In this document: positions 1 through 64,000 of the stretch, piece by piece
Layout of the letters: each line of letters begins with the position of its first letter
Position numbering within the stretch: position 1 is the first letter of the stretch
Virus record (IMG/VR): IMGVR_UViG_2617270980_000003
Length of the DNA stretch: 64,000 nt
From: a virus
Taxonomy: Duplodnaviria; Heunggongvirae; Uroviricota; Caudoviricetes
Direction: 5' to 3' (one strand)
Notes under the pieces: generated by a model
The model's input: the letters and a program-made list of their open reading frames with translations, nothing else
Databases searched by the model: none
Told to the model about the DNA's origin: nothing
Program-made: the position numbers and the translations under genes

Positions 1-304
1 GCACGTTTTCGGTGAACGCACTCTGGCCACACTGGAGCGTCTTCTGAGCCTGCTGTCGGCCTTTGAGGTCGTGGTATGGATGACGGATGGCTGGCCGCTG
101 TATGAATCACGCCTGAAGGGAAAGCTGCACGTTATCAGCAAGCGTTACACTCAGCGCATTGAGCGACATAATCTGAATCTGAGACAACATCTGGCAAGGC
201 TGGGACGGAAGTCGCTGTCGTTCTCAAAATCGGTGGAGCTGCATGACAAGGTCATCGGGCATTATCTGAACATAAAACACTATCAGTAAGTTGGAGTCAC
301 TACC
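1..304 (+). mobile_element. IS1 insertion sequence, partial (right end only; rest lies left of the window)
   Basis: Frame from base 2 reads [95 protein letters not shown], which matches the InsB C-terminus as recalled; IS1-type terminus ...GTTGGAGTCACTACC ends at ~304. Confidence 0.9.
2..289 (+). CDS. insB: IS1 transposase InsB, C-terminal fragment (5' end outside window)
   Basis: Open frame from window edge to TAA at 287-289; sequence identity to InsB C-terminus as recalled. Confidence 0.9.
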
Positions 305-502
305 CAGTAACTCCGGGTATGAACTGCGCAATACACCAGTCCGGTTATATACAGCCCAGACAGTTCTTTTTATTCTGGCAGCAATATCCTTAACCGGGGT
401 GGATGAATAAAGCGCAATCAGCAGCGCATCTTCTTCAGGTGTCCACGGACGGACATGAGCGGGGGCGCGACCTTTTAGTCCCATGGGTTGTAATTTCATC
501 AT
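305..502 (-). pseudogene. Mu-like early gene (HTH-like protein) truncated at its 3' end by IS1
   Basis: ORF 224..502 begins MMKLQPMGLKGRAPAHVRPWTPEEDALLIALYSSTPVKDIAARIKRTVWAVYNRTGVLRSSYPELLG and then runs into reverse-complemented IS1 terminus; native C-terminus lost. Confidence 0.5.
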
Positions 503-505
503 GCA

Positions 506-1021
506 TCACCCCCTGACTCGCTTTTCAGCAGCATAAAACTCATCAGACAGTATTTCGGTCATTTTCTGTTTTGCGGGTTTTACGCCGCACTGAAGGTAAA
601 TCACATCGTCAACGCAGAACCACTTCACAGGGCCAAACAGGATTGCCGAGAAATCAATACCCAACCAGAACAACAGCGCATCGGTTCTGGCATACGTGAC
701 GGGCGAATATTCACGCCACAGACTGTTCAGTTCATCAGAGGCAACACGCAGGGTTTTAGGGATACGTGATGTGCGCGGTGTGCAGCTCCAGCCATTCGAC
801 GCAGTCGGTTTTCGCCATAAGTCGCGATGAAAAGGATATTTGTCCTCCGTAAAACGCAGTCCCTTAAAGTAAAATCCACTGATACCGGATACAAATACCG
901 ACCGGCACGCAACATTCAGCACGGCCTCAAGGCGTTTTGCCTCATCCTTAACTTTCTGGCAGTCCTGCTGGTATTTTTGCCACGCAGCCAGCGCGGAAGG
1001 GTTTGATGTTTTAAAGAACAT
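506..1021 (-). CDS. hypothetical protein, Mu-like early region
   Basis: 171-aa ORF abutting neighbouring ORFs on the same strand; no recognised motif. Confidence 0.45.
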   Translation of the reverse strand: MFFKTSNPSALAAWQKYQQDCQKVKDEAKRLEAVLNVACRSVFVSGISGFYFKGLRFTEDKYPFHRDLWRKPTASNGWSCTPRTSRIPKTLRVASDELNSLWREYSPVTYARTDALLFWLGIDFSAILFGPVKWFCVDDVIYLQCGVKPAKQKMTEILSDEFYAAEKRVRG

Positions 1022-1554
1022 TACGCCACCTCCGCAGATATCCCGGCAGGCGCTGCTGTCCGGTCAACAATCAGGTAGCGCAGAACATGTTCAGTGATAT
1101 TCCAGCCGCTTAAACCGCAGATAATGACGCCCAGGCGTATGTCGATATACGCCATCACAAACTGGGGCACGCCTTCTTTCATGGCCTGCTCATCAACTTC
1201 AGCCACCACATAAACGGTTTCACAGGTCAGAACGCCCTGAGCAAATTCCCACGCCATCGACGGAATATCATGCCCCTCAATCCATGGCAGGGATTTTCTG
1301 AAGCCGCACCACTGAACATCATCAGCCGCAGATTCCTGGCTGCATTTGCGACGAACCGGCTGCACCGGGCGGGGGCGCGGAATATCATAAAAACCGTTAC
1401 ATTCCGTCAGCACGCCTGCATCAACCGCATCACGCAGAAAATAAACCATGGAGGATGGCGGCATATTCATTTTTTCAGCCAGTACACCGCAGGTCAGGCG
1501 GCCATAAATACACAGCCAGTTTTTAACCCCTTCAAGCACTTTTGCATCAATCAT
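1021..1554 (-). CDS. hypothetical protein, Mu-like early region
   Basis: 177-aa ORF immediately downstream of gam, same strand; no recognised motif. Confidence 0.45.
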   Translation of the reverse strand: MIDAKVLEGVKNWLCIYGRLTCGVLAEKMNMPPSSMVYFLRDAVDAGVLTECNGFYDIPRPRPVQPVRRKCSQESAADDVQWCGFRKSLPWIEGHDIPSMAWEFAQGVLTCETVYVVAEVDEQAMKEGVPQFVMAYIDIRLGVIICGLSGWNITEHVLRYLIVDRTAAPAGISAEVA

Positions 1555-1699
1555 GATTTATTTCCCCACCACATTATTAATGACGATATAAACGTATTTC
1601 ATATTTCTTAACCCTTATTTTCTGTTTTCAGGCGCAAGCAGTCCCCTGACGCGAGCGCCATAATTAAAATGAAGTGATATTTAATTGATTAATGTGGTG

Positions 1700-2230
1700 T
1701 TATTTATTCAGTCCGGCGTCCTGTTCAAAAGGCTCGACATAAAAACTTTCAGCGCCTTTATTCACCTTGATACCGGCAATGCCTTTCACAGCATCCGGCT
1801 CCGCCAGGACGGCTTCCTTGTTCACTTCCTCTTTCGTGCGGATGAAACGCTCAAGCCCCATACGGCGCAGCATTTCAATCACACCTTCCACATCACGGCT
1901 GACGCTGCATGATGGCGTTCCCAGCCGCCATGACACCGTTCCGGTGGTCAGATTGGCTGTTTTGGTTTTGCCGCCGTTCGTCAGCTCATCACGGTTGGTT
2001 TTGCACCAGTCCTGAATCCCTTTAAAAAGCACTTTGATTTGCTTTTTAAGATTTTCAATCTGCGGCGTATAACGGGCGGTGATTTCTGCCACTTCGTCAT
2101 TCATCGCCGTTTCCAGGCGCAGCGCCTCTCGCTGAATATCTCCCAGGGTGCGGATATCACGGCTGACTTCTTCCCGGGTCTGCGGTGCCGCCTCGGCTGC
2201 GGCCTTTAATTTTGTAACGCGTTTAGCCAT
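1700..2230 (-). CDS. gam: Gam-like host-nuclease inhibitor (Mu Gam / Ku-like DNA-end binding protein)
   Basis: 176 aa; MAKRVTKLKAAAEAAPQTREEV...LRLETAMNDEVAEI...CKTNRDELTNGGKTKTANLTTGTVSWR...FIRTKEEVNKEA closely parallels Mu Gam as recalled; same length class. Confidence 0.85.
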   Translation of the reverse strand: MAKRVTKLKAAAEAAPQTREEVSRDIRTLGDIQREALRLETAMNDEVAEITARYTPQIENLKKQIKVLFKGIQDWCKTNRDELTNGGKTKTANLTTGTVSWRLGTPSCSVSRDVEGVIEMLRRMGLERFIRTKEEVNKEAVLAEPDAVKGIAGIKVNKGAESFYVEPFEQDAGLNK

Positions 2231-2241
2231 TTTGTTTTTCC

Positions 2242-2562
2242 TTATTGCAGTGTGCCTGATGCTTTATGCACGCGGTGGCGTTTAATGATGGCATCCGCTC
2301 CAAAAGACTGTGCAGATGCCTGAAATTCCGCTGAGAGAAACTGAATAATTGCAGGACTGTGATACTGGAGAATACTTGCATAAACGTCACAGAGTGACGT
2401 CGGCCTGTTATCCGTATCACGTTCTGTTTTCACATCCACTCCAATCTTTTCATGCACTTCAACACAGTCATTGCCTGCCAACTTTTCGTCATGCGAAACA
2501 TGATTAAATTCAAAAATAACGCGTACTTTGCTCATGGAATTACCCCTGTTGATTAAATTCAT
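2242..2562 (-). CDS. hypothetical small protein (paralogue of 2540..2812)
   Basis: Begins MSKVRVIFEF..., similar N-terminus to adjacent ORF MSKVVRIIFEY...; tandem pair in Mu-like semi-essential early region. Confidence 0.45.
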   Translation of the reverse strand: MNLINRGNSMSKVRVIFEFNHVSHDEKLAGNDCVEVHEKIGVDVKTERDTDNRPTSLCDVYASILQYHSPAIIQFLSAEFQASAQSFGADAIIKRHRVHKASGTLQ

Positions 2563-2812
2563 TACCGTTAATAACCCCGGAAGCCATGCCTCTGTCTTTC
2601 ATGAATGCACTGGCTTTCATTGCCACAAACTCTGCGAAGTTTCTGCTTTCTGCCAGCATAACCACCCCAAAAATCATGGCGGGTCCATTATCTTTCTTCT
2701 TTATTCCGGTTGAACGTATATCCAGACTTACCCCTCTGTGCGTGCTGCCATCAGAGTTTTTGCAGATAACATCTTCCTTGTATTCGAAAATAATGCGTAC
2801 GACTTTACTCAT
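2540..2812 (-). CDS. hypothetical small protein (paralogue of 2242..2562)
   Basis: 90-aa ORF, N-terminus MSKVVRIIFEYKEDV; position between B and gam. Confidence 0.45.
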   Translation of the reverse strand: MSKVVRIIFEYKEDVICKNSDGSTHRGVSLDIRSTGIKKKDNGPAMIFGVVMLAESRNFAEFVAMKASAFMKDRGMASGVINGNEFNQQG

Positions 2813-3090
2813 CCTCTGGTCCTCGTTCTGTTTGGATAACTGACCCGGCGTCTAACCTCACGGCAGAACCGAATCATGGCATTAAAGGCTTCTTCCTCCG
2901 TCACCGCTTCCGGTATCCCCGGAACCAGTAACTGCTCCTGTTCATCACGTCCATGACGCGCCATAACCTCAATCACATGCCGTACCGTGGCAGGCTTTCC
3001 GGCAACTATCGGCAATGCACCTTCCGGCAGGACGTAACCAAACTCAATAAGACCACTCGACCACGCCCATGCAATGAGATTTTTTTTCAC
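2809..3090 (-). CDS. hypothetical protein, Mu-like early region
   Basis: 93-aa ORF, stop/start overlap with neighbours. Confidence 0.4.
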   Translation of the reverse strand: MKKNLIAWAWSSGLIEFGYVLPEGALPIVAGKPATVRHVIEVMARHGRDEQEQLLVPGIPEAVTEEEAFNAMIRFCREVRRRVSYPNRTRTRG

Positions 3091-3091
3091 C

Positions 3092-3358
3092 TCACACCTC
3101 CCAGTAAACCGTGCAGCCGCTGATGCGGGTGGCCTTCACACGGCGGCGCAGGCCGTTGGTCTGTATGGTGATTTCAATTTCACCGGTTCCCTGCACGTTG
3201 CCTACCGGCGGCGTGGTTTTCAGTGCAAAACGTTGCGGATAGCGCTTACTGCGTTCCAGTACCGCACCGGCAAGTTCGGTCAGACGGCGCGCGCTGTTCA
3301 GGGAGTCGAATAAATTCATTTTGTTACCGCAGGATTGCATATTCATATAACACCTCAT
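3092..3358 (-). CDS. hypothetical protein, Mu-like early region
   Basis: 88-aa ORF in tight array downstream of B. Confidence 0.4.
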   Translation of the reverse strand: MRCYMNMQSCGNKMNLFDSLNSARRLTELAGAVLERSKRYPQRFALKTTPPVGNVQGTGEIEITIQTNGLRRRVKATRISGCTVYWEV

Positions 3359-3586
3359 TTAGCTGACTTGTTTCGCACCAACAGAACGGCATATTCCGCT
3401 GTAAACTTCTGTCGCACCTTCGCGATCAAGTCCGGCAGATATCACCATTCGTGTGCGGTCATTAAATTCAAAAAGTAAATCGCCACATTCTTTATTTTCG
3501 GCCAGTGAAATCACCTTCACGTTATCGAAATTAACCAGGTAAAAGCGTCCGTAAATATCAGGAATATTAAATACCGCCATAATCAC
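3359..3586 (-). CDS. hypothetical protein, Mu-like early region (kil position)
   Basis: 75-aa ORF overlapping the stop of B by 4 nt; position corresponds to kil in Mu, but no sequence evidence. Confidence 0.4.
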   Translation of the reverse strand: MIMAVFNIPDIYGRFYLVNFDNVKVISLAENKECGDLLFEFNDRTRMVISAGLDREGATEVYSGICRSVGAKQVS

Positions 3587-4524
3587 ACCTGTGAGAGTAA
3601 TTCAGGGTTGGTATAAACCTCTTTAAAGGCCGCATTAATATGTTTTTCTGTCAGCGCCGCGCCTTCACCGCTGGCGGTGAGCCACGCCTGGTTAAGCGTA
3701 TGTGTCAGAACGCGTAACGCTCCCGGCTTTTCAGCGATAGCCTGCATGACGGCCAGCTCGGCCTCACCACTGATCCCCCACGCCATGGCAATGGCCAGCA
3801 CATCCGCCTTTTTGGCCTTGCGAAGTTGTTTTGTACGGGCAAGACGGCTGAACAGGCGCGATAAATCACCAAAGGCGCGGCGTCCACCTTTAAACAATCC
3901 GCGCGGGTTACCAATAAGCACCATCCCGATCCCCGTGGCGTCCTGAATTGCCCGGAGTTGCTCCAGACCGTCAATACCAAGATGATCCGCCTCATCCACA
4001 ATCACCAGTCCACGCGTTCCCATCAGGCGACGGCGGATGGCGCGGGATAATGCCCCTTTGTTCGCGCGGGTGTAATCAATCCCCAGCGCATCGGCCAGCT
4101 CCAGCAGACACTCCGTGACGCTGGAGTGCGCGGGTGACAGGGTGATCATCCAGGTGTTTGGTTGCTCCTGGCAGTAATTACGGGCAGTGGCCGTTTTACC
4201 CACACCCGGTACGCCCACAATAACGTTAATACAGCCCATCAGGCGAACCGCCTGAAACAGTGCGCGCAGCTCCTGGACTGTCTGAGTTTCCACAAACTGC
4301 GGCGGTTCCGGCAGTGCGCTTTGTTTATTCCAGTTCTCATACCAGGAGCGCAGGGAAGCAGCCACAGCAGCGTTATCGCCTTTATATTTTCCCTTACGGA
4401 AAGCCGATAATGTGCCGTCGGAAATTCCCGCCTCTCTGGCGATGGCATACTGCGTCAGTACGCCGCCATCAATAAGTTCATCAATGGTCTTGATTACATC
4501 GTTAATATCGGTCATATTATTCAC
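3583..4524 (-). CDS. Mu B-like transposition target-DNA activator (AAA+ ATPase)
   Basis: 313 aa; Walker A GVPGVGKTATARNY, Walker B LVIVDEADHL; ...LPEPPQFVETQTV... and C-terminal ...KPGALRVLTHTL... parallel Mu B as recalled. Confidence 0.9.
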   Translation of the reverse strand: MNNMTDINDVIKTIDELIDGGVLTQYAIAREAGISDGTLSAFRKGKYKGDNAAVAASLRSWYENWNKQSALPEPPQFVETQTVQELRALFQAVRLMGCINVIVGVPGVGKTATARNYCQEQPNTWMITLSPAHSSVTECLLELADALGIDYTRANKGALSRAIRRRLMGTRGLVIVDEADHLGIDGLEQLRAIQDATGIGMVLIGNPRGLFKGGRRAFGDLSRLFSRLARTKQLRKAKKADVLAIAMAWGISGEAELAVMQAIAEKPGALRVLTHTLNQAWLTASGEGAALTEKHINAAFKEVYTNPELLSQV

Positions 4525-4597
4525 CTCGCTTGAGACAGCATTCTCCGAGACTGAAACCTCAAATAACCTGAGTCACCCCTCGGGTTATTTTTTTATT

Positions 4598-6685
4598 TCA
4601 GGCCAGCGGATCACTTTCTTTTAATTTCGCTTCGAGCAGTTGCAATCCCCGCTGGAAATTACGCTCGTATTCTTCATCAGGTTCATCGTCAGCGACCGGT
4701 TGCTGAACGGTCACCGTATTACCCACAGGGCGGTATATGTTTTCCAGCCAGGGCTCCTGCGGCTTGTGCTCCAGCACGTTGACAACCTCATCCTCGGCAT
4801 CACGGATTTTTTCCTCTGCGCGTTTACGCATGCCTTTAAGGCGCTGCTGCTGTTTGTAGTATTCCGCGCTGACAGGGAAGGCTTCGCGTTTATTGCCGTC
4901 CCATACCGCCTCGCAAATCACGCTGCCATCCGGGCGGCGCACGGTAATTCGTTCGGCATCATGAATGTCATAGCTGATAAGTACCTTACGGCCATGCTCG
5001 TCACGCAGCTCGGGCGCGTAGTAAATATTATTCAGCCAGCGTATTTCACAGCGTCTTACAGGGCGCTCCACCATCGGCCGGAACATATCCCGCAGTTCAA
5101 CATCGGACAGCCATTCAATTTCCGTGTCCTCTTCCGCCAGGCGTTTTTTTCTGAACTCCGCCGGGCTGTAATGTTTACCGTTCGGCTTCATGGGTAATTC
5201 ATCGTGCGGCCGGTTGTTGTACCACTCAACACCGTCACGAATGGCATCAATCAGTTCAGACCAGGACGGTAAATCACGCATCGCTGACTGCTGCCGGGCG
5301 TTCAGCCGTTTGCCCTGTTGCAGGGCACTGAATGCCGAGCGTAAATCGCGGTTGGTTTTACGTAACGTCTCGCGATCTGCTCCTTTCCCGAAATAGGTGC
5401 GGTATTTACGGGCTATGCGCATCGGTAATGTGCGGTTAAGCCGTTCGATAATGCCCCGTCCCTGCGGATTACCGGCAATCCCTGTCGGGTGATTAATCCC
5501 CAGTCGTGGCAGTATCCCCACAATCTCCTTATCCAGGACGTCGGCGGTTTCCCCGGAGCCATTATCCGAGTAATACAGAAACGGTTTGCCATGATGGCGA
5601 ATACCGTGCTGTATGGCACCGGCTACGGCGAAAACATTTTCAGCCAGGTCAAGGCTCCAGCCCACCACAAAGCGCGTGCCACCGTCGATAACAAAGGTCA
5701 CTTCCGGTGCGAATGGCCGCCCGTGAACCGGGTGCGCGCATTTCAGCTTCATGCCGTGACCGTCACCAATCCAGACATAATTCACCGGCATTTTTGACCA
5801 GTCGCGGCGCGTGAATCCCTCAAGCTGGCGGTATTCACTGCCGGTAACCCGTCCTTTTTGTTTCACCACTTCCGGCAGTTTCTTCATTGCGCGGCGAATG
5901 GTGTCATAAGACGGCATGATATCGAGCATATAAGGCTCATCAGCGTGCCGGTGCTGCCATTCGGCAACAAAATCCTCGTAAGCCTCGGTCATTGGTCGGC
6001 CGTTTGACTGGCGATACTGCGCCAGAAATTCGGGCAACCAGTTAATATCTTCGGCTTTTATTTCCTGGCGTTTACCTGGTGCCAGCAAAAGCAGGCGTTC
6101 AGCAGCGTTCTGTGCCTTATTAAAGGCCGCAATCCAGCGTTTCAGCGTGATTTCACTCAACACGCGACTGTTTCCCTTTCTGGCGTTCGCTATCTCAACC
6201 ATTGCCACAATGCGCTCATCCAGTTGCGAGTGTGACAGGCGGTCAACGATGAACCGGATAGCTTTAGCGCAGCTGAAACCGGGTTGTTGCGTGAATTTCA
6301 GCACCTCACTGACGATCGCAATGCGTGCGTCTGCCACCTGGCGCTGGTTTTCAGTCAGGGCATTGAGGCGTTCGACCATCAGTTGTGGTGATCCGCGATA
6401 TGCCTCCACCGCATCAACCACGGCAGACGAGCGTCTGGCCTTTGTCACCACCGGAGCCGGTGATTCATCGGCTTTTTGCGTCATCAGTTGCAGGGCATAA
6501 CGTTCGCGTAATGCCTGCTGTGTCACTTCAGGTAAACAGTCAATGCTGTATTCAAAACCTTTAGCGCCTTTCTTGCGGCGTCTGCTGGTTTCGCTGGTTG
6601 CATACTTCCTGATTGAATAGCGAACGCCTTGCTCCGTTCCCGGCATCCCCGGTAATCCAACCAGTTCTTTGACTGAAGCAAACAT
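4598..6685 (-). CDS. Mu A-like DDE transposase
   Basis: 695 aa; WIGDGH motif in DDE core, ...GSVICEAVWDG... region and acidic C-terminal tail resemble MuA architecture; sits between ner and B. Confidence 0.9.
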   Translation of the reverse strand: MFASVKELVGLPGMPGTEQGVRYSIRKYATSETSRRRKKGAKGFEYSIDCLPEVTQQALRERYALQLMTQKADESPAPVVTKARRSSAVVDAVEAYRGSPQLMVERLNALTENQRQVADARIAIVSEVLKFTQQPGFSCAKAIRFIVDRLSHSQLDERIVAMVEIANARKGNSRVLSEITLKRWIAAFNKAQNAAERLLLLAPGKRQEIKAEDINWLPEFLAQYRQSNGRPMTEAYEDFVAEWQHRHADEPYMLDIMPSYDTIRRAMKKLPEVVKQKGRVTGSEYRQLEGFTRRDWSKMPVNYVWIGDGHGMKLKCAHPVHGRPFAPEVTFVIDGGTRFVVGWSLDLAENVFAVAGAIQHGIRHHGKPFLYYSDNGSGETADVLDKEIVGILPRLGINHPTGIAGNPQGRGIIERLNRTLPMRIARKYRTYFGKGADRETLRKTNRDLRSAFSALQQGKRLNARQQSAMRDLPSWSELIDAIRDGVEWYNNRPHDELPMKPNGKHYSPAEFRKKRLAEEDTEIEWLSDVELRDMFRPMVERPVRRCEIRWLNNIYYAPELRDEHGRKVLISYDIHDAERITVRRPDGSVICEAVWDGNKREAFPVSAEYYKQQQRLKGMRKRAEEKIRDAEDEVVNVLEHKPQEPWLENIYRPVGNTVTVQQPVADDEPDEEYERNFQRGLQLLEAKLKESDPLA

Positions 6686-6687
6686 AA

Positions 6688-6918
6688 TTACGCGACCTTA
6701 CGAATGTAGCGGCTGGGCCAAATCTCCTCGGGCGGCACCCCCAGGCATTCCGCGATAATCCCCTCATACTTGGGAACATGGCGGTATACCGCGTTGTACA
6801 GATTGTTCTGACCCACGCCAGCTTTACGGGCCAGCGCCCTCATGCTTCCTTCTCTGGCTCTGACTTCCCCCAAAATTCTTTGAGGATGCCAATCAGGCTT
6901 AACTTCATTTCTCGCCAT
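6688..6918 (-). CDS. ner: Ner-like DNA-binding regulator (Ner/Nlp family)
   Basis: 76 aa; ...DWHPQRILGEVRAREGSMRALARKAGVGQNNLYNAV...EIWPSRY matches the Ner/Nlp signature as recalled; immediately upstream of transposase. Confidence 0.8.
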   Translation of the reverse strand: MARNEVKPDWHPQRILGEVRAREGSMRALARKAGVGQNNLYNAVYRHVPKYEGIIAECLGVPPEEIWPSRYIRKVA

Positions 6919-6946
6919 GATTCATCTATCCTAAAAAGTTACGAAA

Positions 6947-6972
6947 TTTGATAACTAAACTTAGTTATCAAG
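6947..6972. promoter_or_regulatory. Operator-like palindrome in the divergent c/ner control region
   Basis: TTTGATAACTAAAC/TTAGTTATCAAG inverted repeat (perfect core GATAACTAA-ac-TTAGTTATC) ~30 bp upstream of ner start. Confidence 0.5.
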
Positions 6973-7102
6973 TTTGATATAAGTATTGATCCACCTCTGC
7001 TTCATGTAAAGCAAAAAAACATCTTTCTTTTGTCTATTGTGGATCAATGGTTGCTGACAACACTAAAAGTTAATAATTTCAAATTGATAGGAAGAAAAGA
7101 AA

Positions 7103-7648
7103 ATGAACAAGCAAACAACAACATCTCTTTCTTTTCCTGGTGGTAGAAAAGAAAGCATTGCTGAGCGTCTGAAAAGGCTGATTGGCTCCCGCAGCGTCAG
7201 AGCTGCAGCAAGAGATTGGGGGCTTTCATTTTCAACACTAAACAATTATCTGTCTCGTGGCACTGAGCCATCCTTAAGTGTCGCCCTTCAGATTGCGTCT
7301 ATCGAAGGAGTAAGTGTTGAGTGGCTATGTGGATTCAGTGATGCATCACAAGTGAATCGGTGTGAGATCAAGGAAAATCAAGATGAAAGCAAGAAGATAA
7401 TTATGACGATTATCAGCGCACTTGATGAAAAAGACTTAGAGCAGCTATCGAAAAATTTGGTTCTGAATGGAGCCAAGTACTTAGCTCGGTTGTTAGAGCC
7501 TGAAAATCAAGATCTAATCCGCTTAGAAGGAAGGAAAAGAATAGCTGCATTACAGCTTGAAGGTATGTCTGACGAACGCGTCAGAGAGATTTTGGAAGAA
7601 ACTGAGAGAAGTCGCAAATCTAACGCGGTAGAACCAAAAGCGGGTTAA
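7103..7648 (+). CDS. Phage repressor, HTH XRE family (c-repressor position of Mu-like phage)
   Basis: 181 aa; N-terminal HTH ...SIAERLKRLIGSRSVRAAARDWGLSFSTLNNYLSRGTEPSLSVALQIASIEGVSVEWLCGF; divergent from ner-A-B. Confidence 0.7.
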   Translation: MNKQTTTSLSFPGGRKESIAERLKRLIGSRSVRAAARDWGLSFSTLNNYLSRGTEPSLSVALQIASIEGVSVEWLCGFSDASQVNRCEIKENQDESKKIIMTIISALDEKDLEQLSKNLVLNGAKYLARLLEPENQDLIRLEGRKRIAALQLEGMSDERVREILEETERSRKSNAVEPKAG

Positions 7649-7720
7649 TAGCATTAGCCCGCATTTTGCACTATATCGAGTATTTCGCATTGTTTGGAAC
7701 GCCTTAAAAGACTAAAACCA

Positions 7721-7884
7721 CAGTATCAAATGAGTTGCCGATTTTATAATAAATGACTAATTATTGCACAATCGGTATCAAATAGACCTTATCCGCACAT
7801 CTAGCCATCACCTGTTTTATTTCAGTATCTTACAGGTGATTTCACCTCCTTTCACTAAAACCCTTGTCGGTATCAAATGATTCA
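7721..7884 (-). repeat. Mu-like prophage left terminus with three repeated putative transposase-binding sites
   Basis: Plus-strand motifs CAGTATCAAATGAG (7721), CGGTATCAAATAG (7773), CGGTATCAAATGA (7868); palindrome GGTGAAATCACC at ~7835; minus strand reads ...TGAATCATTTGATACCG starting at 7884. Confidence 0.55.
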
Positions 7885-9621
7885 CCTGGTTATAATACTC
7901 ACGCAGCGGAACAGGCGCTGGCGCAGCGTCGGCAGCTTCAGCCCCCACACGCTGTATCCGGCAACGCCGTCAGGAACACGGCTAACTTTCACCTTCACGC
8001 CGTCGGTGACGGACTGAACCTCCACGCTGACCGGATTGCCACTTCCGTCAACCAGGCTTATCAGCCTGGTGCCGGAGGATGGCAGCGTGATTTCACGGTC
8101 GAGCGTCAGCGTCCGGGTCTGGCTGTTTACCGCCAGCACGCGCCCGCCGATGCTGATACCGGCATAGTCATCATCACAGATTTCAATGACATCACCCGGC
8201 ACATGGCGAAGCCCTTCTGCGCCCACGCTGAAGTCCACGGTCTGCGTTTCCAGCAGTTCTGTTTTAATCAGCCACAGCCCGGCGCGGTGTGCCTGCCCCC
8301 GGCTGGTACAGCCAAAAGCATCCATCTTCGTGACGTTACGACCGTAACGGGCAATGGCCTGCGTATCCTCCACAAGCTCTGTTGCCGTCTCCCAGCCGTT
8401 GTTCGGGTCAATCCAGTTCACCTCAACGGCATTATGGCGGTCTTTCAGGGCGCTAAAGCTGTAGCGGAACGGCGCGCCATCATCCGGCATCACCACATTA
8501 CTGCGGTTATAGGTCCACACCTTATCCGACGGTCGGTCCTGCACGAACGTCAGCGTCTGCCCGTTCCATACCGGCATACAGCGCATCGCCGAGCAGAAAT
8601 CACTGAGCACATCCCACGCCTTGCGCTGTGTGGTCAGGTACGCATTACAGGTGATGCGCGGCTCCGTACCGCCAAAACCGTCCGGCACTGACTGGTCGCA
8701 GTACTGGCCGATGACATACAGCGCCCATTTATCCACATCCGCCACACCAAGACGTTTCCCCATGCCGTAGCGTGGATGGGTCAGCATATCCCACAGACAC
8801 CAGGCCATGTTATTGCTGTATGCTGGCTTAAACGTTCCGTCCCAGATACCGCTGTATTGCCGCGTCTGCGGGTTATAGTTCGACGGCACCTGCAGAATAC
8901 GCCCGCGCAGATGATAATTACGGCTCACCTGCTGGCTGCCGAACTGCTCCGAATCCACCTGCACGCCGACCAGTGCCGTGTTCGGGTAGCACTGTTTCAC
9001 ATCGATGATTTCGGTGTATGACGACCAGAGCGTTTTGTTCTGCAGCTGGTCTGTGGTGCTGTCCGGTGTCATCCTGCGCATCCGGATATTGAACGGGCGC
9101 GGCGGCAGGTTATCCACCACCACCGAGGCCAGATACTGCGACGTGGTTTTGCCCTTAATGGTGATGTCTTTTTCTGTCACCCAGCCACCGTTACGTTGTA
9201 TCTGAACCAGCAGGCGGACTTCCGACGGATTCCGGTCACCCTTTGAGGTGGTTTCCACCAGTGCCTGCACACCGAAGGTAAAGCGCAGACGGTCGATGTT
9301 TGCAGACGTGATGGTCCGGGTGATCGGCGTGTCGTATTTCACTTCCGTACCCAGCACCGTCTCGGAACCGGAGGATTCAAATCCCTCCGGCGGTGTCTGC
9401 TCCTGCTCACCTGCCCGGAACACCACCGTGACACCGGAGATGTTGGTATTCCCCTCACTGTCCAGCACCGGTGTACTGTTCAGCAGCACGCTTTTTAATC
9501 CATCCACCGGACCTTCAACCGGCCCTTCGCTGATGGCATCGATCACACTCAGTAACTGCGTGGATTTCAGGTTATCCTTCGCTTCGCGCGGGGTATGCCC
9601 CTTACTGCTGCCTTTACCCAT
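7882..9621 (-). pseudogene. J: Lambda J-like central tail fibre / host-specificity gene, 3'-truncated by the Mu-like insertion
   Basis: 579-aa ORF starting MGKGSSKGHTPREAKDNLKSTQLLSVIDAISEGP..., near-identical to lambda J N-terminus as recalled (J ~1130 aa); frame ends ...LRQRLFRCVSIITR* at the junction. Confidence 0.85.
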
Positions 9622-9680
9622 TCGTCATGCTCCATAAACGACAAAACCGCCCGGAGGCGGTTTCACATAAACGTTTTTCA

Positions 9681-10328
9681 TCAGCGACCAATCACCACAA
9701 CCTGACCACCATCCCCTTCGTCTGCCGTGCTGATCTCCTGAGAGACCACCCGCGACCCCACGCGCATTTCACCGTACAGAACGGGCAGAACATTGCCCTG
9801 GGCAACCATGTTATCCAGTGAGGAGAAATAGGTGTTCTGTTTGCCGTTATCTGTACTTGCTGCCGTGGGCGTCCTGGCTTTCGGTGCCAGCATCTGCGCC
9901 ACTCCGCCCAGGATCATACTGGCCCCTGCCGCATACATGCCCGATACAGCCGCGGCACCCAGCCAGCCCACAGGGTTCCACCATGCCACCGCAATCAGCG
10001 CCGCCCCCAGCACCACCTGAAACACACCGCCACTTTTAGCTCCCGCCAGACGCGGCACGATGTGGATCACGGCACCATTTGCCAGCGGCTCATTAAGACG
10101 GGCAGACAATTCGGTTTCACCTGCATCACGCCCGGCAATGCGTACCTGGTACCAGCCGTCGCTCAGTTTCTGACGAAACGCCGGGATCTGCATGGCCAGC
10201 GCCCGGATGGCTTCGGACCCCGTTTTCACTCGAAGGTCGATGCGGCGGCCAAATCGTTGTAAATCCCCGTAAAGGCAGATGCGTGCCATGCCCGGTGACG
10301 CCAGAGGGAGTGTGTGCGTCGCTGCCAT
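9681..10328 (-). CDS. I: Lambda I-like tail assembly protein
   Basis: 215 aa, lambda-order position between K and J; hydrophobic Gly/Ala-rich middle region. Confidence 0.8.
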   Translation of the reverse strand: MAATHTLPLASPGMARICLYGDLQRFGRRIDLRVKTGSEAIRALAMQIPAFRQKLSDGWYQVRIAGRDAGETELSARLNEPLANGAVIHIVPRLAGAKSGGVFQVVLGAALIAVAWWNPVGWLGAAAVSGMYAAGASMILGGVAQMLAPKARTPTAASTDNGKQNTYFSSLDNMVAQGNVLPVLYGEMRVGSRVVSQEISTADEGDGGQVVVIGR

Positions 10329-10978
10329 TTGTCGGTGTACCTCTCTCGTTTGCTCAGTTGTTCAGGAATATGGTGCAGCAGCTCGCCGTCACCACAGTAA
10401 ATGGCGGCATGATTCGGCACCGATGAACCAAAACAGCACAGCAGCACATCGCCCGGCTGCGCCGCTGACAACGGCACCTGATACAGCCCTGTGGCCTCCA
10501 GATTATCCAGATAGAGATTCTGACCGTTACGCCACCAGTCATCCTCGCGATGAAAATCCGGCATCTCAATCCCCGCCAGATGGTAAGCATCCCGGAACAG
10601 CGTGTAACAGTCCGTCACCCCGTGCTCAAAGCGCCGCCCGGAAAGATGTGGCACACAGCGGAACTTGTGAATCGCCCCCCGGCAAACCAGCCACCACGGC
10701 AAATCACTCTGCACCTGCAGCCGCCGGTCGGTCTCACTCAGCCAGGGCAGACCACCGGGGTGGCTGTGGACCAGCGCCACAATCTCACCCTGCATCTCTG
10801 CCCGCAGCCAGTCCTCCGGCGACATCCGGAAATACTCCTCCGGCTCACCGGAGATATTCACGCAGGGAAAATATCTTTCCCCCTCCGGTGTTCTCACCAC
10901 GAAGCCGCACGACTCCGCTGGCGCACATCGCCGGGCGTGCGCCAGAATCGCTGATTCTGTCTCTGTCATGGGATTCAC
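10226..10978 (-). CDS. K: Lambda K-like tail assembly protein (MPN/JAB + NlpC/P60-like)
   Basis: Contains ...IVALVHSHPGG... JAB-type motif; position between L and I. Track start probably too far upstream. Confidence 0.8.
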   Translation of the reverse strand: MNPMTETESAILAHARRCAPAESCGFVVRTPEGERYFPCVNISGEPEEYFRMSPEDWLRAEMQGEIVALVHSHPGGLPWLSETDRRLQVQSDLPWWLVCRGAIHKFRCVPHLSGRRFEHGVTDCYTLFRDAYHLAGIEMPDFHREDDWWRNGQNLYLDNLEATGLYQVPLSAAQPGDVLLCCFGSSVPNHAAIYCGDGELLHHIPEQLSKRERYTDKWQRRTHSLWRHRAWHASAFTGIYNDLAAASTFE

Positions 10979-11673
10979 TGCGAAAGTTTGTTAATGGAAA
11001 GGAAGCCGCCAAAGTTGCCGACGTTATTGCGAAACTTACAGCCGCTCAGGCATTTGCTGCATTTATCCTTCGTGATATCGGAGGTCGGCTGGTCATATTC
11101 ATCCGCGACCGCCGGACCGTGATAACCGCACTCATCACCGCGATAGGTCCAGGTGCAGGTATTAGCCAGCATGATGCGCCCCGGAAAAACAGCGCCGTCC
11201 GTTTCCGTCGGCGTGGACAGTACAAAAGAGGCACTCACCGCGCTCAGTTCGCTGCACTGCTCGATGCGCCAGCGGCTGATCACCTCCTGCTCCGGATCGG
11301 CGTCACTGTTTCCGTTGACGAAGTTCACCGCATCCAGAAAACGGGCGTAAACCTTACGCCGGACCACCGTTCCTCCGACCAGACTCTGCAGGTCTTCCGC
11401 CATCCCGGTGACCATGCCGTGCAGGTTAGAAACCGTCAGTGTCGGACGGGCAGCACTGCCTTTGCCGTTCAGTTCAAATCCCGTCCCCTGAATGGGATAC
11501 GCCTGATACTGTCGCCTCTGCCAGGTGACCGGCTCACCTTTATCGTTCTGCTCATTACAGAAAAAATAACGTTCTCCACCGACCACTGTCAGATCGATTT
11601 CCCAGAGCACCACCTGGGCTGACTGAGTGAGGAGTGTCGTCTCATGATGTGTTTCCTGTGGAATATCCTGCAT
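10975..11673 (-). CDS. L: Lambda L-like minor tail protein
   Basis: 232 aa; Cys-rich C-terminus; position between M and K. Confidence 0.8.
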   Translation of the reverse strand: MQDIPQETHHETTLLTQSAQVVLWEIDLTVVGGERYFFCNEQNDKGEPVTWQRRQYQAYPIQGTGFELNGKGSAARPTLTVSNLHGMVTGMAEDLQSLVGGTVVRRKVYARFLDAVNFVNGNSDADPEQEVISRWRIEQCSELSAVSASFVLSTPTETDGAVFPGRIMLANTCTWTYRGDECGYHGPAVADEYDQPTSDITKDKCSKCLSGCKFRNNVGNFGGFLSINKLSQ

Positions 11674-11682
11674 CAGAGACTC

Positions 11683-12012
11683 CTATGCCACGACCTGTTC
11701 AAAATCTGCCGTTATGGTTACCCACAACGCCCCCACGCTTGCCGACCATTTACGACAAACCACCCTGATCGGCTTCCAGTCATAAGGTGGCGTCCACTGA
11801 AATGCGCGGACGCCACCGTGCCGTTCCAGAAAGGCTTTTAAAGATGGGTGTTCACATTTACGAACACGTATCGTCACGCTGTAAATCGACAACTGGTTAT
11901 TCAGTCCCGCCGCACGACGCTGTTCATAACCATCGCCCAGCTTCACTGTCACCACTTTCGGCTCTGATACCACATTCATATCCGGGCGCACTTTCCAGTG
12001 AAACGTCTCCAT
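11683..12012 (-). CDS. M: Lambda M-like minor tail protein
   Basis: 109 aa, follows tape measure gene. Confidence 0.75.
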   Translation of the reverse strand: METFHWKVRPDMNVVSEPKVVTVKLGDGYEQRRAAGLNNQLSIYSVTIRVRKCEHPSLKAFLERHGGVRAFQWTPPYDWKPIRVVCRKWSASVGALWVTITADFEQVVA

Positions 12013-15000
12013 TACCGATATGCTCCACTTAACCGACCACCATCACGGGCCTGCTGTTGCATAAAGTCCGCTGCCGCTTTTTTCCCAAGGTCATAAACCA
12101 CCTTCAGGGCAGCCGGACCTATCTGCCCGTTCGTGCCATCGTTATTGATCTCGATGTTGTACTGCGGGGCAAACATCGCCATACCTGAACCACCAATATC
12201 CGCCACAACCCCCAGCTTACCGTCAGCACCACGACGCAGTGGCAGAATGGCTTCAGGTCCAGCTTCCCCCATCACACCCGCGCCTTTTGCAAAAGCAAAA
12301 AACGTCGGACGGTTAACCACCGTGCCACTGTAACGACTCAAATCAGCAGACTGATAAATCCCCCCATTGGCATTCAGGGAAAGGCTGCTGAGATCAAATC
12401 CCAGTACACTGCCAATCCCTTTTATCGATTTCATCATGGTTGCCTGCGCCAGGATTTTCGCCATATCTGACAGCACCGAAGAGGTGAAGGATTTGAAGTT
12501 GAGTTTGCCGGTAGTGACAAAAGTTGCCAGGCCATTTCCCATGTTGCTGAAGGCTGATGAGAACCCCTGTTCTGCTGTTCCTGCCGTATTGTCTGCATCC
12601 ACGGTAAAATCCTGAAATGCACGCAGGACTCCGTTTTTCCAGTTACCCTGCACAACTTCAAGCTGTTGCCAGTAACGGCGATTCTCATTCAGTTGTCGGT
12701 TCAGGCTCTCCGTCAGCGCCTGCTCGGCCTTTCTGTAGTCATCCGTGTTATATGTCCCTTTCTGCTCACTATCCCGCCTCAACTGCTCCAGCTGTTGCTG
12801 GTATTTCTGGCGAAGACTCAGTTGTACCTGATATCGCTGCCGCTGCTGATCACCCATACCCACCGTGGCGATATCCAGGTCATGTTGCTGACGCTGAGCG
12901 CGCTCTTCTTCAGCCAGTTGACTGGTCAGCTGAATTGTTTTTTTCTTCAGATCGTTGAGTGCCGTTTGTTTCTGAAGCTCCTGCTGTTTTACATCCAGCA
13001 GCGTCAGTGCCTGAATCAGTTCATCTTTACGGGCCAGCACACTCTTTTCATCTGCCGTCAGTTTTTTCCCGTCCAGATCGCTGATGCGCTGCTGCAGAGC
13101 CAGAAGCTGTTTATGCGCTTCTGTCATCTTTTCAGTGGCAATGCCTGCTGACTGTCTTGCAGCAGCAATCTGTCCTTCCACCTGTGCCTGTTGCTGACTG
13201 TACTGCAGCAATAACCGGGTGGCCTCATCATTACGGGTTTCGCGTGTTTTTTTCTTACCGGATGCCAGGGCTTTCTCGTAACGTTCATTTTCACGTTGTA
13301 TCGCCGCATCCCTGACAGCCTGGTCGGCGTACTGCATGGCATTAATACGCGCAATTTCACGCTGATGTCGTGCTGCTTCCGTTTCATTCATCCGGTTCAG
13401 TGCAGCATTTTCAGCATTACGTCGTTTCTGTTGCTCCTGATAATTCCGCTCTGCCTGCTCTTTTGCATCCTGCAAATCCTTCTGGCGTTTTTTCTCCTGA
13501 AGATCGTTAAGACGCTGCTGATCGTATTCAACCTGAGAAGATGATGCCGTCCAGGGGAGTCTTTTCGCCCGCGACACTTTCTCCTGTAAAGCGGTAATCT
13601 GTTCATCCAGCGAGTCTTCACGACCAATATTCATGGCCGCATCCCAGAAACGACTCCACAAATCAGACAGATACTTCAGCGTACTGCCAAGCGCATTGAG
13701 GTTATTATCAATATCCGCAGTACGCCGACCGGTTTCCTCTGCCAGTGCAGACATGGCTATCCGTGCAGCATCACTGGACCGTCCCTGATCCCCAAGGACA
13801 CGTATCTGCTCAAGCTGAGTGGCAGTAAGAAAATGCAGCTCATTGTCCAGAGCCTTCGCGGCATTTACAGGATCATCCTTCAGCCGCTTAAACTGATTTA
13901 TGGTATCGCTGACCGACTGGCCAACCGATCGCTCCATCTGTGCGGCAGCTCTCGCCACCATACCGATATCGTTTCCACGAAATGCACCACTCCCCACCAC
14001 CTGCGCCAACGCACCGGCTGCAGCATGTTGCGTGATACCATTCCCGGAAATAGCACGACTGAGCGTCCACAGCTGCCCGGCAGTGACTCCGGCATAATGC
14101 CCCGTCAGCGACAACTGGCGGTTAAATTCTTCCCCCTCCTTCTGACCGTCATACCAGGCTTTACCCAGACCATAGACGGCCGCGGCAATACCGCCAATAA
14201 CCCCGCCAAGCATCATGCCTTTCGGTGACATCAGTGTGTCTATCCATCCGGCACGGTTAGCCAGCGTTATCCCGGATCCCCTCAGCGCCCCTAAATTGCC
14301 GCGGGCCAGTTCACCTATCAGAACGCCTATCTCCTGGCGGGCTGCTGCACTTTTCAGACCCAGCGAATGCGTGGCTTTTCCTGCCTGCTCCATTTTGCGG
14401 ATATACACTTCTGCAGCACTGCTTACCCCCAGCTGGGCTGCCTTGGCACGAAGCAACTCAGAAGATGAAAGATTCTGGCGGGTTGCCTGCTCTTTAAGCT
14501 GACGGATAAACGCCACTTTCTGTCGGGTAGCCTCTTCCTCAGCCTGTGTAAGAACACGGGTTTTCGCAGTAACCTCAGAAATCAGCGCCAGATAATCCTG
14601 CTGACCAATCCCGCCACTGTTTCTGGCCTGTCGGATCTGCTGCTGAATACGCTGTAATTCCTGCAGCCCCGCACTGGCCTGTTTCACACTGTCAATCTGA
14701 CGATAAAACGCAGCAGCCGCTTTATCCTGAGCCTCCGCCAGAGCCATGGCCTGCGCCTGTTCCTCGCGCATTTTCTGGCTCAGCGCCTCCATGCGCTGGC
14801 GGGTTTTCTCCACCTCGCGGGCCATGCGTTCATGAGCCTGTGCGTTCTTCTCCACCGTCTGCGCATGGACGGATGCGGCTGTTGCAGCCGAAGAAGCCGC
14901 CTGCGTTGTCTGCCGGGCGGCCTGAGTCTGACGCTCCATAAAACGCTGCATACGGGCAGAAGACCGTTCTGCATCGCTGGCTGCACCATTCAGAAGGTTT

Positions 15001-15107
15001 TTGATACGGGGAATTTCATTTTTAAACTCTGCCGCATCAATCCCCAAATCAATGACCAGGTTGGCTATCTGGTCCATAACGCACACCTCCGGAAATACCT
15101 TCCCCAA
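12012..15107 (-). CDS. H: Tail tape measure protein (lambda H-like)
   Basis: 1031 aa, coiled-coil/Gln-Ala-rich repeats; downstream of G/T. Confidence 0.85.
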   Translation of the reverse strand: MGKVFPEVCVMDQIANLVIDLGIDAAEFKNEIPRIKNLLNGAASDAERSSARMQRFMERQTQAARQTTQAASSAATAASVHAQTVEKNAQAHERMAREVEKTRQRMEALSQKMREEQAQAMALAEAQDKAAAAFYRQIDSVKQASAGLQELQRIQQQIRQARNSGGIGQQDYLALISEVTAKTRVLTQAEEEATRQKVAFIRQLKEQATRQNLSSSELLRAKAAQLGVSSAAEVYIRKMEQAGKATHSLGLKSAAARQEIGVLIGELARGNLGALRGSGITLANRAGWIDTLMSPKGMMLGGVIGGIAAAVYGLGKAWYDGQKEGEEFNRQLSLTGHYAGVTAGQLWTLSRAISGNGITQHAAAGALAQVVGSGAFRGNDIGMVARAAAQMERSVGQSVSDTINQFKRLKDDPVNAAKALDNELHFLTATQLEQIRVLGDQGRSSDAARIAMSALAEETGRRTADIDNNLNALGSTLKYLSDLWSRFWDAAMNIGREDSLDEQITALQEKVSRAKRLPWTASSSQVEYDQQRLNDLQEKKRQKDLQDAKEQAERNYQEQQKRRNAENAALNRMNETEAARHQREIARINAMQYADQAVRDAAIQRENERYEKALASGKKKTRETRNDEATRLLLQYSQQQAQVEGQIAAARQSAGIATEKMTEAHKQLLALQQRISDLDGKKLTADEKSVLARKDELIQALTLLDVKQQELQKQTALNDLKKKTIQLTSQLAEEERAQRQQHDLDIATVGMGDQQRQRYQVQLSLRQKYQQQLEQLRRDSEQKGTYNTDDYRKAEQALTESLNRQLNENRRYWQQLEVVQGNWKNGVLRAFQDFTVDADNTAGTAEQGFSSAFSNMGNGLATFVTTGKLNFKSFTSSVLSDMAKILAQATMMKSIKGIGSVLGFDLSSLSLNANGGIYQSADLSRYSGTVVNRPTFFAFAKGAGVMGEAGPEAILPLRRGADGKLGVVADIGGSGMAMFAPQYNIEINNDGTNGQIGPAALKVVYDLGKKAAADFMQQQARDGGRLSGAYR

Positions 15108-15378
15108 GATGCATCAGTTCTTCGTCCGTTCGCTCCGGTATCCCGTTCTCTTCCGGTAAAAGGCTGAAATCAGCCACCGCAGCATCACTGCTGCCGGACA
15201 CCATTCTCACGATCAATGCCTTCAGCGAGGCAAACTGCGCATCCATCCACACATCACTGAAGCTCTGCATCCGGAAATAATCGCCCCACTCACCAAGCTC
15301 AGTGGCCGACATTTCCGACAGCATCCGCCGCCAGTCTGCCCGCCTGAACTCCCGGGCAAGCCGCATGACAAACTGCAT
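15049..15378 (-). CDS. T: T-frame segment of tail assembly chaperone G-T (expressed by -1 frameshift from G)
   Basis: ORF in -1 frame relative to G, beginning just after G stop; conserved lambda G/GT arrangement. Confidence 0.65.
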   Translation of the reverse strand: MQFVMRLAREFRRADWRRMLSEMSATELGEWGDYFRMQSFSDVWMDAQFASLKALIVRMVSGSSDAAVADFSLLPEENGIPERTDEELMHLGEGISGGVRYGPDSQPGH

Positions 15379-15386
15379 TTCCCGCG

Positions 15387-15815
15387 TCAGGACTTTTCCG
15401 GCGTCAGCACCTCATGCTCCAAATCCCCGGCATTCTCAATGGCTCCCATACCGCTCAGCGACAGAACCATCTCCGCCCCCGCTCCCAGGGCATCATACGA
15501 CCATGTTGTAATAACGGATGCGCAAAGCGTCTCAACATCCTGAGACTGTTCCGCATTCCACAGTGAGCGGGAAACCAGCCAGGCATTGATATCCATCCCC
15601 ATCCGTAGAAAAGCAATCTGTCGTTCAGCCTCCGGCAGTTCTCCCTCTTCGGCATCAAACTTTGCCGCTCGCTGCTGAACAAACGCCAGATATTCAATTC
15701 TCTGCAGCCCGGACAGCTCACTGAGCACCACGGACTGCTTTTCATAATTAAACGTGCCCTGTTTCAGAAACATCATGTTCTCCACCTGCAAAAAAGCCCC
15801 GGATAACCGGGGCAA
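15387..15815 (-). CDS. G: Tail assembly chaperone G
   Basis: 142 aa (lambda G 140 aa), between V and T/H. Confidence 0.8.
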   Translation of the reverse strand: MPRLSGAFLQVENMMFLKQGTFNYEKQSVVLSELSGLQRIEYLAFVQQRAAKFDAEEGELPEAERQIAFLRMGMDINAWLVSRSLWNAEQSQDVETLCASVITTWSYDALGAGAEMVLSLSGMGAIENAGDLEHEVLTPEKS

Positions 15816-15833
15816 ATGATGAGTATCGTCCTG

Positions 15834-16523
15834 TTAACCTGCGGCGCTGACAGCCACCGTAGCCACTGCCACAAAATCGCCGTCAGAAGTCATGCCCACA
15901 ATGCTGACACTGCCCTGCTTCACGCCTTTCACCGTGGCCACAAGCCCGTTCAGGGTCACCGTGGCAGTCTGTGGATCTGTCGAATGCACACTGATCGCTT
16001 TGTCACTGGCTCCGTCAGGTTTTACTGTAAAGGTCAGCGTGGTGGTTGCTCCCACTTTTACACTGGCAGATGCCGGTGCCACCGTCAGCCCGGTAACGCC
16101 CACGATTTCAGTGCCTTCCTCTGCCAGATACGGACGCCCCACACCGCTGATTTTCACTGTGCGGGTCATCACGTCTTTTGAGGCAATGGTTTTACCCAGT
16201 GAACTCAGCCAGCCACGGAAAACATCAACAGTACCGTTGGGATATTTGATACGAAAAGCGCAGACTTCACCGGAGTCGAACAACTGAACCAGTTTTTTCT
16301 GCCCGCTGTCCCCCGGACGCCAGGCCAGCGTCGCCGAAGTATCACCGACTGATTTCTGCCCCTGGGTTGTCGTTTTCCAGTCTGCATTTTCATCATCGAG
16401 ATAAGTGTCATCTTCTGCATCAGCGGTCATTTCGCCAGGTTGCAGATCCTTCACCATCGCAAGACGCAGCCAGTCAGTGTCCGATAAAGGGTTCGCAAAC
16501 GCATCGCCCTTGCCGGTATACAT
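15834..16523 (-). CDS. V: Major tail protein V-like
   Basis: 229 aa; ...ANPLSD.DW.RLA.VKDL.PGE... and ...YKIRFPNGTVDVFRGW.SS.GK... match lambda V as recalled. Confidence 0.85.
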   Translation of the reverse strand: MYTGKGDAFANPLSDTDWLRLAMVKDLQPGEMTADAEDDTYLDDENADWKTTTQGQKSVGDTSATLAWRPGDSGQKKLVQLFDSGEVCAFRIKYPNGTVDVFRGWLSSLGKTIASKDVMTRTVKISGVGRPYLAEEGTEIVGVTGLTVAPASASVKVGATTTLTFTVKPDGASDKAISVHSTDPQTATVTLNGLVATVKGVKQGSVSIVGMTSDGDFVAVATVAVSAAG

Positions 16524-16586
16524 CCAGAACGTCGTTCCCGCACCTTTCGTTTTTGCCAGTGGATTTGGTGTGTCATTACCACCTCC

Positions 16587-17000
16587 TTAATTCGTGTACG
16601 TGATCTGGTACGTGATTTCCGCCATCGCCCAGGTGGCCATCTCATTATCACGTTGATAGTTAAAACCGAGTGGGATCAGGGTGTCGATGAGTCCGGAAAG
16701 TGCTGGTACATCATTCAGGGCCGGGAAAATGGTGCTCTCCATCCACATATCCAGCTCTGAATCCGGTGCCTGTGCCCGGATGAAGACAGCAATATGCAGA
16801 ACAGCCTGCCAGTCATCTTCATCCGTCATTTTTCCGGTGTACTGAGCATCACTCAGCCACACCGCCACGGCAGGCAGTTCCTGCGCATCAACAAATGCCG
16901 GAAGCCCGTCAAAAAACGTGGCGCTGTCTCCACACTGTTCCCGAAGGCGTGCCAGTACGACCTGGCGGATTTGTGTATGTCGGTTCATCGGGTCAGCCAT
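16587..17000 (-). CDS. U: Tail terminator U-like
   Basis: 137 aa; ...ATFFDG.PA.FD...PAVAV.L....YTG... resembles lambda U as recalled. Confidence 0.8.
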   Translation of the reverse strand: MADPMNRHTQIRQVVLARLREQCGDSATFFDGLPAFVDAQELPAVAVWLSDAQYTGKMTDEDDWQAVLHIAVFIRAQAPDSELDMWMESTIFPALNDVPALSGLIDTLIPLGFNYQRDNEMATWAMAEITYQITYTN

Positions 17001-17563
17001 AACCTCAGTTGTTGTTTCAGTGCATACCCCAGCTGTTTCGGCATTTCCGCAGCAATGATGCGGTCGCGGGCATCTTCAAATGTCTGTGTCAGCGGTCCGG
17101 ACAGCGGGATTTTCACCACATCAATGGGGTAACGATTTTTGCCATCAATACGCCGCATCACATGCCAGCGACCATTCGCCAGTTGCTGAATAAACGCATC
17201 CCGGAAAAGATATTTACCCACCTTCAGCACACTGCCACGGTACTGCAGTTTTCCACCACGCCGGGCCAGTCTGACCCGGGCTGTCCCCAGCTTAATGGCA
17301 GGCAGATTGCCCCGGTTAACGCGGATCCTGGCCGTCATTTTTCCTGACGGACTGGCTTTAAACACCCGGACACGCTGACGTACCAGTTTCAGGGGGATCC
17401 CTTTCACCTGGTTATCTCCCGCAACGGTATTCCCGGCAACCTGCCGGGTGGCAACCGAGACCGCTTTCTGTGCCACACGGTTTATCGCCCATGCGCTGGC
17501 CTGTGGCACCATACGGGTATCAAGGCTGTTCAGATTGCGGATGGCATTCTCAAGCCCCTTCAT
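16985..17563 (-). CDS. Z: Tail completion protein Z-like
   Basis: 192 aa; ...NGRWHVM.R..GKNRYPIDVVKIP...LGYAL.QQLR... matches lambda Z as recalled. Confidence 0.8.
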   Translation of the reverse strand: MKGLENAIRNLNSLDTRMVPQASAWAINRVAQKAVSVATRQVAGNTVAGDNQVKGIPLKLVRQRVRVFKASPSGKMTARIRVNRGNLPAIKLGTARVRLARRGGKLQYRGSVLKVGKYLFRDAFIQQLANGRWHVMRRIDGKNRYPIDVVKIPLSGPLTQTFEDARDRIIAAEMPKQLGYALKQQLRLWLTR

Positions 17564-17574
17564 CCCACACCTCT

Positions 17575-17850
17575 TTACTCAATAAAGATCATTGGCTTAC
17601 CGTTAAAGCGTTCATGCCGTGTGACCGTCCATTGTTGTCCGTCATAAACAACGCGATCACCGCGCCGTGGGCGGTATCCCGAAGAAAACACCACCAGAGA
17701 GACCGCAGGTCCGGACAGAGCATTCAGCTCTGCCAGTGTTTCTCCCGGGATCACAGTCATATCGACATCATTAATCGAGGCTGTCTTTCCCATCTTTCTG
17801 ACCGTGATAGCATCCATACGCGCTGCCAGCCGGGAAAAGGGATCAGACAT
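17575..17850 (-). CDS. Head-tail joining protein (FII position), hypothetical
   Basis: 91-aa ORF between capsid-associated gene and Z; assignment by position only. Confidence 0.45.
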   Translation of the reverse strand: MSDPFSRLAARMDAITVRKMGKTASINDVDMTVIPGETLAELNALSGPAVSLVVFSSGYRPRRGDRVVYDGQQWTVTRHERFNGKPMIFIE

Positions 17851-18211
17851 TGAGTTTTACCGGCACTTCTTCTGCACTGGTTCCGGCATCTGCCCAGACA
17901 ACCCCGACCAGCGGATCAGAGCCGCTGTTAGTCAGCTGAATTTTTCCGGACTTCAGATAAACCTTCTTACCCGTTTTCATGTCATCCGTTTTCAGCTTAG
18001 GCAGCATAAACACACCTTCGGTCATGCCGTCGCCTGTTTCACCCTGTGGAATATCGGTCAGCGCCACCGCAAAAACATCGCCCACCTGCACCAGATCTCC
18101 GCTGCTGATGGCTGCACTGGCAACAATCGCCACCGTTTTTCCTTCTTCTACAAAATTCTTTGCCATAACTGTCTCCGCACAGCCCCGTTCAGGGGCTGAT
18201 TTCAGGTACAA
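17843..18211 (-). CDS. Hypothetical head protein (likely starts at ATG 18166, 107 aa)
   Basis: ATG at 18166 preceded by GGAGA; downstream of capsid gene; track start appears over-extended. Confidence 0.5.
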   Translation of the reverse strand: MYLKSAPERGCAETVMAKNFVEEGKTVAIVASAAISSGDLVQVGDVFAVALTDIPQGETGDGMTEGVFMLPKLKTDDMKTGKKVYLKSGKIQLTNSGSDPLVGVVWADAGTSAEEVPVKLNV

Positions 18212-18231
18212 AAAAAGCCCTTACGGGCCAT
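18212..18231 (-). terminator. Putative rho-independent terminator after the capsid gene
   Basis: Minus strand reads GGCCCGTAAGGGC followed by TTTTTTT. Confidence 0.45.
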
Positions 18232-18252
18232 CAGAGTTGTTGTCTGCGACGT

Positions 18253-20472
18253 TTACGCCGTACATTTAACCAGACCGCGGTGATCAACTGGCGCGACACC
18301 GGCGTCAATACGCACTTTCGTTGTCACGCCATCCACACTGAAGCCCTCCATCTGATCAATATATGGCGTATCCACACCGTTAAGATAAGCCACTTCAATC
18401 GTATCGGAGCCTTTTGACGCAGCCAGGTAGAAGGTGATCTGGCTGTTATCATCAAGACGAGGCTCTGCAATAACGGTCGCAAAATCTTTCACCGGGTTAA
18501 TAATACCGGCGTTAATGTCAGCCCCCTTGACACTTGAGGAGCGAATGACCTGGTTAGCAACAGACTCCATCGCCGTCGGTACCAGTACGAACGCAGGACG
18601 AATATTCAGATGACGCTCCCCCTCTTTCTGAACGCGCATCAACTGGCGGGCTTTATCCAGCGATGCCACGTCCATTGCAGCGCTCTCCAGTACGTTTGCA
18701 TGTTTCGCTTTATCGAACAGACTTACATTATCTGTGGAGATTTTCGGGTTAGACGTCAGAATGGCATAAACCAGATCGGCAATAGTGGATTTCGCCGCAC
18801 GGCCCAGTTTCATCGGGACATCGGTCAGCATATTCAGATCATCATTGATAATGGCCTGACGGGTGATACTGAACAGCTCGCCATAGGTCGCCAGTGCAAT
18901 AGTGGCCTGTTTATCTCCGGTGGTGACGTATTTATATTCCGCCCCTTCACGCACCTGACGCAGAGCACTGAAGCCCCCCATACCCACACGATGGGCAATT
19001 TTAAAATCAGACAACTGACCTTTCCGCGTCCACTGTTCATAGGTTTCAGGGGCATCTTCCCAGCCCTGCAGAATGGCTTTGTTCGCAACATCCAGCAGAA
19101 TATTACCGAAGTCAGACGTACTGTGTGTGAACGCCGCACCGACCATCTGCATCGGGTTATAACCGGAAACCCCAATACCCCGTTCAGTTAGTGACATACG
19201 GGCATATTCACGCAGGGTCATCCCGTTGTAGACATTATCACGTTCGGTTTTTTCAAATCCGGCACGCGCCATCAGCGCCTGGCGAATCCCGTCCCCCACA
19301 AAATTACCGTTACCGGCATAAATATGAGCCGGGGTATTTTTATTGGATGGCGTGGACTCGCGCCCCATCTCGTTCAACAGCTTTTCACGGGCCTGCTCCA
19401 GCGAACATTCAGGATCGGCAAGACACTGAGCCTGCAGCGTCTGATAACGCCCGCCAAACATGGCAAACAGATCACTAATACCGTTTACACGCGCTTTTTG
19501 CTCTGCCAGTACCTGCGCACGGATGCTGTTTTCATCCACCACGGGTGCTGCTGCCTGCACTGGCGTCCGGGAGGCTTCAGATTCATTATCCTGTACGCGT
19601 GGAGCACTGTTGCGTGGCGGAGTAATCATGTTTCGAATGGATTCCGGCATCTTTTTAAATTCCTCTGTACGTTTTGACTGAATACATGCCATTGCCTTAA
19701 CGGCTGGCGTTACCTGATCAGCAAATCCATGTGCCAGACATTCGGCACCGGACATCCAGGTCTCATCCGCCAGCATGGCAGCAATTTCATCGGTGGTTTT
19801 CCCGGTTTTCTGTGCATAAGCGGGTAACAGAACCGCCTCAACTTTATCGAGTAGGTCGGCATAGGTGCGCATGTCCTCCGCATCACCGCCCGTAAAGCCA
19901 AATGGTTTATGAATCATCATGAAGGTGTTTTCCGGCATAATGACCGGGTTTCCTACCATCGCAATGACCGACGCCATTGACGCCGCCACACCGTCGACAT
20001 AAACGGTAATGGACGCACCATGTGTTTTCAGCGCATTAAAAATGGCGATGCCTTCAAAGACATCGCCACCCGGTGAATTAATATGGAGATTAATGTGGGT
20101 GATATCGCCCAGTGCATTCAGATCACTGATAAACTGCTTCGCTGTAACACCCCAGAAACCAATCTCGTCATAAATATAAATATCCGCGTCACTCTGGTGA
20201 CCAGCCTGCATCCTGAACCAGGAATTATTCTTCGGGCTGGTCGTCGGTGTGCTGCGGCTCCTGTCGTTTCGTTGCGGCACTACTGCCTCCTTTATCACTG
20301 GCCGGATCGGTATCAAATACCAGATCCAGCTTGCGGTTTTCATCAATTTCGGCCTTGCGCCGACGTTTGACATCATCCGGATTACGACCACCAGCACGTA
20401 CCCAGTCTGATTCTGTCGCCGCTCCACCACGAATCTGGATTTTCCAGGCCTCAGCCTCCTTAACAGGGTCAA
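18253..20472 (-). CDS. Prohead protease (ClpP/S49-like) fused to major capsid protein; likely true start ATG 20211 (652 aa)
   Basis: N-terminal half has protease-like ...INSPGGDVFEGIAIFNALKTHGASITVYVDGVAASMASVI...; long C-terminal region in capsid position; the 20211 start overlaps portal stop by ~14 nt. Confidence 0.7.
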   Translation of the reverse strand: MTLLRRLRPGKSRFVVERRQNQTGYVLVVVIRMMSNVGARPKLMKTASWIWYLIPIRPVIKEAVVPQRNDRSRSTPTTSPKNNSWFRMQAGHQSDADIYIYDEIGFWGVTAKQFISDLNALGDITHINLHINSPGGDVFEGIAIFNALKTHGASITVYVDGVAASMASVIAMVGNPVIMPENTFMMIHKPFGFTGGDAEDMRTYADLLDKVEAVLLPAYAQKTGKTTDEIAAMLADETWMSGAECLAHGFADQVTPAVKAMACIQSKRTEEFKKMPESIRNMITPPRNSAPRVQDNESEASRTPVQAAAPVVDENSIRAQVLAEQKARVNGISDLFAMFGGRYQTLQAQCLADPECSLEQAREKLLNEMGRESTPSNKNTPAHIYAGNGNFVGDGIRQALMARAGFEKTERDNVYNGMTLREYARMSLTERGIGVSGYNPMQMVGAAFTHSTSDFGNILLDVANKAILQGWEDAPETYEQWTRKGQLSDFKIAHRVGMGGFSALRQVREGAEYKYVTTGDKQATIALATYGELFSITRQAIINDDLNMLTDVPMKLGRAAKSTIADLVYAILTSNPKISTDNVSLFDKAKHANVLESAAMDVASLDKARQLMRVQKEGERHLNIRPAFVLVPTAMESVANQVIRSSSVKGADINAGIINPVKDFATVIAEPRLDDNSQITFYLAASKGSDTIEVAYLNGVDTPYIDQMEGFSVDGVTTKVRIDAGVAPVDHRGLVKCTA

Positions 20473-21805
20473 TCCACGGCATCACTGGTCCGGAATACAC
20501 CGCGGTATACAGTGAAGAACGGTCAAGATCGCGGGGTAGCCTGATAACACCGGATGCCACAGCCTGTTTCAGCCATGCACGATACATCGGGCGGGTGACG
20601 GCACCAATAAACCAGTCCTGCAGGATCAGGTAGCCATCAGTGGATTCAACCAGCTCCTGACGCTGGGCGCTGTAAGTGCCGTTATAGTTGCGCGCTGTAC
20701 TGGAAAAACTCAGACGACTGCCCGCCGCCACGGCACGCAACTGACCATTACGAAAAGTTTCAAGGTTAGGATTGGGGCGATCCGACTTCACCATTCCGAT
20801 TTCTTCGCCGGGTTTCAGATCGTCGTAAATAATGCCCGGCTGAATGGTAAGCTCACGTTCATTCTCCTTTCTGCCATTACCATCCGGTTCATAGCTCTGC
20901 CCGTCGCCTTTCCGGATGTACATCCCCAGAGCAGCGGCGATCCTTGCTGCAGTCAGCTCAGAATCTTCATATTCTTTCAGGGCACTGAGGCGGATCAGCA
21001 CACCGGACAACAAAGACGTCCCGCGCATCTGGTGCAGACGGCGAACAAATTTAAGATGCAGCATTCGCTCTGCATCCACTTCTTTGGTTTCCATCTGCCG
21101 TCCGGATACGGGACGGCTTTTATACACCAGATATTTTTCGGGACGCCCCCAGTCATCAACAAACACGCCCTGATTCAGCCTGTTGCTCTCATCACTGGTC
21201 ATGGGAATAAAGTCCGGCTCGAGCGCCTCCAGCCAGAAATGAACACCGGCAGAAGGCGCCAGGCTGTTTATGCGCCCGGAAACCATCTGGGCAAACACCT
21301 CACCATCGCGCAGCCAGGTACGAAGCATCAGACGTTCCAGCATCGGACGGGTAAACTGCCCGGTGACTTCCGGGCTGACAGACCATTCACTCCATCGGGT
21401 GCGAATCTCCGCAGCCAGGTCACGGGCAATGGCCCCATTGCGTAATACCGGATGTGGCTCGACAATAATCCCGTTTTTCCCCACCACCCGTTCTTCCAGC
21501 TTATCAAATACACCAATAACCAGATCGTGGTTGTTATCAAGGTAACGGGCCTGCTCACGTAACGACACGGCCCCGTACTGGCTTAACTGGTCGGCAGTTC
21601 GGTTCTCCCGTCGGGCTTTGTGTGTCCGCGTCGTTTTTACGGCCTCATAAGCCTGGATCACCGCACGGGAACGCAGCCTTGCCGCTTTCCATCCTGGTGA
21701 AAAAACGCCAATCACATCATCAAGAATTGCCATCAGAACCTCGCCAGCCGGTACCCGGGATGCCCCCGTCGTCGTGTAATCAGAGCCGCAAGGCGGCGCT
21801 CCCAC
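20225..21805 (-). CDS. Portal protein (lambda B-like)
   Basis: 526 aa, between W-like gene and protease/capsid gene. Confidence 0.8.
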   Translation of the reverse strand: MGAPPCGSDYTTTGASRVPAGEVLMAILDDVIGVFSPGWKAARLRSRAVIQAYEAVKTTRTHKARRENRTADQLSQYGAVSLREQARYLDNNHDLVIGVFDKLEERVVGKNGIIVEPHPVLRNGAIARDLAAEIRTRWSEWSVSPEVTGQFTRPMLERLMLRTWLRDGEVFAQMVSGRINSLAPSAGVHFWLEALEPDFIPMTSDESNRLNQGVFVDDWGRPEKYLVYKSRPVSGRQMETKEVDAERMLHLKFVRRLHQMRGTSLLSGVLIRLSALKEYEDSELTAARIAAALGMYIRKGDGQSYEPDGNGRKENERELTIQPGIIYDDLKPGEEIGMVKSDRPNPNLETFRNGQLRAVAAGSRLSFSSTARNYNGTYSAQRQELVESTDGYLILQDWFIGAVTRPMYRAWLKQAVASGVIRLPRDLDRSSLYTAVYSGPVMPWIDPVKEAEAWKIQIRGGAATESDWVRAGGRNPDDVKRRRKAEIDENRKLDLVFDTDPASDKGGSSAATKRQEPQHTDDQPEE

Positions 21806-21951
21806 TCCTGCCGTCCCTGCCGGATCTCAGATAAGTTTTCCATGGTCATCTGCTGACCATTAAAGGTGACGGATTTTCCGTCCAGCACCGCCATTTCAGC
21901 TTCCGTATAACGCTGAATCATGGCTTCGATATCATTCTGGTTCATAACCAT
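21733..21951 (-). CDS. Head-tail connector protein (gpW-like)
   Basis: 72-aa ORF between terminase large subunit and portal. Confidence 0.65.
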   Translation of the reverse strand: MVMNQNDIEAMIQRYTEAEMAVLDGKSVTFNGQQMTMENLSEIRQGRQEWERRLAALITRRRGHPGYRLARF

Positions 21952-24041
21952 CCTCCGGAAGTCAGCCAGGGGTTAACATCGTCAGTTACTGTTTTCTTCC
22001 GTTTTTGTTTTTTAACAGGCGTGGATACCGGTTCCGGTGAGGATGACGGTTCGGTACTGTCCTGGACACACTCCAGCCAGGTCTCCCGGCTCGCCCACTC
22101 CGGTGCATCCGGCCAGCGGATCTTTTCGTATCCATGCAGAATGACCAGAGCCTCGGCATACACCATCAGGTCAAAAGCTTCGTTGGCACCGCGACCCGGC
22201 TTACTCCATTTCCCGTCACTGCTCCGCTCTTCATACGTCAGTTCGTCGTAAAACCAGCTCCCCAGCCAGTCAGGGAAATGCACATAGCCTGGACCTGGCG
22301 AGTCACGCCATAACGCGTTATTCACCCGGTCTTTCAGGGCATCCGTCTGAAGAAGCCAGAGCGGCACATCACCTGCGGCCTGCGCCCGGCGGCCCGTTCG
22401 TCCGGTGTTATCAGGGAATGTACGGCTGATCAGTTTTGCGCGCCGGATGCTGTCACCCTTAAACAGGTAAATACGTTTACCAAGGCCATCACGACGGCAA
22501 CGACGCCAGAATTTATAGGCATTATCAGTGACCCCGTCTTCACCGCCGGAGTCCACCGCCATTGCCATCAGTCGCATTTGTTGAGAAGGATCGGAGGCCA
22601 GCGGCCAGCTTTTATGAAAAACATCCGTCAGCAGGACATCCCAGTCTTCCGGATAGCTGGCCGGATCAATTCGCTGGCTCTCCCCGTCGCAGTCACTGCG
22701 CAATGACTGCGTGATGTTGTAACGATCAATAATCCAGCGTTCGCCACGACTGCCATAGCCCGTTACCTGAACCACAAAACGGCGATGACGTCCCGCCTGC
22801 ACATCCACTGTCGCCACAAGGAAATTAACGCCATCCGGCACACTGCGGGAAGGAACTAGCTCTGCCCGCTGCTCAAGCAGTTCACTTTTTCGTTGCTCCA
22901 TGCTGGCACGAGGAAGATAAGGCAATCCCCAGTCGGTGTTGATAACCGCCCTGAGTGTTTCTTCGCTTCCTGTCGCTTCATACTCCTGTTCTGCAGTCAG
23001 TAATTTGTAAACCAGTTGCGCCCAGGTCTGATACGCAGCAGCTGGCCCTTCCATCCAGAAACTGGCGATACGGGAGCGGCGCGGTTCACCGGAAACGTTG
23101 CCGTTACGATCAATAACCTGACCTTCACGCAACCAGACTCCTGCACTATTGAGCTCACGCTTTTTCTCCGCAGTGATAATGCCGCTGCAGTGCGGGCAAA
23201 GTAGATACGCCGCCTCACTGGCTTTAAAGGGATCCGGTTCATTACGGTAGCCGGTCATGGCATCCATGGCTGGCTGAAAATATTCACCGCAGTGCGGACA
23301 TGACCAGTACCAGCGGCGGCGGTCACCACGATTGTAAAGGGAAAGAATACCAGTCGTCGGTGGCGCTTCATGAGGCGACTTACGTCGCCATTTGCTGTCG
23401 CAGATGTCACGTCCCGGCGAGCTCTCCACCAGAGTCATCCCGGCGGACATAAATGTGGTGGTACGTTTTGAGGCCAGGGAGAAACCATCACCCTCGCTGT
23501 CGATATTCTCCGGAAAACGGTCGTAATCGGTTAAGGCGACAAACCGGTAATCCGACGACGACATAATGTTGACCGAGGGCCAACCAATTTTAAGGAACGA
23601 GCCATCCCTGAACGTCTTATCATGGACATTATTGTCGTTACGACGTGGACTCATTCTTTTCTTTACCGCCGCACTGCTTCTGAACGTTCTGTCGAGGCGC
23701 TTTTTAGAATGCTCGCGGGCCTTATCTTCGGTCATCTGCACAACGAGCATGTCCGAAGGATCGCAAACGATGGTATAGACAATCCATCCATCGATCAGAC
23801 CAATGGTCTTCCCTGTTCGCGCAGGACCAACAAAAATCACCGCATCGTATTCACGCGATGCCAGGCAGTTCATGGGCTCAATGATGTAGGGTGTCAGTTC
23901 AGGATCCCATGGCACCGAGTTACCAGCCCCCTTGGGAACACGCATGAATTTTTTAACAGCCTCCGAAATCGGCATGCGACGTGGTGGGGAAAATCCTGCC
24001 GATATGTCCCTTCCCAAATTTCGGGCTGATGAAAAACCCAT
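21942..24041 (-). CDS. Terminase large subunit (GpA-type)
   Basis: 699 aa; Walker A-like VGPARTGKT; position after small subunit. Confidence 0.85.
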   Translation of the reverse strand: MGFSSARNLGRDISAGFSPPRRMPISEAVKKFMRVPKGAGNSVPWDPELTPYIIEPMNCLASREYDAVIFVGPARTGKTIGLIDGWIVYTIVCDPSDMLVVQMTEDKAREHSKKRLDRTFRSSAAVKKRMSPRRNDNNVHDKTFRDGSFLKIGWPSVNIMSSSDYRFVALTDYDRFPENIDSEGDGFSLASKRTTTFMSAGMTLVESSPGRDICDSKWRRKSPHEAPPTTGILSLYNRGDRRRWYWSCPHCGEYFQPAMDAMTGYRNEPDPFKASEAAYLLCPHCSGIITAEKKRELNSAGVWLREGQVIDRNGNVSGEPRRSRIASFWMEGPAAAYQTWAQLVYKLLTAEQEYEATGSEETLRAVINTDWGLPYLPRASMEQRKSELLEQRAELVPSRSVPDGVNFLVATVDVQAGRHRRFVVQVTGYGSRGERWIIDRYNITQSLRSDCDGESQRIDPASYPEDWDVLLTDVFHKSWPLASDPSQQMRLMAMAVDSGGEDGVTDNAYKFWRRCRRDGLGKRIYLFKGDSIRRAKLISRTFPDNTGRTGRRAQAAGDVPLWLLQTDALKDRVNNALWRDSPGPGYVHFPDWLGSWFYDELTYEERSSDGKWSKPGRGANEAFDLMVYAEALVILHGYEKIRWPDAPEWASRETWLECVQDSTEPSSSPEPVSTPVKKQKRKKTVTDDVNPWLTSGGWL

Positions 24042-24049
24042 TATTCCTC

Positions 24050-24607
24050 CTAGAGACTCTCTCCTTCCTCATCAGGAATTAATTCAGCAGCACAAGCCTC
24101 GTAGGATTTTTCCTGAAGAGTGTATCGCAGGTCATCAATGGCCTGCTGTACAACGCCGACGGCCTGAGGAGTCAGGGCGCAATCGCGTTCAAGAACATCC
24201 GGAATTGTCTCCAGAACCTGGACGACAGCCTTTCTCATGGACGAATAGACGATGACTACTTCATCAACGGGGATGAGTTTTCGCTGCTCCTTTTCCAGCT
24301 TGATCCTTTCATTTTCAGATTGGTACCAGTCCTTTCTCTCTTTCGGCTCCATACGGGATGGATCATGAACAGAGTCTGCTGCCTCATGCTTCACACTAAA
24401 CAGGGCTGGCCCGACATGCTGCAGGGCGTAAACGGGGTTCCCCCTGATAGTCGCAGCCACAGGAGTGTTGGCCGCGAGGAGCCGTTTTTTTACTGTGTCC
24501 CGGTGAAGCCCAAAGGCCTCAGCGATTTTAAAAACACTCCAGTAATAAGCATCACCGATCCCGCTCACATTTGACATAAGCAACTCCATCTGGCAGGTGA
24601 AAATCAT
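24050..24607 (-). CDS. Terminase small subunit (Nu1-like); probable start ~24577
   Basis: N-terminal HTH-like ...YYWSVFKIAEAFGLHRDTVKKRL...; immediately upstream of large subunit. Confidence 0.6.
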   Translation of the reverse strand: MIFTCQMELLMSNVSGIGDAYYWSVFKIAEAFGLHRDTVKKRLLAANTPVAATIRGNPVYALQHVGPALFSVKHEAADSVHDPSRMEPKERKDWYQSENERIKLEKEQRKLIPVDEVVIVYSSMRKAVVQVLETIPDVLERDCALTPQAVGVVQQAIDDLRYTLQEKSYEACAAELIPDEEGESL

Positions 24608-25139
24608 GTTTATTTATATATTTCAATTAATTGCAAACTGGTCTAATGACAGGGAGAAAAAAATATTGTACAGGTGAAAAGAGAAATAACTTTTAATTAT
24701 CAATAAATTACCAAACATGCTGCCGCCGCCATGGAAATGCAAAAACTAGCCTTTTTCCGCGACGCTCCCGCCCCGTGGCAGGGACCCCCACTGGGAGGAC
24801 CCGACAGCCTGACAACCGTGACGAGCATCTGAAACAGAGCTTTACATAATGGCATGGGGATAATTCAGAAGGACATCACAGCATGCCCACACAAATTAGT
24901 GTGAGTGTCCTGTTTCTTACTACGCGCAGGACTGACGAGCATGAGGGGAAAATACGAGAACCGAAATGCCTTATCTTCAGAAATGCAGCCGGCATCCGAA
25001 CTGGACGATATTGTAAATTCACCTAAATACGAGGCATTGCTGTAGTTGAATTGCATTGCTGTATTAGCCTGACAGTGACAGAATACGATATTGACTCTGT
25101 CACTTGTGAAATGGTCAGAATGGTTAGCAGTTATGGTGA

Positions 25140-25346
25140 TCAGTCAACCACCAGGGAATAATCCTTCGTATTCTTATCGTGCTTTACTAACGCGGCCTCA
25201 ATTGCCCTGAATGCTTCCAGAGACACTTGATGTTCTATACATGCAATTACAACATCCGGGTAACCCATCGAAATGGTGCTATTAAGCATAGTTTTTACAC
25301 GAACCTGCTCCTGGGAGGGGGCATCAGTGTATTGTTCTTTATGCAT
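25140..25346 (-). CDS. hypothetical small protein (lambdoid moron region)
   Basis: 68-aa ORF between terminase and gns-like gene; no motif. Confidence 0.3.
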
Positions 25347-25639
25347 TTTGTCGCTCCATGCGTTTGCTCTTCACTTACGGCTAAAAATATAACGTCAAAT
25401 CACTCAGCATGAAAGAGTTAAAGATTCAGCGCGTTTCCCTTACATAATCTGTCGTTTGTATTCTCTTCAGGCATACCGGAAAGACTAGGTATTGTCACAC
25501 AACCAATACCATCGACAATCGAGATTTATACCTATTCGGTAATGTTTAAATATAACAAAACCCCGTAAAAACGAGGTTTATGGGTAATTTGTATTGTTGA
25601 ATAGCATCTGATGAGAAATTGATGCTAATACTAAACAGA

Positions 25640-25813
25640 CTAGATTAAATCAATCTTGATATCATAGCTTTCAAGACCAGTCATTTTTTCCCGTGCAGTA
25701 AACTGGATACTGGTAACTTCTTTCCCGGTCTTTTTCTTAAGCTCAATGATTTTTTTTGTTATATATTCAGAAATATCTGCTTCTGTTTTTGTTTTTAACT
25801 CTTCAATGTTCAT
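25640..25813 (-). CDS. GnsA/GnsB-family small protein
   Basis: From ATG 25813: MNIEELKTKTEADISEYITKKIIELKKKTGKEVTSIQFTAREKMTGLESYDIKIDLI, strongly resembles E. coli GnsA/GnsB (57 aa) as recalled. Confidence 0.7.
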   Translation of the reverse strand: MNIEELKTKTEADISEYITKKIIELKKKTGKEVTSIQFTAREKMTGLESYDIKIDLI

Positions 25814-25985
25814 CATTTCCTCTTTTAGTCTGTTATGACTTTCCTGGTACACAGTAGTGTCAATTATATGGAGCAAACGTATAAAAGATAAGATGAAACA
25901 TCGCAATAATCAACATACGACGGTCTAAATTTCACACAAACAGATAAAGATGATTATCATTTATTATCAATGCATTAGAATCAAA

Positions 25986-26216
25986 TCAATTCAAGAGTCT
26001 CATTGCTGCTTCCAGAATTTCTTCTGAAGTTACATGTCGATCCGCTGCTACATAAATGACTTTATGATCTCCGGTCAGAGATGGAAACCCTGCAGCCATT
26101 ACAGTGAGGTGTGTTGTTTCGCCATTTGGATATTCACGCATGATGGTGTTAACTCCGGTCATCACTGGCACTACCATTGCTGGTTCAGAGTTAAAAAAAA
26201 CTATTATTTTTTTCAT
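25986..26216 (-). CDS. YmcE/YnfN-like small protein (76 aa from ATG 26216)
   Basis: Neighbour of the gns-like gene, as ymcE-gnsA / ynfN-gnsB pairs in E. coli; sequence identity not confirmed. Confidence 0.4.
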   Translation of the reverse strand: MKKIIVFFNSEPAMVVPVMTGVNTIMREYPNGETTHLTVMAAGFPSLTGDHKVIYVAADRHVTSEEILEAAMRLLN

Positions 26217-26266
26217 AATGTTACCGTAATATGTGAGTATCCATCGACTAGACACTAAGCAAAAAA

Positions 26267-26290
26267 GCTCCCGAAGGGGCTTTTTTTTAA
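26267..26290. terminator. Bidirectional terminator-like hairpin near the P2-like prophage right junction
   Basis: AAAAAA-GCTCC-cgaa-GGGGC-TTTTTTTT. Confidence 0.5.
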
Positions 26291-26356
26291 GATTTAACCA
26301 AATGAAATAAAAGGATTTATTTCAGGTCATGTCCACTTACCGACCACATCTATTCA

Positions 26357-26381
26357 AAAGCCCCGCAATGCGGGGCTTTTA
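26357..26381 (-). terminator. Rho-independent terminator immediately downstream of ogr
   Basis: GCCCCGC-aat-GCGGGGC 7-bp stem flanked by A-run and T-run. Confidence 0.6.
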
Positions 26382-26630
26382 TCATATAGTCAAACTTAAC
26401 TGATCGCGTCCATAGTGCGAAGCGGGAAAGACACCTGCGGGAATAAAGTCAGGCGCTAATTTATCGCGCCGCTCACGCTTGGTGACAATTTTTTCAACAC
26501 TGTTAAGCGTTGTGAATGACAAGCCGCATTCCATATTCTGGCACTGATGGTATTGGCGAATCGTTACTTCACTAAGAGGCTTACTGGTGCGAGTGCGGGC
26601 CGTAGCGCCGCAGTGTGGGCATTTGAACAT
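26382..26630 (-). CDS. ogr: Ogr/Delta-family zinc-finger late-gene transcription activator
   Basis: MFKCPHCGA...RYHQCQNMECGLSF with four-Cys pattern, as in P2 Ogr (recalled); located at prophage end next to D. Confidence 0.85.
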   Translation of the reverse strand: MFKCPHCGATARTRTSKPLSEVTIRQYHQCQNMECGLSFTTLNSVEKIVTKRERRDKLAPDFIPAGVFPASHYGRDQLSLTI

Positions 26631-26668
26631 AATGGTGACTCCCCTGGGGAGTTGAACTCATCACCATT

Positions 26669-27916
26669 CTATTCAGTTTCTGCGATCCAGTCAGATATTT
26701 TTGCTTCAAAGTTAAGCTGTGTTGTGAATCCATTACTATCAACATCATGCTGTACCTTGCTGATTATCCAGTCCTGGGCGTCAATATCAGCTTTAAAACC
26801 GGTTACCGTTGCGTGCATTTCCGGGTACAACTCCGCGCGCCCGCGCGCCAGGGTGATCGAAAACTCCGCCGCGCCGCGCTGTAACTGCTGCCACTTTGCC
26901 GCCGCTGCGCGCCTGGCGGCTTCTTCGTTCTGGAAGGTTTTACGCATAATAAAAACGTTACCTTCAGCGCCTTCAATATAGTCACCTTCCCTGCTGCTGC
27001 TCTTATCCGCTTTTTTAGTTGTGGCACGACGACGGACACTGACCTTTTTCTTTTTCCCGTAATTCAGATCAAGCCAGTACGCGCGGACGCCGGTATAAGC
27101 GTCACGATCAGCAACGCGGAAGCGGTGCCGGTCGCCACTGCTGCGCGTGATGGCAATCGACGGAATAGCCTTCCCTGATGCTGTGAAACCACCACCCGGC
27201 ACGATAAATAACAGACTGCCATTTTTTACCGTGGCGATGGCCCCTAACATTTCCGCCATTCTGGTCAGAAATGACATATCGCTTTCCTGAGTCTGATCGG
27301 CGTGGTCAATTTCCACATCCATCAACAGATCGCTGATTTGCGGCGTCAGGTCATACCGTTTTGCGATAGCGGACACAACCCGCTCCACAGTCACATCATG
27401 CCAGGAGACTTCACGCTTCACGTTAAACTCTTCTCTGAAATCTGCACTCCTGGCGGTCACCGTGATACGGTCTGGCGGCCCGTCATGCGCGACTTCATCA
27501 ACCGTGTACACGCCCTTATAAACCAGCGCTTCACCCATCCACCCCAGCCAGAAAGACAACTCAGCACCGCGCAGCGGAAGGGCAACGCCTCCATCAGTAT
27601 CATCCAGCTCTAATGTCAGCTGATCGGCGTCAAATCCCCTGTTGTCCGTCAGGCTGATGGATATCACGCGATCTGATAATTCTGTTAACACCTTTCCGCC
27701 CTGCCGGACGCTGAATGCCGGTATTTTTAACGCCTCCGTCAGGATGTCATCGACACCGCCAGCCGCGCCCGAAATCATACTGCTGATCACTGAAACACTC
27801 ATACACCCTCCCGTTTTGCTGAATAATTCCACGCGGGCGCGCGTGGGAGAATTCGTTTTAGTTGTCAGAGAGATAGCACAACCAGAAAGGCGTGAAGCTG
27901 TTACGTCAATCAGCAA
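26669..27916 (-). CDS. D: P2 gpD-like tail protein; likely true start ATG 27802 (377 aa)
   Basis: ...ISLTDNRG.DADQLTLELDDTDGG...DRDAYTG...FSITLARGRAELYPE... parallels P2 D as recalled; track start 27916 is TTG. Confidence 0.85.
   Translation of the reverse strand: MLIDVTASRLSGCAISLTTKTNSPTRARVELFSKTGGCMSVSVISSMISGAAGGVDDILTEALKIPAFSVRQGGKVLTELSDRVISISLTDNRGFDADQLTLELDDTDGGVALPLRGAELSFWLGWMGEALVYKGVYTVDEVAHDGPPDRITVTARSADFREEFNVKREVSWHDVTVERVVSAIAKRYDLTPQISDLLMDVEIDHADQTQESDMSFLTRMAEMLGAIATVKNGSLLFIVPGGGFTASGKAIPSIAITRSSGDRHRFRVADRDAYTGVRAYWLDLNYGKKKKVSVRRRATTKKADKSSSREGDYIEGAEGNVFIMRKTFQNEEAARRAAAAKWQQLQRGAAEFSITLARGRAELYPEMHATVTGFKADIDAQDWIISKVQHDVDSNGFTTQLNFEAKISDWIAETE
27863..27880. promoter_or_regulatory. 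Ogr-type late-promoter activator site (TGT-N12-ACA) between divergent D and FI
   Basis: TGTcagagagatagcACA; ~70-85 bp from both D ATG (27802) and FI ATG (27944/27956); embedded in a ~30-bp element repeated at 45024-45056. Confidence 0.6.
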
Positions 27917-27943
27917 TCATGGTGGCGAACTCAACAAAACGTA

Positions 27944-29146
27944 ATGGTGACAAACATGTCTGAGACACGTTTTCACGGTGCTCGCACCAAAGAAGAAACC
28001 GACATCACGAAGGTAATTAACGACATTGACTCCAGCGTCATTGGCGTAATTGTCATCGCTGATGACGCGGACGAAGACGCATTTCCACTCAACACCCCAA
28101 CGCTTATCACGCGGCCTCAGTCGATGCTGGGCAAGGCGGGGAAAACAGGGACGCTGTACAAAACGCTGAAAGCCATTTCAGACCAGGCAAGCGCGAAAGT
28201 CATTGTTGTTCGTGTCGCCGCAGCCAAGCCGCTGGAAGGCGACGCAGAAGCGGAAACGCAAGTGCAACTGATTATCGGTGGCTCTGATGCTGAAGGTAAC
28301 TACACCGGCATGTATGCGCTTCTGACTGCCGAACAGAAGACACAGTATCGACCGCGCATCCTGGCGGTTCCTGAATACGACACCGAAGAAGTGACGGCAC
28401 AGCTTTGTGTGATCGCCAAACAGCTTCGCGCCTATGTTTATGCAAGCTGTAACGGCTGCAAGACGCTGGCGGAAGCCCTCGCGTATCGTAAAACCTTCGC
28501 ATCACGCGAACTCACGCTGATCTGGCCTGACTACATCGCATATAACCAGGTGTCCGGGGAAAATGAAGTATTCCCGGCCCCGGCCTATGCGGTAGGGCTG
28601 CGCGCGTTTATTGATAACCAGTACGGCTGGCACCGCTCGCTATCTAACATTGCCGTCAGCAATGCGCTTGGCATTTCGAAGGATGTTTTCTGGGCGCTTC
28701 AGGCTGAAGACAGTGACGCACAGACGCTGAACAACGCCGAAATCACCACCATCATCAAGCGTAATGGCTTCCGTTTCTGGGGTAACCGCACCACAGACAC
28801 CAATGAATTTGTGTTTGAGGTGTACACCCGCACGGCGCAAATCCTGGCGGACACCATCGCAGAGGCGCAATTTGAAACCATTGACGGGCCACTCACCCCG
28901 ACCAACGTGAAAGACGTGGTGAGCGCGATTAACAAGAAACTCAGTGCACTGGTCACAGCTGGCAAGTTGCTTGGCGCGGAAGCCTGGTTTGACATCGTGG
29001 ACAACGGAACCGCAAACCTGATTCAGGGCAAAGTGGCGATCCGCTACAAGTACACGCCGGTGCCACCGATGGAAGATTTGACGCTGATCCAGACGTTCAC
29101 CGATGAATATTTTGAAGGCGCGTTTTCGTCTCTGGGGAGTAACTAA
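27944..29146 (+). CDS. FI: Tail sheath protein (P2 FI-like)
   Basis: 400 aa; ...GFRFWGNRT...YTRTAQ..ADT..EA... and C-terminal ...YTPVPP.E.LTL... match P2 FI as recalled. Confidence 0.9.
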   Translation: MVTNMSETRFHGARTKEETDITKVINDIDSSVIGVIVIADDADEDAFPLNTPTLITRPQSMLGKAGKTGTLYKTLKAISDQASAKVIVVRVAAAKPLEGDAEAETQVQLIIGGSDAEGNYTGMYALLTAEQKTQYRPRILAVPEYDTEEVTAQLCVIAKQLRAYVYASCNGCKTLAEALAYRKTFASRELTLIWPDYIAYNQVSGENEVFPAPAYAVGLRAFIDNQYGWHRSLSNIAVSNALGISKDVFWALQAEDSDAQTLNNAEITTIIKRNGFRFWGNRTTDTNEFVFEVYTRTAQILADTIAEAQFETIDGPLTPTNVKDVVSAINKKLSALVTAGKLLGAEAWFDIVDNGTANLIQGKVAIRYKYTPVPPMEDLTLIQTFTDEYFEGAFSSLGSN

Positions 29147-29659
29147 ATGGCGATTCCACCAAAACTACGGCTGTTCACCTGCTTTGTGAACAGCGTGAAC
29201 AATATCGGCAAAGTGACATCTGTCACGCTGCCAAAACTGACCCGCAAAACTGACGACTATCAGGGCGGCGGGATGATTGGCTCTGTTGCTGTCGATCTCG
29301 GACTGGATAGCGGCGCGCTTGATGCCACGATGGTTGTAGGCGGCCTGGTTCAGGCTCTGCTACTGGAATACGGCGGCGATCTGGACGGAACGCTTATCCG
29401 ATTCACCGGGGAATATTACACATCCGGCGAGAGTCAGATCGTTGACGTGGAAATGCGCGGCAAATTCACCGAAATCGACGGCGGCGAAAGCAAGCAGGGC
29501 GAAGATACGTCCGTAACCTACGCCATTAAAAACACGTACTACAAGCTGTCAATTGACGATAAGCCCATCTGGGAAATTGACCTGCTGAACTTCGTGTACA
29601 AACGCAACGACGAAAATATTTACCCTTCCCGCGTAATGTCTGCGCTGGGCATGGGATAA
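29147..29659 (+). CDS. FII: Tail tube protein (P2 FII-like)
   Basis: 170 aa, directly after sheath gene. Confidence 0.85.
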   Translation: MAIPPKLRLFTCFVNSVNNIGKVTSVTLPKLTRKTDDYQGGGMIGSVAVDLGLDSGALDATMVVGGLVQALLLEYGGDLDGTLIRFTGEYYTSGESQIVDVEMRGKFTEIDGGESKQGEDTSVTYAIKNTYYKLSIDDKPIWEIDLLNFVYKRNDENIYPSRVMSALGMG

Positions 29660-29712
29660 CTAACAACCACTACAGGCGCGGCATCGGGTGATGCCGCCCG
29701 GAGATTAAAACG

Positions 29713-30024
29713 ATGACCGAAGAAAACACCGTAACACTGACACGCCCGATTAAACGCGACGGCAACGAAATCAAAACCATCACGATCACTGACGAAGTGA
29801 AACAGGCTGGTACCCTGCGCGGCCTTCGCCTGGTGAACGTGATGAATATGGACGTGGACAGCATCAGCACCCTGCTAACCCGCTGCACTTCCCCGCGCCT
29901 GAAGCTCAAAGAAATCAGCGAAATGGCAACATCTGACTTTGTTGAACTTTGCGAGGCGCTCACGCCTTTTTTAGCGCCGAAGGAGCCTGGCACGAAGAAC
30001 GAGACGGAGACGGAGAGCGAGTAA
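29713..30024 (+). CDS. E: Tail assembly chaperone E
   Basis: 103 aa, between tube and tape measure genes. Confidence 0.8.
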   Translation: MTEENTVTLTRPIKRDGNEIKTITITDEVKQAGTLRGLRLVNVMNMDVDSISTLLTRCTSPRLKLKEISEMATSDFVELCEALTPFLAPKEPGTKNETETESE

Positions 30025-30185
30025 ACGCGCCCCACTTTGACCTGATCGATGATCTGGTTGCTGATATAGCAGTTATTTTCAACTGGCCGCCCTCAGAGGT
30101 TTTCACTATGTCCCTGAGTGAGGTGATAGCCTGGCGTGAACGGGCGGCTATCCGAAGCGGAAACAGTGAAGATGAAAGACCTTAA
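29713..30185 (+). CDS. E+E' fusion product via -1 programmed frameshift at T_TTT_TTA (29967-29973)
   Basis: Slippery heptamer TTTTTTA in E frame; the -1 frame stays open to 30185 (...FFSAEGAWHEERDG...), overlapping the T start. Confidence 0.6.
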
Positions 30186-33144
30186 TATCCGTGTCGCCTT
30201 CAGTGCGATTGATAAGTTAACCCGCCCGGTAAATGCCGCCCGCAACTCAGTGGGCGGCTTATCTGAATCCCTCAAAAAAACACAATCGTCTATCAAAGAT
30301 CTGGAAACGCAATCCCAGGCATTCAACCGCCTGAATGAGCGCGTTAAAAAGACATCCCAGCAACTCACCACAACACAGCGAGCCTTTGACGGCCTGAATA
30401 AAGCACAGAAAAACGGCACGGTACTAACCGACGCACAGCGCGAGCGCATGACGGCACTGGCAGCGAAACTTGATCGCCTGAATGCCAGCCGGTCACAGGA
30501 GACAGCAAAACTCCAGCAAGCGTCCCAGGCGCTGCGCGCGCACGGCGTTTCACTGGCGGGCGGCGATCGCACAATTCAAAGCGCTATCAGACGCACTGAG
30601 CAATACAACCAGACGCTTGAGAGAGAACGGCGACAACTTGCCGCAGTCACCAACGCGCGCGCCCGTTATGACCGTCTGAGCGCCACAGCGGGCAAATTGC
30701 GCACCGGCGGCGCGGTGGCGATTGGCGCAAGCGCGGGAGCGGGCTACGCTGCCGGACGCTTCCTGGCCCCTGCCGTGGGTTTTGATGAGGAAATGTCGCG
30801 CGTAGGCGCACTGACCCGCCTGGATAAAGGCGATGAACAGTTTGCCGCCCTGCGCGCCCAGGCCAAAAAACTTGGCGCTGAAACCGCATTTACCACGCGA
30901 GACGCCGCCAGCGGGCAAGCCTTCCTGGCAATGGCTGGCTTTACACCACAGTCAATTCAGGCTGCGCTGCCTGGCGTTCTGAATATGGCGCTAGCCGGTG
31001 GCATGGATCTGGGTGAGTCCGCTGATATCGGTTCAAACATCCTGACGCAATTCAAGCTGTCATCAGATCAGATGGACAGGGTTGGCGATACGCTAACAGC
31101 CGCATTTACCCGTACCAATACCGACCTGCGCGCCCTGGGCGACACAATGAAATACGCGGGGCCAGTGGCGGCTAATCTGGGTATTAGCCTGGAAGAGGCA
31201 TCCGCTATGGCGGGGATGCTTGCCAATAACGGTCTGCGCGGCAGTGACGCGGGTACAGCATTACGTTCCAGTCTATCCCGCCTTGCTTCACCACCAAAAG
31301 CCGCGGCTGATGCTCTGAAAGAGCTAGGCGTGTCGGTTGCCGACGCCAACGGGAAAATGCGCCCGATGGAAACGGTACTGTTAGACCTTTTCAAAGCCAC
31401 ACAGAAATACGGGCAGGTTGATCAGGTATCTTTCTTCAAAAATATCGCCGGTGAAGAGGCCTTTGTGGGCCTCCAGACGCTGGTACAGGCGGCAGGCTCG
31501 GGAGAACTACAAAAGCTCACAAAAGAACTTCAGGGCGCTGCCGGTGAATCCGCTACCGTCGCAAAAAAAATGGCGGACAACCTGGGCGGGGATCTAAAAG
31601 AACTCGATAGCGCCTGGGAAGCATTCCGTATCCAGATTGAAGAACTGGCGGACGGCGCACTGCGAAAACTCACCCAGGCACTGACCGGCACGATCGGCGT
31701 GATGACTGAATGGGCGAATAAGAATCCGCAGCTATCAAAAACCCTTCTGGCTGTTGGCGGCAGTGTGCTGGCCCTCACCGCCGGGATTGGCGCAACGTCC
31801 CTGGCTATTGGCTTACTTCTGGGGCCACTGGCAAAACTTCAACTCGGCTTTGCCCTGCTAACCAGCGGGAGCGGGCTGGGTGGCGCGGTGACACTGTTCA
31901 GCCGCCTGGCTGGCGTTATTTCCGGGCCGCTTGGCGGCATCCGTGGCTGGGGTGTCGTCTTCAGTAGAATGACCGGCAACGCCGGGAAACTGGCTGGCGC
32001 GCTTGCCCCATTGAGAGGACTGCTTGCCGCCGCGTTTATCTCACCAGGTGCCGCCCTGGGCGGAATTGTAAAAGGGCTTGGTAGTCTCCTGCTTCGCCTG
32101 ACCGGCATACCTGCAATCATGGGGATCGCTAGCTCGGCCCTCTCGATGCTCGGCGGCGCGCTGTCATTGCTGTTAAGCCCGATCGGGCTGATTGGCGCGG
32201 CCTTCATTGCCACAGGGTTGCTTATCTGGCGATTCTGGGAGCCGATCAAAGCCTTCTTTGCGGGCTTCTTTGCCGGTGTAATGCAGGCGCTTACGCCGTT
32301 CCGTGATGCCTTCGCCGGACTGGCCCCCGTCTTTGATGTGATCTCAAATGCCGTTTCTCAGTTGTGGCAGTGGTTCAGCAACCTGCTTTCACCAATGACG
32401 ACCAGCAAAGAGACATTGGATAAATGCGCAAGCGCTGGGGAGACGTTCGGCAAAGTGTTTGGCCTGGCAATTCAGGGGCTAATGTTACCTCTGACTGGAT
32501 TGGCCAAAATGGTTGGCTGGATACTTGAAAAGCTGGGGCTGATTCCGTCCGGGATTGAAGCGGCGAAAGCAAAAGCGGAGAAAGTGCAGAAGGAACTCAC
32601 ACCGGCAGGATTGGCTATGCTGCAGGACAAGGTTGGCACGCTCACTGTCGATATGAAAGCAGTAACCGCGCCACCTATCGCCCCACCATCACCAGTGATT
32701 GCTGTTGATACGGGAACTCAACGGCGGTTACAGAAAATTGCGGACAATACCGGCGGGATGCTGGATGCAACCAAAAAGCGGATCGGCCCTGGCGATATCG
32801 TGTTTAAGAATCTGCCCCGCGCATTAGCCGTCCACGGCGCATGGCAGGAAGCACAATCACCCCCAGGCGCAAACCTGGCCCAACTTAGCGCGCGCCCGGT
32901 TATCGCGGCGGCATCAGCACCGATTAAACCGGCAGTTGAAGTACAGGCTATTAGCGGGCAATCCAGTAAACAAGCCAGCAAACCGGCGCAAAACACCGCT
33001 CCTGATGAAATACATATTCACATTCATATGCACGGCGATCTCAGCAACGACGCCCGCGACATTGCACGGATGGTGACTGATGCAGTTGGGGCAGAACTTA
33101 ACAAGCGTTCCCGCTCTGGTAGCAGTTTCAGAGACAAAGATTAG
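30136..33144 (+). CDS. T: Tail tape measure protein (P2 gpT-like); track start is GTG, first ATG at 30172
   Basis: 1002 aa, coiled-coil N-terminus, Gly/Ala/Leu-rich hydrophobic middle region. Confidence 0.85.
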   Translation: MNGRLSEAETVKMKDLNIRVAFSAIDKLTRPVNAARNSVGGLSESLKKTQSSIKDLETQSQAFNRLNERVKKTSQQLTTTQRAFDGLNKAQKNGTVLTDAQRERMTALAAKLDRLNASRSQETAKLQQASQALRAHGVSLAGGDRTIQSAIRRTEQYNQTLERERRQLAAVTNARARYDRLSATAGKLRTGGAVAIGASAGAGYAAGRFLAPAVGFDEEMSRVGALTRLDKGDEQFAALRAQAKKLGAETAFTTRDAASGQAFLAMAGFTPQSIQAALPGVLNMALAGGMDLGESADIGSNILTQFKLSSDQMDRVGDTLTAAFTRTNTDLRALGDTMKYAGPVAANLGISLEEASAMAGMLANNGLRGSDAGTALRSSLSRLASPPKAAADALKELGVSVADANGKMRPMETVLLDLFKATQKYGQVDQVSFFKNIAGEEAFVGLQTLVQAAGSGELQKLTKELQGAAGESATVAKKMADNLGGDLKELDSAWEAFRIQIEELADGALRKLTQALTGTIGVMTEWANKNPQLSKTLLAVGGSVLALTAGIGATSLAIGLLLGPLAKLQLGFALLTSGSGLGGAVTLFSRLAGVISGPLGGIRGWGVVFSRMTGNAGKLAGALAPLRGLLAAAFISPGAALGGIVKGLGSLLLRLTGIPAIMGIASSALSMLGGALSLLLSPIGLIGAAFIATGLLIWRFWEPIKAFFAGFFAGVMQALTPFRDAFAGLAPVFDVISNAVSQLWQWFSNLLSPMTTSKETLDKCASAGETFGKVFGLAIQGLMLPLTGLAKMVGWILEKLGLIPSGIEAAKAKAEKVQKELTPAGLAMLQDKVGTLTVDMKAVTAPPIAPPSPVIAVDTGTQRRLQKIADNTGGMLDATKKRIGPGDIVFKNLPRALAVHGAWQEAQSPPGANLAQLSARPVIAAASAPIKPAVEVQAISGQSSKQASKPAQNTAPDEIHIHIHMHGDLSNDARDIARMVTDAVGAELNKRSRSGSSFRDKD

Positions 33145-33156
33145 GAGAGCAAAACA

Positions 33157-33645
33157 ATGATGATGGTTTACGGAATGTTCGTCTTTGAGTTAAAAACCAT
33201 TCCCCACCAACAATTACAGCAGTCAAAGACATGGCGGCATGTAAAGAACGAGCGCATAAACCGATCGGCAAAGTGGCAATACATTGGTGCAGGTGACGAT
33301 CAGATTACCTTATCCGGTGTTTTGTACCCATCAGTGACCGGCGGTAAGGTGAGTCTAACTGTGCTCGATACACAGGCCTACACCGGACGCCCCTGGCCTC
33401 TTATCAGCGGCACCGGGCGGATCTATGGCATGTATTCGATAACGCAGCTTCAGACCACCGATACTGAATTTGACCAGTATGGGGAGCCGAAGAAAATAGA
33501 ATTTACGATCACGTTTCAAAGGCAGGATGAAGACCTGCGCGAAAGCCTCCAGTCTTCATCAGTGAGTGATTTACTCGGCAACCTGCAAAACACAGCCAAC
33601 TCAGCGCTGAATAATATCAGCGCCGCCGCATCCAGTCTGTTTTAA
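33157..33645 (+). CDS. U: Tail protein U (P2 gpU-like)
   Basis: 162 aa, MMMVYGMFVFE..., follows tape measure gene. Confidence 0.75.
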   Translation: MMMVYGMFVFELKTIPHQQLQQSKTWRHVKNERINRSAKWQYIGAGDDQITLSGVLYPSVTGGKVSLTVLDTQAYTGRPWPLISGTGRIYGMYSITQLQTTDTEFDQYGEPKKIEFTITFQRQDEDLRESLQSSSVSDLLGNLQNTANSALNNISAAASSLF

Positions 33646-33660
33646 ACAAGTAAAAATATA

Positions 33661-33688
33661 CCCCTCGGATTGGTTTTCACCGAGGGGA
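33661..33688. terminator. Hairpin between U and the acyltransferase moron
   Basis: CCCCTCGG-12 nt-CCGAGGGG; T-rich run only on the minus-strand side. Confidence 0.35.
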
Positions 33689-33744
33689 GCAACAAGAGAC
33701 CTAGCTCTAATTTTGTTCAATCATGTGTAAATTGTGCAGACTAA

Positions 33745-34782
33745 ATGATTGTCCTTAGAATTTTTGTAAGTAAAATAACCACAATTTTTCCTAATTGCGC
33801 GACTAGACTCTATATGAAAAACCTTTCCTCAATTGATTACGCAAAACTTTTCTTTGCGTTTTGTATCATTTTTATACACACAGACATTTTAGGCGGCAAC
33901 AGTAATTATATAGGATATGTTACTTGCCAGGGACTGCTAAGGATTGCAGTGCCATTCTTTTTCATTACTAGTGGATATTTTTATTTTTCTGTAATGCAAA
34001 AAAATAAAATTAAAAAATGGTTTTCTCACAATATAAAAACCTATGCTCTATGGACGCTTCTTTACTTACCAATAATACTAGGATTAGTTGGTTTTATTAG
34101 GGCGGGTAAGCCTTTAGCGACAGACCTTACATATTTATCTCTAAATGCAGTATTTGGATTTTGGCACTTATGGTTTTTCCCTGCCCTGATAGTATCGGCA
34201 TTATTAACATTACTTTTAGCTAAGCTAAAAGATCGCACATTAATAATCATATGCTGCATACTTTATACGTGCGGCACGTTACTTCAATATCGCGCAAATT
34301 ATTCCATTGACATAAATCGTGACATATGGTCTCTCGCTACAGTTTTCTTTTCCAGAAACGGTCTTTTCATGGGTTTTCCATTGTTTATGCTTGGATACCT
34401 TATAAATAAAAATAACATAAGAAATAACAATACATATTTACTCATTGGTTCCATTATTTTGGTCATCATTGAGGCATCCGTAAATTATTCATATGGCACA
34501 TATACCTTTGATATGCTTTTTTCACTTCCATTCGCTGGTGTTTTTGTTTTTTTAAAAGTTCTAGATATCACCCTGAAAACAAAAAACACCTTCACAATTC
34601 GCGAGCACTCAAAAAACATATATCTTATACAAATCTATGCCATTCAGTTTGCAAAACAATTTGCATCTGATTGGTTAGTCATAACAACAATCGCATGCAC
34701 TATTTGCATTAGCTATTCAATAGCTAATATCATTAAAGATAATTTAATTGCAAACTTTAGACTAAAAAGCCTATCAAATTAA
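33745..34782 (+). CDS. Acyltransferase family 3 (OafA/Oac-like) integral membrane protein; probable start ATG 33814
   Basis: Strongly hydrophobic multi-span protein; ...IDYAKLFFAFCIIFIHTD... N-terminal signature; region looks AT-rich by eye; sits between U and G. Confidence 0.7.
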   Translation: MIVLRIFVSKITTIFPNCATRLYMKNLSSIDYAKLFFAFCIIFIHTDILGGNSNYIGYVTCQGLLRIAVPFFFITSGYFYFSVMQKNKIKKWFSHNIKTYALWTLLYLPIILGLVGFIRAGKPLATDLTYLSLNAVFGFWHLWFFPALIVSALLTLLLAKLKDRTLIIICCILYTCGTLLQYRANYSIDINRDIWSLATVFFSRNGLFMGFPLFMLGYLINKNNIRNNNTYLLIGSIILVIIEASVNYSYGTYTFDMLFSLPFAGVFVFLKVLDITLKTKNTFTIREHSKNIYLIQIYAIQFAKQFASDWLVITTIACTICISYSIANIIKDNLIANFRLKSLSN

Positions 34783-35234
34783 TCCTCAGGGATATCAGGC
34801 CAGATAATGTCGGGGGCTTTTGATGTGTCAATACGCATTAATAGCACCCGATATTTCTTCCACTTCGCAAGCTGAATAACTTCATCATCGGTTGAAATAC
34901 CAGCTTCAATCGCATCCTGCCGCCACGCAATTTCTGTACCTGCATTTTCAGCCAAGTCTTTTTTTTGCTGTATAGCTAACGCAATTAACTGATCGGCTGT
35001 AGGCTCTGATACATCAACCCATACAGGCTGACCGGAAGCGTCGCCTCCTCTACCTTTTCCTTCTGGCGGCCTTCCTGTGTATTTCTGATAAATATCAGAT
35101 TCAACTTCAACAATGTCATCAGGCCATGTATTCGTTTTTTCATAGTCTGATTTCATTGACTCAAAAAAGAATGAGTTATTCTTAGCACTGAAATATATAT
35201 TACTAAACATAATTAACACCCCACACCAAAGCAA
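34779..35234 (-). CDS. Tail fibre assembly protein (P2 gpG / Tfa-like)
   Basis: ORF immediately downstream of tail fibre gene; stop shares the TTAA with the convergent acyltransferase stop. Confidence 0.7.
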   Translation of the reverse strand: MLWCGVLIMFSNIYFSAKNNSFFFESMKSDYEKTNTWPDDIVEVESDIYQKYTGRPPEGKGRGGDASGQPVWVDVSEPTADQLIALAIQQKKDLAENAGTEIAWRQDAIEAGISTDDEVIQLAKWKKYRVLLMRIDTSKAPDIIWPDIPED

Positions 35235-36499
35235 AAGAATGGTTTTGACGCAGCGACGCCTGTTCTTTCTAATAAAGAAACCTGCATATCTCGATCGCTT
35301 AATCTTTTAACTCCAGCAATCGCCGACGCTGCTGCATCACCAGCCACATTGCATGGCAAAATACCAAAACAGCGAACAGGCCAACCAATAGGAAAAGGGG
35401 CTGAAGCCCAGCCGCCACCATCAGTATTCCCCCAACACCACTGTAAAATTATTCCATTTGGAAAACGCACCCAACCGGCATCAGCCATTACCTGAGTAAA
35501 GTCTGTATTTTTCACATACCCCTGAATGCCCCAATCATTCTGAAAAATCAATTTTTTCACATCAGCATTCATTGTGAATGCATTAACTCGACGATCGGAG
35601 ATCTCCCCTGATGGAGATAAAGCAAAATCAATATAGTTCGCGCCGTTTCCCATTATGCCGCAAATAATCGACGACATAATTGCTCCACCAAATGAAAAAT
35701 CCAAACCACATGCACTTCCATTTTCACTGCTTTTATTTTTGATATGAATACCTGAAAAACCACTCTCTTTTTCCACGATCATTTCGTGTCCGACTGCTGA
35801 GATAATACCTTCAACAATCACATCACCAGTAACCCTCCCACCAGAAGCAGGTAACGCATCGGCTGCTAATTGAACTGTTTTATCCAAACCAAGGTTTTTG
35901 ATAGCCTCTCCAACCAACCCGGCCTTAATCAATTCTTTAAGAGCATTTTCAATCAACAGGTACTGGCTATGCGGATTAGCGGTGTCAACGTGCTTTTTTA
36001 TCGCGTTGTCTGTATAGGTTTTCACCTCAATTACAGCACTATCAACATACTGCCGGGTTGCCAGCACAACGGACGGATCAACTTTCAGGGTAACGGCATC
36101 AGTGCTCGATACCGTGAGCATCATCCTTATAACCTGCGTACGGCCTGATCCTTCCTCTGTTGTGGCCTTGTACGTCTCCGGGCAGTTAGCCACAGCAATC
36201 AAGATACCATCAGCATCAAAGAGTCCTATTTCACGAATCCACCACCCGCCAACGGATTCAGGAATAATCTGTTCCGCAATAATCTGGCTGTCGTTTTTAT
36301 CGTCCACTGACAGCGAGTTAAGCTGGGCGCGGCGCACCTCGTTAACCAGCGCTGTCTGTGCCTGGCTTGGTGTTGGTGATTTGCCGCCGCCGTCGCCAAC
36401 TGCGAGCGAGGTGATTTCTAACTTCTCACCCAGCGCAGCCATATTTGATAATTTTGCCGCCCCCTGAGCAGTCAGCAGGGCAAAGAATTTAGCCGCCAT
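35213..36499 (-). CDS. H: Tail fibre protein (P2 gpH-like)
   Basis: N-terminus ...AVGDGGG...GGWWIREIGLFDADGILIAVAN... matches conserved P2 H N-terminal domain as recalled. Confidence 0.85.
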   Translation of the reverse strand: MAAKFFALLTAQGAAKLSNMAALGEKLEITSLAVGDGGGKSPTPSQAQTALVNEVRRAQLNSLSVDDKNDSQIIAEQIIPESVGGWWIREIGLFDADGILIAVANCPETYKATTEEGSGRTQVIRMMLTVSSTDAVTLKVDPSVVLATRQYVDSAVIEVKTYTDNAIKKHVDTANPHSQYLLIENALKELIKAGLVGEAIKNLGLDKTVQLAADALPASGGRVTGDVIVEGIISAVGHEMIVEKESGFSGIHIKNKSSENGSACGLDFSFGGAIMSSIICGIMGNGANYIDFALSPSGEISDRRVNAFTMNADVKKLIFQNDWGIQGYVKNTDFTQVMADAGWVRFPNGIILQWCWGNTDGGGWASAPFPIGWPVRCFGILPCNVAGDAAASAIAGVKRLSDRDMQVSLLERTGVAASKPFFCFGVGC

Positions 36500-37103
36500 T
36501 TGTTACCTCTAACGTATCAATAATATGAATTGCGCCCCCGGGAAAATACCCGCCACTGACTTCTACGGCTTCAGGCATATAGGGGTAAATAGTCATCACG
36601 TCACCGCCATAACACCCGGCGTGGGCGTATACCTCTCCCTTCGCCTGCATACTGATTGCAAGGCCGGTCAGGTGGCGTGAGCATGGTTTTGCATCAGCGA
36701 TCAGGCGCTCAAGCTCGAGATAGGTTTCTTCTGTAATCCCTGAGTCAGAAACACCAATTTCAAGTTGAAATGTTCCCCGCTCGCCTCCGTTCTGCCACCA
36801 TTCAACGACCTTTATCAGGAAGCCGAACGGCTCAACGACACGGCGCAGCGCCGCAATAGTTCCCTTTTGCCGGTGTACCAGCCAGGCGGATTTAATCACC
36901 TGTCGCTTTGTCTGTTCTGACCAGCCTTTATCCCAGCGATCAACCGATAACGCCCAGGCCAGATAAGGCAGTAAAGCAACCGGGCATTCATCAGGGTTCC
37001 ACAGCGTTTTCAGGTCTACGGGCAAATCACTCACGCGCCAGGTTGCGGCCTCGGCACTGCGCATAAAATCACTGGCTGAAGGTGGCAACAGACTGTTATT
37101 CAT
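36489..37103 (-). CDS. I: Baseplate/tail protein I (P2 gpI-like)
   Basis: 204 aa between J and H. Confidence 0.8.
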   Translation of the reverse strand: MNNSLLPPSASDFMRSAEAATWRVSDLPVDLKTLWNPDECPVALLPYLAWALSVDRWDKGWSEQTKRQVIKSAWLVHRQKGTIAALRRVVEPFGFLIKVVEWWQNGGERGTFQLEIGVSDSGITEETYLELERLIADAKPCSRHLTGLAISMQAKGEVYAHAGCYGGDVMTIYPYMPEAVEVSGGYFPGGAIHIIDTLEVTNGG

Positions 37104-37989
37104 CGGTTCCGCCTCTCGTGATGGTGACCGAAGCGCACCGCGCCGCCTGTGTATCGCTGATAATCAGCCGTTCAGGTAAATCCAGTTCCACACGCTGCAC
37201 GCCCTGCACGTGTAACGCCGCCAAAATTGCAGACCTGGCAACATCAAGCCCGATCCGCCACTGGCTTTTGAGCCACTTCTGCAACGACGCCTCGGCAGCG
37301 TTCACAATGGGTTCTGACTCTGGGCCTGGGTAGAGATACAGCGTGGCATTGATGTCATAACTGATAATCTCAGCGCTCTGGACTGTCAGCCTGTCACCCA
37401 CAGGGCGGACACTTTCATCTGATAATTTTGCGTTGACCGTTGCGATCAGCTCGTCTGAAGCCGTTCCGTCACCTTCAGCAGAGAGCACCGAAACAACAAC
37501 TTCAGCCGGCGCCGGACTTGATGCCTTAACATCAGCAACTTTCCCTGATGCGCTTTTAGCGAAGTATTCGTAAGCGCCGGTAGGCCCGGCAACACTCAAT
37601 CCTTCGAATGCAGATTGCGCACGTAAGCGCAGCGCGGCGTCACTTTCCATTACCGCATCTGTTGTATCTGTCTCCTCAACAATCGTCAGTCGCTCTGTAT
37701 TGTTATTTGCCGCCAGGTTATCCAGATCTCCGCCGGTGGAATGGCTTAACATGCAAGCTGCAGCACCGTCATTTATGACCTGTCGCAACATCAATTCGCG
37801 ATAAGCAATCACCTGAGCGAGCACCGTCAAAGGCTCCGACTCAAGCTCCAATGCTGCTGCTATGGCCTGTTGTTGTCCCTCCGGATAAGCGGCAATAATC
37901 ATCTCTTTCACATCACTCAGGATGATTTCGAAATCCAGCGTCGCGATGATTTCCGGTGGTGGAAGCTCTGATAAATCAACTGTCGCCAT
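37096..37989 (-). CDS. J: Baseplate assembly protein J (P2 gpJ-like)
   Basis: 297 aa, between W and I. Confidence 0.85.
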   Translation of the reverse strand: MATVDLSELPPPEIIATLDFEIILSDVKEMIIAAYPEGQQQAIAAALELESEPLTVLAQVIAYRELMLRQVINDGAAACMLSHSTGGDLDNLAANNNTERLTIVEETDTTDAVMESDAALRLRAQSAFEGLSVAGPTGAYEYFAKSASGKVADVKASSPAPAEVVVSVLSAEGDGTASDELIATVNAKLSDESVRPVGDRLTVQSAEIISYDINATLYLYPGPESEPIVNAAEASLQKWLKSQWRIGLDVARSAILAALHVQGVQRVELDLPERLIISDTQAARCASVTITRGGTDE

Positions 37990-38344
37990 TGCCTGACTCC
38001 TTCACCTTTACTGCACCGCTTACCGGCTGCATTGTTGTGGTAACCAATCCGCCTAACTCAACCGTCACCGCCCCGGCGTCTGAATACGTAATATCAACCT
38101 GGTTAAGTGCTATCCGCGGTTCCCATTGCGTCAGCGCAATCACCGTGGCGCTCATTAGCTGAAGGCGTGTTGTTTCGTTTTTCGGGGCGTCCAGCAAATC
38201 AGGTAACAAGCTGCCGTACGACCGGCGCATTACGCGTGACCCCAACGGCGTCAGCAGGACATCTTTCACGGACTGCCAAAGGTGATCGCTATCTGAAACC
38301 GTCCCTGTGCCGCCCTGGTTCATTCCCGTATATTTCGCCGTCAT
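37976..38344 (-). CDS. W: Baseplate protein W (GPW/gp25 family)
   Basis: 122 aa; position after V. Confidence 0.8.
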   Translation of the reverse strand: MTAKYTGMNQGGTGTVSDSDHLWQSVKDVLLTPLGSRVMRRSYGSLLPDLLDAPKNETTRLQLMSATVIALTQWEPRIALNQVDITYSDAGAVTVELGGLVTTTMQPVSGAVKVKESGNGDS

Positions 38345-38922
38345 GCCGTCCCCTTAGTCCTGCTATTGCCACTCTCAACACCACCATGATCATGATCGTC
38401 AGCCTGGACGCCGTTTGACTTCAGTGCGCCGCCGCTGTGAGTTACATCGCCGGTCATCTTTCCGCCCTCAGTGAAATCAAAGGTTTTCGCTTTCAGATGT
38501 TTTGTGCACTCCACCTCTGGCGCATCGAGCGTGATTTTTGTTGCTGCCTGGATGGTGGCGGTTTTCATTCCGCCGGCACTCAGTGCGCCCGCCTTCGCGT
38601 CATAGCTAAATTCAGCCCCATCAGGCGCGGTGATCATCATCTGCATCAGGCTACTGGCGGGGGCGTCGTTTTCGTTGCTGTAGAGGCTGCCCAGCACAAC
38701 GGCTGTTTCAGGATTGCCGCCCAGACATCCCAGCAAAACCTGTTCGCCCAGCGACGGCGCACACCAGAATTTGAAAGCACCGGCGCGCGTTGTCGTCCAG
38801 CGAAGCCATGTTGTCTGCAAATCATCGCTCTGCACCCGTACACTTTTACCGTCTTTCGATATGTCAAAAACCACGCCCACACGGAGCACGTTAGACAGGA
38901 GGCGCAACAGTTCGGCACTCAT
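38341..38922 (-). CDS. V: Baseplate spike/assembly protein V
   Basis: 193 aa with Gly-rich C-terminus; P2-order position. Confidence 0.8.
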   Translation of the reverse strand: MSAELLRLLSNVLRVGVVFDISKDGKSVRVQSDDLQTTWLRWTTTRAGAFKFWCAPSLGEQVLLGCLGGNPETAVVLGSLYSNENDAPASSLMQMMITAPDGAEFSYDAKAGALSAGGMKTATIQAATKITLDAPEVECTKHLKAKTFDFTEGGKMTGDVTHSGGALKSNGVQADDHDHGGVESGNSRTKGTA

Positions 38923-39557
38923 GCCCCGGCACCCCCCAGGCTGTTAATCACCGCGCTACGGATCAGCGCTTCATCAGCCTTAGAAATTCCCAACAGGACA
39001 CGCGGCGCATACTTCGCAAATGACCCCGGCCCTACCTGCTCACGCAATCCGTACTGATGAATGCGGGCGATACGGGCCGCCATACCGCTGTAACCCACTT
39101 CAGCCCCCTCACTGGATGCCTTCACCTTCATAAAGCGGGCGGTTCTCAGCTTCACGAACATCGGAGCCTTGACCACTTTTGGGCGCTGGCCCGCGCGGGT
39201 ATTAATTTCCGTATAGCGCTCAATATCGGCACGGTAGAACGTGCGGATCTCATTGCGGTCTTCATCAAATCCGGTAATCGTCCGCCCATATTTACCGCGC
39301 CCGCTGTGCCAGTTTTTCAACCGGCGCAACTGCCCTTCCCAGATAAAGGCGATCCCCTGCTGGGTGCGCAGCGTTTTACGGCGGCGTGACGGGTACTGGC
39401 TTCCGTCCGGGTTACGCTGTGCGCGTATGCGCTGTTGCTGGCTAATTCGTAAAACCTTACCCACGGCGCGCGCCGTTCTGGCCCGCCCACTGGATGACGC
39501 CCCCGCCAGGATGTCTGCGAAATACTGATCCAGCGCGTGAACATCACCGGCATTCAT
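38919..39557 (-). CDS. Tail completion / virion morphogenesis protein (P2 gpS position)
   Basis: 212 aa between R-like and V genes. Confidence 0.65.
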   Translation of the reverse strand: MNAGDVHALDQYFADILAGASSSGRARTARAVGKVLRISQQQRIRAQRNPDGSQYPSRRRKTLRTQQGIAFIWEGQLRRLKNWHSGRGKYGRTITGFDEDRNEIRTFYRADIERYTEINTRAGQRPKVVKAPMFVKLRTARFMKVKASSEGAEVGYSGMAARIARIHQYGLREQVGPGSFAKYAPRVLLGISKADEALIRSAVINSLGGAGA

Positions 39558-40006
39558 GGGTTGTCACTCCCAGGTTCGCTCAACATCGCGCCCCACTCTG
39601 GCATCATGCGCGGGCGGGGTTCCGGCTTATGCTTTCCGGTCAGCTTCCCGGCTTCATCACGCGATACAATCACGCGTTCACTAATAGGCAGTTCAAAAAA
39701 CAGATCGGCGGTATCGTCATTATTGATTGCCGTTGTGAACTTAATTTCTTTGTTCTTCTCCGGGTTCAGCAACAGTTGCGGCTGTTCCTGCCACAGCCAG
39801 GCCATCAGCGGCAACGTGAAATCATCCAGATCACCGGCAAAATTCATCACAAAGAGACACAGCGTATAGGCGTAAACAAAGTCAGCCGTTTCGCCGGTCG
39901 TCTCAACATGCCCGGATTCAATAAAAACGCTGAAGGCTTCAGGGTTGGCACGACACCACGGATTAGCCCTGGTGAGCGCGCTACGTAATGAGTTAATTTT
40001 CAGCAT
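39554..40006 (-). CDS. Tail completion protein (P2 gpR-like)
   Basis: 150 aa, after the lysis cassette as in P2. Confidence 0.7.
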   Translation of the reverse strand: MLKINSLRSALTRANPWCRANPEAFSVFIESGHVETTGETADFVYAYTLCLFVMNFAGDLDDFTLPLMAWLWQEQPQLLLNPEKNKEIKFTTAINNDDTADLFFELPISERVIVSRDEAGKLTGKHKPEPRPRMMPEWGAMLSEPGSDNP

Positions 40007-40283
40007 GTGGTTCCCCTCCCCTCTGGCGTGCCAGGCGCAACAGATTTAGCGCCCGGATATCACTCTTATCCGCATTGCAGGTATCAAGCGCGTCATGCAA
40101 CTGATCCGCCCAAATCGCAATACCGCCCCACGTCACCGGCGTTTTCAGTTCCGGCGTGGGCGTTTCATCGGTCAGGCTTTCCGGTATCGGCTCGTGAATC
40201 AGCCGCGTTTGAACTCTTATTTTTTCTGAGCAACCCATCACTGACAGCAACAGGAGCAAGAGCACTGGCACACGAATCATCAC
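39993..40283 (-). CDS. o-spanin (LysC/Rz1-like outer-membrane lipoprotein), overlapping lysB in another frame
   Basis: Signal peptide with lipobox ...LLLLSVMGC; Pro-rich mature part; starts inside lysB frame and extends past it. Confidence 0.6.
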   Translation of the reverse strand: MMIRVPVLLLLLLSVMGCSEKIRVQTRLIHEPIPESLTDETPTPELKTPVTWGGIAIWADQLHDALDTCNADKSDIRALNLLRLARQRGGEPHAEN

Positions 40284-40539
40284 GCATCCCCTCAGTTATG
40301 TTTTTACGGCGTTCTTCACCCGCTAGGTTGCGTGTTTGCTCCGCTTTTTTGGCCTCAGCCAGCACCGCCCGCGCATCAGCAGACAGACCACGCATTTCAC
40401 CTATCACAGCTTCACTTTCATCAAACATGCGCTGTAACTTCTGTTCGTTGTCATCCGCCACGCCGCTTGTATATCCCCGGTAATACCCGGCCCCGTAAGT
40501 AAGAGCGGTTAGCACCAAACCCCATAAAATTGTTTTCAT
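40165..40539 (-). CDS. i-spanin (LysB/Rz-like)
   Basis: N-terminal TM segment, charged coiled-coil rest; follows endolysin. Confidence 0.6.
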   Translation of the reverse strand: MKTILWGLVLTALTYGAGYYRGYTSGVADDNEQKLQRMFDESEAVIGEMRGLSADARAVLAEAKKAEQTRNLAGEERRKNITEGMRDDSCASALAPVAVSDGLLRKNKSSNAADSRADTGKPDR

Positions 40540-41084
40540 TGCGCCCCCGCATCCTTACGGCACCACGCCTGAAAATCAGTGCGCCGATTGACCAGCCCTT
40601 GCGAGCGCTTACCGGCACTGTTTACAAAGTCGGTTAGACGATCACAGACGCCGCCCCAGTTGTGAGCCTGGGCATTTTTCCAGATGGTTGTGCGCTGTTT
40701 GCGGCCCTGTTTATCGGTAAACCACATCAGGCCCGTACAACCCACATTCAGCCCGCCATCAACCATGCTTTCGAACACCTTTTGCGGCATCGCTTCGCCG
40801 TTGAAGTTCTGGTTTACGCAGCGTTCAGAATGCTGCATATCACTAACCCACCGGCGCGCTACTTCAGCGTTGCTGTACTCGCGTTTTTCCACACCACCGG
40901 TGGAGCCGATCCCCACGGTCAACACTCCGGCGGTACAGTAATAAGGCGTGTTTCGGCAGTCTTCCCAGGAGGCTATTTTTTGCTGTGCTTCCGGCGACGT
41001 TCTCAGCGCATCGGGCGACATTGATAAGCCCAGGGCGACAATTACGGCGATAGAGCAACGCTTAATAACCGTCTTCATCGTCAC
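40536..41084 (-). CDS. Putative endolysin with N-terminal signal/anchor (assignment mainly by position between holin and spanins)
   Basis: 182 aa with hydrophobic N-terminus; P2 gene-K position; catalytic family not identified. Confidence 0.55.
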   Translation of the reverse strand: MTMKTVIKRCSIAVIVALGLSMSPDALRTSPEAQQKIASWEDCRNTPYYCTAGVLTVGIGSTGGVEKREYSNAEVARRWVSDMQHSERCVNQNFNGEAMPQKVFESMVDGGLNVGCTGLMWFTDKQGRKQRTTIWKNAQAHNWGGVCDRLTDFVNSAGKRSQGLVNRRTDFQAWCRKDAGAQ

Positions 41085-41358
41085 CCGCCTGGAATTGCGC
41101 CAGCTTCACCCGCTCAAAATCGGTAAGCCCCCGGCGCTCGGCCTGATCAAGAATTTGCTCAATCAGTGAGTTTCGGCGGGCCTGTGCTTTCTCCACCCGC
41201 GCACGATGTACCCAGGCGCGCCAGCCTGACAGGGCACCCAAAACAACACCGGCAACCCCCAACTTTTCATTCCACGTCATCACACCAACACCAACGCTGA
41301 TGGATGAAGAAATCCAGGTAACCCAGTCCCATAGCCGGTGAAACGAATTTAGCTCCAT
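41062..41358 (-). CDS. Putative holin (P2 gpY position)
   Basis: 98 aa with hydrophobic N-terminal half and charged C-terminus; between X and endolysin. Confidence 0.55.
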   Translation of the reverse strand: MELNSFHRLWDWVTWISSSISVGVGVMTWNEKLGVAGVVLGALSGWRAWVHRARVEKAQARRNSLIEQILDQAERRGLTDFERVKLAQFQAGDDEDGY

Positions 41359-41555
41359 AACTGCACCATCTCTTGTGCGGGCTGGGTATCAATGTCCGGC
41401 ATTTCAACCACCTGCCCTGCGTTTAAAAAAACCTGCCCACTCAGACCCGGATTGGCGGTCAATACTTCTTCAGTAACGCCTTTGGTCTTTCCGTAGTGCC
41501 GGTGGCATAGCTGATCCAGCGTATCGCCCTGTAACGCGGTGACCTTCATCAGCAC
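41349..41555 (-). CDS. X: Tail protein X (P2 gpX-like, LysM-like)
   Basis: 68 aa (P2 X 67 aa) between L and holin. Confidence 0.75.
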   Translation of the reverse strand: MLMKVTALQGDTLDQLCHRHYGKTKGVTEEVLTANPGLSGQVFLNAGQVVEMPDIDTQPAQEMVQLWS

Positions 41556-42046
41556 AACTCCGCATAAACGCGCGGCTTGCGCTGGATGTCTGCAATACCC
41601 CAGCGCGCATCACGCCAGAGATCTTCGCGTTGCAAATCCAGCGCGGCGGCGTCTTTGTCGCCTTTTGGCGTGGTATCAACGTCCCGATAACCTTCAATCA
41701 CCAGGGCACGGGCAATGGAATAAACCGCGCGACGGTAGCGGTACACCTTCACGCTCTCGCCGTTTATCTCCACGGCGGGCACATTCTTCAGCGCCTCATA
41801 GCCCAGCCCCTGCTGATTGATCTGCCACTCTTCAAGCTGCTCAATGACATGTGCCACGGCCTCAGTAGTGACGTGCATCAGTCGCGAAGTGGTGACACCG
41901 CCGGTAATACGCGCGGCAAGGCGCAAATCCTTCAGGTTAATGACAGGCCAGAAACTTCCCGCCGTTACCGTGGAATCACCGTCATCAACATCAGTTACAT
42001 CACTGCCAGGCGGAAACGGCGTTTTTGTGGCAACCAGGCTACTCAT
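41549..42046 (-). CDS. L: Head completion/stabilisation protein (P2 gpL-like)
   Basis: 165 aa following M. Confidence 0.75.
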   Translation of the reverse strand: MSSLVATKTPFPPGSDVTDVDDGDSTVTAGSFWPVINLKDLRLAARITGGVTTSRLMHVTTEAVAHVIEQLEEWQINQQGLGYEALKNVPAVEINGESVKVYRYRRAVYSIARALVIEGYRDVDTTPKGDKDAAALDLQREDLWRDARWGIADIQRKPRVYAELC

Positions 42047-42143
42047 GAGCGCTCCTTAAAAAGTCAGGAGGTGGACACGCGGTGAAAAGACCAGTTACGG
42101 GCAGATCTCCGCGCGTGCCTCCTGTCGGTCGGGGCCGAAGTCG

Positions 42144-42968
42144 TTAAGATTCTTTTTTATCTTTCGCCGTTTTACGCGGTGCGCGTTTTTTTGCTGCCGG
42201 TTTCTCAGCTTTATCCGCGCTCGGCTTACGTTTGGTTTTCTTCTCTGCGACAACCGGCACAGGCACCGGTTGTGCTGTCGCTTCCGGTTGCGGGGCCGCC
42301 AGCTTCTTCAGCTCGCGTGAAATAGACTGCATTTCACGTTTCACGCCCGCTGCGGGGTTCAGTTCCGTCGCACGGCGAAACAGTTTTAGCGCTTCGCCTT
42401 TTGTCTCATTGTCAGCCGTTCCACGGCGCGAGAAGGCGCGGGCCTTGCAGAGCTTGGATTGCACTTCATCCGGCATATCAGCACCGGCGACAATCTCCGC
42501 CAGTTCATCCAGCACGGTGATATAAGCCGACATATCCGCCTCAACGTCAGTCATCGCCACGTTCAGCGCCTGGTTACTGATTTCTTCAGTCAGCATCACC
42601 GGCGCAGTACGTTTGAAGTCGTCACGCATAGACAGGCCATGCTTCACCACATAGCGCCCAATCTTGAGCGCTTGCGGGTAGTCCTGGCAGTCAATCGCCC
42701 ACAGCATCATCGTGGTGATCACTTCATCCTGTCGCCCGCTGTCGCCCTCCAGAGTCCCATCAATCCAGCCCTGGTAACCCGGCAACATGTCACGCTTCAT
42801 CACTGCTTTTGTTTCAGTAGACTGCACCGCTTTAAGAGAGGCCTGATCGAGGCGTAGACGATGCAAAATTTGCTCATGCGCGGTACGCACAACGCTATGT
42901 TGCGCGGCACTGTCTCCGCGTCGATCAGCCATCACTTTCTGAAAGTGTTTTTGCGCTGGGGTTAACAT
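42144..42968 (-). CDS. M: Terminase endonuclease (small) subunit (P2 gpM-like)
   Basis: 274 aa with Lys-rich C-terminal tail; follows capsid gene. Confidence 0.8.
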   Translation of the reverse strand: MLTPAQKHFQKVMADRRGDSAAQHSVVRTAHEQILHRLRLDQASLKAVQSTETKAVMKRDMLPGYQGWIDGTLEGDSGRQDEVITTMMLWAIDCQDYPQALKIGRYVVKHGLSMRDDFKRTAPVMLTEEISNQALNVAMTDVEADMSAYITVLDELAEIVAGADMPDEVQSKLCKARAFSRRGTADNETKGEALKLFRRATELNPAAGVKREMQSISRELKKLAAPQPEATAQPVPVPVVAEKKTKRKPSADKAEKPAAKKRAPRKTAKDKKES

Positions 42969-43011
42969 TTTTGTCTCCAGGTGGCGGGCGCATATGCGCC
43001 CGCAATTGCAG

Positions 43012-44097
43012 TTACGCGCCCGCGTTCTCGTCAGGCTCTACGGATAACGATGCCGGGGCGGCCTCCGCGAAGGTGATCCCGTCAATGAATGCGCATTTGC
43101 CGTAGTCTTCTACAACGAAGTCATCGTTTGAGGACTGGTAGTTAGCCACGCGGTTATATTGCGGTTCCTCTTTGATGGTTCGACGCAGTGCGCCCAACTG
43201 GTAATACACAGAGAGGTTTTTCAGCGACGTGATCAGCACACAGTCATCAGGCATGTACGGTGCGAAGACCACCGGCAGACCGCCAACTTTTTCACTGGAC
43301 ACAATCAACTGTGCCGCGATCAATTCGCTGTTCGGGTTGGTCTGGCTCAGGGCGTTCAGTTTCGGGAAATAGCTACTGGTCAACAGATCAGAAGACAGGA
43401 TCACAACCAGATCAGGCGCTTTGCGGTGCCACGAATCCAACAGCGTGTTTTTGGCGTCAAAAACAGCCGCGTCCAGGTTGCCGTAAGTACCTTTGGCGAC
43501 GATTTTGTTGTCTTCATCGCGCGCAGTCAGCGTGACTTTGCTGATGATGCGGTGCGGGGCGTCATTGCGGATTTTCTGAAGCCAGCCAACGCCACAATCC
43601 TGCAACAGCGGATTCGTGGCACGGTCAGACACTTCAGCGTATGACGTACCATTAAAACCAATCATGATACGGTCCAGTGCAATCTGGCGGGCGTTTGCCG
43701 CGCTGATCAGTGACTGGAAATTAGGTTGCATAGACCAGGCATCCAGCTGTGAATAGCTGGAGCTAGAGTCGTAGTTGGTTTTACGGCAGCGGTACGTGCT
43801 CGGCTCTTTAGAGTGATTGTCTACCGGGTTGCGGCGGGGGGGGCCGTCGCTGCTGTTGTTGGTACTGGCGATCGGGCCTTTGCTACCAATCAGGATTTTT
43901 TGGCCTTCCTGGGCTTTTACCGGGAATACGTTAATTTTCTTCAGAAAATCATCGCTTTCCATTGAAGCGGCTTCCATACGCTGCTGCACAGCCGGTTCAA
44001 CGCTGAAGGACTTGGCGACATCATCAGAGCGCACGCCATTTAAGTTGGCTTGGCGATCGATATAGCCGTTAAAAAGTACGCGGGTACTGTTTTCCAT
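43012..44097 (-). CDS. N: Major capsid protein (P2 gpN-like)
   Basis: 361 aa (P2 N 357 aa) between O and M. Confidence 0.85.
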   Translation of the reverse strand: MENSTRVLFNGYIDRQANLNGVRSDDVAKSFSVEPAVQQRMEAASMESDDFLKKINVFPVKAQEGQKILIGSKGPIASTNNSSDGPPRRNPVDNHSKEPSTYRCRKTNYDSSSSYSQLDAWSMQPNFQSLISAANARQIALDRIMIGFNGTSYAEVSDRATNPLLQDCGVGWLQKIRNDAPHRIISKVTLTARDEDNKIVAKGTYGNLDAAVFDAKNTLLDSWHRKAPDLVVILSSDLLTSSYFPKLNALSQTNPNSELIAAQLIVSSEKVGGLPVVFAPYMPDDCVLITSLKNLSVYYQLGALRRTIKEEPQYNRVANYQSSNDDFVVEDYGKCAFIDGITFAEAAPASLSVEPDENAGA

Positions 44098-44120
44098 GTG
44101 TTTTATTCTCGCTTGCGTGG

Positions 44121-44960
44121 TTAGTAATCGGCTTGTTCGACGCCGGTGTTACCGCCCTGTGCGGGCTGGCGGCTGAAAGTGCTGGCGTCCTGCTTTGCCA
44201 GTGTGTTTTTCAGGTCGGTCAGTTCGCTGGTCAACTTCTGAATTTCCTTTGCGTCGTCAGCGCGCTGGCTTCTCAGTTCCACCACCTGATCGATAAGGCC
44301 CGCCTGAGACGTGGCGACACCTTCAACCACTTCGCGCACCTGGCTGAATTGCTCACTGTCGGTTTTATGGTTTTTGGTCAGAATTTCCTTCATGCGGCTA
44401 AACCACTTGCTGCCTTCATCACTTCGCTGCTCAGCCAGTTCGATCACTTCCGCTTCAATGGCGTCAGAGAACATCGCGCTTTCGCCCTGCTGTTTATTGA
44501 ATGCCTGCACCTGCTGGCGCTGCTGGGCCGCAAACTTCAGGCGATCAGTACCCAGACTTGCCGGGGTATCAGTCATCGCCATGCCGACAATGTAGGCCTT
44601 ACCGTTCAGTGCAAATTGCGGGTGCAATTCAATACTGGAATAGACTTTCTTACCGGCATCTGTCAGCGCTTTCATTTGCGCTGACGGTTCAATTTCCGCA
44701 TATAACGCAGTGCGCCCTGCTAGCGGACCTTCAGTAATGTCCTCAGCGCTAAGCGCCGTAACATCCCCCATCGCACCAAAATCACTGCCTGGATAAGGCG
44801 AGAGATAATGTTCAACATTCACGCGAGCGCCGTAAACGTCCTGGCTATAGCTCGCGGCAGCATCACGGAGGTGATCTGGTCGAATTTCGCGACCGTCAAC
44901 GGTGGCACCGGAGACGGCAACGCGGAATTTCTTCCGGGTAGGTTTGCTGGTTTCACTCAT
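44121..44960 (-). CDS. O: Capsid scaffolding protein (P2 gpO-like)
   Basis: 279 aa; ...VYSSIELHPQFALNGKAYIVGMAMTDTPASLGTDRL... parallels P2 O as recalled. Confidence 0.85.
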   Translation of the reverse strand: MSETSKPTRKKFRVAVSGATVDGREIRPDHLRDAAASYSQDVYGARVNVEHYLSPYPGSDFGAMGDVTALSAEDITEGPLAGRTALYAEIEPSAQMKALTDAGKKVYSSIELHPQFALNGKAYIVGMAMTDTPASLGTDRLKFAAQQRQQVQAFNKQQGESAMFSDAIEAEVIELAEQRSDEGSKWFSRMKEILTKNHKTDSEQFSQVREVVEGVATSQAGLIDQVVELRSQRADDAKEIQKLTSELTDLKNTLAKQDASTFSRQPAQGGNTGVEQADY

Positions 44961-45033
44961 GTTCTTTCCTGCCGGTTGGTTTCTGTTTTTCCATGATGTC
45001 AGTTGCTAAGTCATTGTCTCAACGCGTTTTAGT

Positions 45034-45051
45034 TGTCAGAGACGGCCCACA
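45034..45051. promoter_or_regulatory. Ogr-type late-promoter activator site (TGT-N12-ACA) between divergent O and P
   Basis: TGTcagagacggcccACA, roughly equidistant (~75-82 bp) from O ATG 44960 and P ATG 45117. Confidence 0.6.
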
Positions 45052-45116
45052 ACCCAAACAGCGGGAACGGCCCACGCGCGCGGGTTAATCTCTCCATCGA
45101 AACGAGAGGACACCGC

Positions 45117-46841
45117 ATGATCCAGGACGCATTTGTAAGACAGAGAGCAAAGCAGCTTTACTGGCAGGGCTACCCGCCAGCAGAGATCGCACGCCTGATG
45201 GGTATCAGTCAGAACACGGTTTATTCGTGGAAAAAGCGCGACGAATGGGACGAAACGCCCGCGATTCAGCGCGTCACACAATCTATTGATGCCCGGTTAT
45301 GCCAAATCGCGATGAAACCAACAAAGACCGGCGGCGATCTGAAGGAAATCGACGCGCTCACGCGCCAGGTGAAGAAGCTGGCAGAAGGCCAACCGGCGCA
45401 ACCCTTCAAGAAAGCGCGCGCGGGCAAGAAGAAAAACCACTTCACCGAAGCGCAGATCGCCGCGCTGCGGGAAAAAATTCAGGACTCTCTGGCCTGGCAT
45501 CAGCAGGGATGGTTTGAACAGCGCCAGCAACGAAACCGCATGATCCTGAAAAGTCGCCAGATTGGCGCAACCTGGTATTTTGCCCGCGAAGCGCTATTAC
45601 AGGCGCTGCGGGATGACGTTAAGCACGGATACCAACGCAACCAGATTTTTCTGTCAGCGTCACGCCGCCAGGCGCACCAGTTCCGGGGATTCATTCAGAA
45701 GATTGCCGAAGAGGTAGACGTAGAACTAAAGGGCGGTGACAAAATTTTGCTGTCTAACGGGGCTGAATTGCATTTTCTCGGCACGTCTGCCGCTACTGCG
45801 CAGAGCTACACCGGCAACCTGTTTTTTGATGAATTTTTCTGGGTAGGCAACTTTGCCAACCTTCGCAAAGTGGCTGGCGCTATGGCAACCCTGAAAGGGC
45901 TTACGCGCACTTACTTTTCAACGCCATCGAGCGAAAGCCACGAAGCCTACCCCTTCTGGACGGGCAAGCGCTGGAATGAGAAGCGGGCCAAGTCCAGCAG
46001 GGTAGACTTCGACACAAGCTGGAAAACGCTAAACAGCGGCCTATTGTGCCCGGACAAAACCTGGCGGCAGATTGTCACCCTAAAGGACGTGATCGACCAC
46101 GGCTGGGAGTTCACCGACCTGGAAGAAATCCAGGACGAAAACACCCCGGACGAATACACCAACCTGTACATGTGTGAGTTCGTCAGAGAAGGCGAGGCTG
46201 TTTTCTCACTCAATCAGCTACTGACGTGTGGCGCGGACGGCTACGACGACTGGCAGGACTGGAAACCCTACGCACCCCGCCCGCTGGGTGATCGTGAAGT
46301 CTGGATAGGCTACGACGCCAACGGCGGCAGCGGCAACGGTGACAGCGGCGCTGTTTCCGTGGTTGCCCCTCCCCTTGTCAGTGGCGGCAAGTTCCGCACG
46401 ATAGAGACGCGCCAGCTACGCGGGATGGAGTTTGAAGAACAGGCCAAAGTGATCGAAGACCTGACGATGAAATATAACGTTCGACACATCGCAATTGACG
46501 GCACCGGCATCGGTGAAGCGGTCTGGCAACTGGTCAAAAAGTTCTTCCCGGCTTCGGTCTGTTTCATAATGTCGCTGTCATCAAAGCGCACCCTGGTACT
46601 GAAAATGCAACAGGTGATCCGCGCGGGGCGCTGGGAGTATGACCGCAGTGAACAGGCGCTAGTGTCAGCATTCAACGCTGTCAGAAAGATCACCACCCCC
46701 GGCGGACAAGTCACTTATGACACCGACCGCGCGCGCGGAGTCAGTCACGGCGACTTAGCCTGGGCCAATATGCTGGCAGTCATCAACGAGCCGCTTGGAC
46801 GCGAGAACGGCGGCGGCGGTAGTTTCGTTATGGAGTTTTAA
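45117..46841 (+). CDS. P: Terminase ATPase (large) subunit (P2 gpP-like); track start 45033 is TTG upstream of the promoter element
   Basis: ATG 45117 preceded by GAGAGGA; 574 aa; divergent from O as in P2. Confidence 0.9.
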   Translation: MIQDAFVRQRAKQLYWQGYPPAEIARLMGISQNTVYSWKKRDEWDETPAIQRVTQSIDARLCQIAMKPTKTGGDLKEIDALTRQVKKLAEGQPAQPFKKARAGKKKNHFTEAQIAALREKIQDSLAWHQQGWFEQRQQRNRMILKSRQIGATWYFAREALLQALRDDVKHGYQRNQIFLSASRRQAHQFRGFIQKIAEEVDVELKGGDKILLSNGAELHFLGTSAATAQSYTGNLFFDEFFWVGNFANLRKVAGAMATLKGLTRTYFSTPSSESHEAYPFWTGKRWNEKRAKSSRVDFDTSWKTLNSGLLCPDKTWRQIVTLKDVIDHGWEFTDLEEIQDENTPDEYTNLYMCEFVREGEAVFSLNQLLTCGADGYDDWQDWKPYAPRPLGDREVWIGYDANGGSGNGDSGAVSVVAPPLVSGGKFRTIETRQLRGMEFEEQAKVIEDLTMKYNVRHIAIDGTGIGEAVWQLVKKFFPASVCFIMSLSSKRTLVLKMQQVIRAGRWEYDRSEQALVSAFNAVRKITTPGGQVTYDTDRARGVSHGDLAWANMLAVINEPLGRENGGGGSFVMEF

Positions 46842-47902
46842 TGAACACAACAACACATGAAAGCGGTATGACCATGCTTACTGACGGCGCGCAACAGGCT
46901 GATATTGGCGAAGCACTAAAGCGCGATCCCGCTCTGAGCGCCTTCACCTTTGATGGGCCATACCAGGTCGCGGACGCTTACGACCTACTCGACAATATGT
47001 ATTGCGCCGACAACGGCAGATATTACGAAACGCCGGTGGACTGGTACGGGCTTGCGCGTTCATTCGGCAAAGCATCCTGGCACCAGTCAGCGCTGTACTT
47101 CAAGCGCAACGCGCTGGCGGGATGCTTTATTCCACACCCGCTACTGTCTCGCCAGACGTTCTCCGCCCTGGCGCTTGACTGGTTTGTGTTTGGCAACTTC
47201 TATCTTGAAGAACGAAAGAACCGGCTAGGCGGGCGGCTACCGCTTCGCCATTCCCCTGCGAAGTACACCCGGCGCGGCACCGACCTGGACACGTACTGGT
47301 TTATCAGGCAGTGGAAAGACGAATGCGCCTTTGAAACCGGCACAGTTTGCCACGTGCTGAACCCCGATATTCACCAGGAAATCTACGGGATGCCGGAATA
47401 TATGGGCACCCTGCTGTCAGCCAGCCTGTCACACTCGGCGGACATGTTTCGCAAAATGTACTATGAGAACGGATCTCATGCTGGCTGCATTCTTTACATC
47501 GGCACATCACAGGTAGATGACGCTGGTGTAAAACAGATACAGCAAACACTGGCAGGAGCCAGGAACAAAGGCGCATTTAAGAACGTAGTGATCCACGCAC
47601 CAGGCGGCGGCAAAGATGGGGTACAACTGATGCCCTTCAGCCAGATATCTGCAAAGGATGAGTTTTTAAATATTAAATCAGCTACGCGTGATGACATCCT
47701 TGCCGCTCACCGCGTACCACCGCAACTGATGGGGGCCATGCCGGACGGCAACGGCTCATTCGGTGATATGGAGAAAGCCGCGCGCGTGTTTGCCATCAAC
47801 GAACTGATGCCAGCAATGGAAGCACTGAAGCACGTCAACGACTGGCTTGGCGAAGAAGTGATCCGCTTTAAACCTTACGCCCTGCTTGAATCCACCAAAT
47901 AA
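46841..47902 (+). CDS. Q: Portal protein (P2 gpQ-like)
   Basis: 353 aa, start overlaps P stop. Confidence 0.9.
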   Translation: MNTTTHESGMTMLTDGAQQADIGEALKRDPALSAFTFDGPYQVADAYDLLDNMYCADNGRYYETPVDWYGLARSFGKASWHQSALYFKRNALAGCFIPHPLLSRQTFSALALDWFVFGNFYLEERKNRLGGRLPLRHSPAKYTRRGTDLDTYWFIRQWKDECAFETGTVCHVLNPDIHQEIYGMPEYMGTLLSASLSHSADMFRKMYYENGSHAGCILYIGTSQVDDAGVKQIQQTLAGARNKGAFKNVVIHAPGGGKDGVQLMPFSQISAKDEFLNIKSATRDDILAAHRVPPQLMGAMPDGNGSFGDMEKAARVFAINELMPAMEALKHVNDWLGEEVIRFKPYALLESTK

Positions 47903-47908
47903 CCACAC

Positions 47909-47927
47909 CGCCGCCAGTCCGGCGGCG
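47909..47927 (+). terminator. Hairpin after Q (weak terminator)
   Basis: CGCCGCC-agtcc-GGCGGCG, followed by only a short CTCTT run. Confidence 0.35.
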
Positions 47928-48059
47928 CTCTTAGCATCACATCAACACACGGCGCGCCAGCGCCATTCTAAGCGCCCCATCATCTAAACACGCCATTACC
48001 CGCACACAACACACAGAACGCAGCAGCGCGCCAGAATTGCGCCAATTTCCCTATATTTG

Positions 48060-48130
48060 AGGCATCCCCCTACCCACCCGCCGCGCGGGCTTTCCCCCCG
48101 TCACCTGCGCGCAACGAACACTCGTGTTTT
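48060..48130. other. Probable P2-type cos region (approximate)
   Basis: GC-rich ...GCGCGGGCTTTCCCCCCGTCACC... between portal gene and cargo, where cos lies in P2; resemblance to P2 cos from memory only. Confidence 0.3.
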
Positions 48131-48241
48131 CGTGCACTTGCAGATCCACCGCCAGCCCCCGCAGATCCTGCCTCGATAATCCCAAAAAGGGGCTGATTTT
48201 ATTGTGCATTTTTGCGCACAATCGTGCATCACTTTACTCTA

Positions 48242-48271
48242 TTGAAAAGTAACCTCATGCCTAGTTATGAT
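48242..48271 (+). promoter_or_regulatory. Putative sigma70 promoter for the KAP NTPase gene
   Basis: TTGAAA-18 nt-TATGAT ~40 bp upstream of ATG 48308; preceded by inverted repeat TTGTGC...GCACAA at 48203-48222. Confidence 0.4.
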
Positions 48272-48307
48272 GCCGTTAAATCATTAAATAAATGAGGAAA
48301 AGAAATT

Positions 48308-49657
48308 ATGCGATTGACCGCTCCTGTTAAAGCGTTCTCAGATGGTTTTAGTACAGCAGATGACATATTTGGACGTAAAAAACTTCATGACATCATCATG
48401 CGGGTAGCAACAAATGCCCCAGATAAAAGTCTTGTACTTGCGCTCAATGATGAATGGGGTAACGGAAAAACCTCATTTGTAAAAATGATGTCATCAGAAA
48501 TAAATAAAAACCATGCTGACAACTTTGACGTTATTTACTTTGACGCTTTTGAAAATGACTATCAATCAGACCCATTTGTAGCCTTAACATCAAAAATTTA
48601 TTCACTCATAAAAAAAGAAGATGGAAAGCTTAAAAACCTCGGGAAAGAGTTATTATCCATTGGTAAAAAACTAGGCGCGTCATTCGCACTTAATGGTGCA
48701 AAATTTGCCGTAAGCACTTTCACAAGTGGATTAGTCTCAGGTAACGCACTGGAGAAAGCAAGTGATGCCATCAGTGACTCTCTCACATCACCTATTGAAG
48801 AGTACATTGAAGAAAAAATAAAAACGAGCGAGAGTGAGTTAGCAACAATTGAGCAATTTAGAGCATTGCTGACCAAGATTCACACTGAGTGTGGGAAAAA
48901 AATAATATTTATAATTGATGAGCTAGACAGGTCGCGACCTGATTTTTCCCTTGACTTGCTAGAGAAAATAAAACATATATTTTCAGTGGAAGGTTTTGTT
49001 TTCTTACTAGTAGTTAACCGTGAGCAGTTTGAAAAAAGTATAGAGTGTAGATATGGGAGCATAAATACAAGATTATATTTAAATAAATTTATTCATTATT
49101 GGTTTACTCTTCCTAAAAAAAGTATGCTCTCAGTAGGCTGCCGAGCAGGCTATGAACGTTCAACGTTAACACAATATCTCCTGTCGTTAGATCAAGGGAA
49201 TGACATACTGATTCGGAATGGTTCTCTCGTAAAAACCCTCGCGTATCTTCTAGAAATGAATAACTGTTCACTGCGAGAGGCTGAGCGTTGCTATTCAACA
49301 TTCGCAATAATGAACGACCCCAGCGAAGTAAATTCCTACCGACATGAAATATTTCATGTTGCCATCGCACTAGTTGCTTTCTTGAAAATATTCAACCAAT
49401 CCTTACTCATGGAAATATTAAACAAAAAACTGACAGAAGATGAGATATTTAAACGATTATCAATTCCTGTAAACCTTGTCGATGTTTCTGAGATTTATTA
49501 TATTGCAATATTGTTAAAATACCACTTAGCCACCGATGAAGAACTACGTTCCTCTGATATGCTCACTGAGTACGCATTCATGGCTGTAATACCTGGACAA
49601 CGAGTCAAATGGTTTGAAATGATGTATGAGAAGATCGAAGGCTTTGATATTAACTGA
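48308..49657 (+). CDS. KAP-family P-loop NTPase (cargo gene in P2 old/tin hotspot)
   Basis: 449 aa; Walker A NDEWGNGKTSF, Walker B IIFIIDELDRSRPD, hydrophobic stretch between them; AT-rich by eye. Confidence 0.75.
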   Translation: MRLTAPVKAFSDGFSTADDIFGRKKLHDIIMRVATNAPDKSLVLALNDEWGNGKTSFVKMMSSEINKNHADNFDVIYFDAFENDYQSDPFVALTSKIYSLIKKEDGKLKNLGKELLSIGKKLGASFALNGAKFAVSTFTSGLVSGNALEKASDAISDSLTSPIEEYIEEKIKTSESELATIEQFRALLTKIHTECGKKIIFIIDELDRSRPDFSLDLLEKIKHIFSVEGFVFLLVVNREQFEKSIECRYGSINTRLYLNKFIHYWFTLPKKSMLSVGCRAGYERSTLTQYLLSLDQGNDILIRNGSLVKTLAYLLEMNNCSLREAERCYSTFAIMNDPSEVNSYRHEIFHVAIALVAFLKIFNQSLLMEILNKKLTEDEIFKRLSIPVNLVDVSEIYYIAILLKYHLATDEELRSSDMLTEYAFMAVIPGQRVKWFEMMYEKIEGFDIN

Positions 49658-49718
49658 TAAGCCATATTATCTTTTATCTCTATTTTGAAGCAATAAAACT
49701 AGAAGTAAACTCTAAAAA

Positions 49719-49740
49719 GCCGCCAATCCCGGCGGTCTTT
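49719..49740 (+). terminator. Rho-independent terminator after the KAP NTPase gene
   Basis: CCGCC-aatccc-GGCGG hairpin followed by TCTTT. Confidence 0.45.
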
Positions 49741-49936
49741 GAAGGGCATTACAATTTCGTGGCGCTCAGTTATACATGGATTCTTAGCAAGGACCAAGCC
49801 GCGACACACTACATTGTAGCTCCCCGCTATGTGATTTGAAGTTGCTGGCAATCAAAAAATGCTCCCTTTAGTACCACTAATTTTGTAGAGTATGGTTAAC
49901 TTTGAAAAGTTGTAATACGTCAACTAAGGAACAGCG

Positions 49937-51088
49937 ATGTCATCAGAAAAAACAATAGAACGTTTCGTTGCAGCAGATGTTAGCGGTGCAATCTGGTTAC
50001 GATTAAAACGATTAATGAGTGCGCAGCTCTGTAAGAAAATAATAGAAAATAATCATCCGTCATTGCAAGAGGATGTATTGATTAAAAAATCCATTGGAAT
50101 GTCCTCCGCAATACGAAGTGCAATCGGATATTGGGAGACTGAAAATGGCGGACTCAATTCAAAAATTTTATCCAGATATTATGCATTATTACAGATAAGC
50201 TTAGCTGAACAAATATCATCAGGGGATCCTAACGACGATTTAAAAAATGTTCAAAAGCATACGGTTTCAGGTCATGGGCTATTCACACAATCTGTTGAAA
50301 ATGAAACATTCCCAGACAATATAAAAATAGGCTGTCTTAAAAGTGGACATTTTTATTCATATGCAAAGCATATAGGAATTGATATCAAACAGTATGCAAC
50401 AGAAAGACGTCCAAAAAAAGATGAAGATTTAGACCCATCACGCACCTATTCTTTAACTGATTTATTAAAACGAATTCCAGAATTAAGACCGCTTTTACAA
50501 GAAACTTTCGGTGAAGATCCACTTTCATTCCAAATTGGACAAGCAAGTAGAAACATGCTCTTAAGATCAAGGAATCAGTCACTCGGTGGCCTATCGCGTC
50601 CTAAACCAGAGTTCTCAGGTTTTACATATGCCGCAATTTATCCCAAAGGTAGCGATGTAACAGCAGAAGAGCTTAATTCTTACAACATTGGAATAAAAAA
50701 CATTGAAATTGAGTCAGAAGAAAACCTCACAAAATATGACCAACCATATTTTGTAGGAGAAGTCCATCACCCTGAAGATGAGCTATGGTGGGATTATGTC
50801 ACGACACACAAATCTGGTTATTGTGGAACGAGTGTAATTGTCCCATTTTGGGGAACTCAAGATCCCTTTGTATTACACTTAGTCGTATTATATACATTAA
50901 GCATTATAGTCAGGTATCTCCCTGACACTTGGTATGAGATTGAGCATGGCAAACTTGATTATATTAATTCCCTTTTGGAAAATTATTTAGCTATTTTTGA
51001 TAGTGTACTGCCTAAACTTGCGGTTGAAAGATTAACGAAAGTTCATTTGGTAGTAACAGCACCCGATAGCATGAATTCCCCTATCTAA
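49937..51088 (+). CDS. Hypothetical protein (second cargo gene in hotspot), no recognisable domain
   Basis: 383-aa ORF, AT-rich, own upstream region; C-terminal hydrophobic segment PFVLHLVVLYTLSIIVRYL. Confidence 0.6.
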   Translation: MSSEKTIERFVAADVSGAIWLRLKRLMSAQLCKKIIENNHPSLQEDVLIKKSIGMSSAIRSAIGYWETENGGLNSKILSRYYALLQISLAEQISSGDPNDDLKNVQKHTVSGHGLFTQSVENETFPDNIKIGCLKSGHFYSYAKHIGIDIKQYATERRPKKDEDLDPSRTYSLTDLLKRIPELRPLLQETFGEDPLSFQIGQASRNMLLRSRNQSLGGLSRPKPEFSGFTYAAIYPKGSDVTAEELNSYNIGIKNIEIESEENLTKYDQPYFVGEVHHPEDELWWDYVTTHKSGYCGTSVIVPFWGTQDPFVLHLVVLYTLSIIVRYLPDTWYEIEHGKLDYINSLLENYLAIFDSVLPKLAVERLTKVHLVVTAPDSMNSPI

Positions 51089-51092
51089 CCAC

Positions 51093-51136
51093 TTTCAGAA
51101 TAACAAGATTTTTTACAACACCTTGTTATTCTGAAA
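51093..51136. repeat. Perfect 15-bp inverted repeat (hairpin) between convergent cargo gene and A-operon end
   Basis: TTTCAGAATAACAAG-14 nt-CTTGTTATTCTGAAA. Confidence 0.5.
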
Positions 51137-51157
51137 CTTATACCTTACAACACATTA

Positions 51158-51469
51158 TCAATCATCATCTTGGTCATCCCCAGTGTCGCGAACGCATGAT
51201 TTTGACTCAAAGTATTTTTTTTCCGCAGCGGTAATCAGGGCTTGGTGTTCAGGGAAATCACGAAACACGTCTACTGCGGGCCATTCAATTTTCGTCACAA
51301 CCAACTTAGGCCTACTTTCCACCTCAGCTTCATCCTGGCTGATATAATGACTTTTTGACTCACGTTCCTCATGCGAAGATTCTCGATAATAGAGCCAATT
51401 TTGATAGTCAGCTTCCCGTTCATAATCATCAAAGTACTTGCCCACGCTTCCCCCCATTAATGAGCGCAA
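51158..51469 (-). CDS. Hypothetical acidic small protein downstream of A (overlaps A 3' end)
   Basis: 103-aa ORF with C-terminal ...DTGDDQDDD; may be spurious. Confidence 0.3.
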   Translation of the reverse strand: MRSLMGGSVGKYFDDYEREADYQNWLYYRESSHEERESKSHYISQDEAEVESRPKLVVTKIEWPAVDVFRDFPEHQALITAAEKKYFESKSCVRDTGDDQDDD

Positions 51470-54008
51470 CCCTTAATCTTTCAAGGAGTACATCATTCTC
51501 CCGCTTCCTTTCCGCTTTAACTCTCTGCTTAACTTCATCGCGGCGCTGTTCGACTACTTCTACCCCCTTCAGCTTCATAGTACAAGCCAAGCAGAGCTTT
51601 TCATCGCCATAGGTTATATCATCCTGATTTAACTCCGCATTACAATCTCTAGCCCTACAGTAAATTGCTTTGGTCTTTTCTACCAGATAGCCATCCTTCA
51701 GATAAACATGTCGATCATCAAAAGAAAGCAAAGCCCCGCGACGAAGGGCATCAATATCAGGCTTGGACTTAATTCCCCAAGAGGAAAGCTGATAGCGAAG
51801 GTGAGCAGTCATTGGTGTGGCCTCCACAACACTGCTCCGCCGGGTTGCTGATTCATCGCGGATAGCCGCCGCCACTTTCATGTAATTTTCAGCGCGCTCC
51901 TGATCTGCGCTATCGCAATCTGAAGCGGCAATAGCATTGGCAAGCGACTCAAACACATCAGCAGGTGATTTTTGCTGTTTTGGTTTGTAATTTCTGATGC
52001 TCTCATTAAGCCGTTTTTTCTGCTCTCGGCTCATTTGACCAATTTCATATTGTTCTGGATCTTCAGGCGGTGGATTTACCGCCCCTTGATTTGTATGTTT
52101 TTTGTACTCAGTACAGTTATTGACACGAGTCCAAGAGGGCGCGGGCGCGCCCTTAAGGTCAAAACCTCGATCGGCGGCGTCGTCTGCTTTTGGCTTCTTT
52201 TTGACAATGCGATAAGAATGGAGGCGGGTTTCAACCGGAGGAACGGTCGATGCTGGCATGACCACCCCTTTAATAACCCTCTGAAACTCGCCGTAACTGC
52301 TCGGCTCATCCCGATATTGATACCAGGCGCGCAACACAAGCCTATTCCGTGTCACGAACGGACCACCCTGCAAGGTGATGTAGTCCTGCCAGTTCCCGGC
52401 ATGGGCGGCGCGGTGTAACTCACCGAAAACCGGACTGATTCGATCTGCCATTTCCTGATTCTTCAGGCGGCGTAACTCACGCCAGACGGACACCGGCGCG
52501 CCACCCAGAAACTGAAACTGACGAATGCCCCAGCATGAAGCCCAGGCAGTAGCGTGTTTTGCTGTCTCCTTCAGTGGGCGTCCGCTTTCGTCGTCGCTTT
52601 CACCATCCAGTGCATAACCGTCGATGTTTTTAGATATGTACTTAACGACATATCCAGTAGCGCTCCCCAAAGCCGGATCTATCGGCTTAAGTTCAAAGCG
52701 GGGCTGTTTGCCATTCTTGCCGGTGAGTTCATCAGCATCTTCACGCGTGGCGTAGTCTTCCATCACTTCCAGCAATTCGCCGGTATGCTCTGGGGCTGTG
52801 AACAGAAGGCCATGCCAATGCGGAGTACCATCATGGTGAGACTCTGCAACACGAAGGCCAAAAACAGAAATCTCACGGCGCGCAAGCTCCGCGCGGATCA
52901 GTTGCCAGACGCGATTAAGGTAGTTTTGTGTCTTGCGGGGGCTGGCTCCGTTCCATTTGCGGTTACGATGCCCGAACGCTGTAAAGGCATGATATTTAGA
53001 CGGCGCGGTCAGGGTGAAGAAACTGCCGGCAAACCCGCTTTCCGTTGCCACCTTCTCAAATCCACCAATGCGCGTCATCAACTCAACACGGCGCTTTTCA
53101 GGATTAGAAATGCTCTTATCAATCTGCTCTATCAGCGAAATGCGCTCACCAGTTACCTGATCTTCAAGTTCAAGGCGGCTCATAATTGCGCGGCTACGCT
53201 TACGGCGTGAATCCCACTGCGTAACGTGGTGTTTGCTGCAATACGGTGAAACATCGCGGCGCACGTCACCATAGGCAATGTGCAAATGCTCGCGCCAGCG
53301 GCGGGCGTACTTGCGCAGGAGGCGTGACCAAAAGCGATCATGAAGGGTTTTTTGTATTGCTGCTGTCGCTTCATCAAGCGCCATCCGGCGCTTCTTCGCC
53401 CAGGGCGGCACTAACCTGAAATACGCAATCAGCCTGGAGCCTTCACGCAGCATGCGTTTGGTGTATTCAGTATCGTTGAACACACTTGCACCCTCGCTCA
53501 CTTCAGCCAAAACAGCATTGGCATAAATGGCTATGTCCTGAGCCAGCAAATCAATATCTTCATCCGTGCAATCCGCCAGATTATTAAAGCGGCGGACAAG
53601 TTCACGCAGATTTTCAAACGAGTGAAACAGTGGGTTTAGTTCAGAGAAAATGATCCACTCATTGTCTTCTGGCACAGCGTATTGTTTCGTGACGTTTCTG
53701 ACGTGTGGAAGCTCGCGCTTAACGATGTCGCGCAACTTCAGTTTTGCGATATGGCGCCCTTTATCCTCGTGAACGGTATTTATGTAAGAGGCAATGCGGC
53801 GGCGAATGAAGATAGGCAACGGCTTGAGGGGATTTTCAACCCAGGCGAAAAACTCCTGCTCTTGACCCAATTCATATAGATCAACAGCGGGAGCCTTATC
53901 AACGAAGATGGCGGCTTTTGGCTCATTCCAGGCGTAAGCATACCGGGCTGGCTCGATAGAGCCTCCCGGCATGTTGGTCATGCTATGAGAGCGGCGAAAT
54001 GAAGACAT
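51429..54008 (-). CDS. A: Rolling-circle replication initiator (P2 gpA-like HUH endonuclease)
   Basis: 859 aa; HUH motif ...HHDGTPHWHGLLF... and Tyr motif ...GYVVKYISKN...; early-operon position. Confidence 0.85.
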   Translation of the reverse strand: MSSFRRSHSMTNMPGGSIEPARYAYAWNEPKAAIFVDKAPAVDLYELGQEQEFFAWVENPLKPLPIFIRRRIASYINTVHEDKGRHIAKLKLRDIVKRELPHVRNVTKQYAVPEDNEWIIFSELNPLFHSFENLRELVRRFNNLADCTDEDIDLLAQDIAIYANAVLAEVSEGASVFNDTEYTKRMLREGSRLIAYFRLVPPWAKKRRMALDEATAAIQKTLHDRFWSRLLRKYARRWREHLHIAYGDVRRDVSPYCSKHHVTQWDSRRKRSRAIMSRLELEDQVTGERISLIEQIDKSISNPEKRRVELMTRIGGFEKVATESGFAGSFFTLTAPSKYHAFTAFGHRNRKWNGASPRKTQNYLNRVWQLIRAELARREISVFGLRVAESHHDGTPHWHGLLFTAPEHTGELLEVMEDYATREDADELTGKNGKQPRFELKPIDPALGSATGYVVKYISKNIDGYALDGESDDESGRPLKETAKHATAWASCWGIRQFQFLGGAPVSVWRELRRLKNQEMADRISPVFGELHRAAHAGNWQDYITLQGGPFVTRNRLVLRAWYQYRDEPSSYGEFQRVIKGVVMPASTVPPVETRLHSYRIVKKKPKADDAADRGFDLKGAPAPSWTRVNNCTEYKKHTNQGAVNPPPEDPEQYEIGQMSREQKKRLNESIRNYKPKQQKSPADVFESLANAIAASDCDSADQERAENYMKVAAAIRDESATRRSSVVEATPMTAHLRYQLSSWGIKSKPDIDALRRGALLSFDDRHVYLKDGYLVEKTKAIYCRARDCNAELNQDDITYGDEKLCLACTMKLKGVEVVEQRRDEVKQRVKAERKRENDVLLERLRVALINGGKRGQVL

Positions 54009-54190
54009 TAAGCCGCCTCAGATGAAAACCGTGTCGCCTGGCTGTATCGCTCTTGCGTCACGTTCAGAGTAGGTGATCAGGTCTGTATTGCTGTAACCAC
54101 CCTCGCCCAGAACTTCAACGCGAGTGATCCAATAATTACGGCGCGGGAGAACATCCAGCACCTTTGTCACTACAACCTCAACGGTATTCA

Positions 54191-54655
54191 TCAGAATGGC
54201 GCTCCATCATCAAAATCGAACGGGGGAGGCGTCGTCTTCCATGTCACCGGTTTACCTGGTTTACATTTCCGCGCGGCCTTGACTGTTGGATAGTTGAGGG
54301 AATGCCGGACAACTTCATCAGTCCACAAATCGTGCGCCTCGAAATCAACGCGCCAGCAACCTTTGCTAATGCAGCGGCGTGAAAAAACGCGCGTAACAAC
54401 GGCGCAAACCGTATGACTTTCAGGCTCGGCTTCAGCGGCAGGATCAAAGCCAAGAAAAACAAGCTCACTACTGTGAGACTTAATCAGGGGATCAAGAACC
54501 GCCCCGAAAGACTTACGAAGCGTCTTTTCAACATCAGGGCCAGCCAAAAGACCTGCATAACCAGCGTGAATTAATGCAGCCTCTTTTGCCTTTTCTAACG
54601 CCGCTATCGCGCCTTGCAGATAGCTCACGTGATCGTTAATGGACGGAGTAATCAT
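54191..54655 (-). CDS. Hypothetical protein (154 aa from ATG 54655) with SSB C-terminus-like tail
   Basis: Start ATG overlaps dam stop (TGATG); C-terminus ...PPPFDFDDGAPF resembles the SSB tip D-F-D-D-D-I-P-F. Confidence 0.5.
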   Translation of the reverse strand: MITPSINDHVSYLQGAIAALEKAKEAALIHAGYAGLLAGPDVEKTLRKSFGAVLDPLIKSHSSELVFLGFDPAAEAEPESHTVCAVVTRVFSRRCISKGCWRVDFEAHDLWTDEVVRHSLNYPTVKAARKCKPGKPVTWKTTPPPFDFDDGAPF

Positions 54656-55647
54656 CAGAAGTCCTCTGCTGCTGTGTATGAATCGCAGATCTCGCAGTTG
54701 CGACAGCAAAAGGTATCGCTTCCAGATTCATAGCCATCGCCAGCAACGGCAGGGCAACAGGTAGCGCAATAACCACGCCCTACTTGCCCGCACTCGTCAC
54801 AGACGAGCAGCGAACCAATCACCTCACCCGCGAGATTGCGTGTTTTTGCTCCCACAGAACGCCGGACTTCGAATGAGTTAAGGGTGAACGGGTAGTAAAT
54901 TTGGCGCGTTTCCGGGGTGTCACTGCCGGAAATAACAGAGGGTATTTTTGCCTGGTTGTAGAGGCGTGAAAGCATCGCAACCAGGGCGCGATGGTCTTCA
55001 TCAGTAAAGGGCTTACCGTATGCAGTAAAATTTGCAGTCTCGCTGGCTGGCAGGTATGGAGGATCGCAATAAACCACGCAGCCTGAATGCCCGATAGATA
55101 GAGGAATTGTTTCTCTGAAATCACCATGCAGGAACATTGCCCCTTTGTCCCAAGCCCTTTTTGCAAAATGCTGAATCTCAGCCACAGGGAAAATTGGCTT
55201 CTTACGAAAACCAAAAGGAACGTTGAATTCATTCTTTAAATTAACACGGTAAACACCGTTGTAGCAGTGACGATTCAAATAAAGAAATAGCGCTGCATAT
55301 TTAACTAATTCATCATTTGTATATTGCTCTCTATGCCCTGCGTACTCGCGATTAAAAATATTGAAGTCATCACGATTTATGTAATATGCATCTTCATTAT
55401 TACCAGTCAAAAACAAGGCGGATGCATAAGTTAAAAGCGCTTCTGTGTTGCGCTTAACCATAGAGAAGAAATTAATTAGGGCTGCATTGCTATCACACAG
55501 AATATAGGTTTTATAGTCTGTATTCAGAAAGACGCTACCACTACCCACAAAAGGCTCAACGAGGCATTCACCCTGCGGCAGAGCATCCAGTACATGAGGC
55601 ATCGCGCGAGACTTGCCGCCAGCCCAGATCAGAGGGGAGTTAATCAC
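54655..55647 (-). CDS. dam: Dam-like DNA N6-adenine methyltransferase with Cys-rich C-terminal extension; start revised to GTG 55647
   Basis: ...LIWAGGKSRAM... and DPPY motif (VVYCDPPYLP); C-terminal ...CDECGQVGRGYCATCC...CCRNCEICD; GTG 55647 preceded by AAGGAG, track ATG 55719 has no SD. Confidence 0.75.
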   Translation of the reverse strand: MINSPLIWAGGKSRAMPHVLDALPQGECLVEPFVGSGSVFLNTDYKTYILCDSNAALINFFSMVKRNTEALLTYASALFLTGNNEDAYYINRDDFNIFNREYAGHREQYTNDELVKYAALFLYLNRHCYNGVYRVNLKNEFNVPFGFRKKPIFPVAEIQHFAKRAWDKGAMFLHGDFRETIPLSIGHSGCVVYCDPPYLPASETANFTAYGKPFTDEDHRALVAMLSRLYNQAKIPSVISGSDTPETRQIYYPFTLNSFEVRRSVGAKTRNLAGEVIGSLLVCDECGQVGRGYCATCCPAVAGDGYESGSDTFCCRNCEICDSYTAAEDF

Positions 55648-55807
55648 TTTTTTGCTCCTTGATTTCTGCGGCCTGTTCTCTGTTGTCGATCCAGTTTTCC
55701 AGGCTGCGATAAATTTCATTGGTGGACAGTTTTTCTTTTTTCAGCAAGGTTAATTTGATACGTAACAATCCAAGCAGGTGCGCGCGTTCATTTGTTTGAA
55801 TTGTCAT
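55640..55807 (-). CDS. Small ORF (55 aa), not in ORF track, translationally coupled to dam
   Basis: ATG 55807 preceded by AGGGGG; MTIQTNERAHLLGLLRIKLTLLKKEKLSTNEIYRSLENWIDNREQAAEIKEQKSD; stop overlaps dam GTG. Confidence 0.45.
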   Translation of the reverse strand: MTIQTNERAHLLGLLRIKLTLLKKEKLSTNEIYRSLENWIDNREQAAEIKEQKSD

Positions 55808-55887
55808 AATCAACCCCCTGAAAAAAGATAAAGCGAAGCCCCGGTAAAAACGCCGTAAATAAAATGATTTAGATTGCAGTTAATTAA

Positions 55888-56169
55888 TTAGCGAGCGCCG
55901 CTATTCCAGTATTTTTCTAATTCAATACTGAAGGTGTCACATATAGAGCCACCCGGAAGAATAGAAAATTGAATGCCCGTTTCCTTACATCGCACCTCAA
56001 AACCATTTTTCGCTATATCAGACAGTGCCATTCCCTGAACAACATTACGCGACTTGCTGTGTTGGTGATTTGGACCATAGCCACTACGGGACGGCGTGCG
56101 GGTTCCGTCCTGCCTGGAAGCATTGACGCTCTGGCGAGCGTTCAGAATAGCTGCGGTTGAAGTAGTCAT
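55888..56169 (-). CDS. hypothetical protein, P2-like early operon
   Basis: 93-aa ORF in tight array. Confidence 0.4.
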   Translation of the reverse strand: MTTSTAAILNARQSVNASRQDGTRTPSRSGYGPNHQHSKSRNVVQGMALSDIAKNGFEVRCKETGIQFSILPGGSICDTFSIELEKYWNSGAR

Positions 56170-56363
56170 TATTTCCCCCGATGAAGCTGATCAATCGTCT
56201 GACGGGCCTGAGACAGACCGAAGTCCAGCCCCAGATAATTTCCGCCTTTGGTGATTTGGTAGCGCTGCCGTGAATACGGCTTTTTGCGCGGCAACTTCAC
56301 GATCGTGAAGCCGCGATAAATTGCTGTTTTGCTGTTGATTTGGATAAGCATCGCAAACTCCAT
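56169..56363 (-). CDS. hypothetical protein, P2-like early operon
   Basis: 64-aa ORF immediately after cox. Confidence 0.4.
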   Translation of the reverse strand: MEFAMLIQINSKTAIYRGFTIVKLPRKKPYSRQRYQITKGGNYLGLDFGLSQARQTIDQLHRGK

Positions 56364-56367
56364 GTAG

Positions 56368-56643
56368 TTATGAACGATCGCCCAATCCTAACCACATCAA
56401 CCACCCCTCTCTGATTTCCTTCGGACGGCTTTCATATGCTAGTTTCATGCCGTTGTTCCATGCCGGAAGATATACCCAGTATTCTCCCGCACGCCCAGAC
56501 GTGGATTGCGGATCGGTCATTTCAATAACGGGCAACTTCCCTTTTTCGATCATTCCCTTCACGGCTGCCGGTGTTTTACCGATGAGTTTTGCAAACTCCT
56601 GGTAAGGAACCGCGTCAGTTGCACTTACAAGCTGTCTGTTCAT
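56368..56643 (-). CDS. cox: Cox-like regulator/excisionase (P2 Cox position)
   Basis: 91 aa, divergent from C repressor gene, first gene of early operon. Confidence 0.65.
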   Translation of the reverse strand: MNRQLVSATDAVPYQEFAKLIGKTPAAVKGMIEKGKLPVIEMTDPQSTSGRAGEYWVYLPAWNNGMKLAYESRPKEIREGWLMWLGLGDRS

Positions 56644-56668
56644 CTGTTACATTCTCCTATCGTGCAAC

Positions 56669-56698
56669 TAATTGCTCTTAATGGGCTTTAATTGCTCT
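56669..56698. promoter_or_regulatory. C/cox switch operators: two direct repeats TAATTGCTCT spaced 20 bp
   Basis: Repeats at 56669-56678 and 56689-56698; P2 C repressor is known to bind directly repeated half-sites. Confidence 0.5.
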
Positions 56699-56763
56699 GA
56701 ATGAATAACCAGAAAGGGGTTAAACACACCCTTTCGAGTCAATATTCTTAGATAGGAGTAACT

Positions 56764-57063
56764 ATGTCAACCCCGATATTTGAAAAGATAAAACTCATCC
56801 GTGAATCAGAAAGGTTAAACAAGAGGCAATTCAGCGAGTTAACGGGCATTGCCTATAGCACGTTGGGGGGCTACGAATCTGGAGTTAAAAGTCCCGGCGT
56901 AGAAGCCATAATGAAAATGCTACAGCACCCCAGATTTAGTAAATACACCCTGTGGTTTATGACCGATCAAATTGCTCCTGAAGCCGGTCAGATTGCACCG
57001 GCACTCGCACACTTTGGGCAAGATGTAACAACATCGCAGCACTCAGACCAAAAGACTGGTTAA
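56764..57063 (+). CDS. C: Immunity repressor C (P2 C-like)
   Basis: 99 aa; ...FSKYTLWFMTDQIAPEAGQIAPALAHFGQ... matches P2 C as recalled. Confidence 0.85.
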   Translation: MSTPIFEKIKLIRESERLNKRQFSELTGIAYSTLGGYESGVKSPGVEAIMKMLQHPRFSKYTLWFMTDQIAPEAGQIAPALAHFGQDVTTSQHSDQKTG

Positions 57064-57208
57064 CTATTCACCGTGCGTATATTTATTACAAAATTTGTTT
57101 ACTTGTTGCTAAGTATGACAAATACAACAAATTTGCTGGAGATACGCGCAAAGCCAAAGTAACAGCAGCAAAGAAAAAGCAACTTATCGCCATTCGTCCG
57201 GGGGTCTT

Positions 57209-58222
57209 ATGACAATTAAGAAACTCGATGATGGTCGTTATGAAGTGGACATTAGACCTAGCGGACGCAACGGAAAACGCATCCGCAGGAAGTTTGACAA
57301 GAAAAGTGAGGCAGTGGCCTTTGAGAAGCACACGCAATACAACCACCACAACAAGGATTGGTTAGCGAAGCCGACCGATAAAAGGCAACTTTCCGAATTG
57401 ATTCAAATCTGGTGGGAACTCAAGGCAAAGCACGAGGAATGGGGAAAGTACAATCGGGGAAAGGTCGAGAAATTCGCGGCGATAACCGGTGATCCGTGCG
57501 CGTTTCAGATTACAAAGACGGTAATTAGCCAGTATGTTGCAGCTCGGCGAGGTGAAGGCGTTAAGCCATCTACCATCAATCGGGATCTGACATGCATCAG
57601 CGGAATGTTTACCGCTCTGATTGAGGCCGAGCTATACCATGGCGAACACCCGATAAGAGGACGTAAACGACTCAAAGAGGAGAAGCCCGAAACGGGCTAT
57701 TTAACCAACGAGGAAATTACCGCCCTTTTCTCGCGGCTCGATGGTGACAATAAAAAAATAGCGGTTCTTTGCCTAAGCACGGGCGCTAGGTGGGGTGAAG
57801 CGGCAAAACTGAAAGCCGAGCACATCATCCATAATCGGGTGACGTTTGTTAAAACCAAAACGAACAAACCCCGAACGGTGCCAGTATCGGCAGAAGTATG
57901 TGAAATACTCACCAGCGTGAAGCGCGGCTTCCTGTTCCCGAATGCCGATTACACGTTGTTCCGGCAGGTACTGAAAGAGGTAAAGCCCGACCTGCCAGCA
58001 GGACAGGCAACCCATGCTCTACGGCACAGTTTTGCTACGCATTTCATGATTAACGGAGGAAGCATTATCACGCTACAAAGGATACTCGGTCACGCGCGCA
58101 TAGAGCAGACAATGGTCTACGCGCACTTCGCGCCAGAGTATTTACAAGATGCCGTAACACTCAATCCGTTAAAGGGCGGCATTGAACCCGAAAACGTCCA
58201 CACAGTGTCCACACTCGGGTGA
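57209..58222 (+). CDS. int: Tyrosine integrase (P2 Int-like)
   Basis: 337 aa; C-terminal catalytic region ...HALRHSFATHFMINGGSIITLQRILGHARIEQTMVYAHF... Confidence 0.9.
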   Translation: MTIKKLDDGRYEVDIRPSGRNGKRIRRKFDKKSEAVAFEKHTQYNHHNKDWLAKPTDKRQLSELIQIWWELKAKHEEWGKYNRGKVEKFAAITGDPCAFQITKTVISQYVAARRGEGVKPSTINRDLTCISGMFTALIEAELYHGEHPIRGRKRLKEEKPETGYLTNEEITALFSRLDGDNKKIAVLCLSTGARWGEAAKLKAEHIIHNRVTFVKTKTNKPRTVPVSAEVCEILTSVKRGFLFPNADYTLFRQVLKEVKPDLPAGQATHALRHSFATHFMINGGSIITLQRILGHARIEQTMVYAHFAPEYLQDAVTLNPLKGGIEPENVHTVSTLG

Positions 58223-58526
58223 TTTATAGCGGCTTTCAGTGGCTTTATGTGGTGCTCAAACCCGCATTACACCGCTGAAAGCCCGTATATCAAAGGGCTA
58301 CCAACGCCCCCGATGGAGCCTTCATTTTCACTTTCTTAAATCTAACGATAGACGGCTAACATTTAAGTATTGTGAAATATTATCAAATGTAATCATCATT
58401 GATTTACAAAAGATACATTTTGCCCCGAAAGGATTCCTGTCAGAAACATCAAAAGATGATGTTCTATACTGAGAACCATGGCAACACGGGCATCTAAAGT
58501 GAATATGGTTTGTAATATTTTCTACC

Positions 58527-58742
58527 TCAAAGTGCCACAACATGAACAGCCGCGGGGCCTTTAGGTCCGTTCTCAATACCAAATTCGACTTCCTGATTCT
58601 CAGTTAACGTTTTGAAATCGTTGCTCTGAATAGCTGAGAAATGGACAAACACATCTTTGCTACCATCTTTCGGCGTGATGAAACCAAAACCTTTTTCAGG
58701 GTTAAACCATTTCACTAAACCAGTCATTTTGTTAGACATCAT
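58527..58742 (-). CDS. cspI: Cold-shock protein, CspA family (CspI-like prophage moron)
   Basis: [38 protein letters not shown]... with RNP1/RNP2 motifs; sits downstream of Rz as cspI does in Qin. Confidence 0.75.
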
Positions 58743-59102
58743 TATTACCTTTTGAAGAAGTTAGCCCTTGGGCAGAATGGTCCGAAAAAAAATATCAGAG
58801 AGAAAAACCAACAAGGAAATCTCAAGAGGTACAAATAATAAAATTATAACAATGACTGCTTCAGATAATTTTGTAACAAACCAGAACACCATTAACGCAT
58901 GATTAACCAACCATAGCAAGGATTACTTTTGTAAAGAAAAACACACGAATGAAACAATAGCTTTATTTATTAATAAAACGTGTCATTCTGTCTAATGACC
59001 TTTTATCTTACCCTTAAGATTTCAAGGATTTTGACTCATGGAAGAGTCCTTTTTATTTAAATTTCACATTCAGCGCTAAAAATAATCCGATTTAATATTA
59101 AT

Positions 59103-60130
<1,028 letters not shown>

Positions 60131-60451
60131 GGATATTTATCAGGATTTATCGGCTTCAAATCCCCGGATATGTTAAATCTTACCTCACCAGTGATGGGCA
60201 CTGGCGGGAGGGGGGTGTCAATCTGATAAACACAAAGGCGACTATGGATTACACAAAACTACCTAAACAAACTTTTGCTGATTTAATCGCACTCAGGCAA
60301 GCAGTCGTAGCTCTAATCAACTTGTTGCCGGAGAAGGAAAAGGAATTAGTTAAAGCGCTTCTTAACAGAACTGCCGCCGATTTTTCATCATATCCACTGA
60401 CAGATGACCTTGCGGACCTTCCTGAATTAATTGCAGCGTCCGCCAATAAGC

Positions 60452-61003
60452 TTACTGAAGAGATTTACCCTCCTCAAAAATCTTCACAAAATTCCTGCGA
60501 GTAACTTCAATGCAATAATCGTAAAACGCCGCAAACTGCTCATCGCGGCGTTTTTTTTCATCTTCAGAAGGAATCAGCACCGACAATTTTTTATTCAGAT
60601 CAGCGACGCTGCCCTCCAGTTTTTCAATGGGCGATTCAATATCATCTTTTTCTGACCGCAATGCCGTCGGTGGCGTCTTCAGAGAACCAGTAATTCTTCC
60701 CGGTAGCTTTCCTTTGTAGGTTATCCACACATTCTGCGCCTCTAAAATTATGGGGCGCTTTTCCGGCGACTGCTCATCCCCTTCACATAACCCGGCAGCA
60801 ACATCCAGGAAGACCTGTCTGATGCTCCTTCTGGCTGCTGCCTCATAAAACTCCAGCGCGGCACCTTCAACACGGTCCAGCGAGATGTCCAGGTCAAAAA
60901 TTTCACCGTCAAAGTGTTTTTTGTCCCGTAAGGCTACAGTTACCGCCACTTTATTCTCAAAATTGCGAACTCCTTTCACAACCAGTTCATAGTCTTGAGT
61001 CAT
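60452..61003 (-). CDS. Hypothetical protein inserted between holin and endolysin
   Basis: ATG 61003 lies 5 nt after the holin stop; occupies the ydfR position of Qin but is longer; track start 61024 is TTG. Confidence 0.45.
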   Translation of the reverse strand: MTQDYELVVKGVRNFENKVAVTVALRDKKHFDGEIFDLDISLDRVEGAALEFYEAAARRSIRQVFLDVAAGLCEGDEQSPEKRPIILEAQNVWITYKGKLPGRITGSLKTPPTALRSEKDDIESPIEKLEGSVADLNKKLSVLIPSEDEKKRRDEQFAAFYDYCIEVTRRNFVKIFEEGKSLQ

Positions 61004-61007
61004 TGGA

Positions 61008-61223
61008 TTACTCTCTTCTCGCAACCTTACGCCTGTCTTCTTTAATCTTGAAATAAAGGTTTGTCAGATACGTCAGCATGCCAAATACCAGACTACCCAA
61101 TACACCTATTGCCGCCCACTGTGAGGGCGTGACTTTATCGAGCAACTGTAAAAACCAGTAGCCAGCACTGCCTGCAGAGGTGCTGTAGGCGATGCCCGTT
61201 GTTAACTTATCCATGGATTTCAT
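61008..61223 (-). CDS. Class II holin / pinholin (S21/EssD-like)
   Basis: From ATG 61223: [71 protein letters not shown] (71 aa), near-identical to phage-21-type holin as recalled. Confidence 0.8.
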
Positions 61224-61413
61224 AGCCTCACCTCCGCAGATAACGGATGGTGTACACGGTTTGGTTCGAAGAAGGAAAGAAGTTACATTAGCGTAAGGCC
61301 CGAACATCTATTCAAAAAGAAAAACGCCAGCAATTATTCTGGCGTAGCTAAAAATATCGTATAATCTTACACTTCAAAAAATAACTTTATAAAATGCCAT
61401 CACATCATATCTT

Positions 61414-62136
61414 CTAAGAAAATCTTGATAAATATTGGTGCGGAGGCACACCAAAATATCCTCTAAAAACACTTACAAAATATGATGCATTGTCATACCC
61501 GCATATTCCCGCCACCTTGCCGACAGTATGGTTACTGTAGATCAATAATCTTTGCGCCATCATCATTCGTTCTTCAAGAATTAATTTACTAAACGATAAT
61601 CCTTCGTCTTTTAATTTTCTTTTTAACAAACTCTCGCTCATATATAATCTTGAAGATATATCACAAAGTCTCCATGACGCTGAGATATCCGAGTGAATAA
61701 TAGCCTTAACTTTACAACCTAAGCTATTAAGACTTCCGAACAAAAAACTTTGCACTATTTTCTCTGAAGATAAGACAGCAAGACATGCAAGTGATATTTG
61801 ATTTCTAACTACATCCACGGTTTTGCTATCACAATTCAAGCATGCAACCAAGTTCCTTAACAATGAAAAATCTTCACATTCTACTATCAAGTATGACGGA
61901 TAAAACCTTCTTACAGAAAAAGGTGAGAGTGTGTAGTTTTTAAAGAAATCATTAACTGTTTTCTCCTCAATATCTACGATCATTAGATGATCTGTATTTG
62001 ACGAAAAAAGATCTTTTAAATTGTATTCAATGAGGACAGCATTTCCTTTTTTAAACAAAATATCTTCTTTACCAATTCGGACACCAAACGAGTTCAACAC
62101 CAAAATGATAGAACATATGTATGGCATATTATCCAC
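61414..62136 (-). CDS. AraC-family transcriptional regulator
   Basis: C-terminal AraC HTH ...GKVAGICGYDNASYFVSVFRGYFGVPPHQY; AT-rich gene with long AT-rich upstream region. Confidence 0.7.
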   Translation of the reverse strand: MDNMPYICSIILVLNSFGVRIGKEDILFKKGNAVLIEYNLKDLFSSNTDHLMIVDIEEKTVNDFFKNYTLSPFSVRRFYPSYLIVECEDFSLLRNLVACLNCDSKTVDVVRNQISLACLAVLSSEKIVQSFLFGSLNSLGCKVKAIIHSDISASWRLCDISSRLYMSESLLKRKLKDEGLSFSKLILEERMMMAQRLLIYSNHTVGKVAGICGYDNASYFVSVFRGYFGVPPHQYLSRFS

Positions 62137-62533
62137 CTGATATCATTGGGGTTACACCAGGTAAGTATAGGTGGAAAATCAATATTCGCCAGTTCAACAA
62201 TAAGGAAAATCTCATTGCATCACAACTATAAAACCATGTGTTTAACTCACAAAAAACAAATCATTAAACTAATCTGTTATATTATAATAGCTGCGTGCAA
62301 TAATAATATTATATGCTCTTTATATTCACTTGAAATATCTTCATATAAAAACAGATTGAATAAAATCTTTTGGGGCTGGTATGTTTACCAACATTAAATT
62401 GCATCTCAATGTTTTCTTTAGCGTGAACAGGATTTTTATAAAAACTGACACTATGAGCATCATAGCGTAGTTTTTACGATTGTAAATATCCTGCATACAG
62501 GAACTCATCACTTTCAGATGATATCGCATACAG

Positions 62534-63493
62534 TTAATTCACCATCAGTCTTAGAGCCAGTTCTTCCGGATAGGGATCGAAGTAATTCTGTGTAAGCAAG
62601 TAATCATTAGGATACTCACCCAGATAATGCTTCAGCAGAGTCAACGGCGCAAGAAGAGGCAATGTGCCAAAGCGATAGTTAAGTATAACCTCGCTCAACT
62701 CTTTACGCTGGCGTGTACTTAAGTAATTACTAAAATACCCCTGTATATGCATCAGCACATTCGTGTGATTTTTACGTGATGCTGGTTTTCTGAGAATCGC
62801 CATCAGATTATCACGATACACCTCAAAGTATGATTCAAGGTCCGCCCACTCGTGTATTGCAGCCACAAATGGTCCCATATCTTTATAGCCTGCCTGGCTA
62901 TGCGCCAACAACTGAAGCTTATAACGACTATGAAAAGCTAATAACTCTCTTCTTGATAATTTCTCCTTGTAAAGGTGATTGAGCTCATGCAAAGCAAAAA
63001 CTCTTTCAATAAAATTCTCACGAAGCACTGGATCATGTAATCGCCCATCCTCTTCAACCGGTAGCCAGGAAAACTTTTCCATCAAAGTGCTCGTAAATAG
63101 TCCCACTCCATCTTTACGACCTCGATTACCATTTTCATCATAGACACGCACGCGCTCCATGCCACAGCTGGGAGATTTAGCACAAACCACAAACCCCGAT
63201 ACATCCTTTAATTTGTCCATATAAGAACGACTAAACTCTGTCATTCTCTCTGTCACATCCTCATTCTGGTCGTGGCTGAAACACATCCGTATATTTCCTT
63301 GCTTCGAGCGCACAAGTCGTAGAGCAGGACGCGGAACTGGCAGCCCTATAGCCATTTCCGGACATACTGGTCTGAATGTTACCCATTCCACTAATTTGTC
63401 CATTAAAAAGTCATCTCTTTTGTGACCACCATCAAAACGAACAGCAGAACCGCCCAAACAACCGCTGATCCCAATCACAGGTTTTTTTATCAT
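62534..63493 (-). CDS. DUF523/DUF1722-family protein (YbgA-like)
   Basis: 319 aa; N-terminal Cys-containing ...GISGCLGGSAVRFDGGHK...CPEM...; family assignment from memory. Confidence 0.5.
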   Translation of the reverse strand: MIKKPVIGISGCLGGSAVRFDGGHKRDDFLMDKLVEWVTFRPVCPEMAIGLPVPRPALRLVRSKQGNIRMCFSHDQNEDVTERMTEFSRSYMDKLKDVSGFVVCAKSPSCGMERVRVYDENGNRGRKDGVGLFTSTLMEKFSWLPVEEDGRLHDPVLRENFIERVFALHELNHLYKEKLSRRELLAFHSRYKLQLLAHSQAGYKDMGPFVAAIHEWADLESYFEVYRDNLMAILRKPASRKNHTNVLMHIQGYFSNYLSTRQRKELSEVILNYRFGTLPLLAPLTLLKHYLGEYPNDYLLTQNYFDPYPEELALRLMVN

Positions 63494-63685
63494 TTCCTCC
63501 CCCTTGACTAATTCATTAACACATAAACTTTGTAGTGCACGGACTAAATTGCCTTTCTGGCTTCATCACTGACAATTTTTCTGTTATTGACTATTCCTAA
63601 TATAGTAGGAAAGTTCTTTAAGTGATCGGTCGTACTCATCTATCTTTCATACTTACTCTCAACTATCAAAAGTACAGGATTTATT

Positions 63686-64000
63686 ATGAAGTTATGGCCT
63701 GTGTTGACTGGCATTGCACTCTCTTTCACTCTTATAGCATGTAAGGCCCCGACACCACCTAAAGGTGTGCAGCCGATTACAAATTTTGACGCCAACCGCT
63801 ACCTCGGAAAATGGTATGAAATAGCTCGCCTCGAGAACTGGTTCGAACGTGGTCTGGAACAGGTCAGCGCTACTTATGAAAAACGGAACGACGGAGGGAT
63901 TCGCGTACTTAACCGTGGATACGATCCAACGAAAAACAAATGGAGCGAGAGCGAAGGTAAAGCATACTTTACTGGAGATACTAAAACTGCAGCGTTGAAA
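63686..64000 (+). CDS. blc: Outer-membrane lipocalin Blc-like, 5' part (continues beyond window); not in ORF track
   Basis: ATG 63686: MKLWPVLTGIALSFTLIACKAPTPPKGV...FDANRYLGKWYEIARLENWFERGLEQVSATY..., lipobox plus lipocalin motif, similar to E. coli Blc as recalled. Confidence 0.7.
   Translation, partial: MKLWPVLTGIALSFTLIACKAPTPPKGVQPITNFDANRYLGKWYEIARLENWFERGLEQVSATYEKRNDGGIRVLNRGYDPTKNKWSESEGKAYFTGDTKTAALK

Follow-up and report, generated by a model that had tools for sequence, protein, structure and literature searches.

Gene content and layout of the locus

Within the window (the whole stretch of DNA analysed, 64,000 nucleotides), the segment 305-7894 carries, in Mu order, genes for a repressor, Ner, A, B, a Kil-like protein, Gam, gp11 and gp12 (Table 1). 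At one side it abuts the 3' part of an IS1 element and at the other the 5' part of a lambda-type gene J, and both junctions are read directly in the window. The layout is that of the early region of transposable phages: at the left end, a repressor gene diverges from an early operon of ner, A and B. The reading frames of the segment are all full length, up to a SANT/Myb-like gene, the thirteenth of the Mu-like phage, which is broken by IS1. The first-pass annotation, made from the sequence alone, had described a Mu-like early or transposition module with repressor, Ner, A, B and Gam, and this description holds: all five genes are intact and have Pfam or PHROG family matches.

The extent of the module was slightly revised. 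It had been placed at 305-7884, about 7.6 kb; the start and the size are retained, and the end is moved to 7894 on the evidence of megablast and of seven independent insertion junctions. By megablast, the 7,590 nt of 305-7894 match the left 7.6 kb of complete E. coli Mu-like prophages at 99.6% identity. These prophages are 38.6 kb long, are bounded by an interrupted host gene and have complete sets of head, tail and lysis genes. Compared to the copy in HH35, A has 9 differing residues out of 695 and B a single one out of 310. Elsewhere in the 64-kb window, we found neither a second IS1 copy nor a further piece of a Mu-like genome.

The location inside a lambdoid prophage was also correctly called. 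The J fragment matches positions 1-576 of 1163 in its NCBIfam profile (1312 bits), and the gene is disrupted by the Mu-like element after codon 576 of ~1163, short of the ~1,130-1,160 aa of a full-length tail tip protein. The last four codons of the corresponding open reading frame (7882-9621) are phage-derived.

Table 1. Coordinates of the genes and sites at the locus, given as positions in the window.
Feature	Position	Strand	Evidence
IS1 3' part (InsB C-terminal part and right inverted repeat)	1..304	+	Pfam DDE_Tnp_IS1 on contig-end ORF
SANT/Myb-like early gene, codons 1-66 of 183, broken by IS1	305..502	-	identical to WP_000977058.1 residues 1-66
Mu gp12 homologue, 171 aa	506..1021	-	Pfam Phage_Mu_Gp12; phrog_2314; 55% identity to Mu gp12
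Mu gp11 homologue, 177 aa	1021..1554	-	Pfam Gp11_C E 5.7e-41; 68% identity to Mu gp11
Gam, predicted DNA-end protection and host nuclease inhibition, 176 aa	1700..2230	-	Pfam Phage_Mu_Gam E 5.5e-42; 57% identity to Mu Gam
Five small early genes	2242..3586	-	PHROG matches E 1e-38 to 1e-54; annotated likewise in complete relatives
Small early genes (three of the five)	2242-2562; 2540-2812; 3359-3586	-	
Small early gene, 'host nuclease inhibitor'	2809-3090	-	phrog_1518
Kil-like gene	3092-3358	-	Pfam Kil_protein
B, predicted AAA+ target-DNA activator, 313 aa	3583..4524	-	PDB 8xvb (MuB); Pfam
A, predicted DDE transposase, 695 aa	4598..6685	-	Pfam; phrog_310 E 3.6e-211
Ner-type regulator, 76 aa	6688..6918	-	Pfam HTH_35 E 1e-21; PDB 1neq (Mu Ner) E 3.7e-13
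Palindrome AAATTTGATAACTAA-2 nt-TTAGTTATCAAGTTT, candidate Ner operator	6944..6975		just upstream of ner
Promoter-like site toward ner-A-B, TTTACA-17-AATACT (7010 to 6982), and flanking repeat	6982..7048	-	putative
Inverted repeat ATTGATCCAC / GTGGATCAAT, candidate repressor operator	6985-6994 / 7039-7048		brackets the promoter-like site
Immunity repressor, 181 aa	7103..7648	+	phrog_3037 E 4.5e-60
Three predicted transposase-binding repeats YATTTGATACYG	7721..7879	-	exact matches, within 160 bp
L3; L2; L1	7721-7732; 7773-7784; 7868-7879		
Left terminus, ...GGTTATA at 7894; inward 5'-TATAACCAGG	7890..7894		junctions; J match resumes at 7895
Lambda-type gene J (tail tip protein), 5' part	7895..9621	-	NCBIfam lambda_TipJ

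Termini, transposition proteins and relatives

The left terminus is defined to the nucleotide, as seven independent insertions in seven different host genes diverge exactly there. The three repeats lie 16-27 nt (L1), 111-122 nt (L2) and 163-174 nt (L3) from it, a spacing like that of Mu attL; one further exact match to the repeat is found in the window, at 20308. Complete relatives have three of the same repeats at their right end; the window holds the left end only. The left end reads 5'-TATAACC in the window copy and in five of the six relatives compared, and 5'-TGTAACC in Sp18, JNE141411 and Mu_JNE082796; right ends read 5'-TATAGCG. Accordingly, these termini depart from the strict 5'-TG...CA-3' of Mu, the window copy ending in 3'-TA and not CA. 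Target duplications, read from complete relatives since the window copy is one-ended, measure 4 bp and not the 5 bp of Mu (TAAA for Sp18, CGTA for HH35, GATG for Mu_JNE082796). The flanking genes are different in all eight genomes compared (J, a MASE1-domain gene, a PilZ-domain gene, RHS, xdhA, csiR, a type I restriction endonuclease gene and sorM), and so many unrelated targets argue for transposition and not site-specific integration.

B could be assigned with ease. It matches the MuB structure (PDB 8xvb) at E 4.6e-84 over residues 7-305 and Pfam Phage-MuB_C (E 7.8e-25) and AAA_22 (E 4.4e-18). It also has both Walker motifs, A (GVPGVGKT, residue 104) and B (VIVDEADH, residue 174), which the first-pass annotation had noted. 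Its identity is 48% with MuB and 99% with the Sp18 protein. For A, a DDE core followed by a Mu-like C-terminus had been proposed, and we recovered the triad D308, D374 and E414 together with matches to Mu-transpos_C (E 2e-17, residues 532-592) and, in Pfam, HTH_Tnp_Mu_1 (E 1.6e-8). D308 and D374 align with D269 and D336 of MuA, and D374 and E414 with D121 and E157 of RSV integrase. The N-terminal domain resembles the I-alpha domain of MuA (PDB 1tns, E 6.8e-6). A phmmer search of A against PDB matched MuA only in this 76-residue domain and left the MuA core unmatched. The identity of A is 93% with its Sp18 counterpart, 47% with that of Pseudomonas phage VW-6B, ~30% with those of the D3112 group and 22.6% with MuA. 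The transposase has more in common with the D3112/VW-6B type than with Mu. Both proteins therefore cluster with those of transposable phages, B through its likeness to MuB and A through its likeness to the transposases of Sp18, VW-6B and the D3112 group.

The first-pass annotation had further suggested a distinct Mu-like lineage. This holds: the lineage, which stands apart from Mu and D108, is the known Sp18 group, a kind of E. coli phage already described. Sp18, from E. coli O157:H7 Sakai, has relatives that include Phi804-3 and CC119 STEC Mu-like phages (Mu_JNE082796). The window copy shares with Sp18 its gene order, the sequences of A and B, Gam (99%), gp11 (98%) and gp12 (94%), the terminal sequence AACCAGGTGAATCATTTGATACC, the binding repeats and variable insertion sites that include prophages. 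It differs from Sp18 in its immunity module (42% identity for the repressor, 43% for Ner), in a left terminus starting 5'-TA instead of 5'-TG, and in the IS1 that interrupts it after 7.6 kb. Insertion of Sp18-type phages into prophages has already been published: Sp18-like phages have variable insertion loci, six of ten inside mobile elements (PMC10132054).

With Mu and D108 (Muvirus), the element shares the order c-ner-A-B-kil...gam-gp11-gp12, the I-alpha enhancer-binding domain of A, the attL spacing, a homologous repressor C-terminal domain, and identities to Mu of 48% for B, 57% for Gam, 68% for gp11, 55% for gp12 and 45% for Ner. It is unlike Mu in A, in the binding-site consensus, in the length of the target duplications, in an extra early gene (SANT/Myb-like) and in a repressor with an XRE helix-turn-helix (HTH) in place of the winged helix common to Mu c and MuA. 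Two Yersinia phages filed under Muvirus, vB_YpM_5 and vB_YpM_6, have 81% DNA identity in the core of the A gene and a repressor 52.5% identical over its full length; they differ in host genus, and the nucleotide match is limited to the A gene core. Since both were isolated as virions, the lineage has infectious members. In transposable phages of Pseudomonas (VW-6B and the D3112/DMS3 group), the likeness of A extends over ~90% of its length. That of the repressor is confined to the N-terminal XRE HTH, and its C-terminal domain is not shared with the D3112 group. These Pseudomonas phages are siphoviruses with unrelated late genes (PMC5977238).

A DDE transposase with an AAA+ partner is also found in non-phage Mu-type transposons of the Tn552 or Tn7 kind. 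The catalytic core of A is nearer in sequence to the retroviral-integrase/IS3 type than to MuA, and the Mu-transpos_C domain occurs in TnsB-type transposases as well. Against such an origin stand the 99.6% identity to the left end of 38.6-kb prophages with head, tail and lysis genes, the presence of Ner, Kil, Gam, gp11 and gp12, which are Mu-specific early genes, and infectious relatives such as Yersinia phage vB_YpM_5. We regard a non-phage transposon as extremely improbable, the match to complete prophages effectively refuting it. Instead, 305-7894 is very probably the left end, with the immunity and early genes, of a transposable Mu-like prophage of the Sp18 type. This phage would have jumped into gene J within a Qin/lambda-like prophage, and IS1 would later have entered the SANT/Myb-like gene of the phage. 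No evidence against the identification as a Mu-like prophage was found.

Immunity repressor and early switch

The repressor had been described as XRE-type and not Mu-c-like. The first half of this description stands, and the second does not: the protein combines an XRE/Cro-CI-type HTH (about residues 17-83) with a Mu-c-like C-terminal domain (97-181). On the single sequence, HTH_3 scores just below the Pfam cut-off (E 2e-4, 21.8 bits against 23); among eight members of the repressor family, HTH_3 is found in six (best E 4e-9) and Phage_CI_repr in five (best E 1.6e-9). The family profile matches XRE-type structures with E down to 6.6e-5 and, more weakly (E 0.005-0.07), the 434 repressor, CylR2 and P2 C. 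Residues 97-181 are homologous to Mu c 102-196 (hhalign probability 91%, E 1.1e-6, 92 columns), and the profile matches are reciprocal, repressor 94-178 reaching phrog_7148 (E 1.2e-4) and Mu c 90-185 reaching phrog_3037 (E 1.1e-4). The repressor is therefore partly Mu-c-like, even though BLASTP gives no match to Mu c and the MuA-type N-terminal winged helix of the Mu c family is not present.

In Mu c, the C-terminal domain serves oligomerisation and protease sensitivity, and the N-terminal winged helix is shared with MuA. By its domain composition, the repressor looks like the product of a DNA-binding-domain swap and not like an unrelated protein. We lean slightly towards the view that the Sp18-lineage repressor is a domain-swapped derivative of Mu c, which would have kept the C-terminal domain and exchanged the winged helix for an XRE HTH, so that immunity and transposition would be linked differently than in Mu. 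If so, the repressor and the transposase, which retains the I-alpha-like domain, would no longer read operator and enhancer through homologous domains. A narrow literature search did not find this swap stated. The lineage also makes target duplications of 4 bp and tolerates TA at the terminus. Searches of Pfam, NCBIfam and PHROGs detected no S24 peptidase domain in the repressor, which agrees with the failure of mitomycin C to induce Sp18, a prophage predicted intact (PMC2669165).

Candidate operators were assigned by comparing a handful of relatives. Relatives that share this Ner but have other repressors retain the palindrome at 6944-6975, and those with a different Ner have another sequence in its place, suggesting a Ner operator. 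The second arm of the inverted repeat, GTGGATCAAT, is kept only with this repressor type, consistent with a repressor operator.

These activities are proposed following the Mu paradigm. The repressor, transcribed rightward, would hold off the leftward early promoter through operators in the 184-bp divergent region, and Ner would tune the switch at the palindrome adjoining its gene. Upon derepression, A, through its triad, would bind L1-L3 and the matching right-end repeats, nick the termini and join the ends to target DNA captured and delivered by the B ATPase; Gam would guard free DNA ends and Kil would stop cell division. Because the part in the window has one end only, it is unable to move by itself. 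By analogy with Mu, it can still confer immunity against phages with the same repressor.

The IS1 junction

The IS1 part ends in ...GGAGTCACTACC at 304 (terminal inverted repeat ...AAGTTGGAGTCACTACC) and is 91.4% identical to annotated IS1A and 91-96% to annotated IS1 copies. An open reading frame (224-502) runs from the SANT/Myb-like gene into IS1; the full-length protein matches phrog_323, and the expected 9-bp IS1 target duplication is CAGTAACTC. Position 1 of the window is the end of draft contig JNMX01000022.1, from assembly GCA_000700685.1, and falls inside IS1. Because the contig stops there, a truncation by IS1, as annotated at first, and a simple IS1 insertion are not distinguishable from this contig; assemblies built from short reads end at IS1 copies, and the remainder of the prophage may therefore sit on another contig. 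Beyond IS1, that remainder, if present, would comprise ~31 kb and the right end.

We consider the evidence evenly balanced on a simple insertion, in which nothing else is missing from the prophage, and another contig of the same draft assembly carries the late genes and right end, along with the 3' half of J, beyond a 768-bp IS1. A contig end inside IS1 is what short-read assemblies produce at every IS copy, the kept genes are all intact and 99.6% identical to complete prophages with no decay, and a second strain has an independent IS1 insertion in the SANT/Myb-like gene. In general, deletions mediated by IS elements are less common than simple insertions. However, no contig with the other IS1 junction was retrieved, and among the homologues there was no 100%-identical 3' SANT/Myb fragment, a weak objection as such a fragment could hide in a 90%-identity cluster. 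A phage interrupted in this way would lack only the SANT/Myb-like gene and might still transpose.

A true truncation, by IS1-mediated adjacent deletion or IS1-IS1 recombination that took away the late region and right end together with the distal half of J, is a plausible but somewhat doubtful reading. IS1 is known to promote adjacent deletions, the host lambdoid prophage is already heavily rearranged and also contains a P2-like prophage, and this very IS1 junction is fixed in two or more assemblies as well as in one metagenome contig. A simple insertion nevertheless fits these observations equally well. Furthermore, A and B without a right end should decay, yet neither contains a frameshift. 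A truncation would leave a one-ended, immobile remnant that still encodes the repressor, A and B.

Boundaries and gene content of the Mu-like element

The Mu-like element is real and well delimited but unremarkable. It represents the left end of an E. coli prophage of a known type, the Mu-like Sp18 type, and its location too is of a known kind. A megablast search of 5,426 complete E. coli genomes matched 305-7894 to HH35 and further strains at 99.6% identity. In HH35, a diguanylate cyclase gene is interrupted by a 38.6-kb prophage that has this segment at its left end and contains complete Mu-type head, tail, lysis, Mor, invertase and Com genes. This near-identity to complete prophages rules out a non-phage Tn552- or Tn7-like transposon.

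To define the right boundary, the junctions of seven independent insertions in seven different host genes were aligned. All share one divergence base, after ...CACCTGGTTATA (...GGTTACA in one of the seven), and the match to the lambda-type tail gene J picks up again on the next base. The first-pass annotation had ended the element at 7884; its coordinates are right within 10 bases, with the true right boundary at 7894. Read inward, the terminus is 5'-TATAACCAGGTGAATCATTTGATACCGA, and three exact copies of YATTTGATACYG lie 16-27, 111-122 and 163-174 nt from the end, a spacing essentially equal to that of L1, L2 and L3 in Mu attL. The right ends of complete relatives also carry this repeat three times, close together; the right end predicted for the element reads TATAGCGCGGCGATTTTTTTGATACCG.

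Target duplications are 4 bp long in three complete relatives, namely TAAA (Sp18 of O157:H7 Sakai), CGTA (HH35) and GATG (Mu_JNE082796), and not 5 bp as in Mu; a 5-bp duplication with shifted termini is ruled out because these relatives fit 4 bp only. Their termini read 5'-T(A/G)TA, and the copy in the window ends in ...TA-3' where Mu has ...CA-3'. From these alignments, the Sp18 lineage appears to tolerate a terminal TA in place of Mu's CA. For the window copy, represented by its left end alone, the predicted target duplication is ATAC.

Features of the window, with the matches that identify them
Feature	Position	Strand	Match
IS1 3' part: InsB C-terminus and right inverted repeat ending ...AAGTTGGAGTCACTACC	1-304		
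SANT/Myb-like gene, broken	305-502	-	
gp12-like gene	506-1021	-	
gp11-like gene	1021-1554	-	
Gam	1700-2230	-	Pfam Phage_Mu_Gam, E 5.5e-42
Five small genes, one Kil-like	2242-3586	-	
B	3583-4524	-	Phage-MuB_C, E 7.8e-25; AAA_22
A	4598-6685	-	Mu-transpos_C, E 2e-17; HTH_Tnp_Mu_1 (Mu DNA-binding domain), E 1.6e-8
Ner	6688-6918	-	HTH_35, E 1e-21
Repressor, divergent from other genes	7103-7648	+	
Lambda-type tail gene J, 5' part, leftward-reading	from 7895		NCBIfam lambda_TipJ, limited to positions 1-576 of 1163
Lambdoid late genes, terminase genes to 5' part of J	~24,600 down to 7,895		
gnsB, ynfN	up to 26,283		
P2-like prophage: ogr	26382-26630		
P2-like prophage: replication gene A	51429-54008		
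P2-like prophage: integrase	57209-58222		
Lysis genes rzpQ, rrrQ	resume at 58,303		

The element comprises 13 reading frames, 12 of them on the minus strand; the sole plus-strand frame, the last, encodes the repressor. Family matches back every gene call of the first-pass annotation (repressor, Ner, A, B and Gam), and solved structures add to this for three of them, with matches of the target-DNA activator B to full-length MuB (8xvb, E 4.6e-84), of Ner to Mu Ner (1neq, E 3.7e-13) and of the N-terminus of the transposase A to the I-alpha domain of MuA (1tns, E 6.8e-6). In B, the Walker A and Walker B motifs are located at residues 104 and 174, respectively. MuA D269 and D336 align with D308 and D374 of A, and the D121...E157 region of RSV integrase aligns with the stretch SDNGSG...GNPQGRGIIERLNRTL; based on the latter alignment, the catalytic triad is assigned to D308, D374 and E414. 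A global pairwise alignment with MuA had put the glutamate at R429, a misplacement that was dropped in favor of E414.

The IS1 junction

The truncated SANT/Myb-like open reading frame that runs on into IS1 exists only at this junction and was therefore used for an exact-sequence look-up. The frame occurs on the NCBI draft contigs JNMX01000022.1 (66,644 bp), the end of which is window position 1, and JNLZ01000052.1, as well as on one metagenome contig, and all three contigs end inside IS1. In short-read assemblies, contigs end at each copy of IS1. Since the contig ends at such a break, the window fits a simple IS1 insertion and an IS1-mediated deletion alike, and the apparent 'truncation' by IS1 is an assembly boundary that gives no evidence of deletion. 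The element genes kept in the window are all full length and near-identical to the complete-prophage copies, which fits a recent event of either kind. The odds are roughly even, with a simple insertion, the rest of the prophage lying on another contig, slightly favored over an IS1-mediated deletion of that rest. For draft assemblies, the case warns that an apparent IS 'truncation' located where a contig ends is an assembly limit and no evidence of deletion.

The predicted IS1 duplication is 9 bp long, CAGTAACTC, and the part of the SANT/Myb gene absent from the window is its 3' 354 nt. An exact-pattern search for the IS1/Mu junction gave no match in species-representative genomes, a set to which the source genome does not belong, and neither the IS1 junction nor the J junction is present in any of the 5,426 complete E. 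coli genomes. Homologues of the whole SANT/Myb protein, used to look for the far side of IS1, did not lead to it. The sole 100%-identical SANT/Myb fragment, P0015, was rejected as the missing half, since it stems from a separate entry of IS1 into the gene in a different strain.

One such separate event, in this SANT/Myb-like gene of a Mu-like prophage that is nearly identical but comes from another strain, was observed in Logan SRR29904427 (10001-10306). It lies at about codon 94, compared to codon 66 in the window, the IS1 left end reads ...GGDAANLLI, and the site is once more a contig end.

Lineage and immunity module

The element has its gene order in common with Mu, and divergence from Mu is uneven across genes: identity is 68% for gp11, 57% for Gam, 55% for gp12, 48% for B and 45% for Ner, while A is merely 22.6% identical to MuA. 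Compared to Sp18, identity reaches 93% for A, 99% for B and Gam, 98% for gp11 and 94% for gp12, but the immunity module is unlike, with just 42% identity for the repressor and 43% for Ner. The element is thus an Sp18-family phage with another immunity module, one that RefSeq genomes also contain, its protein sequence unchanged (WP_001041872.1). The closest deposited phages are the Mu-like inserts of two Stx phages (93.6% and 93.4% DNA identity), followed by isolated Yersinia phages vB_YpM_5 and vB_YpM_6, Pseudomonas phage VW-6B (A 47% identical) and the D3112/DMS3 group (A about 30% identical). Both A and B clearly group with transposable-phage proteins, as the Mu-like assignment made from sequence reading had supposed.

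Sp18 is a seemingly intact Mu-like prophage for which neither circularization nor mitomycin C induction was found (PMC2669165), and related prophages occupy strain-specific sites (PMC7430833). In CC119 STEC, 6 of 10 such phages reside within other mobile elements, Stx phages among these (PMC10132054), and the deposited records annotate the Mu-like insert together with a 4-bp duplication. A Mu-like phage within a lambdoid prophage is therefore an already known situation. The locus leaves little for discovery: many E. coli genomes have annotated prophages of the Sp18 type, and papers already report that these land inside other prophages.

Two further observations concern relatives. In E. coli OkiPb01714 (15301-17778), a Mu-like prophage also interrupts a lambdoid TipJ gene, at another position than in the window and with another immunity type (repressor 26% identical, Ner different). 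In the HH35 prophage, RefSeq annotates a 'tRNA-OTHER' at 10055-10134, between the virion morphogenesis and minor head genes, a region absent from the window.

The repressor had been described as XRE-type and not Mu-c-like. The first part holds for its N-terminal domain, an XRE/Cro-CI-type HTH: Pfam HTH_3 scores just under threshold (21.8 versus 23 bits), but six of eight members of the repressor family match it (best E 4e-9), and the family profile retrieves XRE-type structures at E values down to 6.6e-5, with weaker matches to 434 repressor, CylR2 and P2 C (E 0.005-0.07). The C-terminal half, however, is homologous to Mu c, the Mu repressor. Residues 94-178 match phrog_7148 (E 1.2e-4), the Mu c family (Mu c itself matches at E 6.9e-73), and reciprocally, residues 90-185 of Mu c match phrog_3037, the family of the element's repressor (E 1.1e-4). 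When the profile of eight relatives was compared with that of Mu c and D108 c, residues 97-181 paired with residues 102-196 of Mu c (91% probability, E 1.1e-6). Profile methods alone show this kinship; in BLASTP, the repressor gave no match to Mu c. The I-alpha-type domain of A resembles the Mu c N-terminus (29% identity, E 9e-5). We know of no solved structure for the Mu c C-terminal domain, which in Mu c makes the protein sensitive to ClpXP or Lon.

The simplest reading of these profiles would be a DNA-binding-domain swap on a conserved Mu-type repressor scaffold. An XRE domain on a Mu-c-type C-terminal domain would uncouple the DNA-binding domain of the repressor from that of the transposase, the one aspect of modest mechanistic interest here, and the probably chimeric repressor is the modest new point of this analysis. 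The repressor has no S24 peptidase domain, in agreement with the reported lack of SOS induction of Sp18.

The divergent region spans 184 bp. A palindrome with 15-nt arms (6944-6975) adjoins ner, and a promoter-like site directed into ner (7010 to 6982) lies within a 10-bp inverted repeat, ATTGATCCAC / GTGGATCAAT. Across a small sample of relatives, the palindrome varies with Ner type and the distal arm of the inverted repeat with repressor type. This co-variation suggests that the palindrome is a candidate Ner operator and the inverted repeat a candidate repressor operator.

The surrounding prophages

The host lambdoid prophage is Qin-like and carries two other phages, one bearing IS1. In addition to the Mu-like insert, a P2-like prophage of ~32 kb (~26,284-58,302, from ogr to integrase, with tail and head genes) lies between the lambdoid ynfN and ynfQ/cspI. 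It is integrated at a hairpin downstream of ynfN and has a short, imperfect core, CCCGAAGG / CCCGATGG, at both ends; in E. coli CUPF06 this site is uninterrupted. The locus serves mainly to illustrate how mobile elements nest: a Mu-like insert in J and a P2-like prophage both sit in a lambda-like prophage, and IS1 sits in the Mu-like insert. The CUPF06 lambdoid prophage has an IS1A downstream of essQ (9823-10520), where the window is uninterrupted (~61,297-61,305), and shows the frequency of IS1 hits on such prophages.

Within the P2-like prophage, 48,308-51,088 is of low GC content (36-41%) and encodes a YaaC-like protein (Pfam E 3.7e-20) and a P-loop NTPase of the KAP family that matches PDC-S20, a candidate defense protein in PADLOC (E 1.2e-74); this segment is probably anti-phage hotspot cargo. 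A low-GC gene of 345 aa in the tail region (33,745-34,782), with no PADLOC match and a counterpart in strain ES1 annotated as acyltransferase family protein, may be a moron modifying O-antigen. Finally, antisense to the lambdoid tail genes K and L, the plus strand has a 447-aa open frame rich in proline and arginine (10,279-11,622). This frame is almost certainly spurious, a product of GC-rich coding DNA.

Follow-up and report, generated by a model that had tools for sequence, protein, structure and literature searches.

The DNA from position 305 to 7894 of the window, by which we mean the whole stretch of 64,000 nucleotides that was analysed, can with high confidence be assigned to a transposable Mu-like prophage of the E. 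coli Sp18 family, of which it forms the left 7.6 kb and which entered codon 576 of J in a resident lambda-like prophage through DDE transposition. As a result J is truncated to 576 + 3 residues and has lost its C-terminal half. Three repeats at the end of the element, termed L1 to L3, are most likely the sites of its transposase. The initial annotation had postulated a Mu-type left end within a lambdoid J gene, and this interpretation is borne out by three lines of evidence. The junction coincides with a terminus shared by many insertions of the element, related prophages carry inverted copies of the repeats at their right ends, and genes for a repressor, Ner, a transposase and a MuB protein adjoin the end. 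The features of the region are compiled in Table 1.

Table 1. Features of the Mu-like left end, the interrupted J gene and adjoining DNA in window coordinates.
Feature	Position	Strand	Basis
IS1 fragment; interrupts or truncates the Mu-like prophage; end of the source contig	1..305	.	Sequence matches
Early region of the Mu-like prophage (kil 3092-3358, gam 1700-2230, others), broken off at IS1	305..3586	-	Collinearity, 98.6%
MuB-type AAA+ target activator	3583..4524	-	48% identical to MuB; Pfam Phage-MuB_C
Mu-type DDE transposase, 695 aa	4598..6685	-	Pfam HTH_Tnp_Mu_1 and Mu-transpos_C; PHROG 310, E 4e-211; 23% identical to MuA, E 2e-14
ner homologue	6688..6918	-	45% identical to Mu Ner; Pfam HTH_35, E 1e-21
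Repressor-ner intergenic region (presumed operators, early promoter, enhancer; role inferred from Mu)	6919..7102	.	Promoter-like site 7010..6982 (-); repeats
Repressor-like gene, position and orientation of Mu c but XRE/HTH_3 type	7103..7648	+	PHROG 3037 'transcriptional repressor', E 4.5e-60; weak HTH_3 match
Hairpin and U-run (AUUUUGC) 3' of the repressor gene	7640..7668	+	10-bp stem, -14.4 kcal/mol, z -3.3
attL of the Mu-like prophage, terminal nucleotide 7894, reads 5'-TATAACCAGGTGAATCATTTGATACC	7711..7894	-	Terminus in independent insertions; 89% identical to the other immunity type
Site L3, core 165-172 nt from the terminus	7721..7731	-	Repeat search
Site L2, core 113-120 nt from the terminus	7773..7783	-	Repeat search
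Conserved inverted repeats in the L1-L2 spacer; perfect 9-bp arms 7807-7815 / 7832-7840, imperfect palindrome 7834-7845	7807..7846	.	Repeat search
Site L1, core TTTGATAC at 7877..7870, 18-25 nt from the terminus	7868..7878	-	Repeat search; R1 counterpart inverted, 18 nt from the right terminus in relatives
TGA stop of the truncated J ORF, inserted-element positions 11-13	7882..7884	-	Sequence read and ORF list
5' half of the lambdoid tail-tip gene J (codons 1-575 and 2 nt of 576)	7895..9621	-	Lambda J identity; intact gpJ DNA identity; Pfam FNIII-A_GpJ, Phage-tail_3
Predicted 4-bp target ATAC, expected to be duplicated at the right junction	7895..7898	.	Inferred from seven relatives and two empty-site rebuilds
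Right end of the Mu-like element in window orientation, TATAGCGCGGCGATTTTTTTGATACC			From relatives

The list of open reading frames gives a product of 579 aa for the frame 7882..9621 on the minus strand. Its residues 1-576 align without a single gap to residues 1-576 of lambda J, with 566 of 576 positions (98%) identical. Hence, collinear similarity extends from the first residue of the lambda protein to residue 576 of 1132 and is lost thereafter, just as the initial annotation had described. The DNA of the truncated gene is 100% identical across 1006 bp to the gene of an intact 1165-aa gpJ from E. coli 600029. Alignment with this gene shows that J homology starts exactly at 7895, which sets the break between 7894 and 7895. 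With the break marked by a slash, the intact gene reads ...CTCACGG/ATACTCACGC and the window reads ...GGTTATA/ATACTCACGC. Codon 576 spans the junction and is ATT in the window and ATC in the intact gene, both encoding isoleucine. Read directly, the sequence past this codon is ATA-ACC-AGG-TGA (I-T-R-stop), all of it foreign DNA. Since the TGA lies inside the foreign DNA, the stop codon of the J frame was indeed supplied by the insertion. An in-frame continuation of J was sought in the 64-kb window, but the 3' half of the gene is absent from it. An identical junction between J and Mu-like DNA occurred in none of the 5,426 complete E. coli genomes searched.

The C-terminal half of lambda J contains the receptor-binding region of the protein. 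With this part missing, the lambdoid prophage cannot produce infectious tails unaided. In E. coli O157, other lambdoid prophages are known to provide complementation (PMC2669165). For annotation purposes, J should be regarded as a pseudogene made by a transposable phage, the lambdoid prophage should be scored as tail-defective and the interval 7711-7894 should be labelled as a Mu-like attL rather than as regulatory DNA of J.

The foreign DNA is 98.6% identical to and collinear with the left 7.59 kb (positions 969-8558 of L011) of a 38-kb prophage in E. coli S1-CAM-01-A. The genes of this prophage follow the complete order of Mu, with repressor, ner, A, B, kil, gam and mor, then lysis, head, contractile tail and tail fibre genes, and finally com and mom. 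The closest relatives, with identities of 98.6-99.9%, are prophages in a dozen complete E. coli genomes. More distant are Sp18 of E. coli O157:H7 Sakai and the Sp18-like phages residing in Stx and other prophages, which share 93-94% nucleotide identity over about 80% of window positions 1-7900. Two Stx phages contain regions designated by their depositors as 'inserted Bacteriophage Mu-like phage', and these are 93-94% identical to the foreign DNA. The annotated Mu-like region of LC727881 matches 83% of window positions 1-7900 at 93.6% identity, which places the element, including its end, among the Sp18-like phages. The Sp18 type has the same three sites in its terminal block and shares the right end ...CGCTATA as well as 4-bp duplications. 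It differs in the immunity region, where positions from about 6554 to 7524 are non-homologous, and in the left terminus, which is 5'-TG instead of 5'-TA. Sp18-type Mu-like phages are transposable and occupy strain-specific sites (PMC7430833). They are often found inside other prophages including Stx phages, and six of ten copies were located in mobile elements (PMC10132054). Insertion of such a phage into another prophage is thus already documented, and the present finding, real but ordinary, adds one more case.

The position of the element terminus does not depend on the J gene. The terminus at 7894 is common to at least nine independent insertions, of this or a related element, in unrelated E. 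coli genes. In other genomes, this end abuts bcsA, citD, a P2 capsid gene, an sgrR-family gene, xdhA, paaA, dcuC, dgcE, elyC and an Stx phage. The shared end always stops at ...CACCTGGTTA(T/C)A, i.e. ...GGTTA(T/C)A, and is followed by a variable base, so that window position 7894 is the last shared base of the element. A junction between J and Mu-like DNA might also be an assembly chimera or the scar of a deletion or recombination event rather than a transposition joint, considering that the assembly is a draft and that IS1, Mu-like, lambdoid and P2-like DNA are joined together in the window. However, the break lies on precisely the last element base as set by the independent insertions, the join contains no shared repeat able to mislead an assembler, and the same contig was reported in three samples. 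As J homology breaks off exactly, to the nucleotide, where the element ends, an origin of this kind is practically ruled out, leaving transposition into J as the explanation of the junction.

At its other side, the element borders on IS1. An IS1-mediated deletion might have left a dead 7.6-kb remnant, in which case the rest of the prophage, possibly along with the 3' half of J, is gone and a right end no longer exists. This would describe the present state of the element and not its origin. Consistent with a deletion, Mu-like homology ends at 305 where IS1 starts, within a gene that is intact in the relatives, and the 64-kb window contains no other Mu-like sequence and no 3' sequence of J. On the other hand, the source contig JNMX01000022.1 (GCA_000700685.1), whose coordinates are those of the window, itself begins inside IS1, and short-read assemblies stop in this way at any IS copy. 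A complete prophage with a plain IS1 insertion would give the same picture, and the right junction of that prophage would read ...CACGGATAC/TATAGCGCGGCG. We therefore regard the deletion as possible but rather doubtful.

Three repeats at a spacing of roughly 50-95 bp had been noticed next to the junction in the initial annotation. They conform to CRGTATCAAAT, i.e. C(G/A)GTATCAAAT, and are found at 7721, 7773 and 7868, all on the plus strand and 52 and 95 nt apart. None of them is derived from J. Shuffled 64-kb windows contained on average 0.05 matches to C(G/A)GTATCAAAT, and none of 100 shuffles reached the observed number of four. The fourth exact copy, CGGTATCAAAT at 20308-20318, resides in the coding sequence of a lambdoid head gene with no Mu-like homology nearby and is probably a chance occurrence. 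Measured inward from the left terminus, the core TTTGATAC starts at 18, 113 and 165 nt. The window holds only the left end; in full-length relatives, the right end carries three inverted copies at 18, 40 and 75 nt from the terminus. Repeated sites on the left thus have inverted counterparts on the right, and both sets are unequally spaced. When Mu was analysed likewise with its own core, the distances were 20/125/165 on the left and 20/42/57 (inverted) on the right.

In Mu, the A protein has three sites per end at non-equivalent spacing (PMC3145075, PMC3562280). Position, symmetry and analogy with this arrangement suggest that L1, L2 and L3 are most likely bound by the element's own 695-aa transposase. 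The report on phage KS10 already lists Sp18 among the prophages with six putative transposase-binding sites (PMC2628397). During integration, the transposase would bring the left end together with a right end bearing the three inverted copies, introduce nicks at the terminal TA-3' and attach the ends to phosphates of the target that are 4 bp apart. The J frame ends at the in-frame TGA located 11 nt inside the element.

It is conceivable that the repeats serve as operators or other regulatory sites for the repressor or Ner, or as host-factor sites, and not as transposase end sites. The related heptamer TTTGATA recurs in the repressor-ner region at 6937-6979, and L1 looks loosely IHF-like by eye. 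Yet, the same core is located 18 nt from both termini in inverted orientation, combined with a Mu-like distance of 22 bp between R1 and R2. Moreover, the repeats are situated downstream of the repressor's terminator and not at a promoter. They are also retained in the two immunity types despite their diverged repressor regions. Identity between these types is 53% at 7649-7710, just inside L3, and rises to 89% at 7711-7894. A regulatory function in place of an end function is thus very improbable, and we favour the assignment of L1 to L3 as transposase sites.

The end resembles Mu attL in its geometry. There are three sites per end, those on the left at 18/113/165 compared with 20/125/165 in Mu, the distance between R1 and R2 is 22 bp in both, and L1 stands alone as in Mu with L2 and L3 close together. 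Further likenesses to Mu are a repressor gene that reads toward the end, a divergent ner-A-B operon with MuB and Ner homologues of 48% and 45% identity, and random insertion with a short target duplication. In contrast, inspection revealed no evident similarity to Mu in the ends or in the site consensus (core TTTGATAC versus YRCGAAA), in agreement with the earlier remark that the sequence differs from Mu attL. Furthermore, R3 is direct here and inverted in Mu, the transposases are only 23% identical, the repressors are unrelated, and the element has TA termini and a 4-bp duplication where Mu has CA termini and a duplication of 5 bp. Judged by similarity to attL and to the 22-bp A-site consensus, the element is not a member of the Mu/D108 sequence family. 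The dissimilar attL, the low identity to MuA, an integrase-like transposase core and the TA termini might all be held against the Mu-type interpretation of the element.

Core and layout of the sites recur in a known Mu-like phage. The Yersinia phage vB_YpM_5 (MT374853), which is classified as a Muvirus, has a transposase gene with 81% DNA identity over 1.46 kb and six sites with the core ATTTGATAC. Its left sites are found at 18/122/164, with the termini placed by register with the E. coli element and not independently. The right sites have the same 22- and 35-nt spacings and come to 18/40/75 if the assumed right terminus shifts by one base. All twelve sites of the element and the Yersinia phage share ATTTGATAC, whereas the spacers differ. 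By eye rather than by alignment, the L1-L2 spacer of vB_YpM_5 is Mu-like and unlike that of the E. coli element. The vB_YpM_5 record is circular, and its right and left ends seem to be joined via about 78 bp (positions 1655-1733 of L027) that resemble packaged host DNA, not phage.

Directly inside the left end, the genes for the repressor, Ner, the DDE transposase A and the AAA+ protein B follow one another. Sequence comparison revealed no similarity of the repressor to Mu c. The description of the repressor gene as divergent is correct with respect to ner-A-B but not with respect to J, on which the gene converges. In the intergenic region, positions 6937-6979 contain direct and inverted repeats (AGTTAYSAARTTTGATA twice and a 15-nt inverted repeat) and the heptamer TTTGATA common to the end sites. 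These repeats could be operators or enhancer elements. The hairpin following the repressor gene is likely its intrinsic terminator. In the transposase, the N-terminal 60 residues alone match the MuA structure 1tns, whereas a phmmer search matched residues 362-424 to retroviral (RSV/ASV) integrase cores and not to the MuA catalytic core. From inspection of the BLAST alignment, D308, D373 and E414 are plausible DDE residues.

Comparison with an Sp18-type relative delimits the immunity module. Homology is gone between about 6554 and 7524. This segment takes in ner and the intergenic region and, on either side of them, the initial ~130 nt of the transposase gene and the greater part of the repressor gene. 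It returns at 7524, and the stretch 7524-7892, containing the 3' end of the repressor gene and the attachment site, is 80% identical. As the loss of homology reaches into the start of the transposase gene, the module includes the N-terminus of the transposase. The same holds true for Mu compared with D108.

The spacer between L1 and L2 contains the conserved inverted repeats. The palindrome mentioned in the initial annotation is present but imperfect (GGTGA-TT-TCACC), and it overlaps the perfect 9-bp inverted repeat. Folding of this repeat gives a z-score of -4.1, and the entire spacer including the inverted repeats is invariant in four of four aligned relatives. Inspection by eye of the spacer for an IHF-type consensus gave no convincing site. 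In Mu, the packaging signal and the HU-induced bend are both located in the L1-L2 spacer. By analogy, a role of positions 7800-7850 in packaging or bending is a reasonable guess.

A correction is needed for the target duplication, which had been expected to be 5 bp long. All seven full-length relatives are flanked by direct repeats of 4 bp (tgtg, gtga, atta, tacg, taga, gacg and catc), and the fifth base is mismatched in six of the seven. For LC727881, which lies in a repetitive target, a shifted 5-bp repeat was ruled out by comparison of the seven right ends; a 4-bp duplication is likewise recorded in the annotation by its depositors. For both dgcE and elyC, which are uninterrupted in thousands of genomes, reconstruction of the empty site with one 4-bp copy gave a match at 276 of 276 bases. 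We also considered that the terminal T/A belongs to the target and thereby yields a duplication of 5 bp. This was dismissed as intact J has G and not A before ATACT and as the empty sites of dgcE and elyC fit solely a 4-bp duplication. If 4 bp were duplicated at J, the right junction would read ...GTTCTCACGGATAC/TATAGCGCGGCG, whereas a 5-bp duplication would instead give ...CACGGATACT/TATAGCG.

The terminal bases are unusual as well. The right end is ...CGCTATA-3', with a terminal TA-3', in seven of seven relatives. In the window and six close relatives the left end reads 5'-TATAACC (5'-TA), and 5'-TGTAACC (5'-TG) occurs in the Sp18 type only, so that the element does not have the terminal dinucleotides 5'-TG...CA-3'. 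To our knowledge, CA-3' is near-universal as the cleaved terminus. Mu itself has CA termini and a stagger of 5 bp (PMC3562280). Our literature search for 4-bp duplications in Mu-like coliphages yielded a GenBank feature note but no paper, and target duplications are not discussed in the saltovirus and SfMu papers. These findings raise the question of whether the Sp18 family, in E. coli and Yersinia alike, has a transpososome geometry unlike that of Mu, with a 4-bp stagger, cleavage at TA-3' and a transposase core closer to retroviral integrases. We put this forward tentatively, as a proposal whose prospects are almost evenly balanced. If true, the family would offer a natural variant with which to examine what determines the stagger and the choice of terminal base in DDE enzymes. 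The 4-bp duplications and the TA termini are the sole points that go beyond routine annotation.

The insertion in J is part of a larger assembly of mobile elements. In the window, IS1 (1-305) and the left 7.6 kb of the Mu-like prophage (305-7894) are followed by the lambdoid late region from truncated J to terminase (7895-~24600), a P2-like prophage of about 32 kb (~26.3-58.3 kb; ogr to integrase at 57209-58222) and lambdoid lysis genes (~59.1-61.2 kb). As the P2-like prophage lies between lambdoid blocks, it appears to be integrated in the same lambdoid prophage. A search for a direct-repeat att core around it returned only a 13-mer. According to Pfam labels only, the apparent cargo of the P2-like prophage (48308-51088 and 33745-34782) comprises a KAP-family NTPase with a YaaC-like protein as its neighbour and, adjacent to the tail genes, an Acyl_transf_3 acyltransferase.

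Follow-up and report, generated by a model that had tools for sequence, protein, structure and literature searches.

The DNA analysed here is a stretch of 64,000 nt (hereafter the window), whose position 1 is position 1 of contig JNMX01000022.1 (66,644 bp; assembly GCA_000700685.1) of Escherichia coli 3-475-03_S4_C2. On its minus strand, at 7882..9621, it carries an ORF of 579 codons plus TGA with an ATG start, which we identified as a truncated form of J, the gene for the tip attachment protein or central tail fibre, and which is referred to below as J'. The product has been deposited as KDU56818.1, 'phage tail family protein', and the exact protein was found on this one contig only. By BLASTP, lambda gpJ (1132 aa; NP_040600, encoded by NC_001416 15505..18903) aligned to it without gaps, residues 1-576 to residues 1-576, with 566 of 576 positions identical (98%, E=0). 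The nearest complete gene is that of E. coli NCTC9088 (1131 aa), whose product was identical to J' at all 576 residues; at the DNA level the two agreed at 1724 of 1727 nt (99.8%), all three differences being synonymous, whilst lambda J agreed at 1661 of 1727. Judged from these alignments, a chance match of J' to J can be regarded as excluded. As near-identical J genes encode 1131-1137 aa, and J' spans 579/1131 or 51% of the full protein, the first-pass annotation was right in describing a lambda-type J that matches from its first residue but has ~51% of the usual length; its coordinates and start were likewise correct, the strand being our addition. The alignment to lambda J that it had recommended bore this out, with the two proteins collinear from Met1 up to residue 576 and the C-terminal remainder absent.

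The position of J' is that expected for gpJ, at the end of a tail operon and after the genes H-M-L-K-I, so that it shares with lambda the upstream neighbours I, K, L, M and H. It also has the same hub Pfam families, FNIII-A_GpJ (residues 86-207) and Phage-tail_3 (residues 330-497). Within the ORF, two parts of different origin can be distinguished by megablast and junction alignment. The J-derived DNA (7895..9621, minus strand, 1727 nt) covers codons 1-575 and 2 nt of codon 576, and encodes hub domains only. The remaining 13 nt (7882..7894, minus strand) belong to the left end of a Mu-like prophage and are read by the J' frame as the third base of Ile576 followed by Ile-Thr-Arg and the stop codon.

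The lambdoid tail genes I, K, L, M, H (tape measure), T, G, V, U and Z lie at 9681..17563 on the minus strand. In a protein-by-protein comparison with an uninterrupted relative, the prophage of ETEC6335, the products of I, K, L, M, H, T, G, U and Z, as well as those of the head, portal and terminase genes, were gap-free and 99-100% identical. The exception is V (major tail tube; 15834..16576, minus strand), in which, by comparison with ETEC6335, 1 nt has been deleted immediately past the start codon at 16576..16574 (16571..16576, minus strand; ATGACCACACC in place of which the window has ATGACACACC). The deletion could be placed near 16571-16573, and the frame opened by the ATG reaches a stop after 41 codons; the next start in the V frame is an internal ATG at 16523, 18 codons in, which gives 229 aa vs 247. 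This could be either a real pseudogenization or an indel of the draft assembly. The impression that the upstream tail genes look intact thus holds for nine of them and fails for V, which is frameshifted.

Over 7894..26277 the window is 99.6% identical to ETEC6335, where ydfK/pinQ/tfaQ border the prophage on one side and gnsB/ynfN/cspI/rzpQ/rrrQ/essD/relBE on the other. These, together with hokD, are gene names of Qin (Kim), the cryptic prophage of E. coli K-12, to which the lambdoid prophage is related as a more complete version. Homology to ETEC6335 breaks off at 26277 and resumes at 58303. The intervening DNA (26278..58302, ~32 kb) is a P2-like prophage located between ynfN and ynfQ/cspI and 96-98% identical to E. 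coli ES1; its tyrosine integrase is encoded at 57209..58222. The att core resembles a terminator, reads AAAAAAGCTCCCGAAGGAGCCTTC in the empty site, and was found as imperfect copies at both junctions. As a consequence of its position, the P2-like prophage places the terminase, head and tail genes apart from the lysis cassette and from any late promoter upstream of that cassette. Past the P21-type holin (61008..61307), the window holds genes for an AraC-family regulator (YdeO/GadX-like, 240 aa) and a 2-thiouracil-desulfurase/DUF1722 protein (319 aa) at 61414-63493; the corresponding place in ETEC6335 is occupied by cspB/cspF and a Q-like antiterminator. The window yielded no homologue of the ydfT/ydfU (Q-like) type.

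On the other side of J', the region 305..7894 (minus strand) comes from a Mu-like prophage of the Sp18 type, of which it forms the left (early) arm. It encodes a c-type repressor of the HTH_3/XRE kind (181 aa; 7103..7648, plus strand), diverging from which are genes for a ner-like HTH_35 regulator (76 aa; 6688..6918, minus strand), a MuA-type DDE transposase of 695 aa in which Pfam recognized HTH_Tnp_Mu_1 and Mu-transpos_C (4598..6685, minus strand), a MuB-type AAA+ target-DNA activator with Phage-MuB_C (3583..4524, minus strand), and the host-nuclease inhibitor Gam (176 aa; 1700..2230, minus strand); kil is also present. The early genes and their order (c, ner, A, B, kil, gam) are the same as in other Sp18-type prophages, namely Sp18 of O157:H7 Sakai and the copies in CC119 STEC. 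Close to the left end, no more than 175 bp from it, are three repeats of TTTGATACYG (7721..7877, minus strand), a motif that has four matches in the window, three of them at this end, vs 0.22 expected. The motif is also repeated at the right end of a relative in HH35, and by inference these repeats are probably transposase-binding sites of the attL type.

The relative in HH35, an intact Mu-like prophage of 38.6 kb, interrupts a diguanylate-cyclase gene, and its left arm is 99.6% identical to 305..7894; Mu-like prophages of O157:H7 and other STEC are 93-95% identical to the same region. Beside the presumed right end of the HH35 prophage, the expected 5-bp target duplication (CGTAG) was not found (L004, E. 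coli HH35, 2080-2200 and 40740-40800). In contrast to other Sp18-type prophages, only the left 7.6 kb are visible here, cut by an IS1, and the left end in this sub-lineage terminates in TA rather than CA. The IS1 portion (1..304, plus strand) comprises its 3' part, i.e. the insB end and the terminal inverted repeat; it matched IS1 at 98-99% identity over 1..304/305, with 304 nt visible and the sequence ending in …GGAGTCACTACC. The boundary at 304/305 falls within a SANT/Myb-like gene, and a 92-aa ORF at 224..502 is the 5' part of this DNA-binding gene, reading into IS1. The Mu-like phage may therefore be interrupted or truncated at IS1. The source contig stops inside this repeat; beyond window position 1 there could follow the remainder of the Mu-like phage as well as the distal half of J, accompanied by lom and stf.

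The point at which J homology is lost was the same throughout: in megablast searches of phages and 5426 complete E. coli genomes, homology to J ended at window position 7895 in every match, including J of phage 434 and others, which matched the J' region at 97% and stopped there as well. In a three-way alignment of the window with NCTC9088 J and lambda J, identity extended up to …CGCTGCGTGAGTAT, beyond which J continues with CCGTGAGAACGAC… and the window with TATAACCAGGTGAATCATTTGATACCGAC…. The J' frame crosses the junction as …GTG AGT AT/T ATA ACC AGG TGA, translated as …CVSI/ITR. The opposite side of the junction was defined independently by aligning the left ends of six insertions of this element, situated in J (the present case), dgcE (HH35), xdhA (CI5), csiR (JNE141411) and two different rhs genes (JE86-ST05 and O157 Z1825). 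These are unrelated sites in different genomes, and the sequence was common to all six exactly to the nucleotide corresponding to 7894, with unrelated flanks beyond. As the break in J thus falls on the terminal nucleotide of an element whose flanks are otherwise unrelated, it has the signature of real transposition and not that of a point mutation or of sequences mis-joined at random. The same J'/Mu-like junction was present in none of the 5426 complete E. coli genomes and in none of 50,697 phage records.

The terminal dinucleotide at the left end (7893-7894) was TA (…GGTTATA) in four separately located copies and CA (…GGTTACA) in two. The copy in the window belongs to the former type, and so deviates at this end from the terminal 5'-TG…CA-3' that is a feature of Mu-like phages. 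The TA-ended variant is evidently still able to transpose.

The length of the ORF by itself would also fit a naturally short, hub-only homologue of J, or a J shortened by a nonsense mutation or frameshift, and the first-pass annotation had named full-length homologues of ~580 aa in related phages as the observation that would speak against a truncation. A phmmer search of 1.84 billion cluster representatives returned 7909 homologues. Among the best 150 of these, the distant homologues (41-78% identity) that matched residues 1 to ~576 were all at least 803 aa in length (803-2593 aa), whilst the short entries were fragments 95-100% identical to the query; we noted one 566-aa representative of 50% identity (P0055), which may or may not be complete. 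The search thus gave no evidence of a natural hub-only J. As the DNA at the junction, past codon 576, is Mu-like and not that of J, the question is in any case moot, and we attach virtually no probability to either form of this explanation; a natural or point-mutated short J was ruled out by the junction alignment.

A second possibility is that the junction is an artefact of assembly, in which J from one prophage was joined to an unrelated Mu-like prophage. The source is indeed a draft short-read assembly, the junction is known from one draft contig, and J is often fragmented in drafts: the 90%-identity cluster that includes J' has 16,895 members, most of which, among those listed, are labelled 'partial'. 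J is thus a frequent point of contig breakage in E. coli drafts, and truncated J calls are therefore unreliable unless the junction itself is inspected. Inspection in this instance argues strongly against a chimera, in that the break lies on the exact terminal nucleotide of the element, the junction alignment revealed no repeat common to J and the Mu-like end that would be able to mislead an assembler, and the same contig is recorded for three samples. As such, we consider a mis-assembly very unlikely.

We therefore regard it as highly probable that J was truncated when a Mu-like phage of the Sp18 type integrated by transposition into its codon 576. The target was an ordinary lambda-type J of the Qin-like lambdoid prophage in E. 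coli 3-475-03_S4_C2, and the incoming element would have been a temperate phage transposing to essentially random sites, which on entering codon 576 would have placed its left (repressor) end beside the 5' part of J. From there the J frame extends over 13 nt of the Mu-like end, gaining Ile-Thr-Arg before a TGA. If this was a simple transposition with a 5-bp duplication, the duplicated sequence is predicted to be AGTAT (J sense strand), and the right end of the Mu-like prophage would be followed by the remaining, 3' part of J, the other junction then consisting of that right end followed by AGTATCCGTGAGAACGAC…. Because J' differs from NCTC9088 J by three synonymous substitutions only and has no sign of decay, the insertion is a recent one. 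The earlier description, in which the 5' half of J adjoined a Mu-like element and IS1, can accordingly be retained, with the amendment that the gene ends through a precise insertion at 7894/7895 and not through a stop mutation.

Insertion of this kind has precedent. Mu-like (Sp18-like) phages at variable sites have been documented (PMC10132054; PMC7430833), and in closed CC119 STEC genomes six of ten Mu-like phages were inserted in mobile elements, several of them in Stx phages (PMC10132054). Furthermore, GenBank records of Stx phages include the annotation 'region of the inserted Bacteriophage Mu-like phage'. Sp18-type prophages therefore resemble the present one also in having variable, gene-disrupting insertion sites that include lambdoid prophages. 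As a type of event, the insertion of Mu-like phages into lambdoid prophages is already known; the junction described here is itself unique.

The first-pass annotation had proposed that the distal half of J be sought beyond the Mu-like element and IS1, and we were able to follow this up within the window. A tblastn search of the 64 kb with full-length J matched residues 1-576 only, so that no J beyond residue 576 was found in it. When residues 577-1131 of NCTC9088 J were used as a query, at least 8000 matches were obtained; the 120 listed were 655-969 aa in length, most of the named ones being designated 'partial', and none of these 120 was the distal fragment of ~540-560 aa expected for this strain. 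IS1 and Mu both generate adjacent deletions. It is conceivable, if rather doubtful, that the insertion was followed by an IS1- or Mu-caused deletion or rearrangement through which the 3' half of J (with lom, stf and tfa) was lost and not simply displaced by ~38 kb. The absence of distal J from the window and the interruption of the Mu-like prophage by IS1 would both fit such a course; however, a contig that ends inside IS1 is the normal short-read outcome of a simple IS1 insertion, and no specific sign of a deletion was seen.

Whichever course was taken after the insertion of the Mu-like phage, the part of J that remains is roughly the hub, as judged from its predicted domains. In gpJ, as determined by cryo-EM, the hub domains are followed by a linker, FNIII-1/2, an alpha-helical shaft, the central straight fibre and the receptor-binding domain, and the C-terminal parts bind LamB and hold the tip closed (PMC11101478); structures of the lambda tail tip are available as PDB 8IYK, 8K35 and 8XCG. 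Four further Pfam families were detected in full-length J, namely Ig_J (610-714), Ig_J_second (716-818), Phage_Tail_Tip (846-972) and the receptor-binding Ig_GpJ_C (1001-1131). The FNIII/Ig pair that follows the hub (Ig_J and Ig_J_second) is absent from the 579-aa J', as are the central straight fibre (Phage_Tail_Tip) and the C-terminal receptor-binding domain (Ig_GpJ_C). In comparison with lambda gpJ, J' thus lacks residues 577-1132, including the LamB-binding domain, and carries in their place three foreign C-terminal residues (ITR). Its product, if made at all, would be limited to the N-terminal hub domains of gpJ; devoid of FNIII-1/2, shaft, straight fibre and receptor-binding domain, it would therefore be unable to bind a receptor or to close or trigger the tail tip. 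On this domain content, no functional tip attachment protein can be expected to come from the J' locus, and J' is best viewed as a gene fragment of a gpJ family member and not as a functional member of that family. The statement in the first-pass annotation that the prophage is defective for host recognition agrees with the loss of the receptor-binding part; it understates the damage, which is wider, the late region being split by the P2-like prophage.

The fragment is thus presumably functionless. The alternative, to which we give only a very slight chance, is that J' has stayed free of mutations because it is kept for a function, either as a dominant-negative or decoy subunit by which superinfecting or co-resident lambdoid phages would be prevented from assembling proper tail tips, or as a recombination substrate for hub swaps. 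Were this true, a decoy J' would target lambdoid phages sharing the same J hub, and a recombination substrate would let incoming phages exchange hub modules.

With respect to annotation, the correct label for this locus is a pseudogene of J (5' fragment), split by a Mu-like prophage, in place of 'phage tail family protein'. Beyond this the importance of the finding is small, as the interruption of J is an ordinary and documented form of prophage decay. E. coli lambdoid prophages decay through insertions, and the present one resembles Qin and, in E. coli O157, the 'defective prophage pool' (PMC2669165) in having done so by the insertion of other mobile elements; it differs from them in that head and tail genes remain, the damage consisting of two other prophages and a frameshift and not of large deletions. 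The region therefore offers an example of nested decay, in which a lambdoid prophage has been disrupted by two other phages, one Mu-like and one P2-like, and by a frameshift, whilst the Mu-like phage has in turn been broken by IS1. For prophage-prediction tools, this means that an intact-looking run of tail genes does not imply an inducible phage.

What the first reader, a model, noticed from the sequence alone, without database searches (positions are those of the whole stretch)
15049..15815. G/GT tail chaperone frameshift without a canonical GGGAAAG before the G stop
The T-frame ORF is in the -1 frame relative to G, as expected, but the end of G reads ...CCG GAA AAG TCC TGA and the canonical lambda heptamer GGGAAAG occurs only after the G stop. 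The slip site may be non-canonical.
Basis: seen in the sequence. Interest (0 to 1): 0.2.

Follow-up and report, generated by a model that had tools for sequence, protein, structure and literature searches.

The report
Ordinary phage tail-chaperone frameshift site
This is the usual lambda-type G/GT tail-chaperone frameshift of a common E. coli prophage, using the heptamer G GAA AAG (one base different from lambda's G GGA AAG), which is the commonest site in this gene family and is already annotated as the slip site in phages N15 and phi80.

Summary
The claim that GGGAAAG follows the stop is wrong. That sequence is GGGAAAT (15383..15377), it is in the wrong phase, and the span holds no GGGAAAG.

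The slip site is G GAA AAG (15399..15393). Its lysine aligns with the lysine of lambda's G GGA AAG. Both frames are open for only 22 nt, and this is the only Z_ZZN motif there. All 80 close relatives keep it. Among 57 distinct junctions from Enterobacterales and phages, 46 have G GAA AAG and 9 the lambda form. Heptamer position 1, a synonymous site, is G in 55 of 57, and coding periodicity changes frame at the heptamer.

The N15 and phi80 records annotate GGAAAAG as the -1 slippery sequence. I found no conserved stimulator and no conserved T start codon. One nuance: in vitro this heptamer is reported as weakly slippery.

Verdict: already known, low interest.

The parts
15387..15776 (-). Gene G, tail assembly chaperone. 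129 aa from ATG 15776, or 128 aa from the better-spaced ATG 15773. Stop TGA at 15389..15387.
   Evidence: PF06894 E 3.2e-39. TIGR01674 phage_lambda_G equivalog E 1e-55, covering profile positions 1-138 of 138. Frame analysis. SD GGAG lies 3 nt before ATG 15776 and 6 nt before ATG 15773. Relatives start MFLK.
15393..15399 (-). Proposed -1 slip heptamer G GAA AAG. P-site codon GAA is 15398..15396 and A-site codon AAG is 15395..15393.
   Evidence: It is the only Z_ZZN motif in the overlap. Its Lys aligns with the Lys of lambda G GGA AAG. It is kept in 80 of 80 close relatives and in 46 of 57 distinct family junctions. Position 1 is G in 55 of 57. The same heptamer is annotated as the slippery sequence in N15 and phi80.
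15390..15411 (-). The only stretch (22 nt) where both the G frame and the -1 frame are open. The shift must occur here.
   Evidence: The -1-frame stop TGA is at 15414..15412 and the G stop at 15389..15387. Across G GAA AAG loci the permitted window narrows to between 12 nt upstream of the heptamer and the last base of AAG.
15049..15393 (-). T segment read in the -1 frame after the slip: G 15393 is re-read, giving GTC CTG ACG CGG GAA ATG ..., with stop TGA at 15051..15049. The modelled GT fusion is 242 aa.
   Evidence: PF06223 E 3.9e-15. In the fusion, TIGR01715 phage_lam_T equivalog covers residues 133-239 and profile positions 1-111 of 111, E 2.3e-39. The -1-frame peptide directly after the slip is conserved, [VA]-x-x-x-E-[LM]-x-F.
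15377..15383 (-). It lies after the G stop and in the wrong phase, and is not a slip site.
15376..15378 (-). ATG in the T frame. Databases use it as the 'T' start, but it is probably just an internal Met of GT.
   Evidence: ATG is present in only 6 of 55 distinct contexts, and it is CTG (Leu) in 33. The SD pairing is weak and badly spaced, -4.3 kcal/mol against -10.8 for H.
15408..15413 (-). SD-like GAGGTG, 8 nt upstream of the heptamer. A possible clade-specific stimulator, not conserved.
   Evidence: It is GAGGCG in 16 of 80 close relatives. No SD-like element is found in 27 of 46 G GAA AAG contexts.
15834..16523 (-). Gene V, major tail tube protein with a C-terminal Ig-like domain. Upstream neighbour of G.
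   Evidence: PF16461 E 8.9e-66 and PF02368 E 1.5e-11.
12012..15077 (-). Gene H, tape measure protein. The likely start is ATG 15077 with SD GGAGGTG at 15090..15084, overlapping the end of T.
   Evidence: PF06791, PF09718 and PF24622. SD pairing is -10.8 kcal/mol.

Best explanation
This is the lambda-type G/GT tail assembly chaperone pair of an E. coli lambdoid prophage of the cdtI/mEp460/phi458 group.

Most ribosomes translate G to its TGA stop and make gpG. A small fraction slip back one base at G GAA AAG (15399..15393, minus strand). tRNA-Lys(UUU) in the A site moves from AAG to AAA. tRNA-Glu in the P site moves from GAA to GGA, giving G-C, G.U and A-U pairs. These ribosomes then read GTC CTG ACG... 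in the -1 frame and produce a 242-aa gpGT fusion.

By analogy with lambda, the G part binds the tape measure protein and the T part recruits the tail tube protein.

Shown here: the gene identities, the frames, the unique motif in the 22-nt overlap, its homology to lambda's slip position, and its conservation. Inferred: that slippage actually occurs, its rate, and that both tRNAs shift.
For: - G and T match the lambda G and T equivalogs end to end when joined at this site, and they lie between V and H.
- Both frames are open for only 22 nt, and G GAA AAG is the only Z_ZZN motif there.
- The Lys of AAG aligns with lambda's slip-site Lys and is an invariant column in an otherwise variable C-terminal tail.
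- 80 of 80 close relatives keep the heptamer, and the module is in 1,847 of 5,426 complete E. coli genomes.
- Of 57 distinct family junctions, 46 have G GAA AAG, 9 G GGA AAG, 1 A AAA AAG and 1 A GAA AAG. Heptamer position 1, a third-codon position, is G in 55 of 57 (1.78 bits, against 0.10-0.54 bits at the other upstream third positions), even though the codon changes among CCG, GCG, CTG and ACG.
- The least-constrained codon phase switches from the G frame upstream (0.16 bits) to the -1 frame downstream (0.75 against 1.47 and 1.28) at the heptamer.
- Family-wide, -1-frame stops and G stops confine the shift to between 12 nt upstream of the heptamer and the end of AAG.
- The N15 and phi80 records annotate GGAAAAG as 'slippery sequence for -1 translational frameshift'. 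The Gifsy-1 record, with the identical CCG GAA AAG TCC TGA, calls T part of gpG by frameshifting.
- A_AAG is the most shift-prone tetramer in E. coli and is used with non-slippery preceding codons, for example in IS1222 at G_CGA_AAG (PMC5009743 and PMC4066793).
Against: - No experiment on this phage group was found, and none of the 17 near-identical phage records annotates the shift.
- In a reconstituted E. coli system, G GAA AAG was used as the 'less slippery' comparator and gave mainly 0-frame product, because tRNA-Glu has a second-position mismatch on GGA (PMC6924986).
- Z_ZZN tetramers without a stimulator were barely above background in vivo (PMC4066793).
- I found no conserved stimulator. 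The efficiency may therefore be lower than lambda's, and the mechanism (one-tRNA or two-tRNA slip) is not resolved.
Confidence: 0.88

Rival explanations
1. T is made on its own. Ribosomes would start at ATG 15378, or reinitiate there after terminating at the G stop 8 nt upstream, giving a free 109-aa T protein with no fusion to G.
For: In this clade an ATG lies 8 nt after the G stop. Databases annotate T as a separate CDS. Termination-reinitiation over such a distance is known in bacteria (general knowledge).
Against: The ATG is present in only 6 of 55 distinct family contexts; it is CTG (Leu) in 33, and 26 contexts have no ATG in the first 20 codons of the -1 frame. Its SD pairing is weak (-4.3 kcal/mol) and abuts the ATG. 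The -1-frame codons between the heptamer and the ATG are conserved as protein, and -1-frame coding periodicity starts at the heptamer. The heptamer and its synonymous position 1 are conserved, which free T would not require. In lambda the functional product is the GT fusion (PMC5009743).
Confidence: 0.06
2. The shift is a single-tRNA event. Only tRNA-Lys would slip on A_AAG, with the P-site tRNA-Glu not re-pairing, possibly helped in this clade by the SD-like GAGGTG 8 nt upstream, as in dnaX.
For: A_AAG alone can direct -1 shifting, and natural sites with a non-slippery P-site codon exist, such as IS1222 and Bacillus cdd. GAA to GGA has a second-position mismatch. GAGGTG at 15413..15408 matches the anti-SD over 6 nt.
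Against: Heptamer position 1 is G in 55 of 57 contexts despite changes of the encoded amino acid, and it is A in the one A AAA AAG locus. This fits selection for P-site re-pairing. The SD-like element is GAGGCG in 16 of 80 close relatives and absent from most of the family. This is a variant of the best explanation rather than a true alternative.
Confidence: 0.05
3. The T ORF is a decaying or non-functional remnant, or the junction is a sequencing or assembly error hiding a canonical site.
For: None beyond the absence of GGGAAAG.
Against: The junction is identical in 80 of 80 IMG/VR relatives and the module occurs in 1,847 complete E. coli genomes, including plaque-forming phages such as Ayreon, mEp460 and phi458. 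T matches its equivalog over its full length.
Confidence: 0.01

Closest known systems
Bacteriophage lambda G / G-T programmed -1 frameshift (Levin, Hendrix and Casjens 1993; Xu, Hendrix and Duda 2004, 2013, 2014, as cited in PMC5009743)
   Same: The G and T proteins are homologous (TIGR01674 and TIGR01715 equivalogs). The gene order V-G-T-H is the same. The shift is -1, at the same aligned lysine a few codons before the G stop. The A-site codon is AAG, and there is no conserved stimulator.
   Different: The P-site codon is GAA (Glu) rather than GGA (Gly), so the heptamer is G GAA AAG and not the X_XXY_YYZ form G GGA AAG. The overlap is shorter (22 nt against 61 nt). T is shorter: the fusion is 242 aa against 279 aa and lacks the second copy of the C-terminal GGVR[FY]G motif that lambda carries twice.
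Phage N15 genes 14/15 and phage phi80 G / G-T
   Same: Same protein family and the same heptamer, GGAAAAG, at the same position. Both records explicitly annotate it as 'slippery sequence for -1 translational frameshift'.
   Different: The G proteins are only about 34% identical to the window's G. Their G ORF runs 5 codons past the AAG (for phi80, for N15), against 1 codon here.
Gifsy-1 prophage (Salmonella) G/T
   Same: Closest annotated intermediate relative (54% identity in G) with the identical ending CCG GAA AAG TCC TGA. The record describes T as part of gpG by translational frameshifting.
   Different: The host is Salmonella. The record gives no slip-site feature.
A_AAG-type -1 sites with a non-slippery P-site codon (IS1222 G_CGA_AAG; Bacillus subtilis cdd A_CGA_AAG; NNA_AAG hexamers of Licznar et al. 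2003, as summarised in PMC5009743)
   Same: All rely on E. coli-type tRNA-Lys(mnm5s2UUU) moving from AAG to AAA, with imperfect P-site re-pairing.
   Different: The IS sites usually have a downstream pseudoknot or hairpin stimulator, and none is evident here. Here the P-site tRNA can still form a G.U pair at the second position, and position 1 is conserved.

Membership tests
Lambda-type G/GT tail assembly chaperone with programmed -1 frameshift | The upstream ORF is a gpG homologue | tested here: met
   PF06894 E 3.2e-39. TIGR01674 equivalog, 187 bits against a cutoff of 74, full profile length.
Lambda-type G/GT tail assembly chaperone with programmed -1 frameshift | A downstream segment in the -1 frame encodes a gpT homologue | tested here: met
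   PF06223 E 3.9e-15. TIGR01715 equivalog, 134 bits against a cutoff of 77, profile positions 1-111 of 111, starting 4 residues after the proposed slip. The frame is shown.
Lambda-type G/GT tail assembly chaperone with programmed -1 frameshift | Located between the major tail (tube) gene and the tape measure gene | tested here: met
   V (PF16461) is upstream and H (PF06791, PF09718) downstream on the same strand.
Lambda-type G/GT tail assembly chaperone with programmed -1 frameshift | A shift-prone motif in the G frame inside the G/-1-frame overlap, conserved among relatives | tested here: met
   G GAA AAG is the only Z_ZZN motif in the 22-nt overlap. It is kept in 80 of 80 close relatives, and 57 of 57 distinct family contexts have an in-frame A_AAG at this spot.
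Lambda-type G/GT tail assembly chaperone with programmed -1 frameshift | T lacks a conserved start codon of its own | tested here: met
   ATG at the window's position occurs in 6 of 55 contexts, and 26 of 55 have no ATG in the first 20 codons of the -1 frame.
Lambda-type G/GT tail assembly chaperone with programmed -1 frameshift | A GT fusion protein is actually made at a low ratio to G and is required for tail assembly | not testable with these tools
   This needs a reporter assay, western blot or mass spectrometry, and genetics.
Canonical X_XXY_YYZ slippery heptamer (as in lambda G GGA AAG or dnaX A AAA AAG) | The first three bases are identical, so the P-site tRNA re-pairs cognately or with a third-position wobble | tested here: not met
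   The heptamer is G GAA AAG. Re-pairing of tRNA-Glu on GGA needs a G.U pair at the second position (PMC6924986). This feature defines the motif class, not the G/GT family.
Canonical X_XXY_YYZ slippery heptamer (as in lambda G GGA AAG or dnaX A AAA AAG) | The A-site codon allows cognate re-pairing (ZZN to ZZZ), AAG being the best in E. coli | tested here: met
   A_AAG is in frame at 15396..15393. The hierarchy A_AAG >> others comes from PMC4066793.
Stimulated bacterial -1 PRF (dnaX / IS3 / IS911 type) | An upstream SD-like element and/or a downstream hairpin or pseudoknot at a fixed distance | tested here: inconclusive
   The window has GAGGTG 8 nt upstream, but it varies within the clade and is absent in 27 of 46 G GAA AAG contexts. 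The 70 nt downstream fold no better than shuffles (z = 0.06 for the window, family mean z = -1.4).

The most novel reading that the evidence does not exclude
G GAA AAG is reported as weakly slippery in vitro yet is the dominant G-T site in enterobacterial lambda-family phages, with a conserved synonymous G at position 1. The most novel reading is that it works through something not yet described. One possibility is efficient two-tRNA slippage that tolerates a second-position G.U pair by tRNA-Glu(mnm5s2UUC). Another is an unrecognised stimulator, such as the nascent peptide or the near-stop context (the G stop follows 1-5 codons later). Either could set a G:GT ratio different from lambda's roughly 30:1.
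Probability: 0.1. Interest if true: 0.35.

Novelty: already known. Interest (0 to 1): 0.12.

Why it matters
The practical value is for annotation. G and T of this very common prophage module (a third of complete E. coli genomes) are deposited as two separate CDSs, with T given an arbitrary start, although the real second product is most likely a 242-aa GT fusion joined at 15393. It also shows that lambda's GGGAAAG is the minority form in its own family, so searches restricted to X_XXY_YYZ heptamers (as in PMC4066793) will miss most G-T sites. The biology itself, a G/GT tail chaperone frameshift, is textbook.

Tried and rejected
- **Sequencing error:** rejected. The junction is identical in 80 of 80 IMG/VR relatives and the module is in 1,847 E. 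coli genomes.
- **GGGAAAG or GGGAAAT after the stop as the slip site:** rejected. It is GGGAAAT, downstream of the G stop and in the +1 phase.
- **Other slip sites in the overlap:** none. The overlap has only 7 codons, and family-wide bounds exclude positions outside the heptamer region.
- **Upstream SD-like stimulator:** present in the window (GAGGTG) but not conserved. The conserved GA[GA] there is a Glu codon.
- **Downstream RNA structure:** the 70 nt after the heptamer fold no better than shuffles in the window (z = 0.06) or Gifsy-1 (z = 0.84). The family mean of -1.4 is unremarkable and used mononucleotide shuffles. I did not run a covariation analysis.
- **Independent T initiation:** disfavoured.
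- **Transcriptional slippage:** a run of only four A is far shorter than the runs known to support RNA polymerase slippage (general knowledge; not tested).
- **Literature:** Xu et al. 2004 (Mol Cell) and Licznar et al. 2003 (EMBO J), which probably list this heptamer and the GAA_AAG hexamer efficiency, are not held in the library. Full-text searches for GGAAAAG with phage terms found only PMC6924986. The 2025 bioRxiv frameshift screen does not mention this motif.
- **Collection bias:** the viral-contig scan returned only close relatives at 95-100% identity, so family diversity came from the genome-contig scan and the phage records.

Full report
**What is in the sequence.** The genes lie on the minus strand in the lambda order V-G-T-H.
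- V is 16523..15834. It is a lambda-type tail tube protein (PF16461) with an Ig-like domain.
- G runs from ATG 15776, or the better-spaced ATG 15773, to TGA 15389..15387. It matches PF06894 at E 3.2e-39.
- A -1-frame reading frame is open from 15411 to TGA 15051..15049. It carries the T domain (PF06223, E 3.9e-15).
- H, the tape measure protein, starts most likely at ATG 15077 behind a strong SD.

G ends GTG CTG ACG CCG GAA AAG TCC TGA. A TGA in the -1 frame at 15414..15412 means that both frames are open together for only 22 nt, 15411..15390.

**Checking the observation.** The statement that GGGAAAG follows the stop is wrong. The sequence there is GGGAAAT (15383..15377), it is in the +1 phase relative to G, and there is no GGGAAAG on either strand anywhere in 15049..15815. 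The upper coordinate, 15815, is a mechanical TTG start inside a terminator hairpin, not the start of G.

**Locating the slip site.** I modelled a -1 shift at GAA AAG and aligned the product with lambda gpGT. Lambda's slip-site lysine falls exactly on the window's lysine...PVSAGK|VFDGELSF... against ...VLTPEK|VLTREMQF.... At the DNA level, lambda's G GGA AAG corresponds to the window's G GAA AAG (15399..15393), a single G-to-A difference. In an eight-member alignment of divergent G proteins, this lysine is an invariant column inside an otherwise variable C-terminal tail. The 242-aa fusion matches the NCBIfam equivalogs for G (residues 2-129, full profile) and for T (residues 133-239, full profile). 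Pfam agrees.

**Not an error, and very common.** The 861-bp region is 97-99.9% identical to phages phi458, Ayreon, cdtI and mEp460. It occurs in 1,847 of 5,426 complete E. coli genomes. All 80 close relatives fetched from IMG/VR keep CCGGAAAAGTC.

**Comparative evidence across the family.** Phage records and one genome per species gave 57 distinct junction contexts, which split as follows:

| Heptamer | Distinct contexts | Example |
|---|---|---|
| G GAA AAG | 46 | this window, N15, phi80, Gifsy-1 |
| G GGA AAG | 9 | lambda |
| A AAA AAG | 1 | VT1-Sakai |
| A GAA AAG | 1 | Morganella |

So the supposedly non-canonical form is the family's majority form. Further points:
- My anchoring required an in-frame A_AAG, so positions 4-7 are fixed by construction. 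Position 1 is not, and it is a third-codon position. It is G in 55 of 57 contexts (1.78 bits), against 0.10-0.54 bits at the other upstream third positions, while the codon itself varies among CCG, GCG, CTG and ACG.
- The one A AAA AAG locus has A at position 1. This is what selection for P-site re-pairing predicts: tRNA-Glu on GGA would pair G-C, G.U and A-U.
- The least-constrained codon phase is the G-frame third position upstream (0.16 bits). Downstream it is the -1-frame third position (0.75 bits, against 1.47 and 1.28), so coding constraint changes frame at the heptamer.
- Upstream -1-frame stops and G stops, which in Proteus follow AAG directly, confine the shift in G GAA AAG loci to between 12 nt upstream of the heptamer and the end of AAG.

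**Already annotated elsewhere.** The N15 RefSeq record and the phi80 record FN582354 each carry a misc_feature 'slippery sequence for -1 translational frameshift', and in both the sequence under it is GGAAAAG. Phi80 also has a joined gpG-T CDS. The Gifsy-1 record, with the identical ending CCG GAA AAG TCC TGA, describes T as part of gpG by frameshifting. HK97's G matches no NCBIfam family. It also has CGG GAA AAG in its overlap, and its record has a joined CDS 'translated due to a -1 frameshift'. I did not see the HK97 join coordinate, so I cannot say that HK97's annotated slip is at that motif.

**Mechanism and caveats.** The following comes from the literature.
- In lambda, roughly one gpGT is made per 30 gpG. 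G binds the tape measure and T recruits the tube protein (PMC5009743).
- In E. coli, A_AAG is by far the most shift-prone tetramer, because the single tRNA-Lys pairs well with AAA. Sites with a non-slippery preceding codon are used naturally, as in IS1222 and Bacillus cdd, and the preceding codon modulates efficiency (PMC5009743 and PMC4066793).
- Against high efficiency: tetramers without a stimulator were barely above background in vivo (0.147% against 0.112%).
- Peng et al. 2019 used exactly G GAA AAG as their 'less slippery' comparator and saw mainly 0-frame product (PMC6924986).

I looked for stimulators. An SD-like GAGGTG lies 8 nt upstream in the window, but it is GAGGCG in 16 of 80 close relatives, and no SD-like element is found in 27 of 46 G GAA AAG contexts. 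The 70 nt downstream fold no better than shuffles (window z = 0.06). The site is therefore secure, but the rate and the one-tRNA or two-tRNA mechanism remain inferred.

**Rivals.**
- Independent translation of T from ATG 15378 is disfavoured. That ATG exists in only 6 of 55 contexts and is CTG in 33. Its SD is weak and abuts the start (-4.3 kcal/mol, against -10.8 for H). The five -1-frame codons before it are conserved as protein.
- Sequencing error is excluded.
- Transcriptional slippage on a run of four A is implausible on general knowledge, and I did not test it.

**Verdict.** This is an ordinary member of a known system that uses a known and in fact prevalent slip heptamer. The only mildly interesting point is the contrast between the heptamer's dominance and position-1 conservation in nature and its reputation as weakly slippery in vitro. 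Interest is low and the finding is already known.

Noticed in passing
window 15796..15813 (minus strand), plus the T-run to about 15790: There is a strong intrinsic-terminator-like hairpin (7 G-C pairs, GCCCCGG-TTAT-CCGGGGC, then TTTTTT) in the 57-nt gap between the tail tube gene V and G. A terminator or stem-loop is annotated at the same place in Ayreon, mEp460, N15 and HK97. A V-G attenuator may therefore be a conserved way of lowering G/GT/H expression relative to V.
   Followed up: partly
L134 and L138-L151: A junction identical to lambda's is shared by at least 12 loci (L134 and L138-L148 in the listing, which is cut off at that point). Most of these, and L149-L151, which match the query with the same identity and extent, are short, low-coverage contigs in assemblies of unrelated organisms (Kitasatospora, Oceanobacillus, Neobacillus, Shewanella, Pseudomonas, Leeuwenhoekiella, Pseudoxanthomonas, Psychrobacter and others). 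They look like lambda DNA contamination (spike-in or size standard) in public assemblies. L092, labelled 'MAG: Bacillota bacterium', carries a G 98% identical to the window's and is probably a misbinned E. coli prophage contig.
   Followed up: partly
window 18253..20472 (minus strand): A single 739-aa ORF combines a ClpP-type protease domain (PF00574, residues 95-255) with a phage major capsid domain (PF25209, residues 441-736). This looks like a prohead protease-capsid fusion. The mechanical TTG start is probably too far upstream.
   Followed up: partly
window 15075..15107 (minus strand): The mechanical ORF list starts the tape measure gene at TTG 15107. ATG 15077, preceded by GGAGGTG (15090..15084; -10.8 kcal/mol to the anti-SD), is the likely start and overlaps the last 9 codons of T. 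The conserved T C-terminus GGVRYG is encoded by the same bases as this SD.
   Followed up: partly
L002 986..1003 (mEp460), equivalent to about window 15175..15160: The mEp460 record annotates a rho-independent terminator inside the T coding region. My scan of the window found no terminator-like site there.
   Followed up: no
L166 (HK97) 173..559: HK97's G protein has no detectable similarity to the lambda G family (no NCBIfam hit). It nevertheless has an in-frame G GAA AAG in its G/-1-frame overlap. This suggests either convergent use of this heptamer or very deep conservation of it.
   Followed up: partly
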